This document shows positions 1 through 41,879 of a stretch of 41,879 nt of DNA, piece after piece. Positions within the stretch are counted from its first letter, which is position 1. Each line of letters starts with the position of its first letter. This DNA is from an uncultured Acidimicrobiaceae bacterium (lineage in GTDB: Bacteria; Actinomycetota; Acidimicrobiia; Acidimicrobiales; Bog-793), in contig CAIMWD010000020.1 in assembly GCA_903845085.1 (NCBI GenBank), forward strand, positions 1 to 41,879. The letters run 5' to 3'. The notes below the pieces were generated by a model, which worked only from the letters and a program-made list of their open reading frames with translations, did no database searches and was not told where the DNA came from. The position numbers were made by a program, and so were the translations under genes.

Positions 1-29
1 ACATGACGTGATTAAAGCCGCTCGAGTAA

Positions 30-847
30 TCAGAAACGCATGAAACTACTGAGATTCTGGCCCCAGGAGGGGTTCGAACATAGTCCCATTACCTCCACCA
101 GGAGACCGTTACTAAAACTAATGTCCTGAAGAAGACCACCATGGTCGGCGCTACGGCTGGCCTTGGTGGTCTTCTTTTGTGGCGCTTGTCGCGCCGACAC
201 GGCCCTTTTCAGTTCCCCTCCGAGCAACGTGTCGAATGGTTCACGGAGCTCGGCCTCAAGGCGAACGTCGCCGAATCCTTCATCATCTTGGATCACCAGC
301 ACCTTCGAGAAGAACGCCTGATTGAACATTCGCTTGATGTGCTCAGGAGCATCTCAGTACGCGGCTCCGCAGTCCACAGTCAGGTCCAGTGCCAGTTGCA
401 GGTTGCGTTCGATGTCTTCGTACTCCGTGCTCGTCGCTTCGAGCTGTGCAGCGATTTTCTGCAAGGCACGACTGATGCGCTCTTGCTCGCGCCCGAGAAG
501 ATCGAGTGGGATCGCTCCGGCGTAGTGGGCCTCCAAGAGCTTCTGGCGCTCACGCTCGAGCTTTTCTTGCTCACGCTTGAGGTCCGCCTGTTCGCTCTCC
601 ACCTGCTTGCGACTCGTGCGGAACTCCTCACGGATCATCGTCTCGACGCTCAGGCGGAAGCTCGAATCAAGTTGCATCCGGTGGTAGTAGTCCTCGAGCT
701 TCTTCTCAACTTCGTAGATCAAGACCGCCCGGAGATTGCATACGGTGCGCTTGGAGTGACGGCCCGCGCAGTAGTAGTACGGGTACTTCATGCCGGTCGC
801 CGAAGTGGAGTGCTGGACCAAGAGTCGCTCACCGCACTGGCCGCAGG
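30..847 (-). pseudogene. Large serine recombinase, C-terminal remnant (zinc ribbon and coiled coil); N-terminus missing, internal stop
   Basis: ORF 354..872 has CGQCG...YYYC...C zinc-ribbon and 'ERQKLLEAHYAGAIPLDLL' coiled-coil signatures. It continues in frame past a single TGA (354-356) as DAPEHIKRMFNQAFF (ORF 30..329). No catalytic resolvase domain is present upstream of CGQCG. Confidence 0.85.
69..100 (+). other. tRNA/tmRNA-3'-like attachment-site sequence inside the recombinase 3' end
   Basis: GGGGTTCGAAcatagTCCCATTACCTCCACCA resembles a T-loop plus ...CTCCACCA acceptor end with a 5-nt interruption; no 5' tRNA half is present. Confidence 0.5.
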
Positions 848-931
848 GTTGGCATCTCCTCGTGGAACTCACAGTGTCCTGCGCCGAGCGCGAGCGCCTG
901 GCGCGGTATCTGATCTACCCGGGTCAGAGAG

Positions 932-967
932 AGCCCCACCTCTCAGTGGCAACCAAGAGGTGGGGCT
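932..967 (-). terminator. Hairpin downstream of katG, probable terminator
   Basis: Perfect 12-bp inverted repeat AGCCCCACCTCT / AGAGGTGGGGCT with 12-nt loop, about 35 nt after the katG stop; no U-tract. Confidence 0.65.
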
Positions 968-1001
968 TCAGCCAACTTGTGCGATCCGCACGAGTGTCTG
1001 T

Positions 1002-3747
<2,746 letters not shown>

Positions 3748-3753
3748 GGGAGG

Positions 3754-3792
3754 AGCGTACCTCCGTATTTGGAATAAGTCAAAACTTGGAAT
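3754..3792 (-). promoter_or_regulatory. furA promoter (TTGACT-N17-TACGCT, leaderless) overlapping an AT-rich putative FurA operator
   Basis: -35 at 3782-3777, -10 at 3759-3754, 6 nt before the ATG. AGTTTTGACTTATTCCAAA resembles, from recall, the mycobacterial furA operator; TTGGAAT occurs at 3769 and 3786. Confidence 0.75.
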
Positions 3793-3877
3793 TAATCGAT
3801 ATTTGTGGTCGATCGGCGTACCACCCAGTTCGGTCCGCTGCATACGCGGCGTCAGAGTTCCCATCGTTATGGTCGAT

Positions 3878-3899
3878 CGTCACACCTGACGGATAAGTT
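3878..3899 (+). promoter_or_regulatory. Leaderless recC promoter, PafBC (RecA-NDp)-like architecture
   Basis: CGTCAC-N10-TAAGTT followed by 6 nt and GTG 3906; compare the mycobacterial consensus TGTCGG-N10-TANNNT. Confidence 0.5.
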
Positions 3900-3905
3900 G
3901 GGCGC

Positions 3906-6900
3906 GTGCTTAAGCTCTATGAGTCCTCCCGTTTGGAGCTGCTTATCGAGCCGCTGCTCTCAATTGTGCGAGAGCCACCAGCGGATGCATTTTCTCCCGA
4001 GTGGATCGCGGTGCCAAACGCGGGGATGCAGCGTTGGCTGCGCCTCGAGCTCGCGCGTCACCTCGGTGCGAATGGTGGCAATGAGGACGGGGTTACCGCG
4101 AATATTCAATGGGAGTATCCCGGCTCACTCCGCGCCATTTTGCTGGCCAGTGCGACTACGGATGATCCCCTGCGCGGCGATCCCTGGTCGATCGATCGGT
4201 TGGTGTGGCGTATCCTCAAAGTGCTCCAAGAGGAGAACATCGCCCAAAGGTGTCCAGATCTCCCGCTACTCCCTGAGGGAATGACGCGATATCAACGAGC
4301 GCGCCATCTTGCTGACCTCTACGATCGCTACGACCTACATTCGCCAGAGATGGTGAGGGCATGGACCTCAGGTGAAGATGTTGGGCCTGATGGCGAGAAA
4401 TTATCCACAGATGAGCGTTGGCAGGCGCAGCTGTTTCGCATTGTCCATAGCGAGATCGGTGAACCGTGCCCCGCAGAGCGACTTCCCGAGCTATTTGCGC
4501 GAGTGCGCGAGGGATCCCTCGGGCTCGCACTTCCACAGCGACTGGAGATCTTTGGTCTCTCGACGCTTCCCGGGGGCTCCTCCTTCTTGGAGCTCGCGGA
4601 GGTGGTTGCTACCCAGCACAATCTCTCACTCTTCTTTTTAGATCCCTCACCGACGGCACAAAGGAGGGTTCGTACGCATGCACCAAAGCGATTCGCGGGA
4701 ACGCGGCTCCTGCGTCGCGACGACATCTCTCACAGCTATGTCGAGCATCCCTTAGTCCGTTCATGGTCGCAACCTGCGCGAGAGCGGGCACTTCTCCTCG
4801 GCGAACTTGAGCACACGCCGAAGTACTTCGAAGCTTTGGATGAGCGACCACCGAGGCATCTTCTTGCGGCTTTGCAGGAGGCGATCCTCCGTGACCGTCC
4901 CGCAGAGAGTGGCGTCACTCCGGATGCTGCAGACGGGTCCCTGAATGTTCACGTCTGTCACGGCATTGCACGCCAGGCAGAGGTAATGCGCGACGCAATC
5001 TTGCATCGGCTACAAGATGACCCGACGCTGAGTGAAGAGGAGATCATTATCCTCTGTCCCGACCTTGCGACCGCACTCCCTGCAATTGAACTGGCTTTCG
5101 GTCCCTCTGCGCCCGCCTCCCCAGGCGAAGAGACGGATGCAACTCACCAGGCTGTGGCCGCTGGACGAACTGTCAATTTAAGTCGCATGGTCGCTCCGTT
5201 CCGCTATCAGATCGCCGATCGCTCGCTGCAGATGACTAATCCGCTATTGGAGGCGCTTGTCGCACTTTTGCAGCTGCTCTCTGGTCGTGGGACGGCCTCA
5301 GAGGTAAGTCAGTTCCTCTCGCTTGAGCCGGTTCGACAGAGGTGGGAATTGGGCGAAGAGGATCTTGACACCATCGATCGATGGATGCGCGAGGCGCGCG
5401 TGCGATGGGGACTGACGTCCGAACACCGACGTGATCGGGAACCGCTCTTGGTGGGCTCGCGCAATACGTGGGCCGAGATGGTCGATCGCCTTCTTGCAGG
5501 AGTGGTGATCAGTTCCACGCCGGGATCGCTCATGGTTGATGAGGTTGCACCTATCGCCGTCGATGGTGATGAGATCGACCTCGCAGCGGCAGTGGCAGGA
5601 GTACTCGCTCTCCTCGAGAGGCTGCGCCGAGAGGCGAAGAGCGAAAGGTCGATTTCGCAGTGGTGTGACTTCGTGAAGGGCGCTACGGCGCAGCTCTTCC
5701 TGGCATCTCCCAATGCAACGTGGCAGCAAGAGCGGCTTAATGAGATGTTGCTTCAGCTCATGGAGAGTCAGGTGGACCAAGACAGCACACCCGCGACGAT
5801 CGGGCTAGCTGATCTACGGCGCGTCATCGAGGAGCGAATACGGGCAATTGTGGGGCGAGCAGATTTCTTCAGGGGGGGGATCACCGTAACGTCATTGGTG
5901 CCGCTCAGTTGGGTGCCCTTCCGGGTTGTTGGCATCCTTGGGCTCGATGAGGGTGCCCTAGCCACTTCGAGCTCCATCGGCGATGACCTCCTTGCACGTG
6001 AGGCGCATATTGGCGATCGGGACACTCGGGCTGAGGTCAGACAGGCGCTTCTGGAGTCGCTTTTAAATGCAGAGGACGCAGTGATCATCACTCGCAATGG
6101 CCGTGATGAACGGACCAATGCCGAGGTCTTTCCCGCGACGGTCTATATCGAACTGCGCGATGCAATTGTCGCGCTCATGGGACCACAGGGTTCCGCACTC
6201 TTTACAAGATGGGTGCAACACATCCATCCATACCAGTCGTTTGATCGCGCGAACTTTGTCGCCGATGAGCGTAGTGGTGCGCCCGCGTGGAGCTTTGATT
6301 TCGAGGCGCTGCTAGCTGGCGACCTCGGTGCGCCCGCCAAGACCAAAGCGATTGCGGATGCTCCTCTCCTCTCCCCTCCAGCAGACCTCTTGCCGGTACC
6401 TCTCGGGAGGTTGCAGCAATTCCTCACGCGTCCGGTTCGTACCTTTCTCACAGATCGTCTCGGCGTTGCGTCACACTTTGCAGAGTCACCCCACGATGAT
6501 GTGCTCTCGATAGAGATCGATCCGCTCGACCGATCTACGGTGGGACGCCGACTCCTCGAGATTGTGCGATCGGGACACTCGCTCGAAGAGGCGCTACGGA
6601 GCGAGGCGCAACGTGGCATCGTTCCGCTGGGCCGCGTCGGCGAGATCGGGTTGCGCCAAATCGCGGAAGAGATAGAACTTTTTATCGAGGCCGAAGCAGC
6701 GCTCGCCATCAACAGTGCACGAGAGCTGTCGATCGCAAGCGAATTCACCACAGAGATCGCGGGGGTGCTCTCTGTGTGTAACTACCTCGACCCCAAAACC
6801 TCGCAGGCGTTGCAGGGGACACTGTCAGTCGATTTTCAGCGTGCAAAATCGACGCTTGCGCTCACGGGTGCGTTATCGGTTGCCCTCCTCACTATTGGCC

Positions 6901-7376
6901 AACCGGAGGTTCAATGGACTGCATCCTCGCTGCGGCGGGGGAGATCAAAGAGTGGTCTACCTGATGTTCCTGAATGGCAGCGAATCTCTGTCCGTGGTGA
7001 AGACCTGGCATCGCGTGCGAAAAATTCCCGCCAGATATTGCAACACCTGCTGACGCTCTATCGGTGGGGAATGTGTCAAGCACTCCCACTCTTCCCCGAC
7101 CTTTCCGCCGCTCTTGCCCAAGGCGAGGGCAAGAGCGGAGACTGGATCATTGACCGCTCCTATGGAGATGGGCTCGATGATGCAACGTTGTTCGCCTTTG
7201 GAGAGCTGAGCTTTAGCGAACTCCTCGCCCTGCCGCTAAGGGGCGACGAACCGCAAGAGGTTCGCACGCTCCTCCTGAAGAACGAACCTGTTCTTGCAAG
7301 GCGCAATTCACGCGTCGTCGCATGGGCACGACAGCTATGGAATCCGATTACGGAGCTCGTCCATGTCGTCAACTGA
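3906..7376 (+). CDS. recC: Exodeoxyribonuclease V gamma subunit
   Basis: N-terminal 'SSRLELL...EWIAVPNAGMQRWL', 'ADLYDRY', 'VPFRVVGILGLDEG', 'HPYQSFD'; first gene of a recC-recB-recD run. Confidence 0.93.
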   Translation: MLKLYESSRLELLIEPLLSIVREPPADAFSPEWIAVPNAGMQRWLRLELARHLGANGGNEDGVTANIQWEYPGSLRAILLASATTDDPLRGDPWSIDRLVWRILKVLQEENIAQRCPDLPLLPEGMTRYQRARHLADLYDRYDLHSPEMVRAWTSGEDVGPDGEKLSTDERWQAQLFRIVHSEIGEPCPAERLPELFARVREGSLGLALPQRLEIFGLSTLPGGSSFLELAEVVATQHNLSLFFLDPSPTAQRRVRTHAPKRFAGTRLLRRDDISHSYVEHPLVRSWSQPARERALLLGELEHTPKYFEALDERPPRHLLAALQEAILRDRPAESGVTPDAADGSLNVHVCHGIARQAEVMRDAILHRLQDDPTLSEEEIIILCPDLATALPAIELAFGPSAPASPGEETDATHQAVAAGRTVNLSRMVAPFRYQIADRSLQMTNPLLEALVALLQLLSGRGTASEVSQFLSLEPVRQRWELGEEDLDTIDRWMREARVRWGLTSEHRRDREPLLVGSRNTWAEMVDRLLAGVVISSTPGSLMVDEVAPIAVDGDEIDLAAAVAGVLALLERLRREAKSERSISQWCDFVKGATAQLFLASPNATWQQERLNEMLLQLMESQVDQDSTPATIGLADLRRVIEERIRAIVGRADFFRGGITVTSLVPLSWVPFRVVGILGLDEGALATSSSIGDDLLAREAHIGDRDTRAEVRQALLESLLNAEDAVIITRNGRDERTNAEVFPATVYIELRDAIVALMGPQGSALFTRWVQHIHPYQSFDRANFVADERSGAPAWSFDFEALLAGDLGAPAKTKAIADAPLLSPPADLLPVPLGRLQQFLTRPVRTFLTDRLGVASHFAESPHDDVLSIEIDPLDRSTVGRRLLEIVRSGHSLEEALRSEAQRGIVPLGRVGEIGLRQIAEEIELFIEAEAALAINSARELSIASEFTTEIAGVLSVCNYLDPKTSQALQGTLSVDFQRAKSTLALTGALSVALLTIGQPEVQWTASSLRRGRSKSGLPDVPEWQRISVRGEDLASRAKNSRQILQHLLTLYRWGMCQALPLFPDLSAALAQGEGKSGDWIIDRSYGDGLDDATLFAFGELSFSELLALPLRGDEPQEVRTLLLKNEPVLARRNSRVVAWARQLWNPITELVHVVN

Positions 7377-10300
7377 GGCGCCAACTTCGCTCGATTGGAC
7401 AGAGTACATACGCTCACGGGGCCTCCCTCGCGGACGAGTCCTTATTGAGGCGAGTGCAGGCACAGGGAAGACGCACACCCTGGCGGCACTAGCGACACTC
7501 TTTCTTGCACTGGGCGACGCTGATGGAGAGCAGGTACGCATCGATGAACTCCTCCTTGTCACCTTCTCTCGGGCCGCTGCTGGTGAGCTTCGCGCCCGTG
7601 TACGCGAACGACTCCAGACGGTGGCTGCTGCTCTCGAAGGTTCAGAGAGTGCAGCCGCATCACCATCGCACGAAGATTTTGTCGTTGAGTATCTGCGTGG
7701 AGACCATGTTGATGAGATTCTCGCGCGCATCTATCGAGCGATTGACGAATTTGATCGAGCGCCGATCACCACAATTCATGGTTTTGCACAGCAAATACGA
7801 ACTTCACTTGGCTCTCGACTCCCCGGTGATCCCGCTGCGCAGTTGGTAGAAGACACACGAGAACTCGTCGCCGAGGTGGTGGGTGATCTCCTGTCGGTGG
7901 AGTCGCTTCGCCGCCTTGGGGTCGTGGAGAGTGAGCCGTTCCCCACGGTTAGGGAGATCACCGACGCATCGGTCGCGCTTCTCAACCATCCTGGGATGCA
8001 AACGGTGGAGATCCCTTTCGCTCTAGGGACCGATGGTGCGAGATTGCAGAGGGCGGCATTGATCACTGCGGTCTGCGAGGAGGTGGAACGTCGCCGTCGC
8101 CGCACAGGGACGGTGGGATTTGGTGACCTACTGACCCAGCTCCACTCTGCGATCGCACTCCACCCAGAGCTATCGGGCCAGTTGCAGCGGCGTTTTCGCG
8201 TGGTATTGATCGATGAATTTCAAGATACTGATGTGCAGCAGTGGGAGATCTTCAACCGTCTTTTTGGTGTTCGCTCCGATGGTGGAGCTCTGCTCCTCGT
8301 TGGTGATCCGAAGCAGGCAATTTACGGCTTTCGCGGTGGCGATATCTACGCCTATCTTCGCGCGCGCGATGCAGTTGAGGAGGAAGGTTCATCCCAACTG
8401 TGGAGTCTGTCGCACAATTACCGCTCCGACGGCGCACTCCTCGCCGCGCTAAATGCGCTCCTCGAGGGCTCGACATTTGGGAGTGATCGAATTCATTACG
8501 TGCCCGTATCGGCACCCCTAAAAAATGCGGGCTCTCGGATCGAATGGAGCGACGGTCTCCGCAGAGGTGCGCTTGAGGTTCGCCTAGAGCTCAGCGGTTC
8601 ATTAGCTGAGGATCGGGATGAGGCGATCGCTAATGACCTTGCCGTACAGGTGCGCGATCATCTTGAGAGGTTGCTCGTGCCCGATGATGACGGGAATTTA
8701 CGCGAGCTTCTTCCCTCGGACATCTGTGTTCTTGTCACGGCGCACGCGCATGCTCTTCCGATACAGCGAGCCCTTGGCGCACTGAAAATTCCTGCGGTCA
8801 CACTCCGACAGTCAAATGTGATGACGACCACAGCAGGTCGCCAGTGGCGCGATCTTTTCTACGCTCTTGCGCGACCCTCCGATCCGGCGAGAGCGCGACG
8901 GGCTGCGCTTGGTTGGTTCTTTCCCGATACCGCGGTGTCGCTCACTGAGGGTGCGGAGCAGCGTCTCGGCGAGGTACAGGAGCAGCTAGCTCGTTGGTCA
9001 CAACTTCTCCTCAGTGCAGGACTCAGCGAGACGATGCGCCGTATTCGTATCGAGAGCGGTGTCGTCGCTCGGGTCCTTGGTGCGCTCGATGGTGAGCGCA
9101 ACGCCACCGACCTGATTCAGATCGCTGGAGTATTTCAACGTCGCTCCCCCCACTCACATCCCAGTGCAACAGCTTTGGTCGCGCTCTACGACGAACTCAC
9201 CAATGAAAGAGATGATGAAGAGGGGCCGAAGATCCTTGCCCGTCAGATCGAGACGGAGGCACGGGCGGTGAAGATAATGACGGTGCATGCCGCGAAAGGT
9301 TTGGAGTTTCCCGTCGTCTTTATACCCCGGTTCTTCGCTCATCGTGCCAATAGTTCCGGCGTAAAGACCGTCGTCGAGGTCGATCCCACCCATGCTGACT
9401 ATGGAGTCGCAAAACTCCTTGTCGGGAAGTTTGATGGTAGGAATAGGTCGGCCGAGGACGACCGGCTTGCTGCCCTGGAACAGGCACAGGAGTTAGGAGA
9501 GCGCCAACGCGATCTCTACGTGGCGCTGACGCGTGCTCGACATCGTTTAGTGGTCTGGTGGGCGCCTGAACTCGCAAGGTCGAAGTCACTTTTGAGCCCG
9601 CTCTCCCGCCTCCTCTTCCACCGTGAGTCCGGGGTGCTTGCTCCTCATCACTCCACGGTCCCGGCGACCATTCCATCCGATGTGCCAGAGTTTCTGCGCA
9701 ACAACCTTCTACCGGCCAAGAGTGACGCAATGATCGACCTCGTTGATCTCTCGAACTACACCCCAGTCTTCACACCCTGGAAGAGTCCAAGTGACCCCGA
9801 TGGCATCGATCTCGCCGCGGCAGTGATCACACGCACGCCTCCCCGTCTCTATCGCAGGTGGTCATTTAGTGCGATGACCGAGGGCGTTCATGAGGGCACT
9901 GGCGTGAGAGTGAATGATCCGCTTGATGAATCGATGGGCGACCAAGGAGCGGCTGACGAATTGGTGCCCTGCGAGGAGGGGCGCGACCCTCTCGAAAGTG
10001 GGAGCGTTGCCTCCGACCTCCTGTTGGGAGATCTCCCGGGAGGAACAATCTTTGGCACCTTTGTGCACAAGATATTGGAGGAGATCGACTTCACGGCAGG
10101 CGATCTGGCAGGAGCGATCGCCGTAGGTATCGATCGCCGACTTCCCTATCTGTCACTGGAGCTCTCTCGAGATGAATTAATCGAGGGTCTTCTCCAAGTA
10201 CTCGCCGCGCCACTCGGTGAGCTCTGCTGTGGGCGTTCCCTCCAGAGTTTCTCTCCAAGCGATCGCCTAAATGAATTGTCATTTGAACTGAATTTTGCCG

Positions 10301-10839
10301 CGGCTACCCCTCTGCTTAATGTGCGCGATATCGGTACGGTCATGCTGCGGCACCTGGACAGTGAGGAGACACCCGTTGGACTCCTCGAATGGGCATCGGC
10401 ACTCGATGGGGGGCGCTATGACATTCCGCTTGTCGGCCATCTCACTGGCGAGATCGATCTTGTGTTGCGGGTACGAGGCGATGCCAGCAAGAGCGAACCT
10501 CGCTACGTCATCTGCGATTACAAGACCAACCGACTTGCTCCCCTGGGTCAGGTCCCTCGTGCGATTCACTATGTTCCCGAGCGACTTCTGCGAGAGATGT
10601 GCGATGCCGATTATCTCCTGCAGGCCCTCCTCTACTCTGTAGCGCTCCATCGGTATCTCCGCGCACGCCAGCGGAATTATCAACCCGAGCTTCATCTCGG
10701 TGGCATCGCCTATCTCTTTGTCCGCGGCATGTCCGGTGAGCAAACCGTCACGGACGATGGTGTGGGCGTCTTCTCGTGGAGGCCACCTGCCGCACTTATC
10801 ATCGAGCTGAGCGATCTCTTCGCCGGGATGCGGCCATGA
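7363..10839 (+). CDS. recB: Exodeoxyribonuclease V beta subunit (helicase-nuclease)
   Basis: IEASAGTGKT, LIDEFQDTD, VGDPKQAIYGFRGGD, MTVHAAKGLEF, YVALTRA, nuclease motifs GEIDLV / DYKTN. Start ATG 7363 with GGAG RBS. Confidence 0.95.
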   Translation: MSSTEAPTSLDWTEYIRSRGLPRGRVLIEASAGTGKTHTLAALATLFLALGDADGEQVRIDELLLVTFSRAAAGELRARVRERLQTVAAALEGSESAAASPSHEDFVVEYLRGDHVDEILARIYRAIDEFDRAPITTIHGFAQQIRTSLGSRLPGDPAAQLVEDTRELVAEVVGDLLSVESLRRLGVVESEPFPTVREITDASVALLNHPGMQTVEIPFALGTDGARLQRAALITAVCEEVERRRRRTGTVGFGDLLTQLHSAIALHPELSGQLQRRFRVVLIDEFQDTDVQQWEIFNRLFGVRSDGGALLLVGDPKQAIYGFRGGDIYAYLRARDAVEEEGSSQLWSLSHNYRSDGALLAALNALLEGSTFGSDRIHYVPVSAPLKNAGSRIEWSDGLRRGALEVRLELSGSLAEDRDEAIANDLAVQVRDHLERLLVPDDDGNLRELLPSDICVLVTAHAHALPIQRALGALKIPAVTLRQSNVMTTTAGRQWRDLFYALARPSDPARARRAALGWFFPDTAVSLTEGAEQRLGEVQEQLARWSQLLLSAGLSETMRRIRIESGVVARVLGALDGERNATDLIQIAGVFQRRSPHSHPSATALVALYDELTNERDDEEGPKILARQIETEARAVKIMTVHAAKGLEFPVVFIPRFFAHRANSSGVKTVVEVDPTHADYGVAKLLVGKFDGRNRSAEDDRLAALEQAQELGERQRDLYVALTRARHRLVVWWAPELARSKSLLSPLSRLLFHRESGVLAPHHSTVPATIPSDVPEFLRNNLLPAKSDAMIDLVDLSNYTPVFTPWKSPSDPDGIDLAAAVITRTPPRLYRRWSFSAMTEGVHEGTGVRVNDPLDESMGDQGAADELVPCEEGRDPLESGSVASDLLLGDLPGGTIFGTFVHKILEEIDFTAGDLAGAIAVGIDRRLPYLSLELSRDELIEGLLQVLAAPLGELCCGRSLQSFSPSDRLNELSFELNFAAATPLLNVRDIGTVMLRHLDSEETPVGLLEWASALDGGRYDIPLVGHLTGEIDLVLRVRGDASKSEPRYVICDYKTNRLAPLGQVPRAIHYVPERLLREMCDADYLLQALLYSVALHRYLRARQRNYQPELHLGGIAYLFVRGMSGEQTVTDDGVGVFSWRPPAALIIELSDLFAGMRP

Positions 10840-12626
10840 CCCGTAAAAATGTGGTCCCTGAATTCATCGGCGCCGAGGATGTTCTTCTCCCTTTTCTCAC
10901 CGCGCACGTTCTCAGCGCTGGTGATGCCGTAATTGCGCTTGGTATCGCTCGGCGCATCGGCGAACACAACCCTGTCGCCCTTTTGGGCCTTGCCTGCGCC
11001 TGTGCTGCAGTCCGTCTTGGACATGTCTGCGTCCCAGTTCGTCATCCCTCGTTGGTCTTCGAGGAGCTTGCGAATATGCCAGGGGAGCTCGAACTGTGGC
11101 CGACACCAGAGGAGTGGGATCGCGCGCTCGTCGACAGTCCCACGGTGCGCACCGATCGAGCGTCGCAGGGAGAACTTCTTCGGCCGCTGGTCTATGACGC
11201 CGAGCGTCTCTATCTCGAGCGCTTCTGGAGCTACGAGGTGCGTCTCGCCGAGCGTCTACTGGATCGTGCAGAGCAGGTCAGTACTCTCGCTATCGCTGCC
11301 TCGGAACGCGAGCGTGTGCTCAACCAACTTTTCCCAATTGATGACGAGCCGCTTCAGCGCGCGGGTGTCGAGCGCGCACTCACAGGTCAACTAGCAATAC
11401 TCATCGGTGGACCAGGTACCGGGAAGACGCACACTATCGCCCGTCTTATGGCGGCACTCAACCAGCTCAGCGCACCGGGCGCAGTATCCATTGCGCTGGC
11501 GGCACCTACGGGGAAGGCTGCACAGCGTATGAGCGCCGCCATTGGAAGCGAGCTCGGCATCTCCGCTGAGGATCACCATCACGCGGTCACATTGCACTCC
11601 TTGCTCGGTTATCGGCCGGGAGGAGGATTTCGCCATGACGCCCGGAATCCCCTCCGCCATGACGTTGTCATTGTGGATGAGGTGTCGATGGTCTCGTTGC
11701 CACTCATGTACCAGCTGGTTGAGGCGATGCGGCCTGGGGCGACGCTCGTCTTAGTCGGTGATCCCTATCAGCTCGCGAGTGTCGAAGCGGGCGCTGTACT
11801 TGAGGCGCTGGTTACTGGTGAGGCTGGGCGACCCTCCGCACTCGCTGAGGTGACGACGCAACTCGCTGTCCCGCATCGTTTCAGCGAACATTCAGCGAGT
11901 GCCCTTCTCTCCGCAGCGGTGCGACGCGGTGCGGCAGATGAGGTCCTTGCCCTTCTTGATGATCCAAATTTTGAGGGCGCCAAATTAATTGAGCCGGAAA
12001 ACGATCGCGAGATCATGGAATTGGTGAGACAACGGATCGAGGATGCAGTTGCCGTTGTCAACGCAGTACGACTCGGTGACATCGAGGATGCATTTACCCG
12101 TCTGACGCGGTTAAAGGTGCTCTGTGGTTCGCACCATCAACAGTACGGAAGCAACTGGTGGACAACGGAGATCGAGCGGGGTCTTGAGGAGCGTGGGCTG
12201 CTGCGTCGGTCTTTGCGCGGTTTCTACCTTGGACGCCCTCTCTTGGTGACACGCAATGATCCGATAAATCGGCTTTTCAACGGTGACCCAGGGGTGGTCA
12301 TCGATCGAGGCGAGCATGCAGTAATTGCGAGTACCAACGGGATGCGTACCCTTTCGATCTCGCAACTCTCCGAGGTTGACAGCTGGTGGGCCATGACCGT
12401 ACACAAAAGTCAGGGATCTGAGTTCGCAGAGGTTATCGTGACGCTGCCAACGGCGCCGAGCCCGCTGTTAACTCGCGAATTGCTCTACACCGCGGTTACC
12501 CGTGCGCGAGAAGATCTTGTCATCGTTGCCTCACGTGCAGCGATTGAGGCCGCAGTTACAAACCCAAGTGCACGATCCTCGGGGCTCGCTGCACGTCTGA
12601 CTCACGGTGTTGTTGGCCGCCGATAG
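10836..12626 (+). CDS. recD: Exodeoxyribonuclease V alpha subunit
   Basis: LYLERFW, GGPGTGKT, LAAPTGKAA, VDEVSM, LVGDPYQL, MTVHKSQGSEF, RELLYTAVTRA; ATGA overlap with recB. Confidence 0.95.
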   Translation: MTRKNVVPEFIGAEDVLLPFLTAHVLSAGDAVIALGIARRIGEHNPVALLGLACACAAVRLGHVCVPVRHPSLVFEELANMPGELELWPTPEEWDRALVDSPTVRTDRASQGELLRPLVYDAERLYLERFWSYEVRLAERLLDRAEQVSTLAIAASERERVLNQLFPIDDEPLQRAGVERALTGQLAILIGGPGTGKTHTIARLMAALNQLSAPGAVSIALAAPTGKAAQRMSAAIGSELGISAEDHHHAVTLHSLLGYRPGGGFRHDARNPLRHDVVIVDEVSMVSLPLMYQLVEAMRPGATLVLVGDPYQLASVEAGAVLEALVTGEAGRPSALAEVTTQLAVPHRFSEHSASALLSAAVRRGAADEVLALLDDPNFEGAKLIEPENDREIMELVRQRIEDAVAVVNAVRLGDIEDAFTRLTRLKVLCGSHHQQYGSNWWTTEIERGLEERGLLRRSLRGFYLGRPLLVTRNDPINRLFNGDPGVVIDRGEHAVIASTNGMRTLSISQLSEVDSWWAMTVHKSQGSEFAEVIVTLPTAPSPLLTRELLYTAVTRAREDLVIVASRAAIEAAVTNPSARSSGLAARLTHGVVGRR

Positions 12627-12707
12627 CTCAAAGAGGCGCTGTTGTTGAATTACCGGATGGTCAGTGAGATGTGCCAGTGCAACGACGAGGGCGAGCACAC
12701 GATCACC

Positions 12708-12887
12708 TCACCACAGCTGGCGCGGGTGGCGATCACCCTGAGGGATCCAACGACACCCACGCGAAACGAGGCGGTCGAACTTCCGCAGCCAGAACCAGGG
12801 AAGGTGGGACATCCCTTGCCGCCAATCGTGTGGCGTTGCGAGATCAAGGAGAGGAGATGGATCTGAGCTTGCGTTGGAGCTCTCCAT
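12708..12887 (-). CDS. Possible 59-aa Trp-rich small protein
   Basis: Read by hand, below the ORF-track cutoff: MESSNASSDP...WFWLRKFDRL...QLW*, preceded by GAGGTGAG 7 nt upstream; fills an otherwise empty 400-bp gap. Confidence 0.3.
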   Translation of the reverse strand: MESSNASSDPSPLLDLATPHDWRQGMSHLPWFWLRKFDRLVSRGCRWIPQGDRHPRQLW

Positions 12888-13031
12888 GTCTCAACTCACC
12901 TCGGCCCTCGCTGTGGTGCGATCCGGATCGGAACCGGAGGAGGCGCAGTTGCTAGCCTTGACCGGTGGCGTGGGTGGATGACGGCGCGCCGTAGGGACGG
13001 GGATGATGATGAGAAAAAGGGTGCTCGCCCG

Positions 13032-14372
13032 ATGAGCACGACACCGCTCGCGAGCTTTGCGGAGCGGCTCGTGGAGCTCTCGCAAAGCTCGCTTCCCGAA
13101 GCGGTCGTTCATGAGACGAGACGGACTTTCATGAATGTGCTCGGAACGGCGATCGGCGCAAGTCGCTCAAGCGAACTTGATGCACTATTGCGTACGGGGG
13201 TCGCTCTGGGTGGCACCGAACTCGCGGTCCTCGGCCGTCACGAGCGCGTCGACCGCTACTATGCGGCACTCGCGCTTGGATTTGCTGCACACTTCGATGA
13301 TTTCGATGACACTCATCTCGTAACGGTGATCCATCCAGGTGCCGCAACGATGGCAGCGATCTATCCCATTGCACTCTGCGAGGAGAGCCCGGCAGATCAG
13401 GTGCTCATGGCAATGGCACTGGGAGTGGAGGCGCAGCTGCGAGTGGGGCTCGCGATGACGCCCTCGCACTACGACCTTGGCTGGCACATCACGGGAACCT
13501 GCGGCGTCATCGGTGCCGCGGTCGCCGCTGGAGTGCTCTTTGAGTTAGATGCTGACCAGCTCGGCGCCGCAATGGCGATCGCTGCAGGAATGACCGTCGG
13601 TCAGCGCGAGGCCTTTGGGACGCCAATCAAGCCATTTCACGCGGGCAAAGCTGCAGCCAATGGTCTACTGGCTGCATCGCTCGCTCGCGCAGGACTCATC
13701 GCCGACACTGGCCTTCTCACCGACGATGGTGGCTACTTCTCCGTGTTGTCAAAGGAGTGGTCTACGCAGTGGCTTGACCCAGCAGATCTTGGCGACCGTT
13801 GGACGGTTCTCGACAACACCTACAAGCCCTTTCCCTGTGGAATTGTCGCGCATCCGGCGATCGAGGCGGCAACACTTTTACACCCTGTACTTCATGGACG
13901 CACCGACGAGGAGATCGTTGAGGTGCGTGTCGCCTGTAATCCCCTCGTGGTGGAGCTGATGGGACGGAGCTCCGCCTCGACGGGATTGGAGGCGCGATTC
14001 TGCGCAATCCATGGGGTCACCGTCGGTCTTCTCTGCGGTCGCGGGGGCCTGCATGAGTTCTCTGATGAGATGTCAGTGGATCCGAGAGTGGTGGCAGTAC
14101 GTGATCGGACACGTCTCTATCCCGATGAGTCGATTGGGCGTCAGGGAGCGACCGTGACCGTCGTATTCGCTGATGGCGCGCAGATAAGCGAGACCGTGGT
14201 TGCTGCCTCCGGTTCGATGGAGCGACCGCTCACCGATGAGCAACTCACGGACAAATTCGAGTCGCTCGTCGCGCCGATCCTTGGCAACCGAGCCGGGCTT
14301 TTGGCGAGTTATGCGATGGAACTTGGCGACCGTACAATTGCCGAGATCGACGCGGTGGTGGTGGGACGGTGA
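13032..14372 (+). CDS. MmgE/PrpD family protein
   Basis: HFDDFDDTH...IHPG, GWHITGTCG, KPFHAG, YKPFPCG..HP; start probably ATG 13032. Confidence 0.9.
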   Translation: MSTTPLASFAERLVELSQSSLPEAVVHETRRTFMNVLGTAIGASRSSELDALLRTGVALGGTELAVLGRHERVDRYYAALALGFAAHFDDFDDTHLVTVIHPGAATMAAIYPIALCEESPADQVLMAMALGVEAQLRVGLAMTPSHYDLGWHITGTCGVIGAAVAAGVLFELDADQLGAAMAIAAGMTVGQREAFGTPIKPFHAGKAAANGLLAASLARAGLIADTGLLTDDGGYFSVLSKEWSTQWLDPADLGDRWTVLDNTYKPFPCGIVAHPAIEAATLLHPVLHGRTDEEIVEVRVACNPLVVELMGRSSASTGLEARFCAIHGVTVGLLCGRGGLHEFSDEMSVDPRVVAVRDRTRLYPDESIGRQGATVTVVFADGAQISETVVAASGSMERPLTDEQLTDKFESLVAPILGNRAGLLASYAMELGDRTIAEIDAVVVGR

Positions 14373-15235
14373 TCGACCTCAGCGAGGAACTCACCACCCG
14401 GCTTATCGATCTCTCAACGGTCACGCTCCCCGAGCGAGCAATGGCGCACGCGCAACAGCTCTGTGATGTCGTGTTGACTCGGGCCCTTCTGCATAGGGAT
14501 GATCCACTGGTCGGGATGCTCGGCGCTGTTTTTGATGAGGTCACCCCTCGCCGGGCAACGCCCTCAGCGATCGGTCCAACCGATCTCGGGGCATTTGCTA
14601 CCTCGCTCGCTGCTGGAGCGCTGGTCGACGTCTCCACGGAGGAGATCAGTGAGCGCATCTCGATTGTTGCAGCTGTTGCTGCACTTACCACTGCACAGCT
14701 CCGGCCGACTATGGGCCTCACCCTCCTCCGCGCGGTAGCGCTCGGTGCGGCGGCAGGCGAGCATCTGGCGAGCGCTCTCGGGCCCGATCACCAGGAGCGC
14801 GGTTGGGACGTAATTGGAAGTGCTGGACGTCTCGCAGCCGGAGTGGCAGCTGGAGTGGTACTGGGTCTGAACGCTGCGCAGCTGCGCGCCGCCTTTGGCT
14901 TCACCAGCACGACCGCAGGTGGTCTCTCTATCGCGGGGGCGCAGCTCGGGATGCTTACCGGTGCACTCGCAGCGCGAGACGGTGTTGAGGCCGCTCTCCT
15001 TGCCCATGAGGGTCTAATCGGTCCGCCGCTCCCCCTTGAGGGACGGCGGGGACTGTTTGCTCTCGTCGCACCAGAGGGTGATCCAGAGGCGCTACTCGCC
15101 GCAATAGGTCACTCCTGGGTCGAGTCTTCCGCAGGCACGCCGCAACGATTTCATGAGGCAGTTGCGACGCTCGCCACGGGAGAGGTGGATCCGCTGATGC
15201 GGCTGTTTGCGGCGGAGCTCGCCGCGGAGCGGTAG
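14369..15235 (+). CDS. Degenerate MmgE/PrpD N-terminal-domain paralog
   Basis: RGWD..GSAG, AARDGVEAALLA, LEGRRGLF match the family N-domain; the His motifs and the C-domain are absent; GTGA overlap with the upstream gene. Confidence 0.75.
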   Translation: MIDLSEELTTRLIDLSTVTLPERAMAHAQQLCDVVLTRALLHRDDPLVGMLGAVFDEVTPRRATPSAIGPTDLGAFATSLAAGALVDVSTEEISERISIVAAVAALTTAQLRPTMGLTLLRAVALGAAAGEHLASALGPDHQERGWDVIGSAGRLAAGVAAGVVLGLNAAQLRAAFGFTSTTAGGLSIAGAQLGMLTGALAARDGVEAALLAHEGLIGPPLPLEGRRGLFALVAPEGDPEALLAAIGHSWVESSAGTPQRFHEAVATLATGEVDPLMRLFAAELAAER

Positions 15236-16375
15236 ATGTTGACTTTGCGCACGATCGCGCCAAGGAGCCATGGGGTATGGCGGTGGCCGTTTGCTCTCGC
15301 CGTGCTGTTGATGATGGTCATGAATGGAACTGTCGCCGAGGCGGCGACGCATCTCACTCCTGCCCCGACGGTTACATCAACGGCACTGCCGCCAGCGACG
15401 GTCGCGGCAACTTATTCGGCGACACTGCTCGCGAGCGGTGGTACCGCACCCTATAACTGGTCGCTTGCCTCCGGCGCGGTGCCACTCGGTCTCGTCCTCT
15501 CATCGAGCGGAACGCTCATCGGTATCCCAGCTCTCGCAGCGACGAACACAGTCTCGGTGCGTGTGACCGACGCGCTCGGTGCTGCCTCCGTTGCCACAGT
15601 GACGCTGTTGGTGCACCCGGCTCCCGCTCCGCCAGAGCTCGTCTCCGTTGTAACGGCAGCTGGCCAACTGGTGCAGGAGGAGGCGTCGAGTCAGGCGATC
15701 TCACAGTCGACACTCCCCGCGGCTCCGATCGTGGCGGCGGCCGACGTAGCGAACGGCCATGGCGGCTGGGTCGTGAACTCGCGCGGTGTGGTGTCAGGGT
15801 TCGGAGGTGCGCAGTCGCTGGGAGGTTTGAGCACCCGACGCGCCCGGTCGGGGGTGATCGGAATCGCTGCAAACCTCACGGGTTCCGGTTATTGGATCGC
15901 AACCGCCGATGGATATGTGGGTGGATTTGGTTCGGTGCATGCATCAGGCACTCTGCGAGGGCTGCATCACTCCGATGCCGTTGTGGCGATCGCTGCGGCT
16001 GCGCACGGTGGTTACTACCTGCTGCAACGCAACGGTGTCGTTACTGGCTTTGGTGGTGCTCGTGCGCTCGGTTCTCTGCACGCGCGACGAGAGCACGTTG
16101 TCCCCGTCGCGATATCGGCGACACCCTCGGGTAGCGGTTATTGGATCGCCACCGCAAGCGGCGCCATCTTTCGCTTCGGCGTGGCACGGAGGTGGCACCT
16201 TGCCGGTGAAGCGGTGAGTGGCACCGTGGTTGCCATGGCGCGGGCGAGTAATGGCACGGGCTTCTATCTCCTCACCGATTCGGGTGCCATCTTCCCCTTT
16301 GGCGCGGTGAGCCACCTCGCGCCGATGGTGCTCCCCGTCGGCGACCACGCAGTCGCAATCGCGGCAGCGGTCTGA
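15236..16375 (+). CDS. Secreted protein with a putative Ig (He_PIG-like) domain and five GYW..G.V..FG repeats
   Basis: Signal peptide; 'LPPATVAATYSATLLASGGTAPYNWSLASGAVPLGL...VRVTDALG' Ig-like domain; five ~40-aa repeats such as GSGYWIATADGYVGGFG. Confidence 0.8.
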   Translation: MLTLRTIAPRSHGVWRWPFALAVLLMMVMNGTVAEAATHLTPAPTVTSTALPPATVAATYSATLLASGGTAPYNWSLASGAVPLGLVLSSSGTLIGIPALAATNTVSVRVTDALGAASVATVTLLVHPAPAPPELVSVVTAAGQLVQEEASSQAISQSTLPAAPIVAAADVANGHGGWVVNSRGVVSGFGGAQSLGGLSTRRARSGVIGIAANLTGSGYWIATADGYVGGFGSVHASGTLRGLHHSDAVVAIAAAAHGGYYLLQRNGVVTGFGGARALGSLHARREHVVPVAISATPSGSGYWIATASGAIFRFGVARRWHLAGEAVSGTVVAMARASNGTGFYLLTDSGAIFPFGAVSHLAPMVLPVGDHAVAIAAAV

Positions 16376-16459
16376 GAGACTTTGGGTGTCAACTCCGCAT
16401 CTCCTGCGGAGCATTGTTCTCGTCTGGGCTCGCGCTCGTGCGCGTTGCACGCGGCTGCG

Positions 16460-17308
16460 TTATCGCCCGGTCGAGGAAGCTCTTTCCATGAGTTCGCTCA
16501 GCACCTCGTCGGGAACGAGAAGATCCCCGGTGCCCACACCGATGGAGATATCTGGCTTGTAGCTCCCATGAAAGTCGGAGCCTCCGGTCGGTACGAGTCC
16601 ATTGCGTCGTGCGAGAGCAGCGAGTTGCTCGCGAAGTTCGGGGCTATACCGACCGTAGTAACTCTCTAATCCAACGAGCCCTACCTTCGCCCACTCTTCG
16701 ACCTGAGCCTCCAGTTCATAACGTTCGAGGCCGAGGCTGTAGGGATGTGCAACCGCATTGACGCCTCCCGATCGTGTGGTGAGTGCGATCACCGTCTCGA
16801 TGGTGACACGAGATTTAGGGATATACGCAGGACGGCCGGTGCCAAGCAATCGATCGAAGGCCTCGTCGATGGATTTCACCACACCTCGATCGACAAGTAC
16901 TGCGGCAACATGCGGCCGTCCGATACCCCGTCCGCCGGCCCGTTCCGCGACCTCCTCGAGGGTGATCGGGATACCGAGTTCGTTGAGACGGGTGATCAAT
17001 CGCTCATTTCGCATGGCGCGGTCCTCTTGCAGTCGGATGAGCTCCTCTTGGAGTGCACCGGGACCATCAACGACGAAGTAGCAGAGCACGTGCAGCGAGG
17101 AGTTCTGGTAGAGACAGGAGACCTCACAGCCTGAGACGAGCGTGATCCCGAGCTCATTGGCACGTCGCGCCGCTTCGGGGAGCCCCTCAAGCCCATCGTG
17201 ATCGGTGAGGGCGATGGCGGTCAGCCCTGCTGCCGCAGCCAATTCAATGACTCGGGTGGGTGACTCTGAGCCATCGGAGAAGTTCGAGTGGCTGTGGAGG
17301 TCGATCAC
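16460..17308 (-). CDS. PHP-domain phosphoesterase (TrpH/YciV-like)
   Basis: IDLHSHSNFSDG, ALTDHD, GRPHVA, AVAHP, TGGSDFHG; TAGACT 6 nt before the GTG start. Confidence 0.93.
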   Translation of the reverse strand: MIDLHSHSNFSDGSESPTRVIELAAAAGLTAIALTDHDGLEGLPEAARRANELGITLVSGCEVSCLYQNSSLHVLCYFVVDGPGALQEELIRLQEDRAMRNERLITRLNELGIPITLEEVAERAGGRGIGRPHVAAVLVDRGVVKSIDEAFDRLLGTGRPAYIPKSRVTIETVIALTTRSGGVNAVAHPYSLGLERYELEAQVEEWAKVGLVGLESYYGRYSPELREQLAALARRNGLVPTGGSDFHGSYKPDISIGVGTGDLLVPDEVLSELMERASSTGR

Positions 17309-17429
17309 ACTCTGAGTCTACCGAGCAGCGGTGTCAGCTCCTCGGGAGGTGAGCAAAGTGGAGAAATATGGCTGTTTATCGCGAAGAAATACGAATGGCC
17401 GATGACCGATCGGTGGCAGAATGGATTAA

Positions 17430-18860
17430 GTGAAAGAGGCCTGCGGGGTATTTGGGATCTACGCCCCTGGCGTCGATGTTGCGCACCTCGTCTTTGATGG
17501 GCTCTTTGCACTGCAGCACCGTGGTCAAGAGTCTGCCGGAATGGCCGTCAGCGACGGCACGGAGATCGTCGTCTCGAAGGAGATGGGCCTTGTTACCTCG
17601 GCCTTTGATGGGCGCAAGCTCGCGGCGCTCACCGGCCATCTCGCGCTAGGACACGTGCGTTATTCGACCGGTGGAGCGAGCACCTGGCAGAACGCACAGC
17701 CGGTCTATCGAAGTGTTGGTGATCAGGGTTTTGCGCTGGGTCACAATGGCAACCTCACCAACGTTGCGGAGCTAGAGGCAGAGCAGAACATGCTGCCCGG
17801 GATCTCAAGCTCCGATAGCGATCTCGTCGCGGAGCTCCTCGCACTCACCATCGCCGGCGAAGGCGAGCTCGCCTCTACCAACGCGTTGGAGGAGGCATTG
17901 CGTGTCGTCCTTCCACGGTTATGGGGCGCCTACTCCTTTGGTCTGATCGATACGCAGCATCTCATTGCAGTTCGCGATCCCAATGGCTTCCGTCCGCTCT
18001 GTCTTGGCAGACTCGAGCCATCGGAGACTTCGCCCGGCGGATGGGTCATCGCCTCAGAGAGCCCCGCGCTTGACATCGTGGGCGCCTCCTTTGTGCGTGA
18101 GCTTGAGCCAGGTGAGATGGTCATCATCGATGACAGCGGACCTCGGTCGGTCTTCCCCTTTCCCGAGTCGCGGATCGACCCTCGGTTGTGTGTCTTTGAG
18201 TTCGTTTACTTCGCCCGACCTGATACCAAGCTCTTTGGCAAGGAGATTCACGCAGCGCGTCATCGCATGGGCCAGCAGCTGGCTGCGGAGTCGATGGTGG
18301 ATGCGGACATCGTGCTCGGCGTACCCGACTCGGGTGTTCCTGCGGCGGAGGGGTTTGCCGAGGCGAGTGGCATCCCGTTCGGGCAGGGACTGGTCAAGAA
18401 CCGCTATATCGGCCGTACTTTTATCGCCCCAACACACCAAGCACGTGTCGATGCGGTTCGTCGCAAGTTAAATCCGCTCCGAGAATCGGTAGAGGGTAAA
18501 CGTCTCGTCGTTGTCGATGATTCGGTGGTGCGTGGCACCACAACCGGTCAGATCGTACGGATGCTCAAAGAGGCCGGCGCACTTGAGGTGCACCTTCGGA
18601 TCTCCTCACCACCGTTTGCGTGGCCCTGTTTTTATGGGATCGATACCCCCTCACGGGATGAGCTCCTTGCGGCACGCATGGATGCCTCGGAGATGGCTGA
18701 ATTTCTCGGTGCAGATTCGGTCGCCTTCTTGAGTCTCGAGGGCCTCGCAAAGGCGATCGATGCGGATGGAGCAGGTTTCTGTAGCGCCTGTCTTACCGGC
18801 TCTTACCCCACGCCAGTTCCCGTCAAAATCTCCTCCGATCGCATCCTCGCGACCTCCTAG
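17430..18860 (+). CDS. purF: Amidophosphoribosyltransferase
   Basis: EACGVFG (catalytic Cys), LQHRGQESAG, GHVRYST, HNGNLTN, VVVDDSVVRGTT, Fe-S cysteines in PCFYGID and CSACLTG. Confidence 0.97.
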   Translation: MKEACGVFGIYAPGVDVAHLVFDGLFALQHRGQESAGMAVSDGTEIVVSKEMGLVTSAFDGRKLAALTGHLALGHVRYSTGGASTWQNAQPVYRSVGDQGFALGHNGNLTNVAELEAEQNMLPGISSSDSDLVAELLALTIAGEGELASTNALEEALRVVLPRLWGAYSFGLIDTQHLIAVRDPNGFRPLCLGRLEPSETSPGGWVIASESPALDIVGASFVRELEPGEMVIIDDSGPRSVFPFPESRIDPRLCVFEFVYFARPDTKLFGKEIHAARHRMGQQLAAESMVDADIVLGVPDSGVPAAEGFAEASGIPFGQGLVKNRYIGRTFIAPTHQARVDAVRRKLNPLRESVEGKRLVVVDDSVVRGTTTGQIVRMLKEAGALEVHLRISSPPFAWPCFYGIDTPSRDELLAARMDASEMAEFLGADSVAFLSLEGLAKAIDADGAGFCSACLTGSYPTPVPVKISSDRILATS

Positions 18861-18927
18861 GACCTATCTTAAGAGGGACATACTGCATGGGCTCGAGGAA
18901 CTGATGCCTGTGGGGCACGAGGAGACG

Positions 18928-19653
18928 ATGATGACAGGGGACGCAGCTTCGAACGCGGCGATCTGGCAGTCCGATGAGGGCGCACGTGCCTATCTCTCCA
19001 AACAGGAGGCACGTGAGGCAAAACGGCGTGCGCAGTGGCGCCTCATGGGCGAACTCCTGCCCTACGCCGATGACGTGGCCTTCACCCTTTTAGACATCGG
19101 CGCCGGCTCTGGCCCTAATGCACGGGCGATCCTTGATCTCTTTCCCAATGCCACGGCGATCCTCGCCGACTTCTCCCCGGCGATGATGTCCGAGGGTCTT
19201 ACGGCGATGGCTCCCTATGAGGGTCGCTATCGCTACATCACCTTTGATATGACCAGTGGTGAGTGGCCGAGCGAGGTTCCGACCGATCTCGGAGCCGTTG
19301 TTACCTCACAGTGCGTCCATCACATCGATGATTCGGCGAAGGAGCGACTCTTTGCCGGGATCTATGCGCACCTTCGTCCCGGTGGCTGGTATCTCAATTT
19401 TGATCCGATCAACGCTGGCGACCCCCTAGTCGATGCAGCGTGGCAACGTGCCAATGAGCGGCAGGACCCAGCCACCGCTGCGAGTGAGCGCAATCGAACT
19501 CCGGAGGAGGAGCACCGCCACGCAAACCACGTGCGATACATGATTCCGCTTGCACCTCAGTTGGACTATCTCGCCAAAGCCGGATTCGCCGCGATCGACA
19601 TCTACTGGAAGCACCTCGATTACGTCGTCTACGGCGGCGCAAAACCGCAGTAG
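18928..19653 (+). CDS. Class I SAM-dependent methyltransferase
   Basis: LLDIGAGSG, ADFSPAM, VHH, LRPGGW; GAGGAG RBS before ATG 18928/18931. Confidence 0.88.
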   Translation: MMTGDAASNAAIWQSDEGARAYLSKQEAREAKRRAQWRLMGELLPYADDVAFTLLDIGAGSGPNARAILDLFPNATAILADFSPAMMSEGLTAMAPYEGRYRYITFDMTSGEWPSEVPTDLGAVVTSQCVHHIDDSAKERLFAGIYAHLRPGGWYLNFDPINAGDPLVDAAWQRANERQDPATAASERNRTPEEEHRHANHVRYMIPLAPQLDYLAKAGFAAIDIYWKHLDYVVYGGAKPQ

Positions 19654-19756
19654 CAGCCGCGTGTTGATCTCGTGACGCGGAGAGATCAAGACACCGCTAC
19701 CCGCGGTGAGCGTTGGATCGCTTCCGTGAGAACCAGCGATCAGCAAAAAAAAAATC

Positions 19757-19832
19757 TGGTGGTCGAGACCGGCGTCGATCCGGTGACCTCACGCTTTTCA
19801 GGCGCGCGCTCTGCCAACTGAGCTACTCGACC
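19757..19832 (-). tRNA. tRNA-Phe(GAA)
   Basis: 76-nt cloverleaf GGTCGAG...CTCGACC-A-CCA; anticodon arm CGCGC CTGAAAA GCGTG; CCA encoded. Confidence 0.97.
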
Positions 19833-19869
19833 AGGCTGTCCACAACTCCGGGGGAGTAGGAGGACGAGC

Positions 19870-19947
19870 TGGCGGACCTGACGAGATTTGAACTCGCGAC
19901 CTCCGCCTTGACAGGGCGGCGTGCACTCCAGGCTGCACCACAGGTCC
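19870..19947 (-). tRNA. tRNA-Asp(GTC)
   Basis: 78-nt cloverleaf GGACCTG...CAGGTCC-G-CCA; anticodon arm CCGCC CTGTCAA GGCGG. Confidence 0.97.
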
Positions 19948-20096
19948 GTGTACTGCGGTGCCAAAAGGCACCTCCACCGTCAGATCGCTCTGGCAGCGGA
20001 GTTCCATCCTAGGTCATGCGGTTGGGGTTGGTATTACACCGATGGCGGGGAAGATCTTCGCCGGATCGGCGGGAGAAGCCCACTATGGTGAGCTAG

Positions 20097-20666
20097 GTGA
20101 GGGGTCCCATGTGGCTAATCGCAGGATTGTTGCTCGGCGCGACCGTACTCTCGTTCCTCACGAGCTTTCACACACAGCTCCACGGTCACCTTGCAACGCT
20201 CTTTTTCGGTGTCATCGCCGGTGGCTGGCTGATCGATATGGCGGTCAGGGGTGAGGCCTCCGCGGAGCTTTGGCTCCTCTTTGGAGCCGATCTCTCACTT
20301 GCTGTCGGCACCGGCACACTCGCCTACCGGGGCATTATCGCGCCGGCCGCCTCGGTTCTCTCGCCCAACTCGCTCCTTGTCGGTGCCACGGGAATCGCCT
20401 TGAGCGATCTCTCACCCTCGGGCACGGTCCGCGTGAGCGGCGAACAGTGGTCTGCAGATTCACTCGCTGGCGACATCGCTCGCGGTATGGCGATCACGGT
20501 GATGAGCCTGCGGGGAATCCGGCTTGAGGTGGTGCCAGAGGTCGTCGGTGCACTTCCCGACGGTCTCTTTGAGTTGGATGGGCGATCGGGGGCGCCGGAA
20601 CTCTCCGCGCTCCCTTCATCGGGTGAGGCAGATGCCGGCATGAGATGGTTAACGACCCCGCGGTAG
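20097..20666 (+). CDS. NfeD-like membrane protein with C-terminal OB fold
   Basis: Three hydrophobic segments, then 'LVGATGIALSDLSPSGTVRVSGEQWSA'; TATGGT 7 nt before the GTG. Confidence 0.8.
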   Translation: MRGPMWLIAGLLLGATVLSFLTSFHTQLHGHLATLFFGVIAGGWLIDMAVRGEASAELWLLFGADLSLAVGTGTLAYRGIIAPAASVLSPNSLLVGATGIALSDLSPSGTVRVSGEQWSADSLAGDIARGMAITVMSLRGIRLEVVPEVVGALPDGLFELDGRSGAPELSALPSSGEADAGMRWLTTPR

Positions 20667-20879
20667 CGGTAGTTGAGGATGCAGGAGGGCGATGCATCGT
20701 AGATCGTGCGAAAAAGCCAGTAAAACCGCGAGAAACCGGGAGAGTATCCCCAAGAATTGTGGTGGAGATAGGCCGCACCGTCTCTCGCTAGATATCGGAT
20801 TCGCTCCCCGAGAGCAGGATTCCGCAATCACGGTAGTCGCGTGAGATATTGGTTTGACGAGGGGAACTATGGGAGATCC

Positions 20880-21857
20880 ATGATGAGTGCACTGCCAAAG
20901 GTATTTATCGCGCGACCACCGGAGGGTGACGCGCTCGACCGGCTGCGTCCTTATGCGGAGGTGGTGGTCTGGGGAGAGGATCGACCCGCATCGAGGGAGG
21001 AGTTGATCGCACATGCCCATGACGCAGTGGGTGTCCTCACCTCCGTCGCTGATCGTATCGACGAGGCGGTACTCGATGCCTGCCCCAATCTGCGCGTGGT
21101 CTCGAATATGGCCGTTGGCTATGACAACTTTGATGTGGCTCGATTGACCCAACGTGGCATCGCTGCCGGCAACACACCGGGCGTCTTAACCGACGCAACC
21201 GCGGACATCGCCATGGCGCTCATCCTCGCCTCAACGCGTCGCATAGTGGAGGGGCACAACGCGCTTCTTGCGGGTGAGTGGACAAGTTGGAACGCCTCAT
21301 TCATGCTCGGCTTTGAGATCTCCGGTGCAACACTTGGCCTCATCGGCACCGGTCGTATTGGACTCGCGGTGGCGCGCCGTGCGCAGGCGTTCTCGATGCG
21401 GGTGCTCGCGACCTCACGTACACGCCGAGCAGAGCCGGGAATTGAATACGTCGAACTCGATCAGCTGCTTAGCGAGAGTGATGTAGTTTCCGTGCATGTC
21501 GCATTGAATGAACAGACGCGGGGAATGGTCGGCGAGCGAGAGATCGGTCTCATGAAGCCGACATCCTTTCTCGTCAATACCGCGCGAGGCGCAATCGTCG
21601 ATCAACGGGCGCTCGCTACGGCGCTAAATCGTGGTGCAATCGCCGGTGCCGGTATTGATGTCTACTGCGAGGAGCCAGTTGCGCTCGACGATCCGATTGT
21701 GCAGGCACCCAACGTCGTGCTCCTGCCCCATATTGGGTCGGCGACGACGAAGACGCGACGGGCGATGGCTGATCTCGCTGTCGACAATCTGATCGCCGGC
21801 CTTGCCGGTCGCCCGCTGGTGCACTGCATCAATCCCGAGGTCTACAACCAGCGCTAA
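20880..21857 (+). CDS. D-isomer 2-hydroxyacid dehydrogenase (glyoxylate/hydroxypyruvate reductase-like)
   Basis: MAVGYDN, NTPGVLTDATAD, GLIGTGRIG, VNTARG, LPHIGSAT. Confidence 0.93.
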   Translation: MMSALPKVFIARPPEGDALDRLRPYAEVVVWGEDRPASREELIAHAHDAVGVLTSVADRIDEAVLDACPNLRVVSNMAVGYDNFDVARLTQRGIAAGNTPGVLTDATADIAMALILASTRRIVEGHNALLAGEWTSWNASFMLGFEISGATLGLIGTGRIGLAVARRAQAFSMRVLATSRTRRAEPGIEYVELDQLLSESDVVSVHVALNEQTRGMVGEREIGLMKPTSFLVNTARGAIVDQRALATALNRGAIAGAGIDVYCEEPVALDDPIVQAPNVVLLPHIGSATTKTRRAMADLAVDNLIAGLAGRPLVHCINPEVYNQR

Positions 21858-21924
21858 GCCCTGCAGACGAGCTCGTCCCGTGGCACAGAGGTGTCCTGCT
21901 CCAGCGGTTGTGCTACCGAAATAC

Positions 21925-21979
21925 ATTCAGAAATATCACAGTAAACCTTCGATTAACTCACAGACAACGCACATAGTTT
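21925..21979 (+). promoter_or_regulatory. 11-bp phased repeats (OmpR-family-type site) and leaderless -10
   Basis: ATTCAG 21925, TCACAG 21936, TCACAG 21958, GCACAT 21969; TAGTTT 21974-21979 then 6 nt to the ATG. Confidence 0.5.
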
Positions 21980-21985
21980 GCCCTC

Positions 21986-23431
21986 ATGACAACTTCGCTT
22001 GCTTCGCCTGCGACCGTGCTCACCGCCGCCGCCCCTACGCCAGCTGCACGCTGGTCACGTTGGAGAAGAGGGGAGGTTGTGACCGCGTATCTCGCCTTTG
22101 CGATCTTTGCTGTCTTGGTGCTGGCGAAATCCACGGCCATGTTGGAGCCGGATGACTTTGCCTACCGCGCATCGATCGTTGCGCTAAGCCATGGTCAGAT
22201 CCTGCTGACAAATACGCAGTATCTCGCAATAAGCCACGGGCTTGCCGCATCGGGTGGTCAGGGAATCATGCAGTGGCATCACACCGCTGCGGGCATGTGG
22301 ATCAGTGAGAAGAATCCCGGATATCCCTTCTTTGCCGTGATCTTCTACCTGATAGGACTTCTCCGAGTCGCGCCGCTCTTCTACGGTGCGATCGCGGCCC
22401 TTGGCCTCTATCACGGTGCTCGAGCCTGGCTCGGACGTTGGGCGGGGGCGCTAGCGGTCTCGCTCTTCCTCTTCTCTGGTGCTGCATTGGTCTTTGCATG
22501 GCGCGCCACTATGCCCACCTTCACCGATGCATCGCTCATCGCCGCCGCGGCCGGCGGTCTTCTCTGGGTAGTGCTTTCACCGCAGCAAAGCACGCGCCGG
22601 CGCGCAGCGGTAGGCCTGCTCTCCTTCGCTGCCTTGGAGGGAGCAACTTTTATCCGATACACCGATGTCGTCGAGCTCATTGTTGCGGTCGTGGTGGTTT
22701 CGCTCGTCCGTAAGCGTGCCCAGCTGTCATGGCTGCTACTCGGTCTGTGGGCGTCGAGCATCCTTTTATTTGCTGGTCTCATCCTTGGCTTTGACCGCTA
22801 CGCCTACGGGCATGCCACTGCGACTGGCTACTCTGCTGGCGAGATCACCTTCTCCACCGCGAGCTTTTGGACCAATCTGACGAAGATGCCCCGTCAGCTT
22901 ACGATCGCAATGCCGATCTGGATCCTGGCCGCGATCGCGATCATTGTGATGATCGTTCGGTCGATGAAGGCGCTGCGAGACGCGCACGCAACGCAGCGGA
23001 TCGTTCGTTCCCGAGACCTCGGGGTGGGTCTCGCGCTTCTCGCGGGCTGGGCTGCGCTTTGGGGGCTGTATCTCAACTACACCTGGACAGTCGGTCAGCT
23101 CACCGGAGGTCACGGTGCGAACACGGTCCACGTGGTGCGTTTCTATCTACCGGTGCTCGGCCTCATCGCACTTTTGGCCACCTGGCTGCTCCGGCGCCTC
23201 ACACCACCGCTCTCGCTCGCGCTGATCATCGGCCTCTTTGTTGCGGGGGTGCTCTCCTTTCAAGCGATGTCGACTGGATCTGTGGGCGGTCCCGGTGGTG
23301 GATTAAACGGCCCGCCTGGCAGCGGTCCGGGAATTATTGGCCCGGCACCTCAGGGTGTGGCGCCATCCGGCGTGGCGCTACGGACCGGGAGTACCCCGCA
23401 GACCGTGATGACGAAGAGCAGCGCGGGCTAA
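21986..23431 (+). CDS. Polytopic membrane protein, probable GT-C-fold glycosyltransferase
   Basis: First TM followed by acidic 'EPDD', loop 'EKNPGYP', many TM segments, 'RFYLP' motif, Gly/Pro-rich tail. Confidence 0.65.
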   Translation: MTTSLASPATVLTAAAPTPAARWSRWRRGEVVTAYLAFAIFAVLVLAKSTAMLEPDDFAYRASIVALSHGQILLTNTQYLAISHGLAASGGQGIMQWHHTAAGMWISEKNPGYPFFAVIFYLIGLLRVAPLFYGAIAALGLYHGARAWLGRWAGALAVSLFLFSGAALVFAWRATMPTFTDASLIAAAAGGLLWVVLSPQQSTRRRAAVGLLSFAALEGATFIRYTDVVELIVAVVVVSLVRKRAQLSWLLLGLWASSILLFAGLILGFDRYAYGHATATGYSAGEITFSTASFWTNLTKMPRQLTIAMPIWILAAIAIIVMIVRSMKALRDAHATQRIVRSRDLGVGLALLAGWAALWGLYLNYTWTVGQLTGGHGANTVHVVRFYLPVLGLIALLATWLLRRLTPPLSLALIIGLFVAGVLSFQAMSTGSVGGPGGGLNGPPGSGPGIIGPAPQGVAPSGVALRTGSTPQTVMTKSSAG

Positions 23432-23508
23432 GCACGGTACCGGTGAGATGAAGTAACCAGCGGTTGGAGATCTTCGTACGGCTTCATCGCTCGACGGAGG
23501 CTCCAGAT

Positions 23509-23946
23509 TTACGACTCGAGCGGTACGGTCAACATCCATCGAATGCTGAATCTGTCGAGAACGACTCCCCAGTAGTAGCCCCAGGGCATCTCTGCCATCT
23601 CCGCCATCTCGCTGCCACCCTCACTGAGCGCCAAAAAGAGTCGGTCAGCCTCTTCGCGACTGTCGCACTCCAGGTTGATCGTGGTGTTGTTACCAACTCG
23701 CAGATCATGCCCCATGGAGGCCAACATATCTGTGCCCATAATGATGTGGCCACCGAGAATTGGAAGCTCAACGTGCATCACCTTGGTGAGCTCCTCATCG
23801 GTAACCGTCGGTGGCAATACCTCAGAGGGGAGGTCACCGAAACGCTGAATGGGTCCGAGAACTTCCGTGCCAAAGACCCCCGCATATTGCGTAAAGGCCT
23901 CCTCGGTAGAACCTAAAAAATTGAGGTAGGTGCTGGTACGTGCCAT
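23509..23946 (-). CDS. VOC/PhnB-family protein
   Basis: TYLNF.G..EEAF, VMHVEL, MPWGYYWG...DRFSIRW. Confidence 0.9.
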   Translation of the reverse strand: MARTSTYLNFLGSTEEAFTQYAGVFGTEVLGPIQRFGDLPSEVLPPTVTDEELTKVMHVELPILGGHIIMGTDMLASMGHDLRVGNNTTINLECDSREEADRLFLALSEGGSEMAEMAEMPWGYYWGVVLDRFSIRWMLTVPLES

Positions 23947-24076
23947 TCGCCACCGTATCGCAGCGGCGCGGGTAGGTGAAGGGCCAAAGCGAACAGGTGC
24001 AGAGGCTGAATTAGGTTTAGCGAGATGGAGGAGACCATCGTCATCTTGAGCATGATTTCAACGGCGAGTGGAACCC

Positions 24077-25144
24077 ATGATTAAGTACCTCGGCTCTAAG
24101 CGCCGGCTCATCACGGAGATCACCACCGCGATCGCCTCCTTCCCCAGCGCAACGAGTGTCACGGATCTCTTCTCGGGGACCTCTCGCGTCGGGCATGCGC
24201 TGAAACGAGCGGGCTATCAGGTGTTTGCCAATGATCACAACAGCTACGCGGCCACCCTCGCCCGATGTTATGTGCAGTGTGACCGCGAGCGGTGGGAGCG
24301 TGATGCGACCGAACTGATTGCTCGATACAACGCGATCTCCGGTGCTCCTGGTTTTGTAACAGAGAGCTACGCAATCGCATCGCGTTACTTTCAAGAGCGC
24401 AATGCGATGCGCATCGACGCCATCCGTGAGGCGATCGCAGAGGACCAGCTTCCAATGGAGCTCGAGGCGATTCTTTTAGTCGCGCTGATGGAAGCGGCCG
24501 ATCGCGTCGATTCCACAACCGGGGTGCAGATGGCATACCTCAAACAGTGGTCCAAGCGCTCGTACAACGATTTGGTTCTTCGCCTGCCAGAGCTGCTCCC
24601 ACAGGCCGTCCATGGTCCGGGTTATGCCTCACAGCTCGAAGCTATCGAGGCAGCTGCGCAGCTGCATGCAGACGTCACCTACCTCGACCCGCCCTACAAC
24701 CAGCACTCCTATCTTGGGAACTATCACATCTGGGAATCGCTGGTCCGTTGGGATCGGCCCGAGCTCTATGGGATCGCGAACAAGCGGGTAGACGTACGTG
24801 AGCGAAAGAGTCCCTTCAACTCAAAACGCGCCTTCGCCGACGCATTTCGCTTGCTTCTGAGCTCGCTCACCTCGCCAGCAATGGTGATTTCCTTCAGCAA
24901 CGAGGGTTTTCTAGAACGCGAGGAGATGGAGGAGATGCTTCGCTCGCTCTATGGCGGGTGCGCACGGGTGCGCACTCTGGTTCACGACTATCCGCGCTAC
25001 GTCGGTGCGCAGATCGGGATTCACAATCCACAGGGTGAGCGAGTTGGCAAGGTGAGTCATCTCCGCAATAACGAGTACCTCTTTCTCGTGGCTCAGCCGG
25101 ACTATCCATCCATCGCTCTCGCCGAGGAGATCGTGCTTACCTAG
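24077..25144 (+). CDS. Orphan N6-adenine DNA methyltransferase (D12 class)
   Basis: IKYLGSKRRL, DLFSGT (SAM-binding motif), YLDPPY (catalytic motif). Confidence 0.9.
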   Translation: MIKYLGSKRRLITEITTAIASFPSATSVTDLFSGTSRVGHALKRAGYQVFANDHNSYAATLARCYVQCDRERWERDATELIARYNAISGAPGFVTESYAIASRYFQERNAMRIDAIREAIAEDQLPMELEAILLVALMEAADRVDSTTGVQMAYLKQWSKRSYNDLVLRLPELLPQAVHGPGYASQLEAIEAAAQLHADVTYLDPPYNQHSYLGNYHIWESLVRWDRPELYGIANKRVDVRERKSPFNSKRAFADAFRLLLSSLTSPAMVISFSNEGFLEREEMEEMLRSLYGGCARVRTLVHDYPRYVGAQIGIHNPQGERVGKVSHLRNNEYLFLVAQPDYPSIALAEEIVLT

Positions 25145-25228
25145 GGGACGCGCGATGGTGAGATGCACTGCTCCTCGCGGCTGAACCTCCCCGGTCGCCG
25201 AAAGCAAAACACCTACACTCGACTCAAG

Positions 25229-26506
25229 ATGCAATCCTTTCACCCGCGAGGTGCGCGCGATGATCGTTCTGGAGTCGCGACGAGCGGTTCGATCGTTTCT
25301 CCCGCTACCTCGTGGATTCTGCCACTTGTGTCAGGGCTCGGTGCGCTTGGTCTCGCGATCTTTCTCGCGGTGCAAAAGTTTGAGGTTGACATGGCGGTCT
25401 ATCTCATGGGTGGCCGTCACGCGTTCAGTGCCTTGCTCTATCGGGTAGAGGTTCCGCGTCGCCCCTACCTTGTCTTTACCTATCCGCCCTTTGCGGCGAT
25501 CCTCTTCGCACCTCTGGCGGATGTCGTCTCGCGCACTACAGCGCAGGTGCTGTGGGCGATCGTCAACATCGCCGCCCTCTTCGGCTTAATTCACCTTTCG
25601 CTCCGGCTGGCGCGTCCCCATTTGGATAGGTTGGAGCGGCGACGTTGGAGTATGGTCCTCCTCCTCCCCACGCTTCTCCTAAATCCAGTTCTCCTCACCG
25701 TGGGTCTTGGCCAGGTCGACCTTGTTCTCTGCCTTGCGGTGCTCTTTGACCTCTGCTCACCCCGTCAGATCGGGCGCGTGACGGTTCCACTTGGTCTGAT
25801 AATTGGTGTCGCCGCATCGATCAAATTGACGCCGCTCCTCTTCATCCCCTATCTGTTGATGACCGGAAGGCGGCGAGGTGCGCTCACCGCAGGTGTGAGC
25901 TTTATCCTCTGCACCACGATCGCCTTCGTGTTAACGCCACGAGCGTCGTGGATTTATTGGAGATTTGATGTCCGAGTGGCCAAGCGGGCAGGCGCGCTCT
26001 TTGATGTCAGTGATCAGAACCTACGGAGCCTGCTCTCTCGGTTTCTCCACGAACCGGTGCCAGGCAATATCCTCTGGCCTCTCGTGCTCGTCATCGCGGT
26101 CGGTGGACTGTTGCTCGCGGCCAGGGCACACCGGTCCTATTCGCCGCTCTTTGGCGTAATTGTCTGCGCCAACACCGAGTTATTGGTCTCGCCAATCACC
26201 TGGACCCACCACCTCGTCTGGATAGTGCCCGCTCTTCTCTGGCTGGGGCTCAGCGCTGATGCTCCACGTCACGGAGCGCTCATCGCACTTGCGTTGGCGC
26301 TGGTGTTTTGGAGCGCGCCGATCTGGCGCGTCCCCACCTCATATATTCCACGCGCTGATCCGATAGAGCTCCATGAACACGGATGGCAGCTCATTGCCGG
26401 AAACGCCTTTGCACTCATTCTCGTGCTCACGCTGGTCGCGACGGCGATCCTTCTCGGCCGGCGGGCCTCACGCTTGTCACGCAGATCGATAGCACCGAGC
26501 CGGTAA
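25229..26506 (+). CDS. GT87 polyprenyl-phosphate mannosyltransferase (PimE-like)
   Basis: D..VY, FTYPPFAA, GQVDL, IKLTP, DQNL, SPITWTHH; start uncertain. Confidence 0.88.
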   Translation: MQSFHPRGARDDRSGVATSGSIVSPATSWILPLVSGLGALGLAIFLAVQKFEVDMAVYLMGGRHAFSALLYRVEVPRRPYLVFTYPPFAAILFAPLADVVSRTTAQVLWAIVNIAALFGLIHLSLRLARPHLDRLERRRWSMVLLLPTLLLNPVLLTVGLGQVDLVLCLAVLFDLCSPRQIGRVTVPLGLIIGVAASIKLTPLLFIPYLLMTGRRRGALTAGVSFILCTTIAFVLTPRASWIYWRFDVRVAKRAGALFDVSDQNLRSLLSRFLHEPVPGNILWPLVLVIAVGGLLLAARAHRSYSPLFGVIVCANTELLVSPITWTHHLVWIVPALLWLGLSADAPRHGALIALALALVFWSAPIWRVPTSYIPRADPIELHEHGWQLIAGNAFALILVLTLVATAILLGRRASRLSRRSIAPSR

Positions 26507-26583
26507 CGAGTCGCCGACTTTGTAGGTCGCGGGAGGAGCGGTCATGGCGACAGAGATCTCTCAGTGGGACACAGATCAAAAAG

Positions 26584-26656
26584 CACCCCCAACGGGATTC
26601 GAACCCGTGTTTCCGCCGTGAAAGGGCGGCGTCCTCGGCCGCTGGACGATGGGGGC
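26584..26656 (-). tRNA. tRNA-Glu(TTC), CCA not encoded
   Basis: GCCCCCA...TGGGGGT-G; anticodon arm CCGCC CTTTCAC GGCGG; T loop GGTTCGAATCC. Confidence 0.96.
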
Positions 26657-26759
26657 CACTGCGGTGCAGGCTGGCAACTCTACCAGCGGTGTCACTCCAA
26701 CTCTCTCCGAGGCAGGCGAGATCGCTCCAGCGCTTGCATCCCCTTTGGGATATCTGGCG

Positions 26760-28049
26760 CTAGCTGATCGACCAGTTTGTTCCCTCGGGAGCATCTTTGA
26801 GTTCGATGCCGAGCGCAATCAATTGGTCACGGATCGCATCGGCATCACTAAATCGTCGTTCGGCTCGAGCGCTCTGGCGAAGCGCGATCAGTATCTCCAT
26901 GAAGGGCGCGAGACGCTCCCTTGGATCGCGCATTCCCTCGACCGCCGCTGCACCAAATTCTGCGATCATTGCGCGGAGTGCGGCGCGAGCGCGGAGAAGG
27001 TCATCCTGACCTGGGGAGTCGGTCGACCATTCATGGAAGGACTGTTCTAGATCGAGGATCACCGAGGTTGCCTCCGGTGAATCACCCCCTGCGAGAGCAA
27101 GGTGAAACGACTGCTCGGCGCCCTGGACGAGATCGAGGAGAAGCGCGGTCGCCTCCGGAGGCGTCGCACCTCCGCCTGAGGGTGTTCCTGCGTTGACGTT
27201 GTGCGTTGAGGTGCGCGAGTGGGAGCTGGGACGAGTTCCCGCAAGAAGATCAGCGATTGCGATCCTTTCTCCAGAGTTATAGATCGTGGAGTCGCCATTT
27301 TTACGGATAGTGATGGTGCCAATGCCACCCATCGTTGCGGTCATCTCGTCAAGGTCAAGGGTGCAGGAGGAGTGCTCATCGATGCCGAAGACGAAGGCCT
27401 GGTCGGGCATCATCTCCTCCATCATGTGGAGACGTCGCTCTCCGAGATAACAGAATCGAGTGTCGTGTGTTCCGCCCTCTGCATTGTTGTAGTGCGGGAT
27501 CACCGCCGCATGAATGCCAAAGAGCGAGAGGAGATCGAGTCCCTCGAGCCAGTAGGGATCCATGCCTACCTTGTAGATCTCATAGACCGGAACGGTCAAC
27601 GCGCCAAGGGTCAGTGCCGCAGCGCTCGCGAAGGTCACGGCGCCTCCGGTAGAGATCTTCTCCGAAAGAAGCTGCGGAACGATCGTCTCCTGCCACTGTC
27701 GCAGCGCGTAAGAGGGACTACCGGGACCCGAAAAGACGTACCGGGATCGGCGGATGTTGGTCGTGAGTGCCTCGGAGAGAAAGCGCGGCTCCGCCTGTGT
27801 GGGGTCATCTGGGTCGATGCCGCTCGCGTTGGTAATCGTGGTGGAAAGACTCTCGCGAAAGTAGAGCTGCACCCGCTGCGTGAGCTCGTTCGCATTCTCT
27901 TGAAAACCGAAGGGAGTGTCGAGCAACACCGAGGGAACGGGGCGTGCGCCGAGCCGTTCGAGGATCTCGCGGTGCACCTTCACCATGGTCGGTGAGGTCT
28001 CACCGGAGCCCATCAGTGTCAGTAGTCGCGGTAGCGCCTCATCCGTCAT
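26760..28049 (-). CDS. Peptidase S51/cyanophycinase-like hydrolase fused to a CysRS-type anticodon-binding domain
   Basis: N-part LMGSGE, FSGPGS, FASAAA (Ser), IPHYNN (His), GIDE (Glu). C-part 'LRQSARAERRFSDADAIRDQLIALGIELKDAPEGTNW' resembles the CysRS C-terminus. Confidence 0.8.
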   Translation of the reverse strand: MTDEALPRLLTLMGSGETSPTMVKVHREILERLGARPVPSVLLDTPFGFQENANELTQRVQLYFRESLSTTITNASGIDPDDPTQAEPRFLSEALTTNIRRSRYVFSGPGSPSYALRQWQETIVPQLLSEKISTGGAVTFASAAALTLGALTVPVYEIYKVGMDPYWLEGLDLLSLFGIHAAVIPHYNNAEGGTHDTRFCYLGERRLHMMEEMMPDQAFVFGIDEHSSCTLDLDEMTATMGGIGTITIRKNGDSTIYNSGERIAIADLLAGTRPSSHSRTSTHNVNAGTPSGGGATPPEATALLLDLVQGAEQSFHLALAGGDSPEATSVILDLEQSFHEWSTDSPGQDDLLRARAALRAMIAEFGAAAVEGMRDPRERLAPFMEILIALRQSARAERRFSDADAIRDQLIALGIELKDAPEGTNWSIS

Positions 28050-28641
28050 GATCTACCTCCGGCATCGGTGTTCCGTCCCAACGCAGGCCGCCGAGTGGCT
28101 CTCCCCATGGATCCCCTGGAAGCTCCACCTGATTATCTGGAATCGGGTCAGGGAGCTCTTCGGCGAGCACCGAGATAATCGCCTCTTGGAGATAGGAGAG
28201 AAAGTGGTAACAGATCCACTCGCTATAGAGGGGATCGTCCGGCGCGACGTCGTGCTCATCCTCGGTAATGCCGAGCAGTGAGCCGAACATGAGTCGCAGG
28301 CTCGATATCGCCCCAAGCCACCGTTCGAGCTCGCTCATATCAAGATGTTGTGCAGTGGCAGAGTTACGAAGCACCAAGAGCGACTCGCGATGGTGGTCGA
28401 GAAGATCACGGCGCATTAGTCGGGTGTAGGCGTCATCGGCTGAGGCGTCGGTTGGATAGGCGGGCGGAAAGAGGCGTCGCAGCGTCTCGGGCACGATCGC
28501 CTCGGGATTCACCACTTTGTCGAGCTCATCTAACATCCGCTGAGGAAGAGCGGCCAGCAGCTCACGCGCGTTTTCAGGAAGGTGAATGTCGTAGCCACCG
28601 GAGGCAACTGCGGTGATGGGACGATCCTCAGCGAGACTCAT
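28039..28641 (-). CDS. DUF2017-family protein
   Basis: [35 protein letters not shown]; follows clpS with an ATGA overlap. Confidence 0.85.
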
Positions 28642-28961
28642 CCAGATTGCTCCATCGTCGCCCAAAGGCCATGGCGATGTAGCCGGGCGACATCGAGCTC
28701 TGCTCGCTCGCGCGACCCGGTTGCGACGACGGCACGTCCCTTGTGGTGCACATCCAACATGAGTTTTGTCGCCTTCTCCTTTGAGTAGCCGAAGAGCTTT
28801 TGCAGTACGAAGGTGACGTAGCTCATGAGGTTTATGGGGTCGTTCCAGACGATCACGAGCCAGGGGCGGTCAAAGGAGACATGCTCCTCCGCACGGGCGA
28901 CGTCGATGACCTCTGGCGATGCCTCGATTGTCGAGGCGCGGGATATATGCACGTCTCTCAT
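28638..28961 (-). CDS. clpS: ClpS N-degron adaptor
   Basis: [25 protein letters not shown]...MLDVHHKG...GLWATM. Confidence 0.96.
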
Positions 28962-29923
28962 CCCTGTCCAACCCGGTGTGCCTCTGCCATCGGGGCATCG
29001 ACGCTGTGCTCATTGATGCTCTGTGGTGTTCGTAGGTGGAGGTAAAACCAGATCATGGTGCACCAGAGGGTGGTGACTCCGGCAAGGTGGAGCTCCACCA
29101 CGATCGCGGAATCATGGAGAAAGTACTGCGTATAACCAAGGACTCCCTGAAGTGCCATCAGTTCGAAGAGCCATCGGGCTCGTCGTTCGATCGCAAAGGG
29201 CGGTTTGGCGTAGTGAATCGCAAACAGTGAGGCAAGGGTGAGGCCAATGAGAAAGAGCGCGACATCGGCATGGAGCTCTGCGATGTCATGGAAGGCGATG
29301 GGAATACGTCGCGTGCCGGGAGCGCCGGCGTGGGGGCCAGATCCAGAGACCACGGAGCCGATCGACACAAGGAGGGTCAGTACTCCGAGGAGGAGACGGT
29401 AAAGCCAGATGAGCGTCGGATCAAGCACAAAGGTGCTGCCGCGAGGTCCGTAGATGGCGCGGAAGGCGAGTATGAGCGCGTCAGCCAACACGACGAAGGT
29501 GAGGACGAAGTGCACTGAAACCAGATAGGGATTGAGTTTTGTCAAAACCACGATGCCACCGAGAACGATCTGAGCGATCAGACCGAGTACGAGACCAAAG
29601 CTGAGCCAGGTCAGATCGCGTCGTCGCTCGCGAAGGCAGAGTGCAAAGAGATAGGCGAGGATCGAGATCACGCTTACCGCAGCGGTAATGCAACGGTTCC
29701 CAAACTCAATGAGTGGGTGATAGGAGAGTGCAGAGGTGAATTGGTGTTGGTAGCAGCTAGGCCAGTCCGGGCAACCGAGGCCCGAGCCGGTCAGGCGCAC
29801 GGCGCCTCCGGTGAGGACTAAAAGTGCGTAACAACCGGCAGCGGCGACGGCGACGAGGATAAAAATCCTCTGACTGATCTCTGGCTTACGCACGATTTCC
29901 CCATCGTAGGGCGCGAGGCTCAT
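28958..29923 (-). CDS. ctaA: COX15/CtaA heme A synthase family
   Basis: [43 protein letters not shown]. Confidence 0.9.
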
Positions 29924-29969
29924 GGGGTGTCACCTTGGCTGATCGCGCGTCGACTTTATTGCCACATAC

Positions 29970-30692
29970 TCAGTCGAAGGAGAAGTAGCGGGCCGCGAAA
30001 GCTGGCGCCACGAAGGCCCAGATAGCGAGTGTGATCCAGCCCGATAGCGGTGCCTGACCTCCGGAGAGGAGGGGGTGAAGAATATTGGTCAACGCTCCTG
30101 CGGGAAGGTAACGGGCGACGTTCGCAAAACTCCCTAACTTGCTGAGCGGGAAGACGATGCCACCGATCATGAGCAGGATGACATAGAGGCCATTGACCAA
30201 AGCGAGCGTCGCCTCGGCGCGGAGCGTCCCCGCAAGCGTGAGGCCGATCCCACCGAAGGCGATTGAGGCAAGCGCGAGCGCACCGATTCCCGCAAAGATG
30301 CTCATGCCCGGGTGCCACCCAAGGATCAGCGCCACACCACCAAGAAGAATGACCTGCACAATCTCAATTTCGATGATGGACAAGATCTTGGCCACGATGA
30401 GTGCACGTCGGCCGAGTGGCGTCATCCCAATACGACGGAGCACTCCGTAGCTGCGTTCAAATCCTGTCGAGATACCGAGGCTCACCATCGAACTCGACAT
30501 GATCGCCAGTGCAAGGATCCCCGGTGCGACGAAGGCGATGCCGTGGATTCGCCCCGTCGAGATGATCGAGACCTTACTGGTGAAGAGCAGGAGCAGAAGC
30601 GGGATGCCGAAAGTGACGAGAAGCGACTCTCCCCGTTCCAGCGTCATCCGAAGCTCCGCTGCTGCCTGTGATCGAATCGCACGGAGTCTCAT
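29970..30692 (-). CDS. ABC-2 type permease
   Basis: About six TM segments, GFERSYGVLRR...TPL, GTLRAEATLAL; same ABC-ABC-ctaA context as mycobacterial Rv1458c-Rv1456c. Confidence 0.9.
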   Translation of the reverse strand: MRLRAIRSQAAAELRMTLERGESLLVTFGIPLLLLLFTSKVSIISTGRIHGIAFVAPGILALAIMSSSMVSLGISTGFERSYGVLRRIGMTPLGRRALIVAKILSIIEIEIVQVILLGGVALILGWHPGMSIFAGIGALALASIAFGGIGLTLAGTLRAEATLALVNGLYVILLMIGGIVFPLSKLGSFANVARYLPAGALTNILHPLLSGGQAPLSGWITLAIWAFVAPAFAARYFSFD

Positions 30693-31660
30693 CGAGACCT
30701 CCTTCGACCCCGTGAACCCCGGCCCGTCTCACTTCGCGAGTTCGGCTCCTCCTCAGTCGCAGTCAGCGCAAGGAAGATCTCCTCGAGCGACTGTCCGCCA
30801 GAGGAGAGAGAGGAGAGATCGTGATGGTGCAGTGAGAGCCAGTGACAGATCTGCTCGATCGATCCGTTGAGATCTGCGACGGGGATGCGATAGCGAAGAT
30901 GACCCTCCTCGACAACAGTTAGGCCAAGATCACCGGCCATCTCGTCGATGGCGATTGGCGTATCGGTGGAGAGGTGAATGACGCGGTCCTTTCCACGAAG
31001 CTCGTCGAGGGTGCCGCTTGCGACCACCTCGCCGTCGGCGATAATCACCACACGGTCGGCGAGTCGCTCCGCCTCCTCCAGCTCGTGCGTGGTGAGTACG
31101 ACGGCAACACCATCCTCCCGGAGTTGGGAGATAATGGCACGAACCATGAGGCGCCCGCTGGGGTCGATGCCTGCAGTGGGTTCGTCGAGAAAAACTACCC
31201 GGGGTCGCCCAACGAGGGAGAGTGCGAGGGAGAGTCGTTGGCGCTCACCGCCGGAGAGGCGACGCGCTGGGGTGCGACCGACTTCGACGAGACCCACGGT
31301 CTCCAAGAGCTCGCCGGGGGATCGGGGGTTCTCGTAGTAGTCAGCAAAGAGCCGGAGCGCACGCTCAGGGGAGAGCTGTGGGTAGGTGCCAGAACCCTGC
31401 AACATGACGCCTACGGAGGCGATGAGACGCTTATGATCGTCGACCGGATCGAGGCCAAGGACGCGCACGGTGCCCCTAGTCGGACGGCGAAAGCCCTCCG
31501 TGGTCTCGATGGTGGAGGTCTTGCCGGCGCCGTTGGGACCCAGAAGGGCAACGATCTCACCGGCACCTACGGAGAACGAGACGTCGCGCACGGCCTCCTT
31601 TGCGCCAAAATGCACTGCGAGATTCTCGACTTCAATTGCCGGCATGGTGGGTTCTGGCAT
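30689..31660 (-). CDS. ABC transporter ATP-binding protein
   Basis: GPNGAGKT, LSGGE, FLDEPTAG, TTH; start set at ATG 31660. Confidence 0.93.
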   Translation of the reverse strand: MPEPTMPAIEVENLAVHFGAKEAVRDVSFSVGAGEIVALLGPNGAGKTSTIETTEGFRRPTRGTVRVLGLDPVDDHKRLIASVGVMLQGSGTYPQLSPERALRLFADYYENPRSPGELLETVGLVEVGRTPARRLSGGERQRLSLALSLVGRPRVVFLDEPTAGIDPSGRLMVRAIISQLREDGVAVVLTTHELEEAERLADRVVIIADGEVVASGTLDELRGKDRVIHLSTDTPIAIDEMAGDLGLTVVEEGHLRYRIPVADLNGSIEQICHWLSLHHHDLSSLSSGGQSLEEIFLALTATEEEPNSRSETGRGSRGRRRSR

Positions 31661-31665
31661 GGGTG

Positions 31666-31690
31666 AAAAAAACGGCGCGCTAGTGCGCGC
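31666..31690 (-). terminator. Intrinsic terminator overlapping the regX3 stop
   Basis: Minus strand GCGCGC-ACTA-GCGCGC-CG-TTTTTTT. Confidence 0.55.
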
Positions 31691-32450
31691 GAGGGGATTC
31701 GAACCGGTAACCCAGTCCGCGGATCGTCGTGATAAGTACGGGATTCGCCGGGTCACTCTCGACGCGAGAACGCAGGCGTTTGATATGTACATCAAGTGTC
31801 TTCGTATCACCGACGTAGTCGTAACCCCATACGCGCTCGATGAGGCGTTCACGAGTGACAACGCGACCGGCGTTTGAGATAAGGAGCAGAAGGAGCTCAA
31901 ACTCCTTCAGGGGAAGTCGGATCTCCACACCTCGCACGATGCACTCATGTCGCTCAGGATCCAGGCGGACGTCGCCGACGGTGATTGCCTCGCTCTCCGT
32001 ACCCTCGTTGAGCTCCTCCTCGATCTGGAGGGAGCGGAGGCGCTCCTCCTCCGCGAGCGAGCTACGCCGCAATACCGCACGGATCCTCGAGATCAATTCG
32101 CGGAGACGATAGGGCTTCGCAACGTAGTCATCAGCACCGATCTCTAGGCCCACAACCGTGTCGATCTCGGTTGACTTTGCGGTGACCATGATGATGGGTA
32201 CCGCAGATTTTGCGCGGATCGAGCGGCAGACATCAAGGCCAGTCAATTTGGGAAGCATGACGTCGAGAAGGACGATGTCAAAGTCACCATCGTGAAAGAG
32301 TTCCAGTGCCTCAGCCCCATCCCGAGCGATGGTGACCTTGAAATTCTCTCGCTCAAGTCCGACCGCTAGCGCATCGATGAAGGACTCTTCATCCTCGGCG
32401 ATGAGGACCCGGACGATCTCTTCTGTGGTCACCACTTCTAGGCTAGTCAC
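31680..32450 (-). CDS. regX3: OmpR-family response regulator RegX3
   Basis: AEDEES, LDVMLP, EIDTVVGLEIGADDYV, LPLKEFELL, WGYDYVGDTKTLDVHIKRLR. Confidence 0.92.
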   Translation of the reverse strand: MTSLEVVTTEEIVRVLIAEDEESFIDALAVGLERENFKVTIARDGAEALELFHDGDFDIVLLDVMLPKLTGLDVCRSIRAKSAVPIIMVTAKSTEIDTVVGLEIGADDYVAKPYRLRELISRIRAVLRRSSLAEEERLRSLQIEEELNEGTESEAITVGDVRLDPERHECIVRGVEIRLPLKEFELLLLLISNAGRVVTRERLIERVWGYDYVGDTKTLDVHIKRLRSRVESDPANPVLITTIRGLGYRFESPRAH

Positions 32451-32470
32451 ACCCCAGTCACCCGACGTTC

Positions 32471-33730
32471 TCAGCCGACCTCGCCGCCCGCCTGCAGCGG
32501 GAGATGCAGTAGGAAGGTCGTTCCCTCACCCTCACGAGAATCGACTTCGACGTACCCTTGATGGTTCTGTGCGACATGGCGCACGATAGAGAGGCCAAGT
32601 CCTGTCCCGCCGGTGGCACGGCTTCGACCAGGATCGACGCGGTAGAAACGCTCGAAGATGCGCTCGAGATCGCGGGTCGGAATTCCGACGCCAGCGTCTT
32701 TTACGGAGATCACCACGTCATCTCCCACCACGGACGCACTGACGTGAACCTTCTTATCCGGATAGGAGAACTTCACCGCGTTATCTATCAGGTTAAATAC
32801 TGCGGAGGTCAGCTGCCGGCGATCACCGAGCACGGCAACTGGAGGGTTGGGTTCATTGAGTTCAATGCCGACGCTGCGCTGGTCTGCCGCCTCGCGAACT
32901 CGCTCGGTCGCCTCCGCAAGTACCAGGTTGATCAGGACCGGTTCGCGTGGTGGTGTCGATTCCGATTCGATCCGGGTCAGGTCGAGAAGATCATCGATGA
33001 CGCGCGAGATGCGAAATGCCTCCATGTGAATGCGTTCGGCAAGCCGACGCGAGACCGCCGGCTCTGTCTCGTCAAGCAGTGTCTCTGCAAGAAGCCCCAG
33101 TGCACCCATCGGTGTCTTCATCTCGTGACTGACATTGGCGATAAAGTCGCGCCGCACCTCTTCAAGGCGCCGACGCTCTGAGACGTCCTCAATCACCGCT
33201 GCCACGCCAAGATTTCGCTGGCCATTGTCGATGCTCTTGGTGCTCACGATGAGCGTGCGTCGAGGCGGGCCATAGAGCTCCAAGGTGCGCTCTCCCTCGC
33301 TGCCAAATGTGGTGGAGGCGATGAGCTCATTGACCGCTTGGATAGCGAGAGCATCGCCATGACGGTTGCTCATAAGTTCAATCGCCCGTGCATTTCGAAA
33401 GACATGGTCACCATGTTCATCACAGACAATTACGGCCTGCGGAAGGGTGTCGAGTGCCTTGCGTAGACGAATGGCATCAGAACTTGCATTGGTGACGGCC
33501 TCCGAGGCGCGCTCAGTGGTCTGCTCCAGATAGGTAAGCGCCTCCTCTATATCGTCCGGCTCCTCCGCGAGACTGTCGCCGCCGAGCCGCGAGCCGAGCG
33601 CAATGAGTCGTTGACGAAGGGCATCCGCTCCACGCCGCGAGCCGAAGACATAGGCACCGATCACCGCAAGAAGTGCAACTCCGATACAGATCAGGAGAAC
33701 AGAGAGCGGGATGTGCAGGTCGTGAGACAT
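32471..33730 (-). CDS. senX3: Sensor histidine kinase SenX3
   Basis: RRDFIANVSHEMKTP, NLIDNAVK, RIFERFYRVD..RSRATGGTGLGL; directly upstream of regX3 and near pst genes. Confidence 0.9.
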   Translation of the reverse strand: MSHDLHIPLSVLLICIGVALLAVIGAYVFGSRRGADALRQRLIALGSRLGGDSLAEEPDDIEEALTYLEQTTERASEAVTNASSDAIRLRKALDTLPQAVIVCDEHGDHVFRNARAIELMSNRHGDALAIQAVNELIASTTFGSEGERTLELYGPPRRTLIVSTKSIDNGQRNLGVAAVIEDVSERRRLEEVRRDFIANVSHEMKTPMGALGLLAETLLDETEPAVSRRLAERIHMEAFRISRVIDDLLDLTRIESESTPPREPVLINLVLAEATERVREAADQRSVGIELNEPNPPVAVLGDRRQLTSAVFNLIDNAVKFSYPDKKVHVSASVVGDDVVISVKDAGVGIPTRDLERIFERFYRVDPGRSRATGGTGLGLSIVRHVAQNHQGYVEVDSREGEGTTFLLHLPLQAGGEVG

Positions 33731-33793
33731 TCCATAAGCATGTCAGCTCACCGGAGGAGCTACCGAAATGGAGCGGGTTTTTGACCCGCCCTC

Positions 33794-33822
33794 TTGTCGT
33801 GGTCGCTCTCTCTGCCTAGGAT
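33794..33822 (+). promoter_or_regulatory. Sigma-70-type promoter for the T4SS-like operon
   Basis: TTGTCG-N17-TAGGAT about 105 nt upstream of a GTG start with a GGAGG RBS. Confidence 0.55.
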
Positions 33823-33927
33823 CTCCACGCGCCTGCAAAGACTGCTGTAAGGCGCACCTATCTTGTCGACACTCTCGACCTCTTTCCGCTGCTGCCGTCC
33901 TCTTCGGCACCTTCACTGGAGGTAACT

Positions 33928-34242
33928 GTGTCTTCGATCTACGTGCTATTGCCGCCCTTTCAGTCTTCGGGGCCCGGGCTCAGTCCAAATGCTGCGGGGC
34001 TGCCAGGAAGCGCCACCTTGCAGTCGCTGATCAATGGACTTGCGTGGTGGGCGCTCCTCGCTGCACTCGCAGGTCTGGTGATTGGGGCAGCAACCTGGGC
34101 TCTTGGGTCTCACTCAAACAATTACCAACACGCGTCAACGGGACGTCGGGCAGTTCTGGTCTCTGGCGGCGCCGCGCTGCTTATCGGCGCAGCACCGACG
34201 ATCTTGAACTTCCTCTTCTCTACCGGCCAGTCCTTACATTGA
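33928..34242 (+). CDS. VirB2/TrbC-like pilin (DUF6112-like)
   Basis: 104 aa, two hydrophobic helices, 'PNAAGLPG...WALGSHSNN...GRRAVL...AALLIGAA'; GGAGG RBS. Confidence 0.75.
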   Translation: MSSIYVLLPPFQSSGPGLSPNAAGLPGSATLQSLINGLAWWALLAALAGLVIGAATWALGSHSNNYQHASTGRRAVLVSGGAALLIGAAPTILNFLFSTGQSLH

Positions 34243-35435
34243 GCGCCCCGATGGTCGTTGACCGCCTGCCATATGGCTTCGTCCTTCGCCCAACGACGGG
34301 GATCGGCTCCCTATTTGGATTGAGCGTTCATGGCCTAATGAACGGACTCTTTTCGATCTTTGGCGCGTGGACCGTCAATGGAACGAGGGCACTCCTCACT
34401 GCATTCTCGGTTGTTTTAAATGACACCTCCGGAGTGACATTTGGAACAGGATTTCACACGCTCTATCTCGTTGTGCGCGGTTTTGGCGCGCAGATCGGAG
34501 TGGCGCTTTTGCTAATTGTCACACTGCAAGCGCTCCTGCAGCAAGACCTCGGCCTTCTCACACGGGTGATCTTTGTTCGACTTCCCGCGGCGTTTTTGCT
34601 CTCGGGCGTCGCTGTAGAGGTGGTCGCCGGGCTGCTCGTCGTTAGCGATTCACTCTCTCGCTCGCTTCTGGCGACGGGTCGACAGAGCATCACCTCATTT
34701 CTCTCCGCCCTAGATGGAGTATTTACTGCAGGCTCCATTCTCTCGCCAGCAACAACCGGATTCGAGGGACTCCTTCTCGCTATCGCCCTTGGATTTGTAG
34801 TCTTTCTCTGCTGGCTCGAGCTGGTACTTCGTTCCGCAGCGATCACCATCGTGACGCTCTTCTTGCCGCTCGCATTTGCCGGCGTCATCTGGCCGGCAAC
34901 GCAACAGTGGCTGCGGCGCCTCGCAGAGACGTTGTTCGTATTGATCATCTCCAAAGTCATCATCGCAGGGATCTACGCCCTTGCGCTGGTGAGTTTTGGA
35001 CATGCGACAGGTGCGGCGATGTTGGTGAATGCGATTGCGATCTTCCTCCTCTGTGCGTGGGCTCCCTTCACGCTGTTGCATCTCGTGCCGATCGCGGAGG
35101 GCAGTGCGATGACTCATCTCTCTGGCCTCTCGCAGCGCGCAGCACAGGGAGCGCAGCGAACCGCCAAGAGGGTCGTTCCGATGGCAGCAGATGCGGTTCT
35201 ACCTGAGCCACAGCCAAGTGTTGATGAGGGTGACGATCTCGATTGGGCACCGGTTGATCCAAATGAGATCCTCACCGTTGATCCCGAAGATCGAGAGACA
35301 TTTGCCTTTTTGGAACCATTCGTTCGGGTTCGCGATGAGGAACAGCGCCCACGCGACGCCGATGGCTCACCGCTGCGATTACCGCCCTCGGTCGAGCGCT
35401 ATGGGCCCGGGGAGGAGAGCAACCATGACAGATAA
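34239..35435 (+). CDS. VirB6/TrbL-like polytopic membrane protein
   Basis: 'WLELVLRSAAI...FLPLAFAG.IWP...W.RRL.E.L..LIISKVII' core; start TTG 34239 (overlapping the pilin stop) or ATG 34251. Confidence 0.75.
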   Translation: MSAPMVVDRLPYGFVLRPTTGIGSLFGLSVHGLMNGLFSIFGAWTVNGTRALLTAFSVVLNDTSGVTFGTGFHTLYLVVRGFGAQIGVALLLIVTLQALLQQDLGLLTRVIFVRLPAAFLLSGVAVEVVAGLLVVSDSLSRSLLATGRQSITSFLSALDGVFTAGSILSPATTGFEGLLLAIALGFVVFLCWLELVLRSAAITIVTLFLPLAFAGVIWPATQQWLRRLAETLFVLIISKVIIAGIYALALVSFGHATGAAMLVNAIAIFLLCAWAPFTLLHLVPIAEGSAMTHLSGLSQRAAQGAQRTAKRVVPMAADAVLPEPQPSVDEGDDLDWAPVDPNEILTVDPEDRETFAFLEPFVRVRDEEQRPRDADGSPLRLPPSVERYGPGEESNHDR

Positions 35436-36864
35436 CCGGCGCCACTATTGGTTCGGACCGCGCGATGATCGGGCGCTTCTCGCCGCGCTCGGTCCGCTGC
35501 AACTGGGCGTGATTGGCGCTTCATTGGTGCTTGGCGTCATCGCGCTCCATCTCTTTGCACCACCGGTGGGACTCGAATCGGCTGCTGGTCTCGGCGTGAT
35601 GGGGATGACCCTCTCACTCGGGCGCATCGAAGGGAGGTCGTTGGTGGAGTGGGTCGTGGAGCTCTCGCGGTTCTCACATGCTGGTGTTGTCGGCGAGCGT
35701 CGGATGCTCTATCGGATCCGGACCGGCCTGCGCACCTCACCATCGCCGGCGAAATTCGCGTCGACCGAGTTCGTAGAGGTCACTCACGGCGGTCGATCAA
35801 TAGGAGTGATACTTGATCAACGGAAGCGGATGGTCTCCGGAGTCATCGACGTTGCCGGGACCTCGCTTTCACTCCTCGATAACCAAGAGCGCGAGCGTCT
35901 TTCGATGGCGTGGTCCTCAGTGCTCGCGGCGAGTGCGACGGATCGAAGGACGGTGCGTCTGAAATGGATACATGAGACGGCGCCCGATATCGCGATGAAA
36001 ACTCGCGCATCGGTCATCACCAATATGGCAGGGGTGGCGGACCTGCGCCGCCGCGAGGCGATGGATGCCTATCTCTCGCTGATCGACCAGGTGGGGGGTG
36101 AGCGTCTCGTTACCGAACAGCTCCTGGTCGTGAGTCTTCCCCTCCACTCGCGCTGGCAACCGAGCAACGCGCGCGTCGATCGCACTCCGGTGCCTGAGGG
36201 CCCGTTTCATGATCTTATTGTGCAGCTCGATCTCCTGATGCGGCGACTACATGATGCGGGAATTCCTCCCCGCGGGCCGCTCACACGGGCGCAACTTGAA
36301 GGCGTTACCCAACGACGCTTTCTGCTCACCGGTGTGGCGCAGCGTCGGACTGGGTTGTGGCCTGGCGCAATGGAGGAGCGATGGGAGAGCCTGCGCACCG
36401 ACGAACTCTGGCATGCGACCTTTTGGATTGCGGAGTGGCCTCGAGCCGTGGTCACCTCCGGATTTTTGTTACCACTGCTCAGCGAATCACGGGTCCGCCG
36501 AACGGTCGCGCTCGCCATGTCGCCACTCGCGGTAGATCGCGCGGTCCACCGTGCCGAGCAGCGTCGAACCTCGGCGACAGCGGATGCACAGCTACGCGGT
36601 CGCTATGGGTTTGCACTGAGCTCGCGGCGGCGAGCACAGCACGAAGCGATGACGCGACGAGAGGAGGAGCTCTCGGTCGGTCACCGAGGCTTTGAGTTCT
36701 CCGGATATATCACGGTGTCGGCTGGCTCCCCGCAGGAGCTGGCGGAGGCCTGCGACCAGATAGAACAGTGCGCCTCGGTATGTCACCTCGAGCTCCGGCG
36801 ACTCTATGGAGTCCAGCGTCGCGCCTTCGCCTTTGGGCTCTTAAATGCGCTGGGGTGTCAGTGA
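35425..36864 (+). CDS. PrgI/SCO6880-family protein (VirB3-like TMs plus soluble domain)
   Basis: Y.FGPR, two N-terminal TMs, 'E.W..LRTD..WHATFWIAEWPR', 'REEEL..GH...FSGYITVS', 'LRRLYG.Q'; GAGGAG RBS. Confidence 0.8.
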   Translation: MTDNRRHYWFGPRDDRALLAALGPLQLGVIGASLVLGVIALHLFAPPVGLESAAGLGVMGMTLSLGRIEGRSLVEWVVELSRFSHAGVVGERRMLYRIRTGLRTSPSPAKFASTEFVEVTHGGRSIGVILDQRKRMVSGVIDVAGTSLSLLDNQERERLSMAWSSVLAASATDRRTVRLKWIHETAPDIAMKTRASVITNMAGVADLRRREAMDAYLSLIDQVGGERLVTEQLLVVSLPLHSRWQPSNARVDRTPVPEGPFHDLIVQLDLLMRRLHDAGIPPRGPLTRAQLEGVTQRRFLLTGVAQRRTGLWPGAMEERWESLRTDELWHATFWIAEWPRAVVTSGFLLPLLSESRVRRTVALAMSPLAVDRAVHRAEQRRTSATADAQLRGRYGFALSSRRRAQHEAMTRREEELSVGHRGFEFSGYITVSAGSPQELAEACDQIEQCASVCHLELRRLYGVQRRAFAFGLLNALGCQ

Positions 36865-38135
36865 AGATCCCCGTCCACGAGGCAACCTCACTCCAGCTCG
36901 GTGCGACTTTTCCCTTCGTGACTGGCCCAAAATTGCCGACGCGGCATCTGCTCATCGGCAGAGAGCGATCCGGCGACGATTTCTGCTACGACCCCTTTGC
37001 GCTTTATCAGAGTGGATATCTCACCAATCCAAATATGGTTGTGATGGGGCAGGTGGGGCGGGGAAAGAGTGCATTTGTAAAGAGCTTTCTCTTTCGCAAT
37101 TTTGCCTTGGGCCGACGCATCATTGTGATTGATCCCAAGGGAGAGTACAGCGCCTTGGCCGCACAGATCGGCGCTCGGCGCGTGGTGGTCGCTCCGAATT
37201 CCCCTACCCCAGTGAACCCACTCGGTGATGTCGGTTCGCATGCGACGGGCGAGGAACGAGCGCAGCTCGTTCATCGAAATCTGGCAGTTATCGCTGCACT
37301 TGCGCTTCGACGCGCACTTCGCCCGGAGGAAGAGGTTGCACTGGCCCTTGCACTCAACCGTCTCCTCCAAGGCCGAAGGATGGTTACCCTTCGCGAGGTC
37401 ATCGAGTCACTGCGCGTCCCCACTCTCGACGACGCGAATTCGCTGCATCTAGAACCCGCTGAACTTGCGGAGATCGGCGCTGCCACTGCATATTCTTTCC
37501 AGCGTCTCCTCGGTGGACAATTTGGCACCCTGTTTCACGGCGATGGCGCGCGCATCGCACCTTTTCCCTATCGCTCGCTCGTCTTGGATGTCTCCGCCTT
37601 TTATCGTTCGGATGCGCTCTCGCTTGTGCTTGTAGCGCTGCTCGGTTCCCTCGAGACGCAGCTTCGAGCTGAAGGGGGGATGACGTTATTAGTTGTGGAT
37701 GAGGCGTGGGCCGTTGTCGATGATCCGGTGACCTCCGGATTTCTCCGTGCATTTTTTAAGCTCGCCCGCAGCTTTGGGTTGGCCAATCTTCTGGTCGTCC
37801 ATCGACCCTCTGACCTTGGCGTGCGTCGTAGTGGACTCGGTGCCGCAGATGCGTCAATCGGCGAGGGCCTCGTAGCCGATTGCGAGTCCGCGGTGATCTA
37901 CGCACTGGCACGACCGGAGGCGCGACGAGCACAGCACCTCTTTGGGCTGTCATCGCGAGAGACAGAACTCCTTGCTGGATTAGGTCGCGGAGTTGCTCTG
38001 TGGCGTGTCGGTGAATCACGTTTTCTCGTTCGCCATGAACTCAGCGCCGTGGAGGCAGAGATCATCGACACCGACCAGGCGATGCGCCGTTCGCGCGATG
38101 AGGCGAACCGCGCAGGTCCACGAGAGACGCGATAG
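36861..38135 (+). CDS. VirB4-like ATPase
   Basis: F.YDPF.LY....TNPN, Walker A GQVGRGKS, IDPKGEY, Walker B LLVVDEAW, KLARSFG, DTDQAM; GTGA overlap. Confidence 0.85.
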   Translation: MKIPVHEATSLQLGATFPFVTGPKLPTRHLLIGRERSGDDFCYDPFALYQSGYLTNPNMVVMGQVGRGKSAFVKSFLFRNFALGRRIIVIDPKGEYSALAAQIGARRVVVAPNSPTPVNPLGDVGSHATGEERAQLVHRNLAVIAALALRRALRPEEEVALALALNRLLQGRRMVTLREVIESLRVPTLDDANSLHLEPAELAEIGAATAYSFQRLLGGQFGTLFHGDGARIAPFPYRSLVLDVSAFYRSDALSLVLVALLGSLETQLRAEGGMTLLVVDEAWAVVDDPVTSGFLRAFFKLARSFGLANLLVVHRPSDLGVRRSGLGAADASIGEGLVADCESAVIYALARPEARRAQHLFGLSSRETELLAGLGRGVALWRVGESRFLVRHELSAVEAEIIDTDQAMRRSRDEANRAGPRETR

Positions 38136-38145
38136 GAGGAATTAC

Positions 38146-38589
38146 CTAATTGGTCGGTGCCGATCGCTCGTGCGCGATCTCTGAGGGGAGCCCGGCAGCA
38201 ACCGCTAGACCAACAACAACGGCGCCCGAGGTGGCTGCGAGGATGCCCCAGCGCCAAAACTTCGGCAGGTGAGAGAAGTCTCGGAGGGTAACGGAGGCAT
38301 CGACAAGGTCGGCGCCGGCGCCCAAAAGTAGGAGCTGACGAAGGCGTTTAGGGTCGCGCTCGAGCAGGGTACCGAGTCCTATCGTGATGTCGCGCCCGCC
38401 GAGTGCACGCGCCAAGAGACGCACTGACCCCCGTCTCGCCTCGTCGTCGCCGACCCAGGGTGCCACCGGAAGGCGAGGAGCGAGGATGGCGACGATTCCG
38501 AGTCCGGTACGCGCCACACCGAGGAGGCGTGCGATCGTGGATGCGCCAGCGCCAACACGTCCACAATTGCGTGGGGGATGAATGTTCAT
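38146..38589 (-). CDS. Small membrane protein (DUF4267-like)
   Basis: 'R.GLG...P....W...RALGGRD..IGLG' with 3-4 TMs; TAGAAT 7 nt before the ATG. Confidence 0.65.
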   Translation of the reverse strand: MNIHPPRNCGRVGAGASTIARLLGVARTGLGIVAILAPRLPVAPWVGDDEARRGSVRLLARALGGRDITIGLGTLLERDPKRLRQLLLLGAGADLVDASVTLRDFSHLPKFWRWGILAATSGAVVVGLAVAAGLPSEIAHERSAPTN

Positions 38590-38649
38590 CCCTTAAATTC
38601 TAGGACGCACGCGCGCTGACACTTACATTCGAGGAGGCGGTAACCGTGA

Positions 38650-38695
38650 AAAGCCACTCCGACGTGCAAGTTAAAGCCACTCCGACGTGCAAGTT
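38650..38695. repeat. Perfect 23-bp tandem duplication
   Basis: AAAGCCACTCCGACGTGCAAGTT at 38650-38672 and 38673-38695, followed by AAAG. Confidence 0.95.
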
Positions 38696-38769
38696 AAAGA
38701 AGGTTTCACGTTGAAGTCACCTTCTGTTCATCTCTTCGATGATTAGCGTTTAGCTGCTCCCCGTACGGT
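38693..38769 (+). promoter_or_regulatory. PHO-box-like 11-bp phased repeats and pstB promoter
   Basis: GTTAAAG 38693, TTTCACG 38704, AGTCACC 38715, GTTCATC 38726, GTTTAGC 38748 (actinobacterial unit GTTCACC); TACGGT 38764-38769 then 6 nt to the GTG. Confidence 0.7.
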
Positions 38770-38775
38770 AGCTAT

Positions 38776-39624
38776 GTGACTACAACACCCCCGAAGGAGC
38801 AGACCACGGTGAGTGACCGCCTTGGTGAGCCCTCGAACACGCCGCTGAGCTCAACGGACAATGTAATGAGCGCACGCGATGTCTCGCTTGGATTCGGAGC
38901 GACCACCGTGATGCAGGACATCACCGTCAACTTCCCCCGCGGTTCGATCAATGCACTCGTGGGTCCCTCAGGTTCTGGAAAGACAACCTTTCTTCGATCG
39001 ATGAATCGCTTGAATGACAAGGTGCCAGGGTTTTGGCTCCGGGGCGAGGTGTGCCTCGATGGACACGACCTCAATGGTTCCGACGTCGACCCACTCATTT
39101 TGCGACGCAAGGTCGGTATGGTCTTCCAGCGTCCCAACCCCTTTCCCATGTCGATCATGGACAATGTGGTCGCGGGGGTTCGCGCACACAAGATGGCGAA
39201 GCGCTCCGAACTCCGTGATATCGCAGAGACTCGCCTCGCAGAGGTCGGGCTTTGGAGCCACATCTCCGATCGCCTCGATGATTCCCCCTTCCGGCTTTCG
39301 GGAGGTCAGCAACAGCTTCTTTGCCTCGCGCGCGCCCTTGCTGTGGAGCCCGAGGTCCTCCTCCTAGACGAGCCGACCTCCTCACTCGACCCGCGTTCGA
39401 CCGAGGCGGTTGAGGAGCTCGTTCGCCGGCTGACGCCTGAGCTCACAGTGATCATCGTGACGCACAACCTTGATCAGGCGCGCCGACTCTCGGACAACAC
39501 GATCTTCTTCTATGAGGGTCAACTCATGGAGACCGGTCCTACGCCACAGCTCTTCGATGCTCCCCAACGCCTTGAGACCCAGCGTTATCTCGGCGGGGCA
39601 GTCACCGTGAACGGAGACAACTAG
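38776..39624 (+). CDS. pstB: Phosphate ABC transporter ATP-binding protein
   Basis: GPSGSGKTTFLR.MNR.ND, VGMVFQRPNPFPMSI, LSGGQQQLLCLARALAVEP. Confidence 0.96.
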   Translation: MTTTPPKEQTTVSDRLGEPSNTPLSSTDNVMSARDVSLGFGATTVMQDITVNFPRGSINALVGPSGSGKTTFLRSMNRLNDKVPGFWLRGEVCLDGHDLNGSDVDPLILRRKVGMVFQRPNPFPMSIMDNVVAGVRAHKMAKRSELRDIAETRLAEVGLWSHISDRLDDSPFRLSGGQQQLLCLARALAVEPEVLLLDEPTSSLDPRSTEAVEELVRRLTPELTVIIVTHNLDQARRLSDNTIFFYEGQLMETGPTPQLFDAPQRLETQRYLGGAVTVNGDN

Positions 39625-39749
39625 ACGGGTCGGCTCTTCGATTCCTCTTGAGGTCATCCGCAGTAAAGGCACCACCGATAGATCGAATTACCCCCAACCC
39701 AAAACGCCCATCTGGGCATAACACCTGAAAAGAAGGAGCATCCATTTCA

Positions 39750-40931
39750 ATGAATGCACAATCACCCTTGGAGTCGTCGTTTATGGCACGACTTCGTCGT
39801 ATCAGCATGGCCACCGCCGCCGGCGCCCTTGCGATCTCTGCACTGTCGATTTCGGCAGCGACCGCACAGACAAAGACCGCTCACAAGACTCCAACGCTGA
39901 GCTCGCTTGAGAAGCAGCTCAAGGCATTGGAAGTTCCTGCGAGTTCTTCGACACCATTGTCCGAGGCTGGATCCTCCCTCTTCTACCCACTCGCAGCCGA
40001 ATGGGCACAGAAGTTCCCCTATGCGTCTACCATTCCTGTCACCGCCGCTGCTGGTGGCTCTGGTGCAGGAGTAAGTGGTGCGATCGCGGGCACGACCAAC
40101 ATCGGCGCCTCTGACCCATACCTGCCGGCCTCTGACACCACCGTGGTCAACATTCCAGAGGTTGTCTCTGCGCAGATGGTGAACTACAACATCCCGGGAC
40201 TTTCCACCAAGATTCACTTGAAGTTGAACGCCACGGTTTTGAACCAGATCTATGAGGGAACTATTACCAACTGGGATTCCCCTGCAATCACCGCCTTGAA
40301 CAAGGGTGTGAAGATCCCCTCAACTCCGATCGTGGTAATCCACCGCTCGGATTCAAGTGGTGACACCTTCCTCTTCTCTACCTACCTCAATGCGGGTTAC
40401 AAGCAGAGCTTCCTGCGTACTGCTACCTCGGGTGGACCTCAGAACCTCGTCAACTGGCCTTCAGTTCCAGGCGAGCTGGCGGAGAAGGGCAACACCGGAA
40501 TGTTGCAGGTCTGTGCAACCACCCCTGGTTGTGTCGCCTACATCGGTGTGAGCTACCTCAACTCGGCCGTCACCTCCTCGAATCTCGGTGAGGCACAGCT
40601 CCAGAATGCGAGCGGAAAGTACCTGCTCCCCGTCGCCTCGACGATCAACGCTGAGGTCGCCGGAATGAAGGCAATGCCCGCAAGTGGTGCCGTCAACTTG
40701 ATCTTCCTTCCGAAGGTCGCAAATGGCTACCCGATCGTGAACTTCGAGTACGCCATCGTGCAGCGCGCGCAGTCCTCGGCGACCGTTGCCAAGGCGATTC
40801 AGTCCTTCCTCGCTTGGGGCATGGACCCAACCGGTGGTGCAAGTGCCGCGAACCTCTCGTTCGTTCACTTCCAGCCGCTGCCGGCGAATGCGCTTGCCGT
40901 AGCCGTCAACCTCCTCAAGTCGATTAGCTAA
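39750..40931 (+). CDS. pstS: Phosphate-binding protein
   Basis: AGSSLFYP, GSGAG, GASD, RSDSSGDTF, GN.G, YPIVNFEY; AAGGAG RBS. Confidence 0.93.
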   Translation: MNAQSPLESSFMARLRRISMATAAGALAISALSISAATAQTKTAHKTPTLSSLEKQLKALEVPASSSTPLSEAGSSLFYPLAAEWAQKFPYASTIPVTAAAGGSGAGVSGAIAGTTNIGASDPYLPASDTTVVNIPEVVSAQMVNYNIPGLSTKIHLKLNATVLNQIYEGTITNWDSPAITALNKGVKIPSTPIVVIHRSDSSGDTFLFSTYLNAGYKQSFLRTATSGGPQNLVNWPSVPGELAEKGNTGMLQVCATTPGCVAYIGVSYLNSAVTSSNLGEAQLQNASGKYLLPVASTINAEVAGMKAMPASGAVNLIFLPKVANGYPIVNFEYAIVQRAQSSATVAKAIQSFLAWGMDPTGGASAANLSFVHFQPLPANALAVAVNLLKSIS

Positions 40932-40986
40932 ACGACTTGAACGGAGTGCCGTCGATCCTCTCGCCTCGTGGCGATGACCGTTAGCG

Positions 40987-41016
40987 CAGTGGCCGGGACG
41001 CGAGTCCCGGCCACTG
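40987..41016 (+). other. Stable intercistronic hairpin between pstS and pstC
   Basis: Perfect 13-bp stem CAGTGGCCGGGAC / GTCCCGGCCACTG with GCGA tetraloop; no U-tract. Confidence 0.75.
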
Positions 41017-41128
41017 GTACGCCATTCGGGCGCCGCGCTCTCCGTGAGATACGCGACACTGATACACGAGATCCAGCGCCCTTCACTCTCCATGTTGGGC
41101 GGATCGTTTTAATAATTAGGGAAGTCGG

Positions 41129-41879
41129 ATGAGCATGCATAACGTCGAGGTAACCACCTCGATCTCCTCTCAGAAGACTGGGCTGCGAAAGCTCGCCCAG
41201 CGCGCGATTGTCTATCTGTCGACCGCGACCGCGGTGGTCCCCTTCCTTGGATTGCTCGCGATGGTGGTCATCCTCCTCGTCGAGGCGATCCCTGCCGTGC
41301 GCTACAACGGCTTCTCGTTCTTCACCTCCTCACTATGGTCACCGGGCAACTTCTATGGCACCCCGATACATGATCACGGCGTAGCCCATCTCCCCGGGGC
41401 TCACTTTGGCGCCTGGACCCTTATCGCAGGGACCCTCGAGTCCTCGTTGATTGCGATCATCGTTGGTCTTCCCATCGCGATCGGTGCCGCGGTTCTGCTC
41501 GTCGAGAAGCTCCACCACCGCCTCGCTGCAGGTATAGGTCTCTGTCTGGAGATTCTCGCGGGAGTTCCCAGCGCCGTGATCGGACTCTGGGGCATTATCA
41601 GTTTTGGCCCCTTTCTTGCAAAGCACGTCTATCCGATCCTTGAGAAGATGCCGAATGTTCCCGTGTTGAATTTTTTTCACGGATCCACGGGAACGGTGAG
41701 TGCGACCGGTCAGGGTCTTTTGACCGGCGGACTTGTATTGGCGGCGATGATCATTCCTTTGATCGCCTCGACCGCGCGTGACCTACTTCGCCAGGTTCCC
41801 ACCCTGACTAAAGAGGGCGCAGAGGCATTGGGGCTCACCTCAACGGAGTCCTTTATGACCGTGCAGGCTCGGTGGGCTC
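41129..41879 (+). CDS. pstC: Phosphate ABC transporter permease, truncated by the window edge
   Basis: Translated by hand from ATG 41129: FGAWTLIAGTLESSLIA...LEILAGVPSAVIGLWG...GLVLAAMIIP...EGAEALG. Confidence 0.92.
   Translation, partial: MSMHNVEVTTSISSQKTGLRKLAQRAIVYLSTATAVVPFLGLLAMVVILLVEAIPAVRYNGFSFFTSSLWSPGNFYGTPIHDHGVAHLPGAHFGAWTLIAGTLESSLIAIIVGLPIAIGAAVLLVEKLHHRLAAGIGLCLEILAGVPSAVIGLWGIISFGPFLAKHVYPILEKMPNVPVLNFFHGSTGTVSATGQGLLTGGLVLAAMIIPLIASTARDLLRQVPTLTKEGAEALGLTSTESFMTVQARWA

Follow-up and report, generated by a model that had tools for sequence, protein, structure and literature searches.

A divergent S51-type hydrolase with a CysRS-derived anticodon-binding tail, a possible tRNA-Cys-guided enzyme family of Actinomycetota

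The window, a 41,879-nt stretch of a Bog-793 genome, carries three overlapping genes on its minus strand. The first is clpS (28638..28961, minus strand), which encodes 107 residues and matches Pfam ClpS at 2.6e-24 and NCBIfam NF000668 with 140 bits against a cut-off of 86. The second encodes a DUF2017 protein of 208 residues (28039..28665, minus strand; Pfam DUF2017 at 2.8e-23). Its start is more likely the ATG at 28641, which overlaps the stop codon of clpS within an ATGA, than the TTG at 28665. The third gene, taken from the list of open reading frames (26760..28049, stop codon included, minus strand), encodes a 429-residue two-domain protein composed of an S51-type hydrolase and a CysRS-type anticodon-binding tail. 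It begins with an ATG, and its first 11 nt are shared with the end of the DUF2017 gene. The preliminary description of this locus had reported these overlaps, and the coordinates are exactly as it gave them. The three genes are probably co-translated in the Bog-793 genome. A tRNA-Glu(UUC) gene called by ARAGORN (26583..26656, minus strand) lies 104 nt downstream of the 429-residue ORF on the same strand, and is followed by a divergent GT87 gene. A terminator scan of the gap between the ORF and the tRNA gene gave no terminator-like site. A tRNA-Glu gene is likewise placed behind the family gene in two other loci, L001 and L041.

Residues 1–275 of the 429-residue protein (27225..28049, minus strand) form a divergent S51 hydrolase domain of the PepE/cyanophycinase-like type, as identified by hhalign, profile search, and Foldseek. 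Aligned with hhalign to a bona fide S51 protein, itself matched by Pfam S51 at 1.6e-20, the family profile scored a probability of 97.4% and an E-value of 1.1e-11 over 224 columns. A profile built from 40 family sequences matched the S51 structure 6nqc, a ‘cyanophycinase-like exopeptidase’ of acI-B1, at 2.5e-11. The AF2 model of the protein has a pLDDT of 88.6 and a pTM of 0.78, and Foldseek searches with this model retrieved 6nqc (2.7e-13), PepE (6a4r and 1fy2), and cyanophycinase (3en0) with TM(target) values of 0.73–0.78, the S51 structures overall scoring between 2.7e-13 and 1e-9 at a probability of 1.00 with TM(target) values of 0.66–0.78. The fold is hence the same as that of the aspartyl dipeptidase PepE and of the cyanophycinases CphB/E. 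Pfam Peptidase_S51 (PF03575) nevertheless gave no match to the protein at E<=0.1, and in a genome-wide scan at E<=0.01 three other genes, all canonical S51 genes, were matched while the 429-residue gene was absent. In the Atlas, PF03575 is present in 16% of one look-alike cluster. The N-terminal domain is therefore S51 by profile and fold, though it lies under the reach of the curated Pfam model.

The motifs GSGE, G-x-G-S/N-P, SA(G/A)A, PH(F/Y), and G(I/V)DE are common to S51 proteins and the family. Within them, three residues could be assigned as a putative catalytic triad on the grounds that they occupy the S51 family positions. Ser142 in FASAAA (codon at 27624..27626, minus strand) aligns with the SAGA serine of S51 proteins and is the putative nucleophile, His186 in PHYNN (27492..27494, minus strand) aligns with the PHF/PHY histidine and is the putative general base, and Glu225 in GIDEH (27375..27377, minus strand) aligns with the S51 GIDE motif and is the putative third member. 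All three motifs had been noticed in the preliminary description, and each of the three residues is invariant in 146 of 146 sequences, the set of distinct family sequences used for all conservation counts here. The triad of PepE is Ser120-His157-Glu192 (PMC9239234), and the family has this Ser-His-Glu arrangement in common with it. The family differs from S51 enzymes in having invariant motifs of its own, among them FQEN, PVYEIYK, and HYxNxEGGxHDT, in addition to escaping the Pfam model. It also differs in carrying a CysRS-derived tail of about 130 residues, which no characterised S51 enzyme has.

The hydrolase domain is connected to this tail by a low-complexity linker (residues 276–302; 27144..27224, minus strand), whose pLDDT is below 50 at residues 276–301 and whose length varies between 0 and 64 residues across the family. 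The tail has two parts. Residues 303–383 (26901..27143, minus strand) are a helical region with four helices in the AF2 model, homologous to the helical bundle of CysRS. Residues 384–429 (26763..26900, minus strand) are a CysS_C anticodon-binding domain, matched by PF23493 at residues 387–426 (25.8 bits; curated cut-off 23). A phmmer search of the PDB retrieved the CysRS chains 6ujd (3.4e-6), 8qhp, and 1li5. The 40-sequence family profile matched CysRS structures at 7.6e-13 (8qhp) to 1.7e-10, and its alignment spans helical region and tail together, with residues ~300–428 corresponding to 359–486 of 8qhp and 335–459 of E. coli CysRS (1li5). Foldseek also found CysRS in its complex with tRNA-Cys (1u0b, chain 1u0b_B) at 3e-4. 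Both the linker and the CysRS-like tail thus stand as first described, and the fold of each domain, whose examination the preliminary description had proposed, bears out its division of the protein. Its DALR-like helix is borne out in part: since Pfam DALR_2 gave no match to the protein, what stands is the alignment to the CysRS helical bundle. The class I Rossmann catalytic core of CysRS, with its HIGH and KMSKS motifs, is absent from the 429-residue protein, again as originally noted. NCBIfam cysS (TIGR00435) accordingly covers only residues 325–427, which equal model positions 361–464, with 29.7 bits against a cut-off of 340.

We then compared the tail with E. coli CysRS residue by residue. 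In the HMMER alignment, at an offset of +32, Arg391, Arg395, Asp404, and Arg407 correspond to Arg423, Arg427, Asp436, and Arg439, residue 400 corresponds to Trp432, and Asp419 and Trp426 correspond to Asp451 and Trp458. Arg391, Arg395, Asp404, Arg407, Asp419, and Trp426 are invariant in all 146 sequences, and position 400 is always aromatic (Phe in 115, Tyr in 23, and Trp in 8). According to PMC12684709, Arg427 and Asp436 hydrogen-bond G34 of tRNA-Cys, which also stacks on Trp432 and shares a water network with Arg423. PMC13449415 names Arg427, Trp432, Asp436, and Arg439 as the four anticodon-domain residues mutated to alter anticodon specificity. Positions 391, 395, 400, 404, and 407 of the tail are thus equivalent to the residues with which E. 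coli CysRS contacts G34 of the GCA anticodon, and binding of the anticodon by the tail is predicted from this correspondence. The conserved Arg, Asp, and Trp residues could be partly structural. Some family members are named ‘CysS/YqeB C-terminal domain-containing protein’ by NCBI, a naming that suggests that this small domain also occurs in proteins not related to tRNA.

The genome has a true CysRS elsewhere (G000:C5:3973-5322), which contains HVGH and KMSKS. In this genome and five relatives, CysRS is full-length (model positions 1–465), and each also has an MshC-like paralogue without the tail. Because a complete CysRS is present, the tail of the 429-residue protein is not a synthetase remnant in use, and the idea that it supplies the anticodon domain to CysRS in trans was rejected. 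The tail is 45% identical to that of the genome’s own CysRS over 38 residues, and the net charges of the two tails match. The acidity of the tail was considered as an argument against RNA binding and was rejected, as the genome’s own CysRS tail is equally acidic.

We tentatively favour, at a likelihood somewhat short of even, the reading that the protein is a Ser-His-Glu hydrolase or acyl-transferase guided by tRNA-Cys, with the acyl group at the 3′ end of the tRNA as its target. The protein would be an S51-type hydrolase tethered via a flexible linker to helical-bundle and anticodon-binding domains copied from CysRS. Through its tail the protein would dock onto tRNA-Cys, or at any rate onto a tRNA with G34, and the linker would let the hydrolase reach the 3′ end, where Ser142 may attack the ester of an aminoacyl group or of an N-blocked aminoacyl or peptidyl group. 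The acyl group could then be hydrolysed, which would make the protein a trans-acting deacylase or quality-control factor, or be passed to an acceptor amine in an aminoacyl transfer. This idea gains weight because the equivalents of the tRNA-Cys anticodon contacts are invariant in the family. Among the points against it, an anticodon reader alone cannot sense the cargo at the 3′ end, and we know of no natural mischarging of tRNA-Cys. The more specific proposal of a new class of tRNA-specific trans-acting enzyme, either an esterase for aminoacyl- or peptidyl-tRNA-Cys or an aminoacyl transferase that depends on Cys-tRNA and works via a seryl-ester intermediate, is somewhat less likely. Hydrolysis of acyl esters on specific tRNAs in trans is the job of YbaK, ProXp, AlaX, DTD, and peptidyl-tRNA hydrolase, but the folds and catalytic chemistry of these enzymes are unrelated to those of the 429-residue protein. 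To our knowledge, free-standing trans-editing factors generally have no aminoacyl-tRNA synthetase anticodon-binding domain. The nearest chemical precedent for attack on an aminoacyl-A76 ester is MccG, an S51 serine hydrolase that cleaves aminoacyl-nucleotide bonds. As described in PMC9239234, MccG differs from the 429-residue protein in having a Ser-His-Asp triad, no RNA-binding domain, and a small-molecule substrate.

The protein might instead be an ordinary S51-type peptidase whose substrates are dipeptides (Asp-X or isoAsp) or some other small amide or ester, with its tail re-used for oligomerisation, partner binding, or regulation; we consider this an appreciable but minority possibility. 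Its fold and triad resemble those of PepE and cyanophycinase-like enzymes, and JGI labels members of the family as ‘cyanophycinase-like exopeptidase’. The commonest upstream partner of the family gene is an alpha/beta hydrolase gene, found in 15 of 40 loci with a 4-nt overlap, and in locus L002 a canonical S51 gene directly follows the family gene. Both neighbours are as compatible with the catabolism of peptides or small molecules as with a role on tRNA. The upstream alpha/beta hydrolase gave only weak matches below cut-off, for example a PcaD-like one, and assignment of a specific function to it was dropped for this reason. The Bog-793 genome has no clear orthologue of it, the best candidate being 34% identical over part of its length and containing an internal TGA. 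Against an ordinary peptidase stand the three canonical S51 genes that the genome already has, and the absence of a detectable cyanophycin synthetase from the 96.5%-complete assembly, where the best score was 70.8 bits against a cut-off of 850; a role in cyanophycin degradation was deprioritised on the latter ground. Such a peptidase also leaves unexplained why exactly the positions of the CysRS anticodon contacts are invariant. A different use of the S51 fold would be detoxification, with a MccG-like hydrolase acting on aminoacyl-nucleotide antibiotics or aminoacyl-adenylate mimics and the tail being a relic or a decoy. MccG attacks processed microcin C by hydrolysing its aminoacyl-nucleotide carboxamide bond, and standalone MccG genes are numerous (PMC9239234), yet the MccG clade, so far as that source describes it, has Asp as the acidic residue whereas the 429-residue protein has Glu, as PepE does. 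Detoxification is improbable also in that the tail corresponds to the anticodon reader of CysRS rather than to its adenylate pocket and that no biosynthetic cluster was found near the gene. Conservation of the anticodon contacts would equally suit an enzyme guided to the tRNA body or the anticodon loop, for instance one removing an amino-acid-type modification, or a peptidase switched by tRNA-Cys binding. There is a parallel for such targeting in DALRD3 with METTL2, where an anticodon domain derived from an aminoacyl-tRNA synthetase directs another enzyme to specific tRNAs. We regard these variants as quite improbable, as no amide or ester modification of tRNA-Cys that could be hydrolysed is known to us and an anticodon reader cannot report the charging state.

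The preliminary description had tied the protein to ClpS and DUF2017, either as a writer of N-degrons or as a translation-quality-control arm feeding Clp proteolysis. In favour of this, the three genes overlap as described above, and they do likewise in L001, a relative whose protein is 63% identical. Local adjacency is, however, the sole argument for an N-degron writer, and cysteine is not known to be an N-terminal residue that ClpS recognises. We surveyed the linkage both from the family loci, drawn from a single-protein scan of genome contigs, which gave 11 loci, and from wider genome sampling, and from the DUF2017 loci. Of the 40 other family loci, a single one, L001 itself, has clpS-DUF2017 next to the family gene. 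Of the 29 other DUF2017 loci surveyed in the class, none has the family gene behind DUF2017, whereas 28 have clpS beside DUF2017. Four genomes (G032, G062, G105, and G147) have the family gene and DUF2017 on one contig but at least ~236 kb apart, and two that are 99% complete (G173 and G225) have the family gene and gave no DUF2017 match. The genes behind DUF2017 elsewhere in the class vary (pyrR/pyrB, TerC, enoyl-CoA hydratase, and cation efflux), with no recurrent peptidase among those loci. The functional coupling had been staked on linkage to clpS in other genomes, and it was rejected as a conserved feature on these counts. A joint function with ClpS and DUF2017 is thus very improbable, being largely refuted already by synteny, and the gene order that puts it behind clpS-DUF2017 is specific to the lineage and lies outside the mechanism. 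The locus does resemble a mycobacterial operon, clpS-aosR(Rv1332, DUF2017)-Rv1333-mec-cysO-cysM, in which AosR has an N-terminal CxxxC redox motif and activates mec-cysO-cysM (PMC8280819). The two have in common the order clpS, DUF2017, hydrolase gene and a cysteine theme, but at the Bog-793 locus no mec, cysO, or cysM follows and the third gene belongs to a different family. Rv1333 we take to be a DmpA-type hydrolase. The DUF2017 neighbour scores 36.7 bits with NCBIfam AosR (NF051854), below the cut-off of 260, and its translation contains one Cys and no CxxxC motif. As the clpS-DUF2017 neighbourhood is a local rearrangement, it provides no basis for annotating the family or for extending the ClpS/AosR story to it.

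The family thus defined combines a putative hydrolase with a predicted anticodon reader, and is uncharacterised and widespread in Actinomycetota; a search of the open-access literature found no paper on it. If the tail still reads tRNA-Cys, its members would be the first S51-fold enzymes known to act on tRNA, and cells would have in them a novel means of policing or exploiting a single aminoacyl-tRNA species. The family has at least 7964 database matches, and full-length members turned up in 31 of the 401 genomes sampled from the phylum. It is mainly from Actinomycetota and, judging by feature-based look-alike clusters, may also occur in Chloroflexota. The gene is kept in genomes named ‘Candidatus Actinomarina’, and this retention, together with the thousands of sequences, suggests a housekeeping role. 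In the Actinomarina versions, the helical region is shorter and the tail is retained.

The N-terminal part of the 429-aa protein can be placed among the S51 peptidases. The Pfam S51 model did not match the protein, and the assignment is based on three comparisons. A family profile built from an alignment of 40 members aligned with a Pfam-verified S51 protein over 224 columns (97.4% probability, E 1.1e-11), and its positions 3–257 matched the S51 structure 6nqc, a 'cyanophycinase-like exopeptidase' (2.5e-11). Foldseek on the AF2 model (pLDDT 88.6, pTM 0.78) ranked 6nqc (2.7e-13), PepE (6a4r, 1fy2, and 7ffp), and cyanophycinase (3en0 and 7uqw) at the top, with TM(target) values of 0.66–0.78 for the S51 structures. 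In the model, an α/β domain (residues 1–275) is followed by a disordered stretch (276–301), four long helices (304–396), and a helix with a β-hairpin (400–428). The disordered linker varies from 0 to 64 residues across the family.

The C-terminal part resembles that of CysRS. Pfam CysS_C (PF23493) matches residues 387–426 with 25.8 bits (cut-off 23), and the NCBIfam cysS model aligns residues 325–427 to its positions 361–464 only. CysRS structures were matched by the protein itself at 3.4e-6 to 5.5e-4 (phmmer) and by the family profile at 7.6e-13 (8qhp) and 1.7e-10 (E. coli 1li5, residues 335–459), while Foldseek matched the tail to the CysRS–tRNA-Cys complex 1u0b at 3e-4. The tail is 45% identical to that of the genome's own CysRS over 38 residues and is about as acidic, with a charge of −2 versus −3 over the last 46 residues and −8 versus −11 over the preceding 81. 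The preliminary description, which had read S51-like Ser/His/Glu motifs, a low-complexity linker, and a CysRS-type tail without synthetase core from the sequence, is borne out in each of these respects. Separately, Atlas contains clusters of 103–176 aa proteins, mainly of Actinomycetota, that comprise nothing but the CysS_C domain; these may be true free-standing anticodon-binding proteins or short-contig fragments.

We then inspected residue conservation in 146 distinct family sequences (120 database matches plus translated loci, with duplicates removed). The putative triad Ser142, His186, and Glu225 is kept in all 146, and so are the motifs FQxN (49–52), GPGSP (108–112), SAAA (142–145), PxYExxK (154–160), and DE (224–225); GSGE (14–17) is kept in all but one sequence, which is gapped there. 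In the tail, Arg391, Arg395, Asp404, Arg407, Asp419, and Trp426 are invariant, and an aromatic residue always occupies position 400 (115 F, 23 Y, and 8 W). Because the HMMER alignment to E. coli CysRS is ungapped over the conserved stretch with an offset of +32, Arg391, Arg395, position 400, Asp404, Arg407, Asp419, and Trp426 correspond to E. coli Arg423, Arg427, Trp432, Asp436, Arg439, Asp451, and Trp458, of which Asp451 presumably helps to read C35/A36. According to the excerpts of PMC12684709, G34 of tRNA-Cys in 1u0b stacks on Trp432, is hydrogen-bonded to both Arg427 and Asp436, and takes part in a water network that includes Asp436 and Arg423. As excerpted from PMC13449415, four anticodon-domain residues, Arg427, Trp432, Asp436, and Arg439, were mutated so that CysRS would recognise a CUA anticodon instead. 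The PepE triad, Ser120-His157-Glu192 in the excerpt of PMC9239234, has spacings of 37 and 35 residues, compared with 44 and 39 here. Hence, the predicted catalytic and anticodon-contact positions are both under absolute constraint.

The genome carries a complete CysRS elsewhere (contig C5, 3973–5322; 428.8 bits, model positions 1–465, HVGH and KMSKS), and we therefore rejected the 429-aa protein as a synthetase remnant. The cysS match of a second CysRS-like gene (contig C29, 21716–22666) stops at position 317, so this paralogue lacks the anticodon domain and appears MshC-like. Five relatives likewise have a full CysRS and a tail-less paralogue.

The family is large. At E ≤ 0.001 it has at least 7964 matches among 8000 scored candidates, mostly from Acidimicrobiales MAGs, under the names 'hypothetical protein', 'cyanophycinase-like exopeptidase' (JGI), and 'CysS/YqeB C-terminal domain-containing protein' (NCBI). 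In Atlas look-alike clusters, which name Actinomycetota and Chloroflexota, 58–77% of members have CysS_C, and in one cluster 16% have Peptidase_S51. Among 401 evenly drawn genomes of the phylum, the window's included, 163 have some match, mostly to the C-termini of ordinary CysRS genes, and 31 have a best match at E ≤ 1e-60 that covers the hydrolase domain. These carriers are the window's genome, 14 of 22 others of the same order, two of eight of the same class, and 14 further genomes; eleven genomes flagged unpublished are counted in denominators only and none is a carrier. The version in named 'Candidatus Actinomarina' genomes (358–359 aa) has a shortened helical region and an intact final domain. 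The sequences are already public under generic names and the parts are known; in the open-access literature we found no paper on the family, and the combination of S51 hydrolase and CysRS tail, with its likely use, is not described there.

In the window, the gene (26760–28049, minus strand) belongs to a closely spaced run on that strand. A terminator-like hairpin at ~31680 precedes genes for an ABC ATPase, an ABC-2 permease, and CtaA/COX15 (28958–29923), which are followed by clpS (28638–28961; 107 aa, Pfam ClpS 2.6e-24) and the DUF2017 gene (28039–28665; 208 aa from a TTG start, Pfam DUF2017 2.8e-23). For the latter, ATG 28641, which makes an ATGA overlap with the clpS stop, is a more likely start than TTG 28665. 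The 429-aa ORF begins with an ATG and shares 11 nt with the end of the DUF2017 gene, as the described run of overlapping genes had it. The DUF2017 protein scores 36.7 against the AosR equivalog model (cut-off 260) and is therefore not to be called AosR; it has a single cysteine and lacks a CxxxC motif.

The functional coupling to clpS-DUF2017 that had been proposed from this run is not supported, since the linkage is not conserved. By phmmer, we compared the window's ClpS, DUF2017, and CtaA proteins with every ORF in the 41 family loci (L001–L041, the window being L012), with flanks of 5 kb for L001–L011 and 1.5 kb for the others, enough for both clpS and DUF2017. The order CtaA-clpS-DUF2017-family gene recurs in one of the 40 other loci, L001, an Acidimicrobiales MAG whose protein is 63% identical to the window's. 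Of 61 genomes of the class, 45 contain PF09438; clpS adjoins DUF2017 in 28 of the 29 other DUF2017 loci examined, and the family gene follows DUF2017 in none of the 29. Where both genes share a contig they lie far apart, at 22 and 260 kb (G032), 1.435 and 1.097 Mb (G062), 0.144 and 2.318 Mb (G105), and 1.500 and 3.717 Mb (G147), and two genomes with the family gene, G173 and G225 (both 99% complete), have no PF09438 match. Genes after DUF2017 elsewhere in the class are pyrR/pyrB, TerC, enoyl-CoA hydratase, a cation-efflux protein, and small unknown ORFs, with no recurrent peptidase among them. The mycobacterial gene in the corresponding slot, Rv1333, belongs to a DmpA-type family. As genome family f2 keeps CtaA-clpS-DUF2017 without the gene (L059, L060, L064, and L068), the gene has apparently entered this slot within the lineage of the window. 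In the window's order, clpS-DUF2017 is preceded by a CtaA or UbiA-family (heme O synthase-like) gene; an efp-nusB-clpS-DUF2017-pyrR/pyrB arrangement occurs elsewhere in the class (L049, L052, L056, L066, and L067).

The family gene is linked far more consistently to a gene for an α/β-fold hydrolase (Pfam Abhydrolase_1/6, Hydrolase_4) than to clpS-DUF2017. The hydrolase gene immediately precedes it in the same orientation in 15 of the 29 loci L013–L041 (L013–L017, L021–L023, L025, L027, L028, and L034–L037; e.g. L013 479–1501) and in none of L001–L011. In the ten loci whose coordinates were compared, the hydrolase reading frame stops at the predicted family start or runs into it. The 15 genomes span at least five families (f2, f3, f13, f21, and f58), kin among them not being independent. 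For this hydrolase, NCBIfam gave only weak sub-cut-off matches, e.g. PcaD-like, and the window's genome has no clear orthologue of it. An ABC-3 metal-transporter permease gene often lies downstream, convergent. In L002, a canonical Peptidase_S51 gene (5032–5823, plus strand; Pfam 1.6e-20, NCBIfam cyanophycinase 65.5 bits against a cut-off of 126.6) overlaps the family gene's 3′ end, making a tandem of tailed and untailed S51 paralogues. The tRNA scan took in 33 of the 41 loci. A tRNA-Glu(UUC) gene lies directly downstream on the same strand in the window (26583–26656, gap 104 nt), L001 (6348–6421, 64 nt), and L041 (2665–2740, 19 nt), the last a distant member with 39% identity, and L031 is flanked by tRNA-Arg, tRNA-His, and tRNA-Lys. 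The window scan found no terminator-like site within the 104-nt gap, and co-transcription of the family gene with tRNA genes is possible.

In this family, an S51 hydrolase with an intact-looking triad is joined to a predicted CysRS-type anticodon reader with intact G34 contacts. The tail would dock on tRNA-Cys or at least a G34 tRNA, the variable disordered linker would let the hydrolase reach the acceptor end, and Ser142, the putative nucleophile, would attack the acyl ester, resulting in deacylation or acyl transfer. We put forward this tRNA-Cys-guided hydrolase or acyl-transferase, in predicted activity and binding alike, tentatively. Such chemistry would not be exotic, as MccG, an S51 enzyme, cleaves an aminoacyl-nucleotide bond (excerpt of PMC9239234). 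The neighbours in its operons resemble hydrolases of small molecules or peptides, which speaks against this proposal. A plain peptidase that re-uses the tail for another purpose is a somewhat less likely alternative. A ClpS/N-degron role is highly improbable, given the linkage at one of 40 family loci and none of 29 DUF2017 loci; Cys is not known to be a ClpS N-degron. A role in cyanophycin breakdown is improbable in this organism, because we found no cyanophycin synthetase in the 96.5%-complete genome, which has three canonical S51 genes elsewhere. Other explanations take small shares; for one of them, a tRNA-guided enzyme that acts on the tRNA body or anticodon loop, DALRD3 offers an analogy of an aaRS-derived anticodon domain that targets another enzyme to tRNA. 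If the link to tRNA is proven, the family would be a new class of tRNA-directed enzyme.

The remainder of the window, with katG-fur, recBCD, prpD, and two-component genes, looks like ordinary chromosome. Two MmgE/PrpD-family ORFs stand in a row (12867–15232, plus strand); the second matches part of the N-terminal domain only (model positions 104–242), which may reflect gene duplication or fragmentation. Genes for a D12-class N6-adenine DNA methyltransferase (24068–25144, plus strand), with no obvious restriction partner seen, and a GT87 mannosyltransferase-like membrane protein (25163–26506, plus strand) follow one another and run divergently from the tRNA-Glu/hydrolase unit.

What the first reader, a model, noticed from the sequence alone, without database searches (positions are those of the whole stretch)
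33794..38135. Stand-alone four-gene conjugation-derived module (VirB2-, VirB6-, PrgI/VirB3-, VirB4-like) embedded in the phosphate locus
Seen: four uninterrupted ORFs, each overlapping the next, with their own sigma-70-like promoter and intact Walker A/B motifs, placed between senX3-regX3 and pstBSC. No relaxase, VirD4/TcpA coupling protein, wall hydrolase, integrase or flanking att repeats are visible nearby. Known: actinobacterial ICEs normally carry those extra genes; domesticated relatives exist (Streptomyces cmd cluster), and the archaeal Ced DNA importer is built from pilin-, VirB6- and VirB4-like parts. Inference: this may be a domesticated chromosomal DNA uptake/exchange or cell-contact machine, possibly scavenging DNA as a phosphate source.
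Basis: partly seen in the sequence, partly recalled or inferred. Interest (0 to 1): 0.8.

Follow-up and report, generated by a model that had tools for sequence, protein, structure and literature searches.

The report
Inherited conjugation-type membrane machine, phosphate locus
A freshwater actinobacterium carries, as a stably inherited part of its chromosome next to its phosphate-sensing genes, a stripped-down version of the machine that plasmids use to pass DNA between cells, which suggests the cell now uses it for a purpose of its own.

Summary
The four genes are real and form a tightly coupled operon: A, a DUF6112 small two-helix protein that is remotely pilin-like; B, a VirB6-like polytopic membrane protein; C and D, a VirB4 ATPase split in two. 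C is a membrane hairpin plus the VirB4 N-terminal domain (SCO6880 family). D is the VirB4 C-terminal ATPase with intact Walker A and B motifs.

The operon is homologous to the core of the Streptomyces cmd cluster. It is not a recent ICE fragment:
- It lies divergent from the same PhoR/SenX3-like kinase in 63 of 66 related loci with enough flank.
- These copies form one clade, and their tree agrees with the kinase tree.
- It is under purifying selection.

"Stand-alone" holds only for the locus:
- 42 of 47 relatives have a fifth operon gene, a membrane-anchored VirD4-type coupling protein, which this genus has lost.
- The genome keeps a soluble coupling-protein-like ATPase and a TrwC relaxase with an intact catalytic motif at a second, equally conserved locus (HU–T4CP–TrwC–PafBC–TypA).

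Best reading: a chromosomally fixed, two-locus, monoderm type IV DNA-translocation system. Its direction, substrate and phosphate control are untested. The sigma-70 promoter was not confirmed.

The parts
33731..33927 (.). Divergent intergenic region between the histidine kinase and gene A. Holds a motif (33737-33747) conserved just upstream of the kinase start in nearly all orthologous loci, and GGAGG 7 nt before A's GTG start.
   Evidence: no consensus sigma-70 promoter
33928..34242 (+). Gene A: 104-aa DUF6112 protein with two predicted transmembrane helices. Remote VirB2/T4SS-pilin-like. The most conserved protein of the operon.
   Evidence: PF19607 E 1.1e-12. Hydropathy helices 34-52 and 75-93. 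11 of 19 orthologues hit PF18895 T4SS_pilin below threshold, best E 7.4e-4. Atlas feature neighbours are TrbC/VirB2 and T4SS_pilin clusters, 0.90-0.92. Keeps 37 of 37 columns that are >=90% conserved in orthologues.
34251..35435 (+). Gene B: 394-aa polytopic membrane protein, VirB6-like (counterpart of cmdD/SCO6881). Alternative TTG start at 34239.
   Evidence: NF047967 E 3.6e-7, 29.6 bits, below the cut-off of 325. Model pLDDT 70. Best Foldseek hits are TrwI/VirB6, E 9.8e-4. VIA Z 13.0, rmsd 4.2, 234 aligned, covering TrwI 2-272.
35425..36864 (+). Gene C: 479-aa SCO6880-family protein. N-terminal membrane hairpin (in the VirB3/PrgI position) plus the VirB4 N-terminal domain.
   Evidence: NF042935 E 1.8e-55, 188.8 bits, cut-off 60. 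Model pLDDT 74. Residues 100-479 align to TrwK/VirB4 residues 8-383, Z 24.5, rmsd 4.8, 332 aligned. Foldseek E 4e-10.
36861..38135 (+). Gene D: 424-aa VirB4 C-terminal ATPase domain (counterpart of cmdB) with intact Walker A and B. Its start overlaps C's stop (GTGA).
   Evidence: DUF87, TraG P-loop and AAA_10. VirB4/TraC/TrbE NCBIfam models, all below equivalog cut-offs. 4ag5_A VirB4 C-terminal domain, E 1.9e-12. Motifs.
32471..33730 (-). PhoR/SenX3-like sensor histidine kinase, divergent from gene A. The conserved syntenic partner of the module.
31680..32450 (-). OmpR/PhoB-family response regulator, downstream of the kinase.
38146..38589 (-). DUF4267-like small membrane protein. It sits where most relatives have the operon's coupling-protein gene followed by this gene.
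   Evidence: PF14087 E 2.6e-5, below cut-off
38650..38695 (.). Perfect 23-nt tandem repeat (2 copies) upstream of pstB. A closely related strain has one copy.
   Evidence: table 4
38776..41878 (+). pstB (38776-39624), pstS (39750-40931) and pstC (41129 to the contig end): high-affinity phosphate uptake genes.

Best explanation
The four genes are the channel-and-motor core of a chromosomally fixed, vertically inherited monoderm-type type IV secretion (T4SS) module of the actinobacterial cmd/SCO6880 kind.

Shown:
- B is a VirB6-like polytopic membrane protein and A a small two-helix, remotely pilin-like protein.
- C and D together are a split VirB4. C supplies a membrane hairpin and the VirB4 N-terminal domain. 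D supplies the RecA-like ATPase domain with intact Walker motifs.
- The four genes are translationally coupled.
- The module entered the phosphate-regulatory locus once, in an ancestor of this acidimicrobial family. It has been inherited with the neighbouring kinase ever since, under purifying selection.
- The ancestral operon had a fifth gene, a membrane-anchored VirD4-type coupling protein. This genus has lost it.
- The genome keeps one soluble coupling-protein-like ATPase and one TrwC relaxase with an intact His-triad/Tyr motif at a second conserved locus (HU | T4CP | TrwC | PafBC | TypA).

Inferred:
- A and B form a cytoplasmic-membrane conduit, on which the C-D ATPase assembles and which it powers.
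- The relaxase nicks a chromosomal site and stays bound to the single strand.
- The soluble T4CP hands that complex to the channel.
- The machine therefore moves the cell's own DNA out of the cell (to a neighbour or into the water).
- Expression may be tied to the divergent phosphate two-component system.
For: Identity:
- Pfam and NCBIfam hits.
- C residues 100-479 match TrwK/VirB4 residues 8-383 with Z 24.5.
- D matches the 4ag5 VirB4 C-terminal domain, E 1.9e-12.
- B's top Foldseek and VIA hits are TrwI/VirB6.
- A is remotely T4SS_pilin-like.

Homology to cmd:
- The cmd paper equates cmdB, cmdC and cmdD with SCO6878, SCO6880 and SCO6881.
- Streptomyces-sized genomes carry C-D-T4CP in the same order.

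Fixation:
- The SCO6880 family is present in 24 of 24 other genomes of the family, 7 of 16 other families of the order, and one copy in the own genome.
- Divergent kinase-A-B-C(-D) synteny holds in 20 of 40 fetched loci. These cover 19 of 24 family genomes; the other 5 are cut by contig ends.
- The kinase lies within 5 kb in 63 of 66 named loci with room.
- 30 of 31 kinase-linked copies form one clade, SH-aLRT 98, apart from plasmid- and ICE-type copies.
- The C and kinase trees of 27 taxa share 18 of 24 bipartitions, including all 15 and all 11 strongly supported ones, with 0 strong conflicts.

Selection:
- NG86 dN/dS is 0.10-0.21 for B, C and D in the two closest pairs.
- The window keeps 37/37, 43/49, 53/58 and 103/116 near-invariant columns of A, B, C and D.
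- Against a ~95%-identical strain, listed differences are 13 synonymous to 5 non-synonymous in B and 4 to 3 in C.

DNA link:
- A T4CP is the fifth gene in 42 of 47 loci with room.
- The own genome has one T4CP and one TrwC.
- The relaxase motif F-H-x2-S-R-x3-P-H-L-H-x-H is invariant and Tyr14 near-invariant in 16 orthologues.
- TrwC lies next to PafBC in 22 of 24 family genomes and in only 1 of 16 other families. That one (G031) is also the only other one with the kinase-linked module.
- Paralogous modules not linked to the kinase usually have a TrwC hit within 3-17 kb, for example G025:C563, G038:C26 and G022:C3.

Assembly:
- Contigs from two other studies bridge D-DUF4267-pstB.
Against: - No experiment or expression data exist. 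No RNA run holds the stretch, so it is unknown whether or when the operon is made.
- The functional link between the two loci rests on co-distribution that reflects one or two evolutionary events, so it is not statistically independent.
- This genus has lost the membrane-anchored coupling protein, and its relaxase lacks the ~300-aa C-terminal extension of its relatives. Its B, C and D sit on a long branch (window C end branch 0.77 against 0.16-0.39 in genus mates). The system may therefore be functionally reduced or repurposed here.
- No TcpC/VirB8-like protein was found in the genome. No wall hydrolase or adhesin lies in the locus. How DNA would cross the wall is unexplained.
- In Streptomyces, cmd deletion affected sporulation and chromosome segregation, and no significant change in SLP2-derived plasmid transfer was found.
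- dS is saturated in most pairs, so those dN/dS values are rough.
- B's structural match (Z 13) is at the level that helical bundles can reach by chance.
Confidence: 0.55

Rival explanations
1. Cmd-like housekeeping role. The module acts inside or at the surface of the cell, in chromosome segregation or partition at division or in envelope organisation, as proposed for Streptomyces CmdABCDEF. It does not move DNA between cells. The T4CP/relaxase locus is unrelated or serves chromosome processing.
For: - The only experimental data on this gene family are cmd deletions, which give aberrant branching, septation and chromosome segregation defects, with no significant difference in transfer of an SLP2-derived plasmid (abstract and sections 5 and 13 of PMC2782261).
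- The operon is retained in a 1.75-Mb streamlined genome and throughout a whole family, as expected of a core cellular function.
- The locus has no adhesin, hydrolase or TcpC-like gene.
Against: - The kinase-linked clade is not placed as sister to the Streptomyces cmd rows in the C tree, so function cannot simply be transferred.
- The organism is presumably unicellular and non-sporulating (recalled, not tested).
- B, C and D evolve 2-4 times faster than neighbouring housekeeping genes, which is unusual for a core division factor.
- Co-distribution with a catalytically intact relaxase fits DNA processing for transfer.
Confidence: 0.2
2. DNA importer. Like archaeal Ced or Helicobacter ComB, the pilin-like, VirB6-like and VirB4 parts take up external DNA. 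The phosphate two-component system induces them, and the DNA serves as a phosphorus source or for repair.
For: - The composition (small two-helix protein, polytopic VirB6-like protein, VirB4-type ATPase) resembles Ced as recalled.
- The conserved divergent arrangement with the PhoR/SenX3-like kinase holds in 63 of 66 loci.
- PhoU or pstB lies downstream in 30 of 47 loci.
- This genus has lost the operon coupling protein, which an importer would not need.
Against: - The CedB model scores 17.9 bits against a cut-off of 700.
- The ancestral operon includes a VirD4-type coupling protein, and the system co-occurs with a relaxase. Both belong to export-type conjugation.
- No shared regulatory motif was found between the A and pst upstream regions. 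The one conserved motif is unique in the window.
- Gene neighbourhood alone does not show co-regulation.
Confidence: 0.1
3. Protein secretion or cell-contact device. The module exports a protein or effector, or mediates contact, rather than moving DNA.
For: - T4SSs have repeatedly been adapted for protein delivery. A chromosomal monoderm T4SS is essential in Patescibacteria for unknown reasons (passages of the review PMC12857230).
- The fast evolution of B, C and D would fit a surface or conflict role.
Against: - No candidate effector, immunity or adhesin gene lies in the operon or its conserved flanks.
- The module co-distributes with a relaxase.
Confidence: 0.07
4. Decaying remnant of an integrative conjugative element (ICE) that happens to persist, without function.
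For: - In this genus the module lacks the coupling protein.
- A Streptomyces population study classed a conserved mid-chromosome element as a defective ICE (passage of PMC9513070).
- The window's C sits on a long branch.
Against: - All four frames are intact in every locus examined.
- The module has a single origin and co-inherits with the kinase.
- dN/dS is well below 1.
- Near-invariant columns and Walker motifs are kept.
- The module is retained in a 1.75-Mb genome.
- No integrase, att repeats or GC deviation were found.
Confidence: 0.03

Closest known systems
Streptomyces coelicolor cmdABCDEF (SCO4126-4131) and its paralogue cluster SCO6871-6884
   Same: - Shared protein families: an SCO6880-family protein (cmdC), a VirB4-like ATPase (cmdB), and an SCO6881-like polytopic protein (cmdD, weak match here).
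- Chromosomal, and conserved across a whole taxon.
- In three Streptomyces-sized genomes the order is C-D-T4CP, as in the acidimicrobial ancestral operon, and pstSCAB lies 11-16 kb away.
   Different: - The window has four genes and lacks the T4CP-like last gene.
- It is directly wedged between a PhoR/SenX3-like two-component system and pstBSC.
- In the C tree the kinase-linked clade is not sister to the Streptomyces rows, so the two may be independent fixations.
- The host has a small genome, and no sporulation phenotype can apply.
- A conserved second locus with a relaxase is not described for cmd in the sections I read.
Monoderm conjugative T4SS of the MPF-FATA/FA classes (e.g. pCF10 PrgF-PrgH-PrgI-PrgJ with PcfC) and actinobacterial plasmid/ICE modules (SLP2.21-23, Iamia and Arthrobacter plasmids)
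   Same: - Same core and order: a small membrane protein, a VirB6-like protein, a VirB3-like hairpin, VirB4, then VirD4.
- Passages of PMC4027160 name PrgF, PrgH and PrgI as the shared core.
- 73 plasmid records hold SCO6880-family genes.
   Different: - VirB4 is split, and its N-terminal half is fused to the VirB3-like hairpin.
- No integrase, replication or excision genes, and no VirB1-like or VirB8/TcpC-like gene was found.
- The relaxase and the remaining T4CP are encoded at a separate, fixed locus.
- Inheritance is vertical rather than patchy.
Patescibacteria chromosomal T4SS
   Same: A monoderm conjugation-derived T4SS that is chromosomal, widespread in a lineage of small-genome bacteria, and includes a pilin-like component (passages of PMC12857230; search listing and abstract of PMC12102498).
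   Different: - That system has VirB1-, VirB8- and VirD4-like parts in one locus and belongs to epibionts that depend on a host.
- No sequence comparison with it was made here.
Archaeal Ced DNA import system (recalled, not read here)
   Same: A minimal set of small two-helix proteins, a polytopic VirB6-like protein and a VirB4/HerA-type ATPase, chromosomal and not part of a mobile element.
   Different: - The CedB model scores far below threshold.
- The system here keeps a relaxase, and ancestrally a coupling protein, which an importer does not need.

Membership tests
SCO6880/cmd-type actinobacterial T4SS-like cluster | SCO6880-family protein (cmdC homologue) | tested here: met
   NF042935 188.8 bits, cut-off 60, covering model positions 2-473 of 477
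SCO6880/cmd-type actinobacterial T4SS-like cluster | Adjacent VirB4-like ATP-binding protein (cmdB homologue) with Walker motifs | tested here: met
   Gene D directly follows C with a GTGA overlap. Walker A and B are present.
SCO6880/cmd-type actinobacterial T4SS-like cluster | SCO6881-family polytopic membrane protein (cmdD homologue) | tested here: inconclusive
   NF047967 29.6 bits against a cut-off of 325, though the alignment spans model positions 57-326 of 329
SCO6880/cmd-type actinobacterial T4SS-like cluster | T4CP-like last gene of the operon (position of cmdA) | tested here: not met
   Absent from the window: D is followed by DUF4267 (-) and pstB. Present in 42 of 47 related loci with room.
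Integrative conjugative element (ICE) / conjugative T4SS | VirB4 ATPase | tested here: met
   C plus D make a split VirB4. No VirB4 equivalog model reaches its cut-off.
Integrative conjugative element (ICE) / conjugative T4SS | Relaxase and coupling protein in the same element | tested here: not met
   None in the 41.9-kb contig. The genome's single T4CP and TrwC lie on contig C15 between HU and PafBC.
Integrative conjugative element (ICE) / conjugative T4SS | Integrase or excision module and flanking att repeats | tested here: not met
   No integrase among the 34 main ORFs. No bracketing direct repeats. The nearest tRNA is 7 kb away.
Integrative conjugative element (ICE) / conjugative T4SS | Patchy, horizontally transferred distribution | tested here: not met
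   Present in 24 of 24 family genomes. Single clade. Tree congruent with the kinase tree.
Integrative conjugative element (ICE) / conjugative T4SS | VirB8/TcpC-like and VirB1-like wall-crossing parts | tested here: inconclusive
   PF12642 was not found in the 96.5%-complete genome. Hydrolases were not searched.
VirB6 | Polytopic inner-membrane fold of TrwI/VirB6 | tested here: inconclusive
   Top hits in both searches are TrwI (Foldseek E 9.8e-4; VIA Z 13.0, 234 aligned). That Z is within the range helical bundles reach by chance.
VirB2/T4SS pilin (PF18895, PF04956) | Match to the pilin profiles | tested here: inconclusive
   The window protein matches only DUF6112. 11 of 19 orthologues match PF18895 (best E 7.4e-4) and 1 matches TrbC (E 0.01). 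Atlas neighbours score 0.90-0.92.
Ced DNA import system | CedB ATPase | tested here: not met
   NF041017 17.9 bits against a cut-off of 700
Ced DNA import system | CedA, CedA1 and CedA2 membrane proteins | not tested
   No model or sequence of them was used

The most novel reading that the evidence does not exclude
A whole family of free-living freshwater and soil Acidimicrobiales carries a built-in, vertically inherited conjugation apparatus split over two chromosomal loci. The channel and motor sit in the phosphate-regulatory locus. A relaxase and a soluble coupling ATPase sit beside pafBC. The relaxase nicks a chromosomal oriT, so the chromosome itself is the transferred or released substrate: a constitutive Hfr-like or Neisseria-GGI-like system without any mobile element. 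Output may be gated by phosphate status. The genus in the window would be a naturally minimised version that works without the membrane-anchored coupling protein.
Probability: 0.15. Interest if true: 0.85.

Novelty: new variant of a known kind. Interest (0 to 1): 0.6.

Why it matters
- The cmd/SCO6880-type clusters are the least understood T4SS relatives. The 2025 T4SS review I searched never uses the word Actinomycetota, uses Actinobacteria once (only as host cells of Saccharibacteria), and the Streptomyces passages shown concern TraB-type transfer.
- This report gives a structural reading of the SCO6880 family: a VirB3-like hairpin plus the VirB4 N-terminal domain, i.e. a split VirB4.
- It shows that one such module has been fixed and co-inherited with a phosphate two-component system across a bacterial family.
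- It shows that a relaxase and coupling-protein pair was fixed at a second locus in the same lineages.
- If the system moves chromosomal DNA, it would be a mobile-element-free route of gene exchange or DNA release in abundant, streamlined freshwater Actinomycetota. The natural loss of the coupling protein in one genus would then define the minimal working set.
- It also offers a comparative handle on the unresolved function of Streptomyces cmd.

Tried and rejected
- **Sigma-70 promoter:** 0 found in 33500-38900. The promoter claim was dropped.
- **Pho-box-like motif shared between the A and pstB/pstS upstream regions:** none recognised by eye. The conserved kinase-proximal motif has a single exact hit in the window, against 10.6 one-mismatch hits expected by chance, so it is not a general box.
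- **oriT-like inverted repeat in the HU-T4CP spacer of C15:** only one 12-nt, 83% pair. Not informative.
- **Expression:** no RNA holder listed among 16 runs.
- **Deep ancestry shared with Streptomyces cmd next to pst:** pstSCAB lies 11-16 kb from the cmd-like operon in 3 of 3 large genomes examined. The C tree does not place those rows as sister to the kinase-linked clade, and they sit on a 2.29 branch. Left unresolved, not claimed.
- **PDB profile search with A:** no meaningful hit.
- **Plasmid comparison:** plasmid copies are only 23-31% identical. The Iamia plasmid locus carries a T4CP about 8 kb from its SCO6880 gene. Useful as contrast only.
- **Complex prediction:** not used. A C-D pass would only reflect likeness to solved VirB4.
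- **Correction:** my notebook entry 2 says 8 of 16 other families; the correct count is 7 of 16.

Full report
**1. What is in the sequence**

Between 33.9 and 38.1 kb the + strand carries four genes.
- A: 33928-34242, 104 aa. It has a GTG start with GGAGG 7 nt upstream.
- B: 34251-35435, 394 aa. A TTG at 34239 would overlap A's stop.
- C: 35425-36864, 479 aa. It overlaps B by 11 nt.
- D: 36861-38135, 424 aa. Its GTG overlaps C's TGA.

The longer ORFs that the ORF listing reports (33768-35435, 35191-36864, 36768-38135) are 5' over-extensions. In orthologous loci the C stop and D start overlap in the same way, so translational coupling is conserved.

The neighbours are as follows.
- To the left, on the - strand, lie a PhoR/SenX3-like histidine kinase and an OmpR-family response regulator.
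- To the right lie a small DUF4267-like gene on the - strand and then pstB, pstS and pstC.
- The rest of the contig is housekeeping: katG, fur, recCBD, prpD, purF, a Dam-type methylase, ctaA and an ABC-2 exporter.
- It has no integrase, relaxase or coupling protein.
- The tRNAs lie at 19.8 and 26.6 kb.
- No direct repeats bracket the module.
- GC content is unremarkable.

The consensus scan found no sigma-70-like promoter in 33500-38900.

**2. What the four proteins are**

*A* is a DUF6112 protein (PF19607, E 1.1e-12) with two hydrophobic helices.
- 11 of 19 orthologues give sub-threshold matches to PF18895 T4SS_pilin (best E 7.4e-4), and 1 matches TrbC.
- Its language-model neighbours are TrbC/VirB2 and T4SS_pilin clusters of Actinomycetota, scoring 0.90-0.92.
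- "VirB2-like" is therefore a reasonable but unproven remote relationship.

*B* matches the SCO6881 model only weakly (29.6 bits, cut-off 325).
- An AlphaFold model from 14 orthologues (pLDDT 70) has TrwI/VirB6 of R388 as its top hits. Foldseek gives E 9.8e-4. VIA-align gives Z 13.0, rmsd 4.2, 234 residues aligned over TrwI 2-272.
- That Z is borderline for a helical bundle. The match is full-length, ranks first in both searches and fits the gene context.

*C* is a clear SCO6880-family protein (188.8 bits, cut-off 60).
- Its model (17 orthologues, pLDDT 74, pTM 0.71) has two N-terminal helices (24-43 and 48-65).
- Residues 100-479 superpose on residues 8-383 of TrwK/VirB4 (Z 24.5, rmsd 4.8, 332 aligned; Foldseek E 4e-10).

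*D* is the VirB4 C-terminal ATPase domain.
- It matches 4ag5_A with E 1.9e-12.
- It hits DUF87, TraG P-loop and AAA_10.
- Its Walker A is GQVGRGKS and its Walker B is LLVVDE.

C and D together are thus a split VirB4 whose N-terminal half carries a hairpin in the VirB3/PrgI position. The order A-B-C-D mirrors the PrgF-PrgH-PrgI-PrgJ core of monoderm T4SS (passages of PMC4027160).

**3. Relation to cmd and to mobile elements**

- It also states that SLP2 plasmid transfer genes resemble SCO4127-4129.
- Deleting cmd disturbs sporulation and chromosome segregation, and the authors found no significant difference in transfer of an SLP2-derived plasmid.
- In a phylum sample the SCO6880 family occurs in 53 of 301 genomes, including 9 of 9 genomes of a family with 7-10 Mb genomes. 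These tallies include four unpublished genomes: G041, G088, G291 and G185.
- In three of those large genomes the conserved copy is followed by the ATPase. A T4CP-like hit follows in two of the three, and pstSCAB lies 11-16 kb upstream.
- 73 plasmid records also hold SCO6880-family genes, at 23-31% identity.

**4. The module is inherited, not recently acquired**

- The family model hits 24 of 24 other genomes of the same family and 7 of 16 other families of the order. The own genome (1.75 Mb, 96.5% complete) has one copy.
- Of 40 fetched loci, 20 show response regulator-kinase divergent from A-B-C(-D). These cover 19 of the 24 family genomes plus G031 of another family.
- The other five family genomes are cut by contig ends. 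No contradictory arrangement of the best copy was seen.
- In 80 named Acidimicrobiales MAG loci, which partly overlap the same genomes, the divergent kinase lies within 5 kb in 63 of 66 with room.
- In a tree of 60 C homologues, 30 of 31 kinase-linked rows (plus L192) form one clade with SH-aLRT 98. Copies not linked to the kinase group with an Iamia plasmid copy and other phylum rows.
- Trees of C and of the kinase for 27 taxa share 18 of 24 bipartitions. All 15 and all 11 strongly supported ones are shared, and there are no strong conflicts.
- Contigs from two other studies bridge D-DUF4267-pstB, and one bridges kinase-A-B, so the arrangement is not an assembly artefact.

**5. Selection**

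- B, C and D diverge much faster than their neighbours. Within the genus they are 42-50% identical, against 74-88% for the kinase, the regulator and PstB, and 78% for A.
- They are nevertheless constrained. NG86 dN/dS in the two closest pairs is 0.10-0.21 for B, C and D, against 0.03-0.12 for the kinase. dS is saturated in most other pairs.
- The window keeps 37/37 (A), 43/49 (B), 53/58 (C) and 103/116 (D) of the columns that are at least 90% conserved in the orthologues.
- Against a ~95%-identical strain (run X6), the listed differences are 13 synonymous to 5 non-synonymous in B, 4 to 3 in C, and 12 to 0 in pstB. Only 37 coding differences among the 40 listed (of 265) could be classified.
- The window's C sits on a long end branch (0.77, against 0.16-0.39 in genus mates).

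**6. "Stand-alone" is true only of the locus**

- In 42 of 47 related loci with at least 5 kb downstream of D, the next gene is a VirD4-type coupling protein. It matches PF02534, PF12696 and PF10412, is 580-718 aa long, and has two N-terminal transmembrane helices.
- After it come PhoU (19 loci) or pstB (12 loci), one or the other in 30 of the 47.
- The window's genus (G001, G003, G004 and the window itself) lacks this gene.
- Genome-wide, the organism has exactly one T4CP match and one TrwC relaxase match, and no PF03432 relaxase.
- Both lie on the 7.2-kb contig C15 in the order HU | T4CP | TrwC | PafB-PafC fusion | TypA.
- This T4CP has Walker A and B motifs but no convincing membrane helix.
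- The relaxase keeps the invariant His-triad motif and a near-invariant Tyr14 across 16 orthologues. In this genus it lacks the ~300-residue C-terminal extension.
- The T4CP-TrwC-PafBC arrangement recurs in 14 of 20 fetched loci, 12 of the 20 also with HU.
- TrwC lies within about 0.5 kb of PafBC in 22 of 24 family genomes. G007 has it 17.7 kb away, and G021 is split over contigs.
- TrwC lies next to PafBC in only 1 of 16 other families (G031). G031 is also the only other family with the kinase-linked module.
- The paralogous modules not linked to the kinase usually have a TrwC hit 3-17 kb away. This module type is therefore normally used with TrwC relaxases in mobile elements.

**7. Interpretation**

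Shown:
- This is a T4SS-derived channel-and-motor module of the cmd/SCO6880 kind.
- It was fixed once in the phosphate-regulatory locus of an acidimicrobial ancestor and inherited vertically under purifying selection.
- A relaxase and coupling-ATPase pair is fixed at a second locus in the same lineages.

Inferred:
- The two loci work together to process and move the cell's own DNA.
- The divergent phosphate two-component system controls the operon.
- Export is favoured over import, because a relaxase, and ancestrally a VirD4, are retained. The direction remains untested.

Main rivals:
- A cmd-like intracellular role, supported by the only experimental data for this gene family.
- DNA import, a protein-secretion or cell-contact role, and a decaying ICE remnant are weighed in the rival explanations above.

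Points that weaken a full conjugation model:
- No TcpC/VirB8-like protein was found.
- No hydrolase or adhesin lies in the locus.
- The membrane-anchored T4CP has been lost in this genus.

**8. Novelty**

- Full-text searches found no paper combining Acidimicrobiia with VirB4, or Acidimicrobiales with type IV secretion and relaxase.
- DUF6112 appears in one unrelated preprint (search listing only).
- In the listing, the only paper showing SCO6880, SCO4127 or SCO4128 was the cmd paper. That search listed 20 of 374 hits.
- The 2025 T4SS review never uses Actinomycetota and uses Actinobacteria once, only as host cells of Saccharibacteria (passages).
- A Streptomyces population study mentions a defective ICE in mid-chromosome of all strains (passage).
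- Subscription-only papers and supplements were not seen.
- I class this as a new variant of a known kind.

Noticed in passing
window 35425-36864 (protein C): The SCO6880-family model also superposes on EccE of the mycobacterial ESX-3 type VII secretion system (6umm_A, Z 16.6, rmsd 4.8, 272 aligned, model residues 23-479). Pfam EccE gives a sub-threshold hit (E 2.7e-4). EccE may share the membrane hairpin plus VirB4 N-terminal-domain architecture, which would link type VII and type IV machinery in Actinomycetota.
   Followed up: partly
G000 contig C15 (locus L074) 552-3274: A second conserved conjugation-derived locus: a soluble T4CP-like ATPase and a 444-aa TrwC relaxase, convergent and 2 nt apart, between HU and a PafB-PafC fusion, followed by TypA. 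The arrangement is syntenic across the family.
   Followed up: yes
window 38650-38695: A perfect 23-nt tandem duplication upstream of pstB, followed by several GT(T)CAC-like hexamers. A ~95%-identical strain (run X6) carries only one copy.
   Followed up: partly
window 33737-33747: A motif AGCAT(G/T)(T/G)CAGC about 10 nt upstream of the kinase start codon is conserved in nearly all orthologous loci, while the rest of the spacer is not. It is unique in the window and may be an autoregulatory or leader element of the kinase operon.
   Followed up: partly
window 33840-33900 and loci L031, L032, L034: Within the genus, the region upstream of gene A holds repeated (T)GTCGAC / TCGACCTC-like words spaced about 11-14 nt apart. 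They could be response-regulator half-sites. They were not seen outside the genus.
   Followed up: no
L136 14570-15460; L125-L204: In many relatives PhoU, on the same strand as the kinase, follows the five-gene operon. The module looks like an ancient insertion between phoU and the kinase/regulator genes.
   Followed up: partly
L236-L241 (three 7-9 Mb genomes of the phylum sample): The conserved cmd-like operon lies 11-16 kb downstream of pstSCAB in all three. Whether this reflects ancient linkage with the phosphate locus or coincidence is open. The C tree does not support orthology with the acidimicrobial clade.
   Followed up: partly
window 30689-31900 and 29970-30692: A DrrA-type ABC ATPase and an ABC-2 permease lie downstream of the response regulator on the - strand and are syntenic with it in most relatives. 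The ATPase ORF as listed overlaps the regulator by 220 nt, so its true start is probably further downstream.
   Followed up: no
window 3906-12626: A complete recC-recB-recD operon lies next to fur and katG. This is ordinary, but relevant if the cell handles linear or incoming DNA.
   Followed up: no
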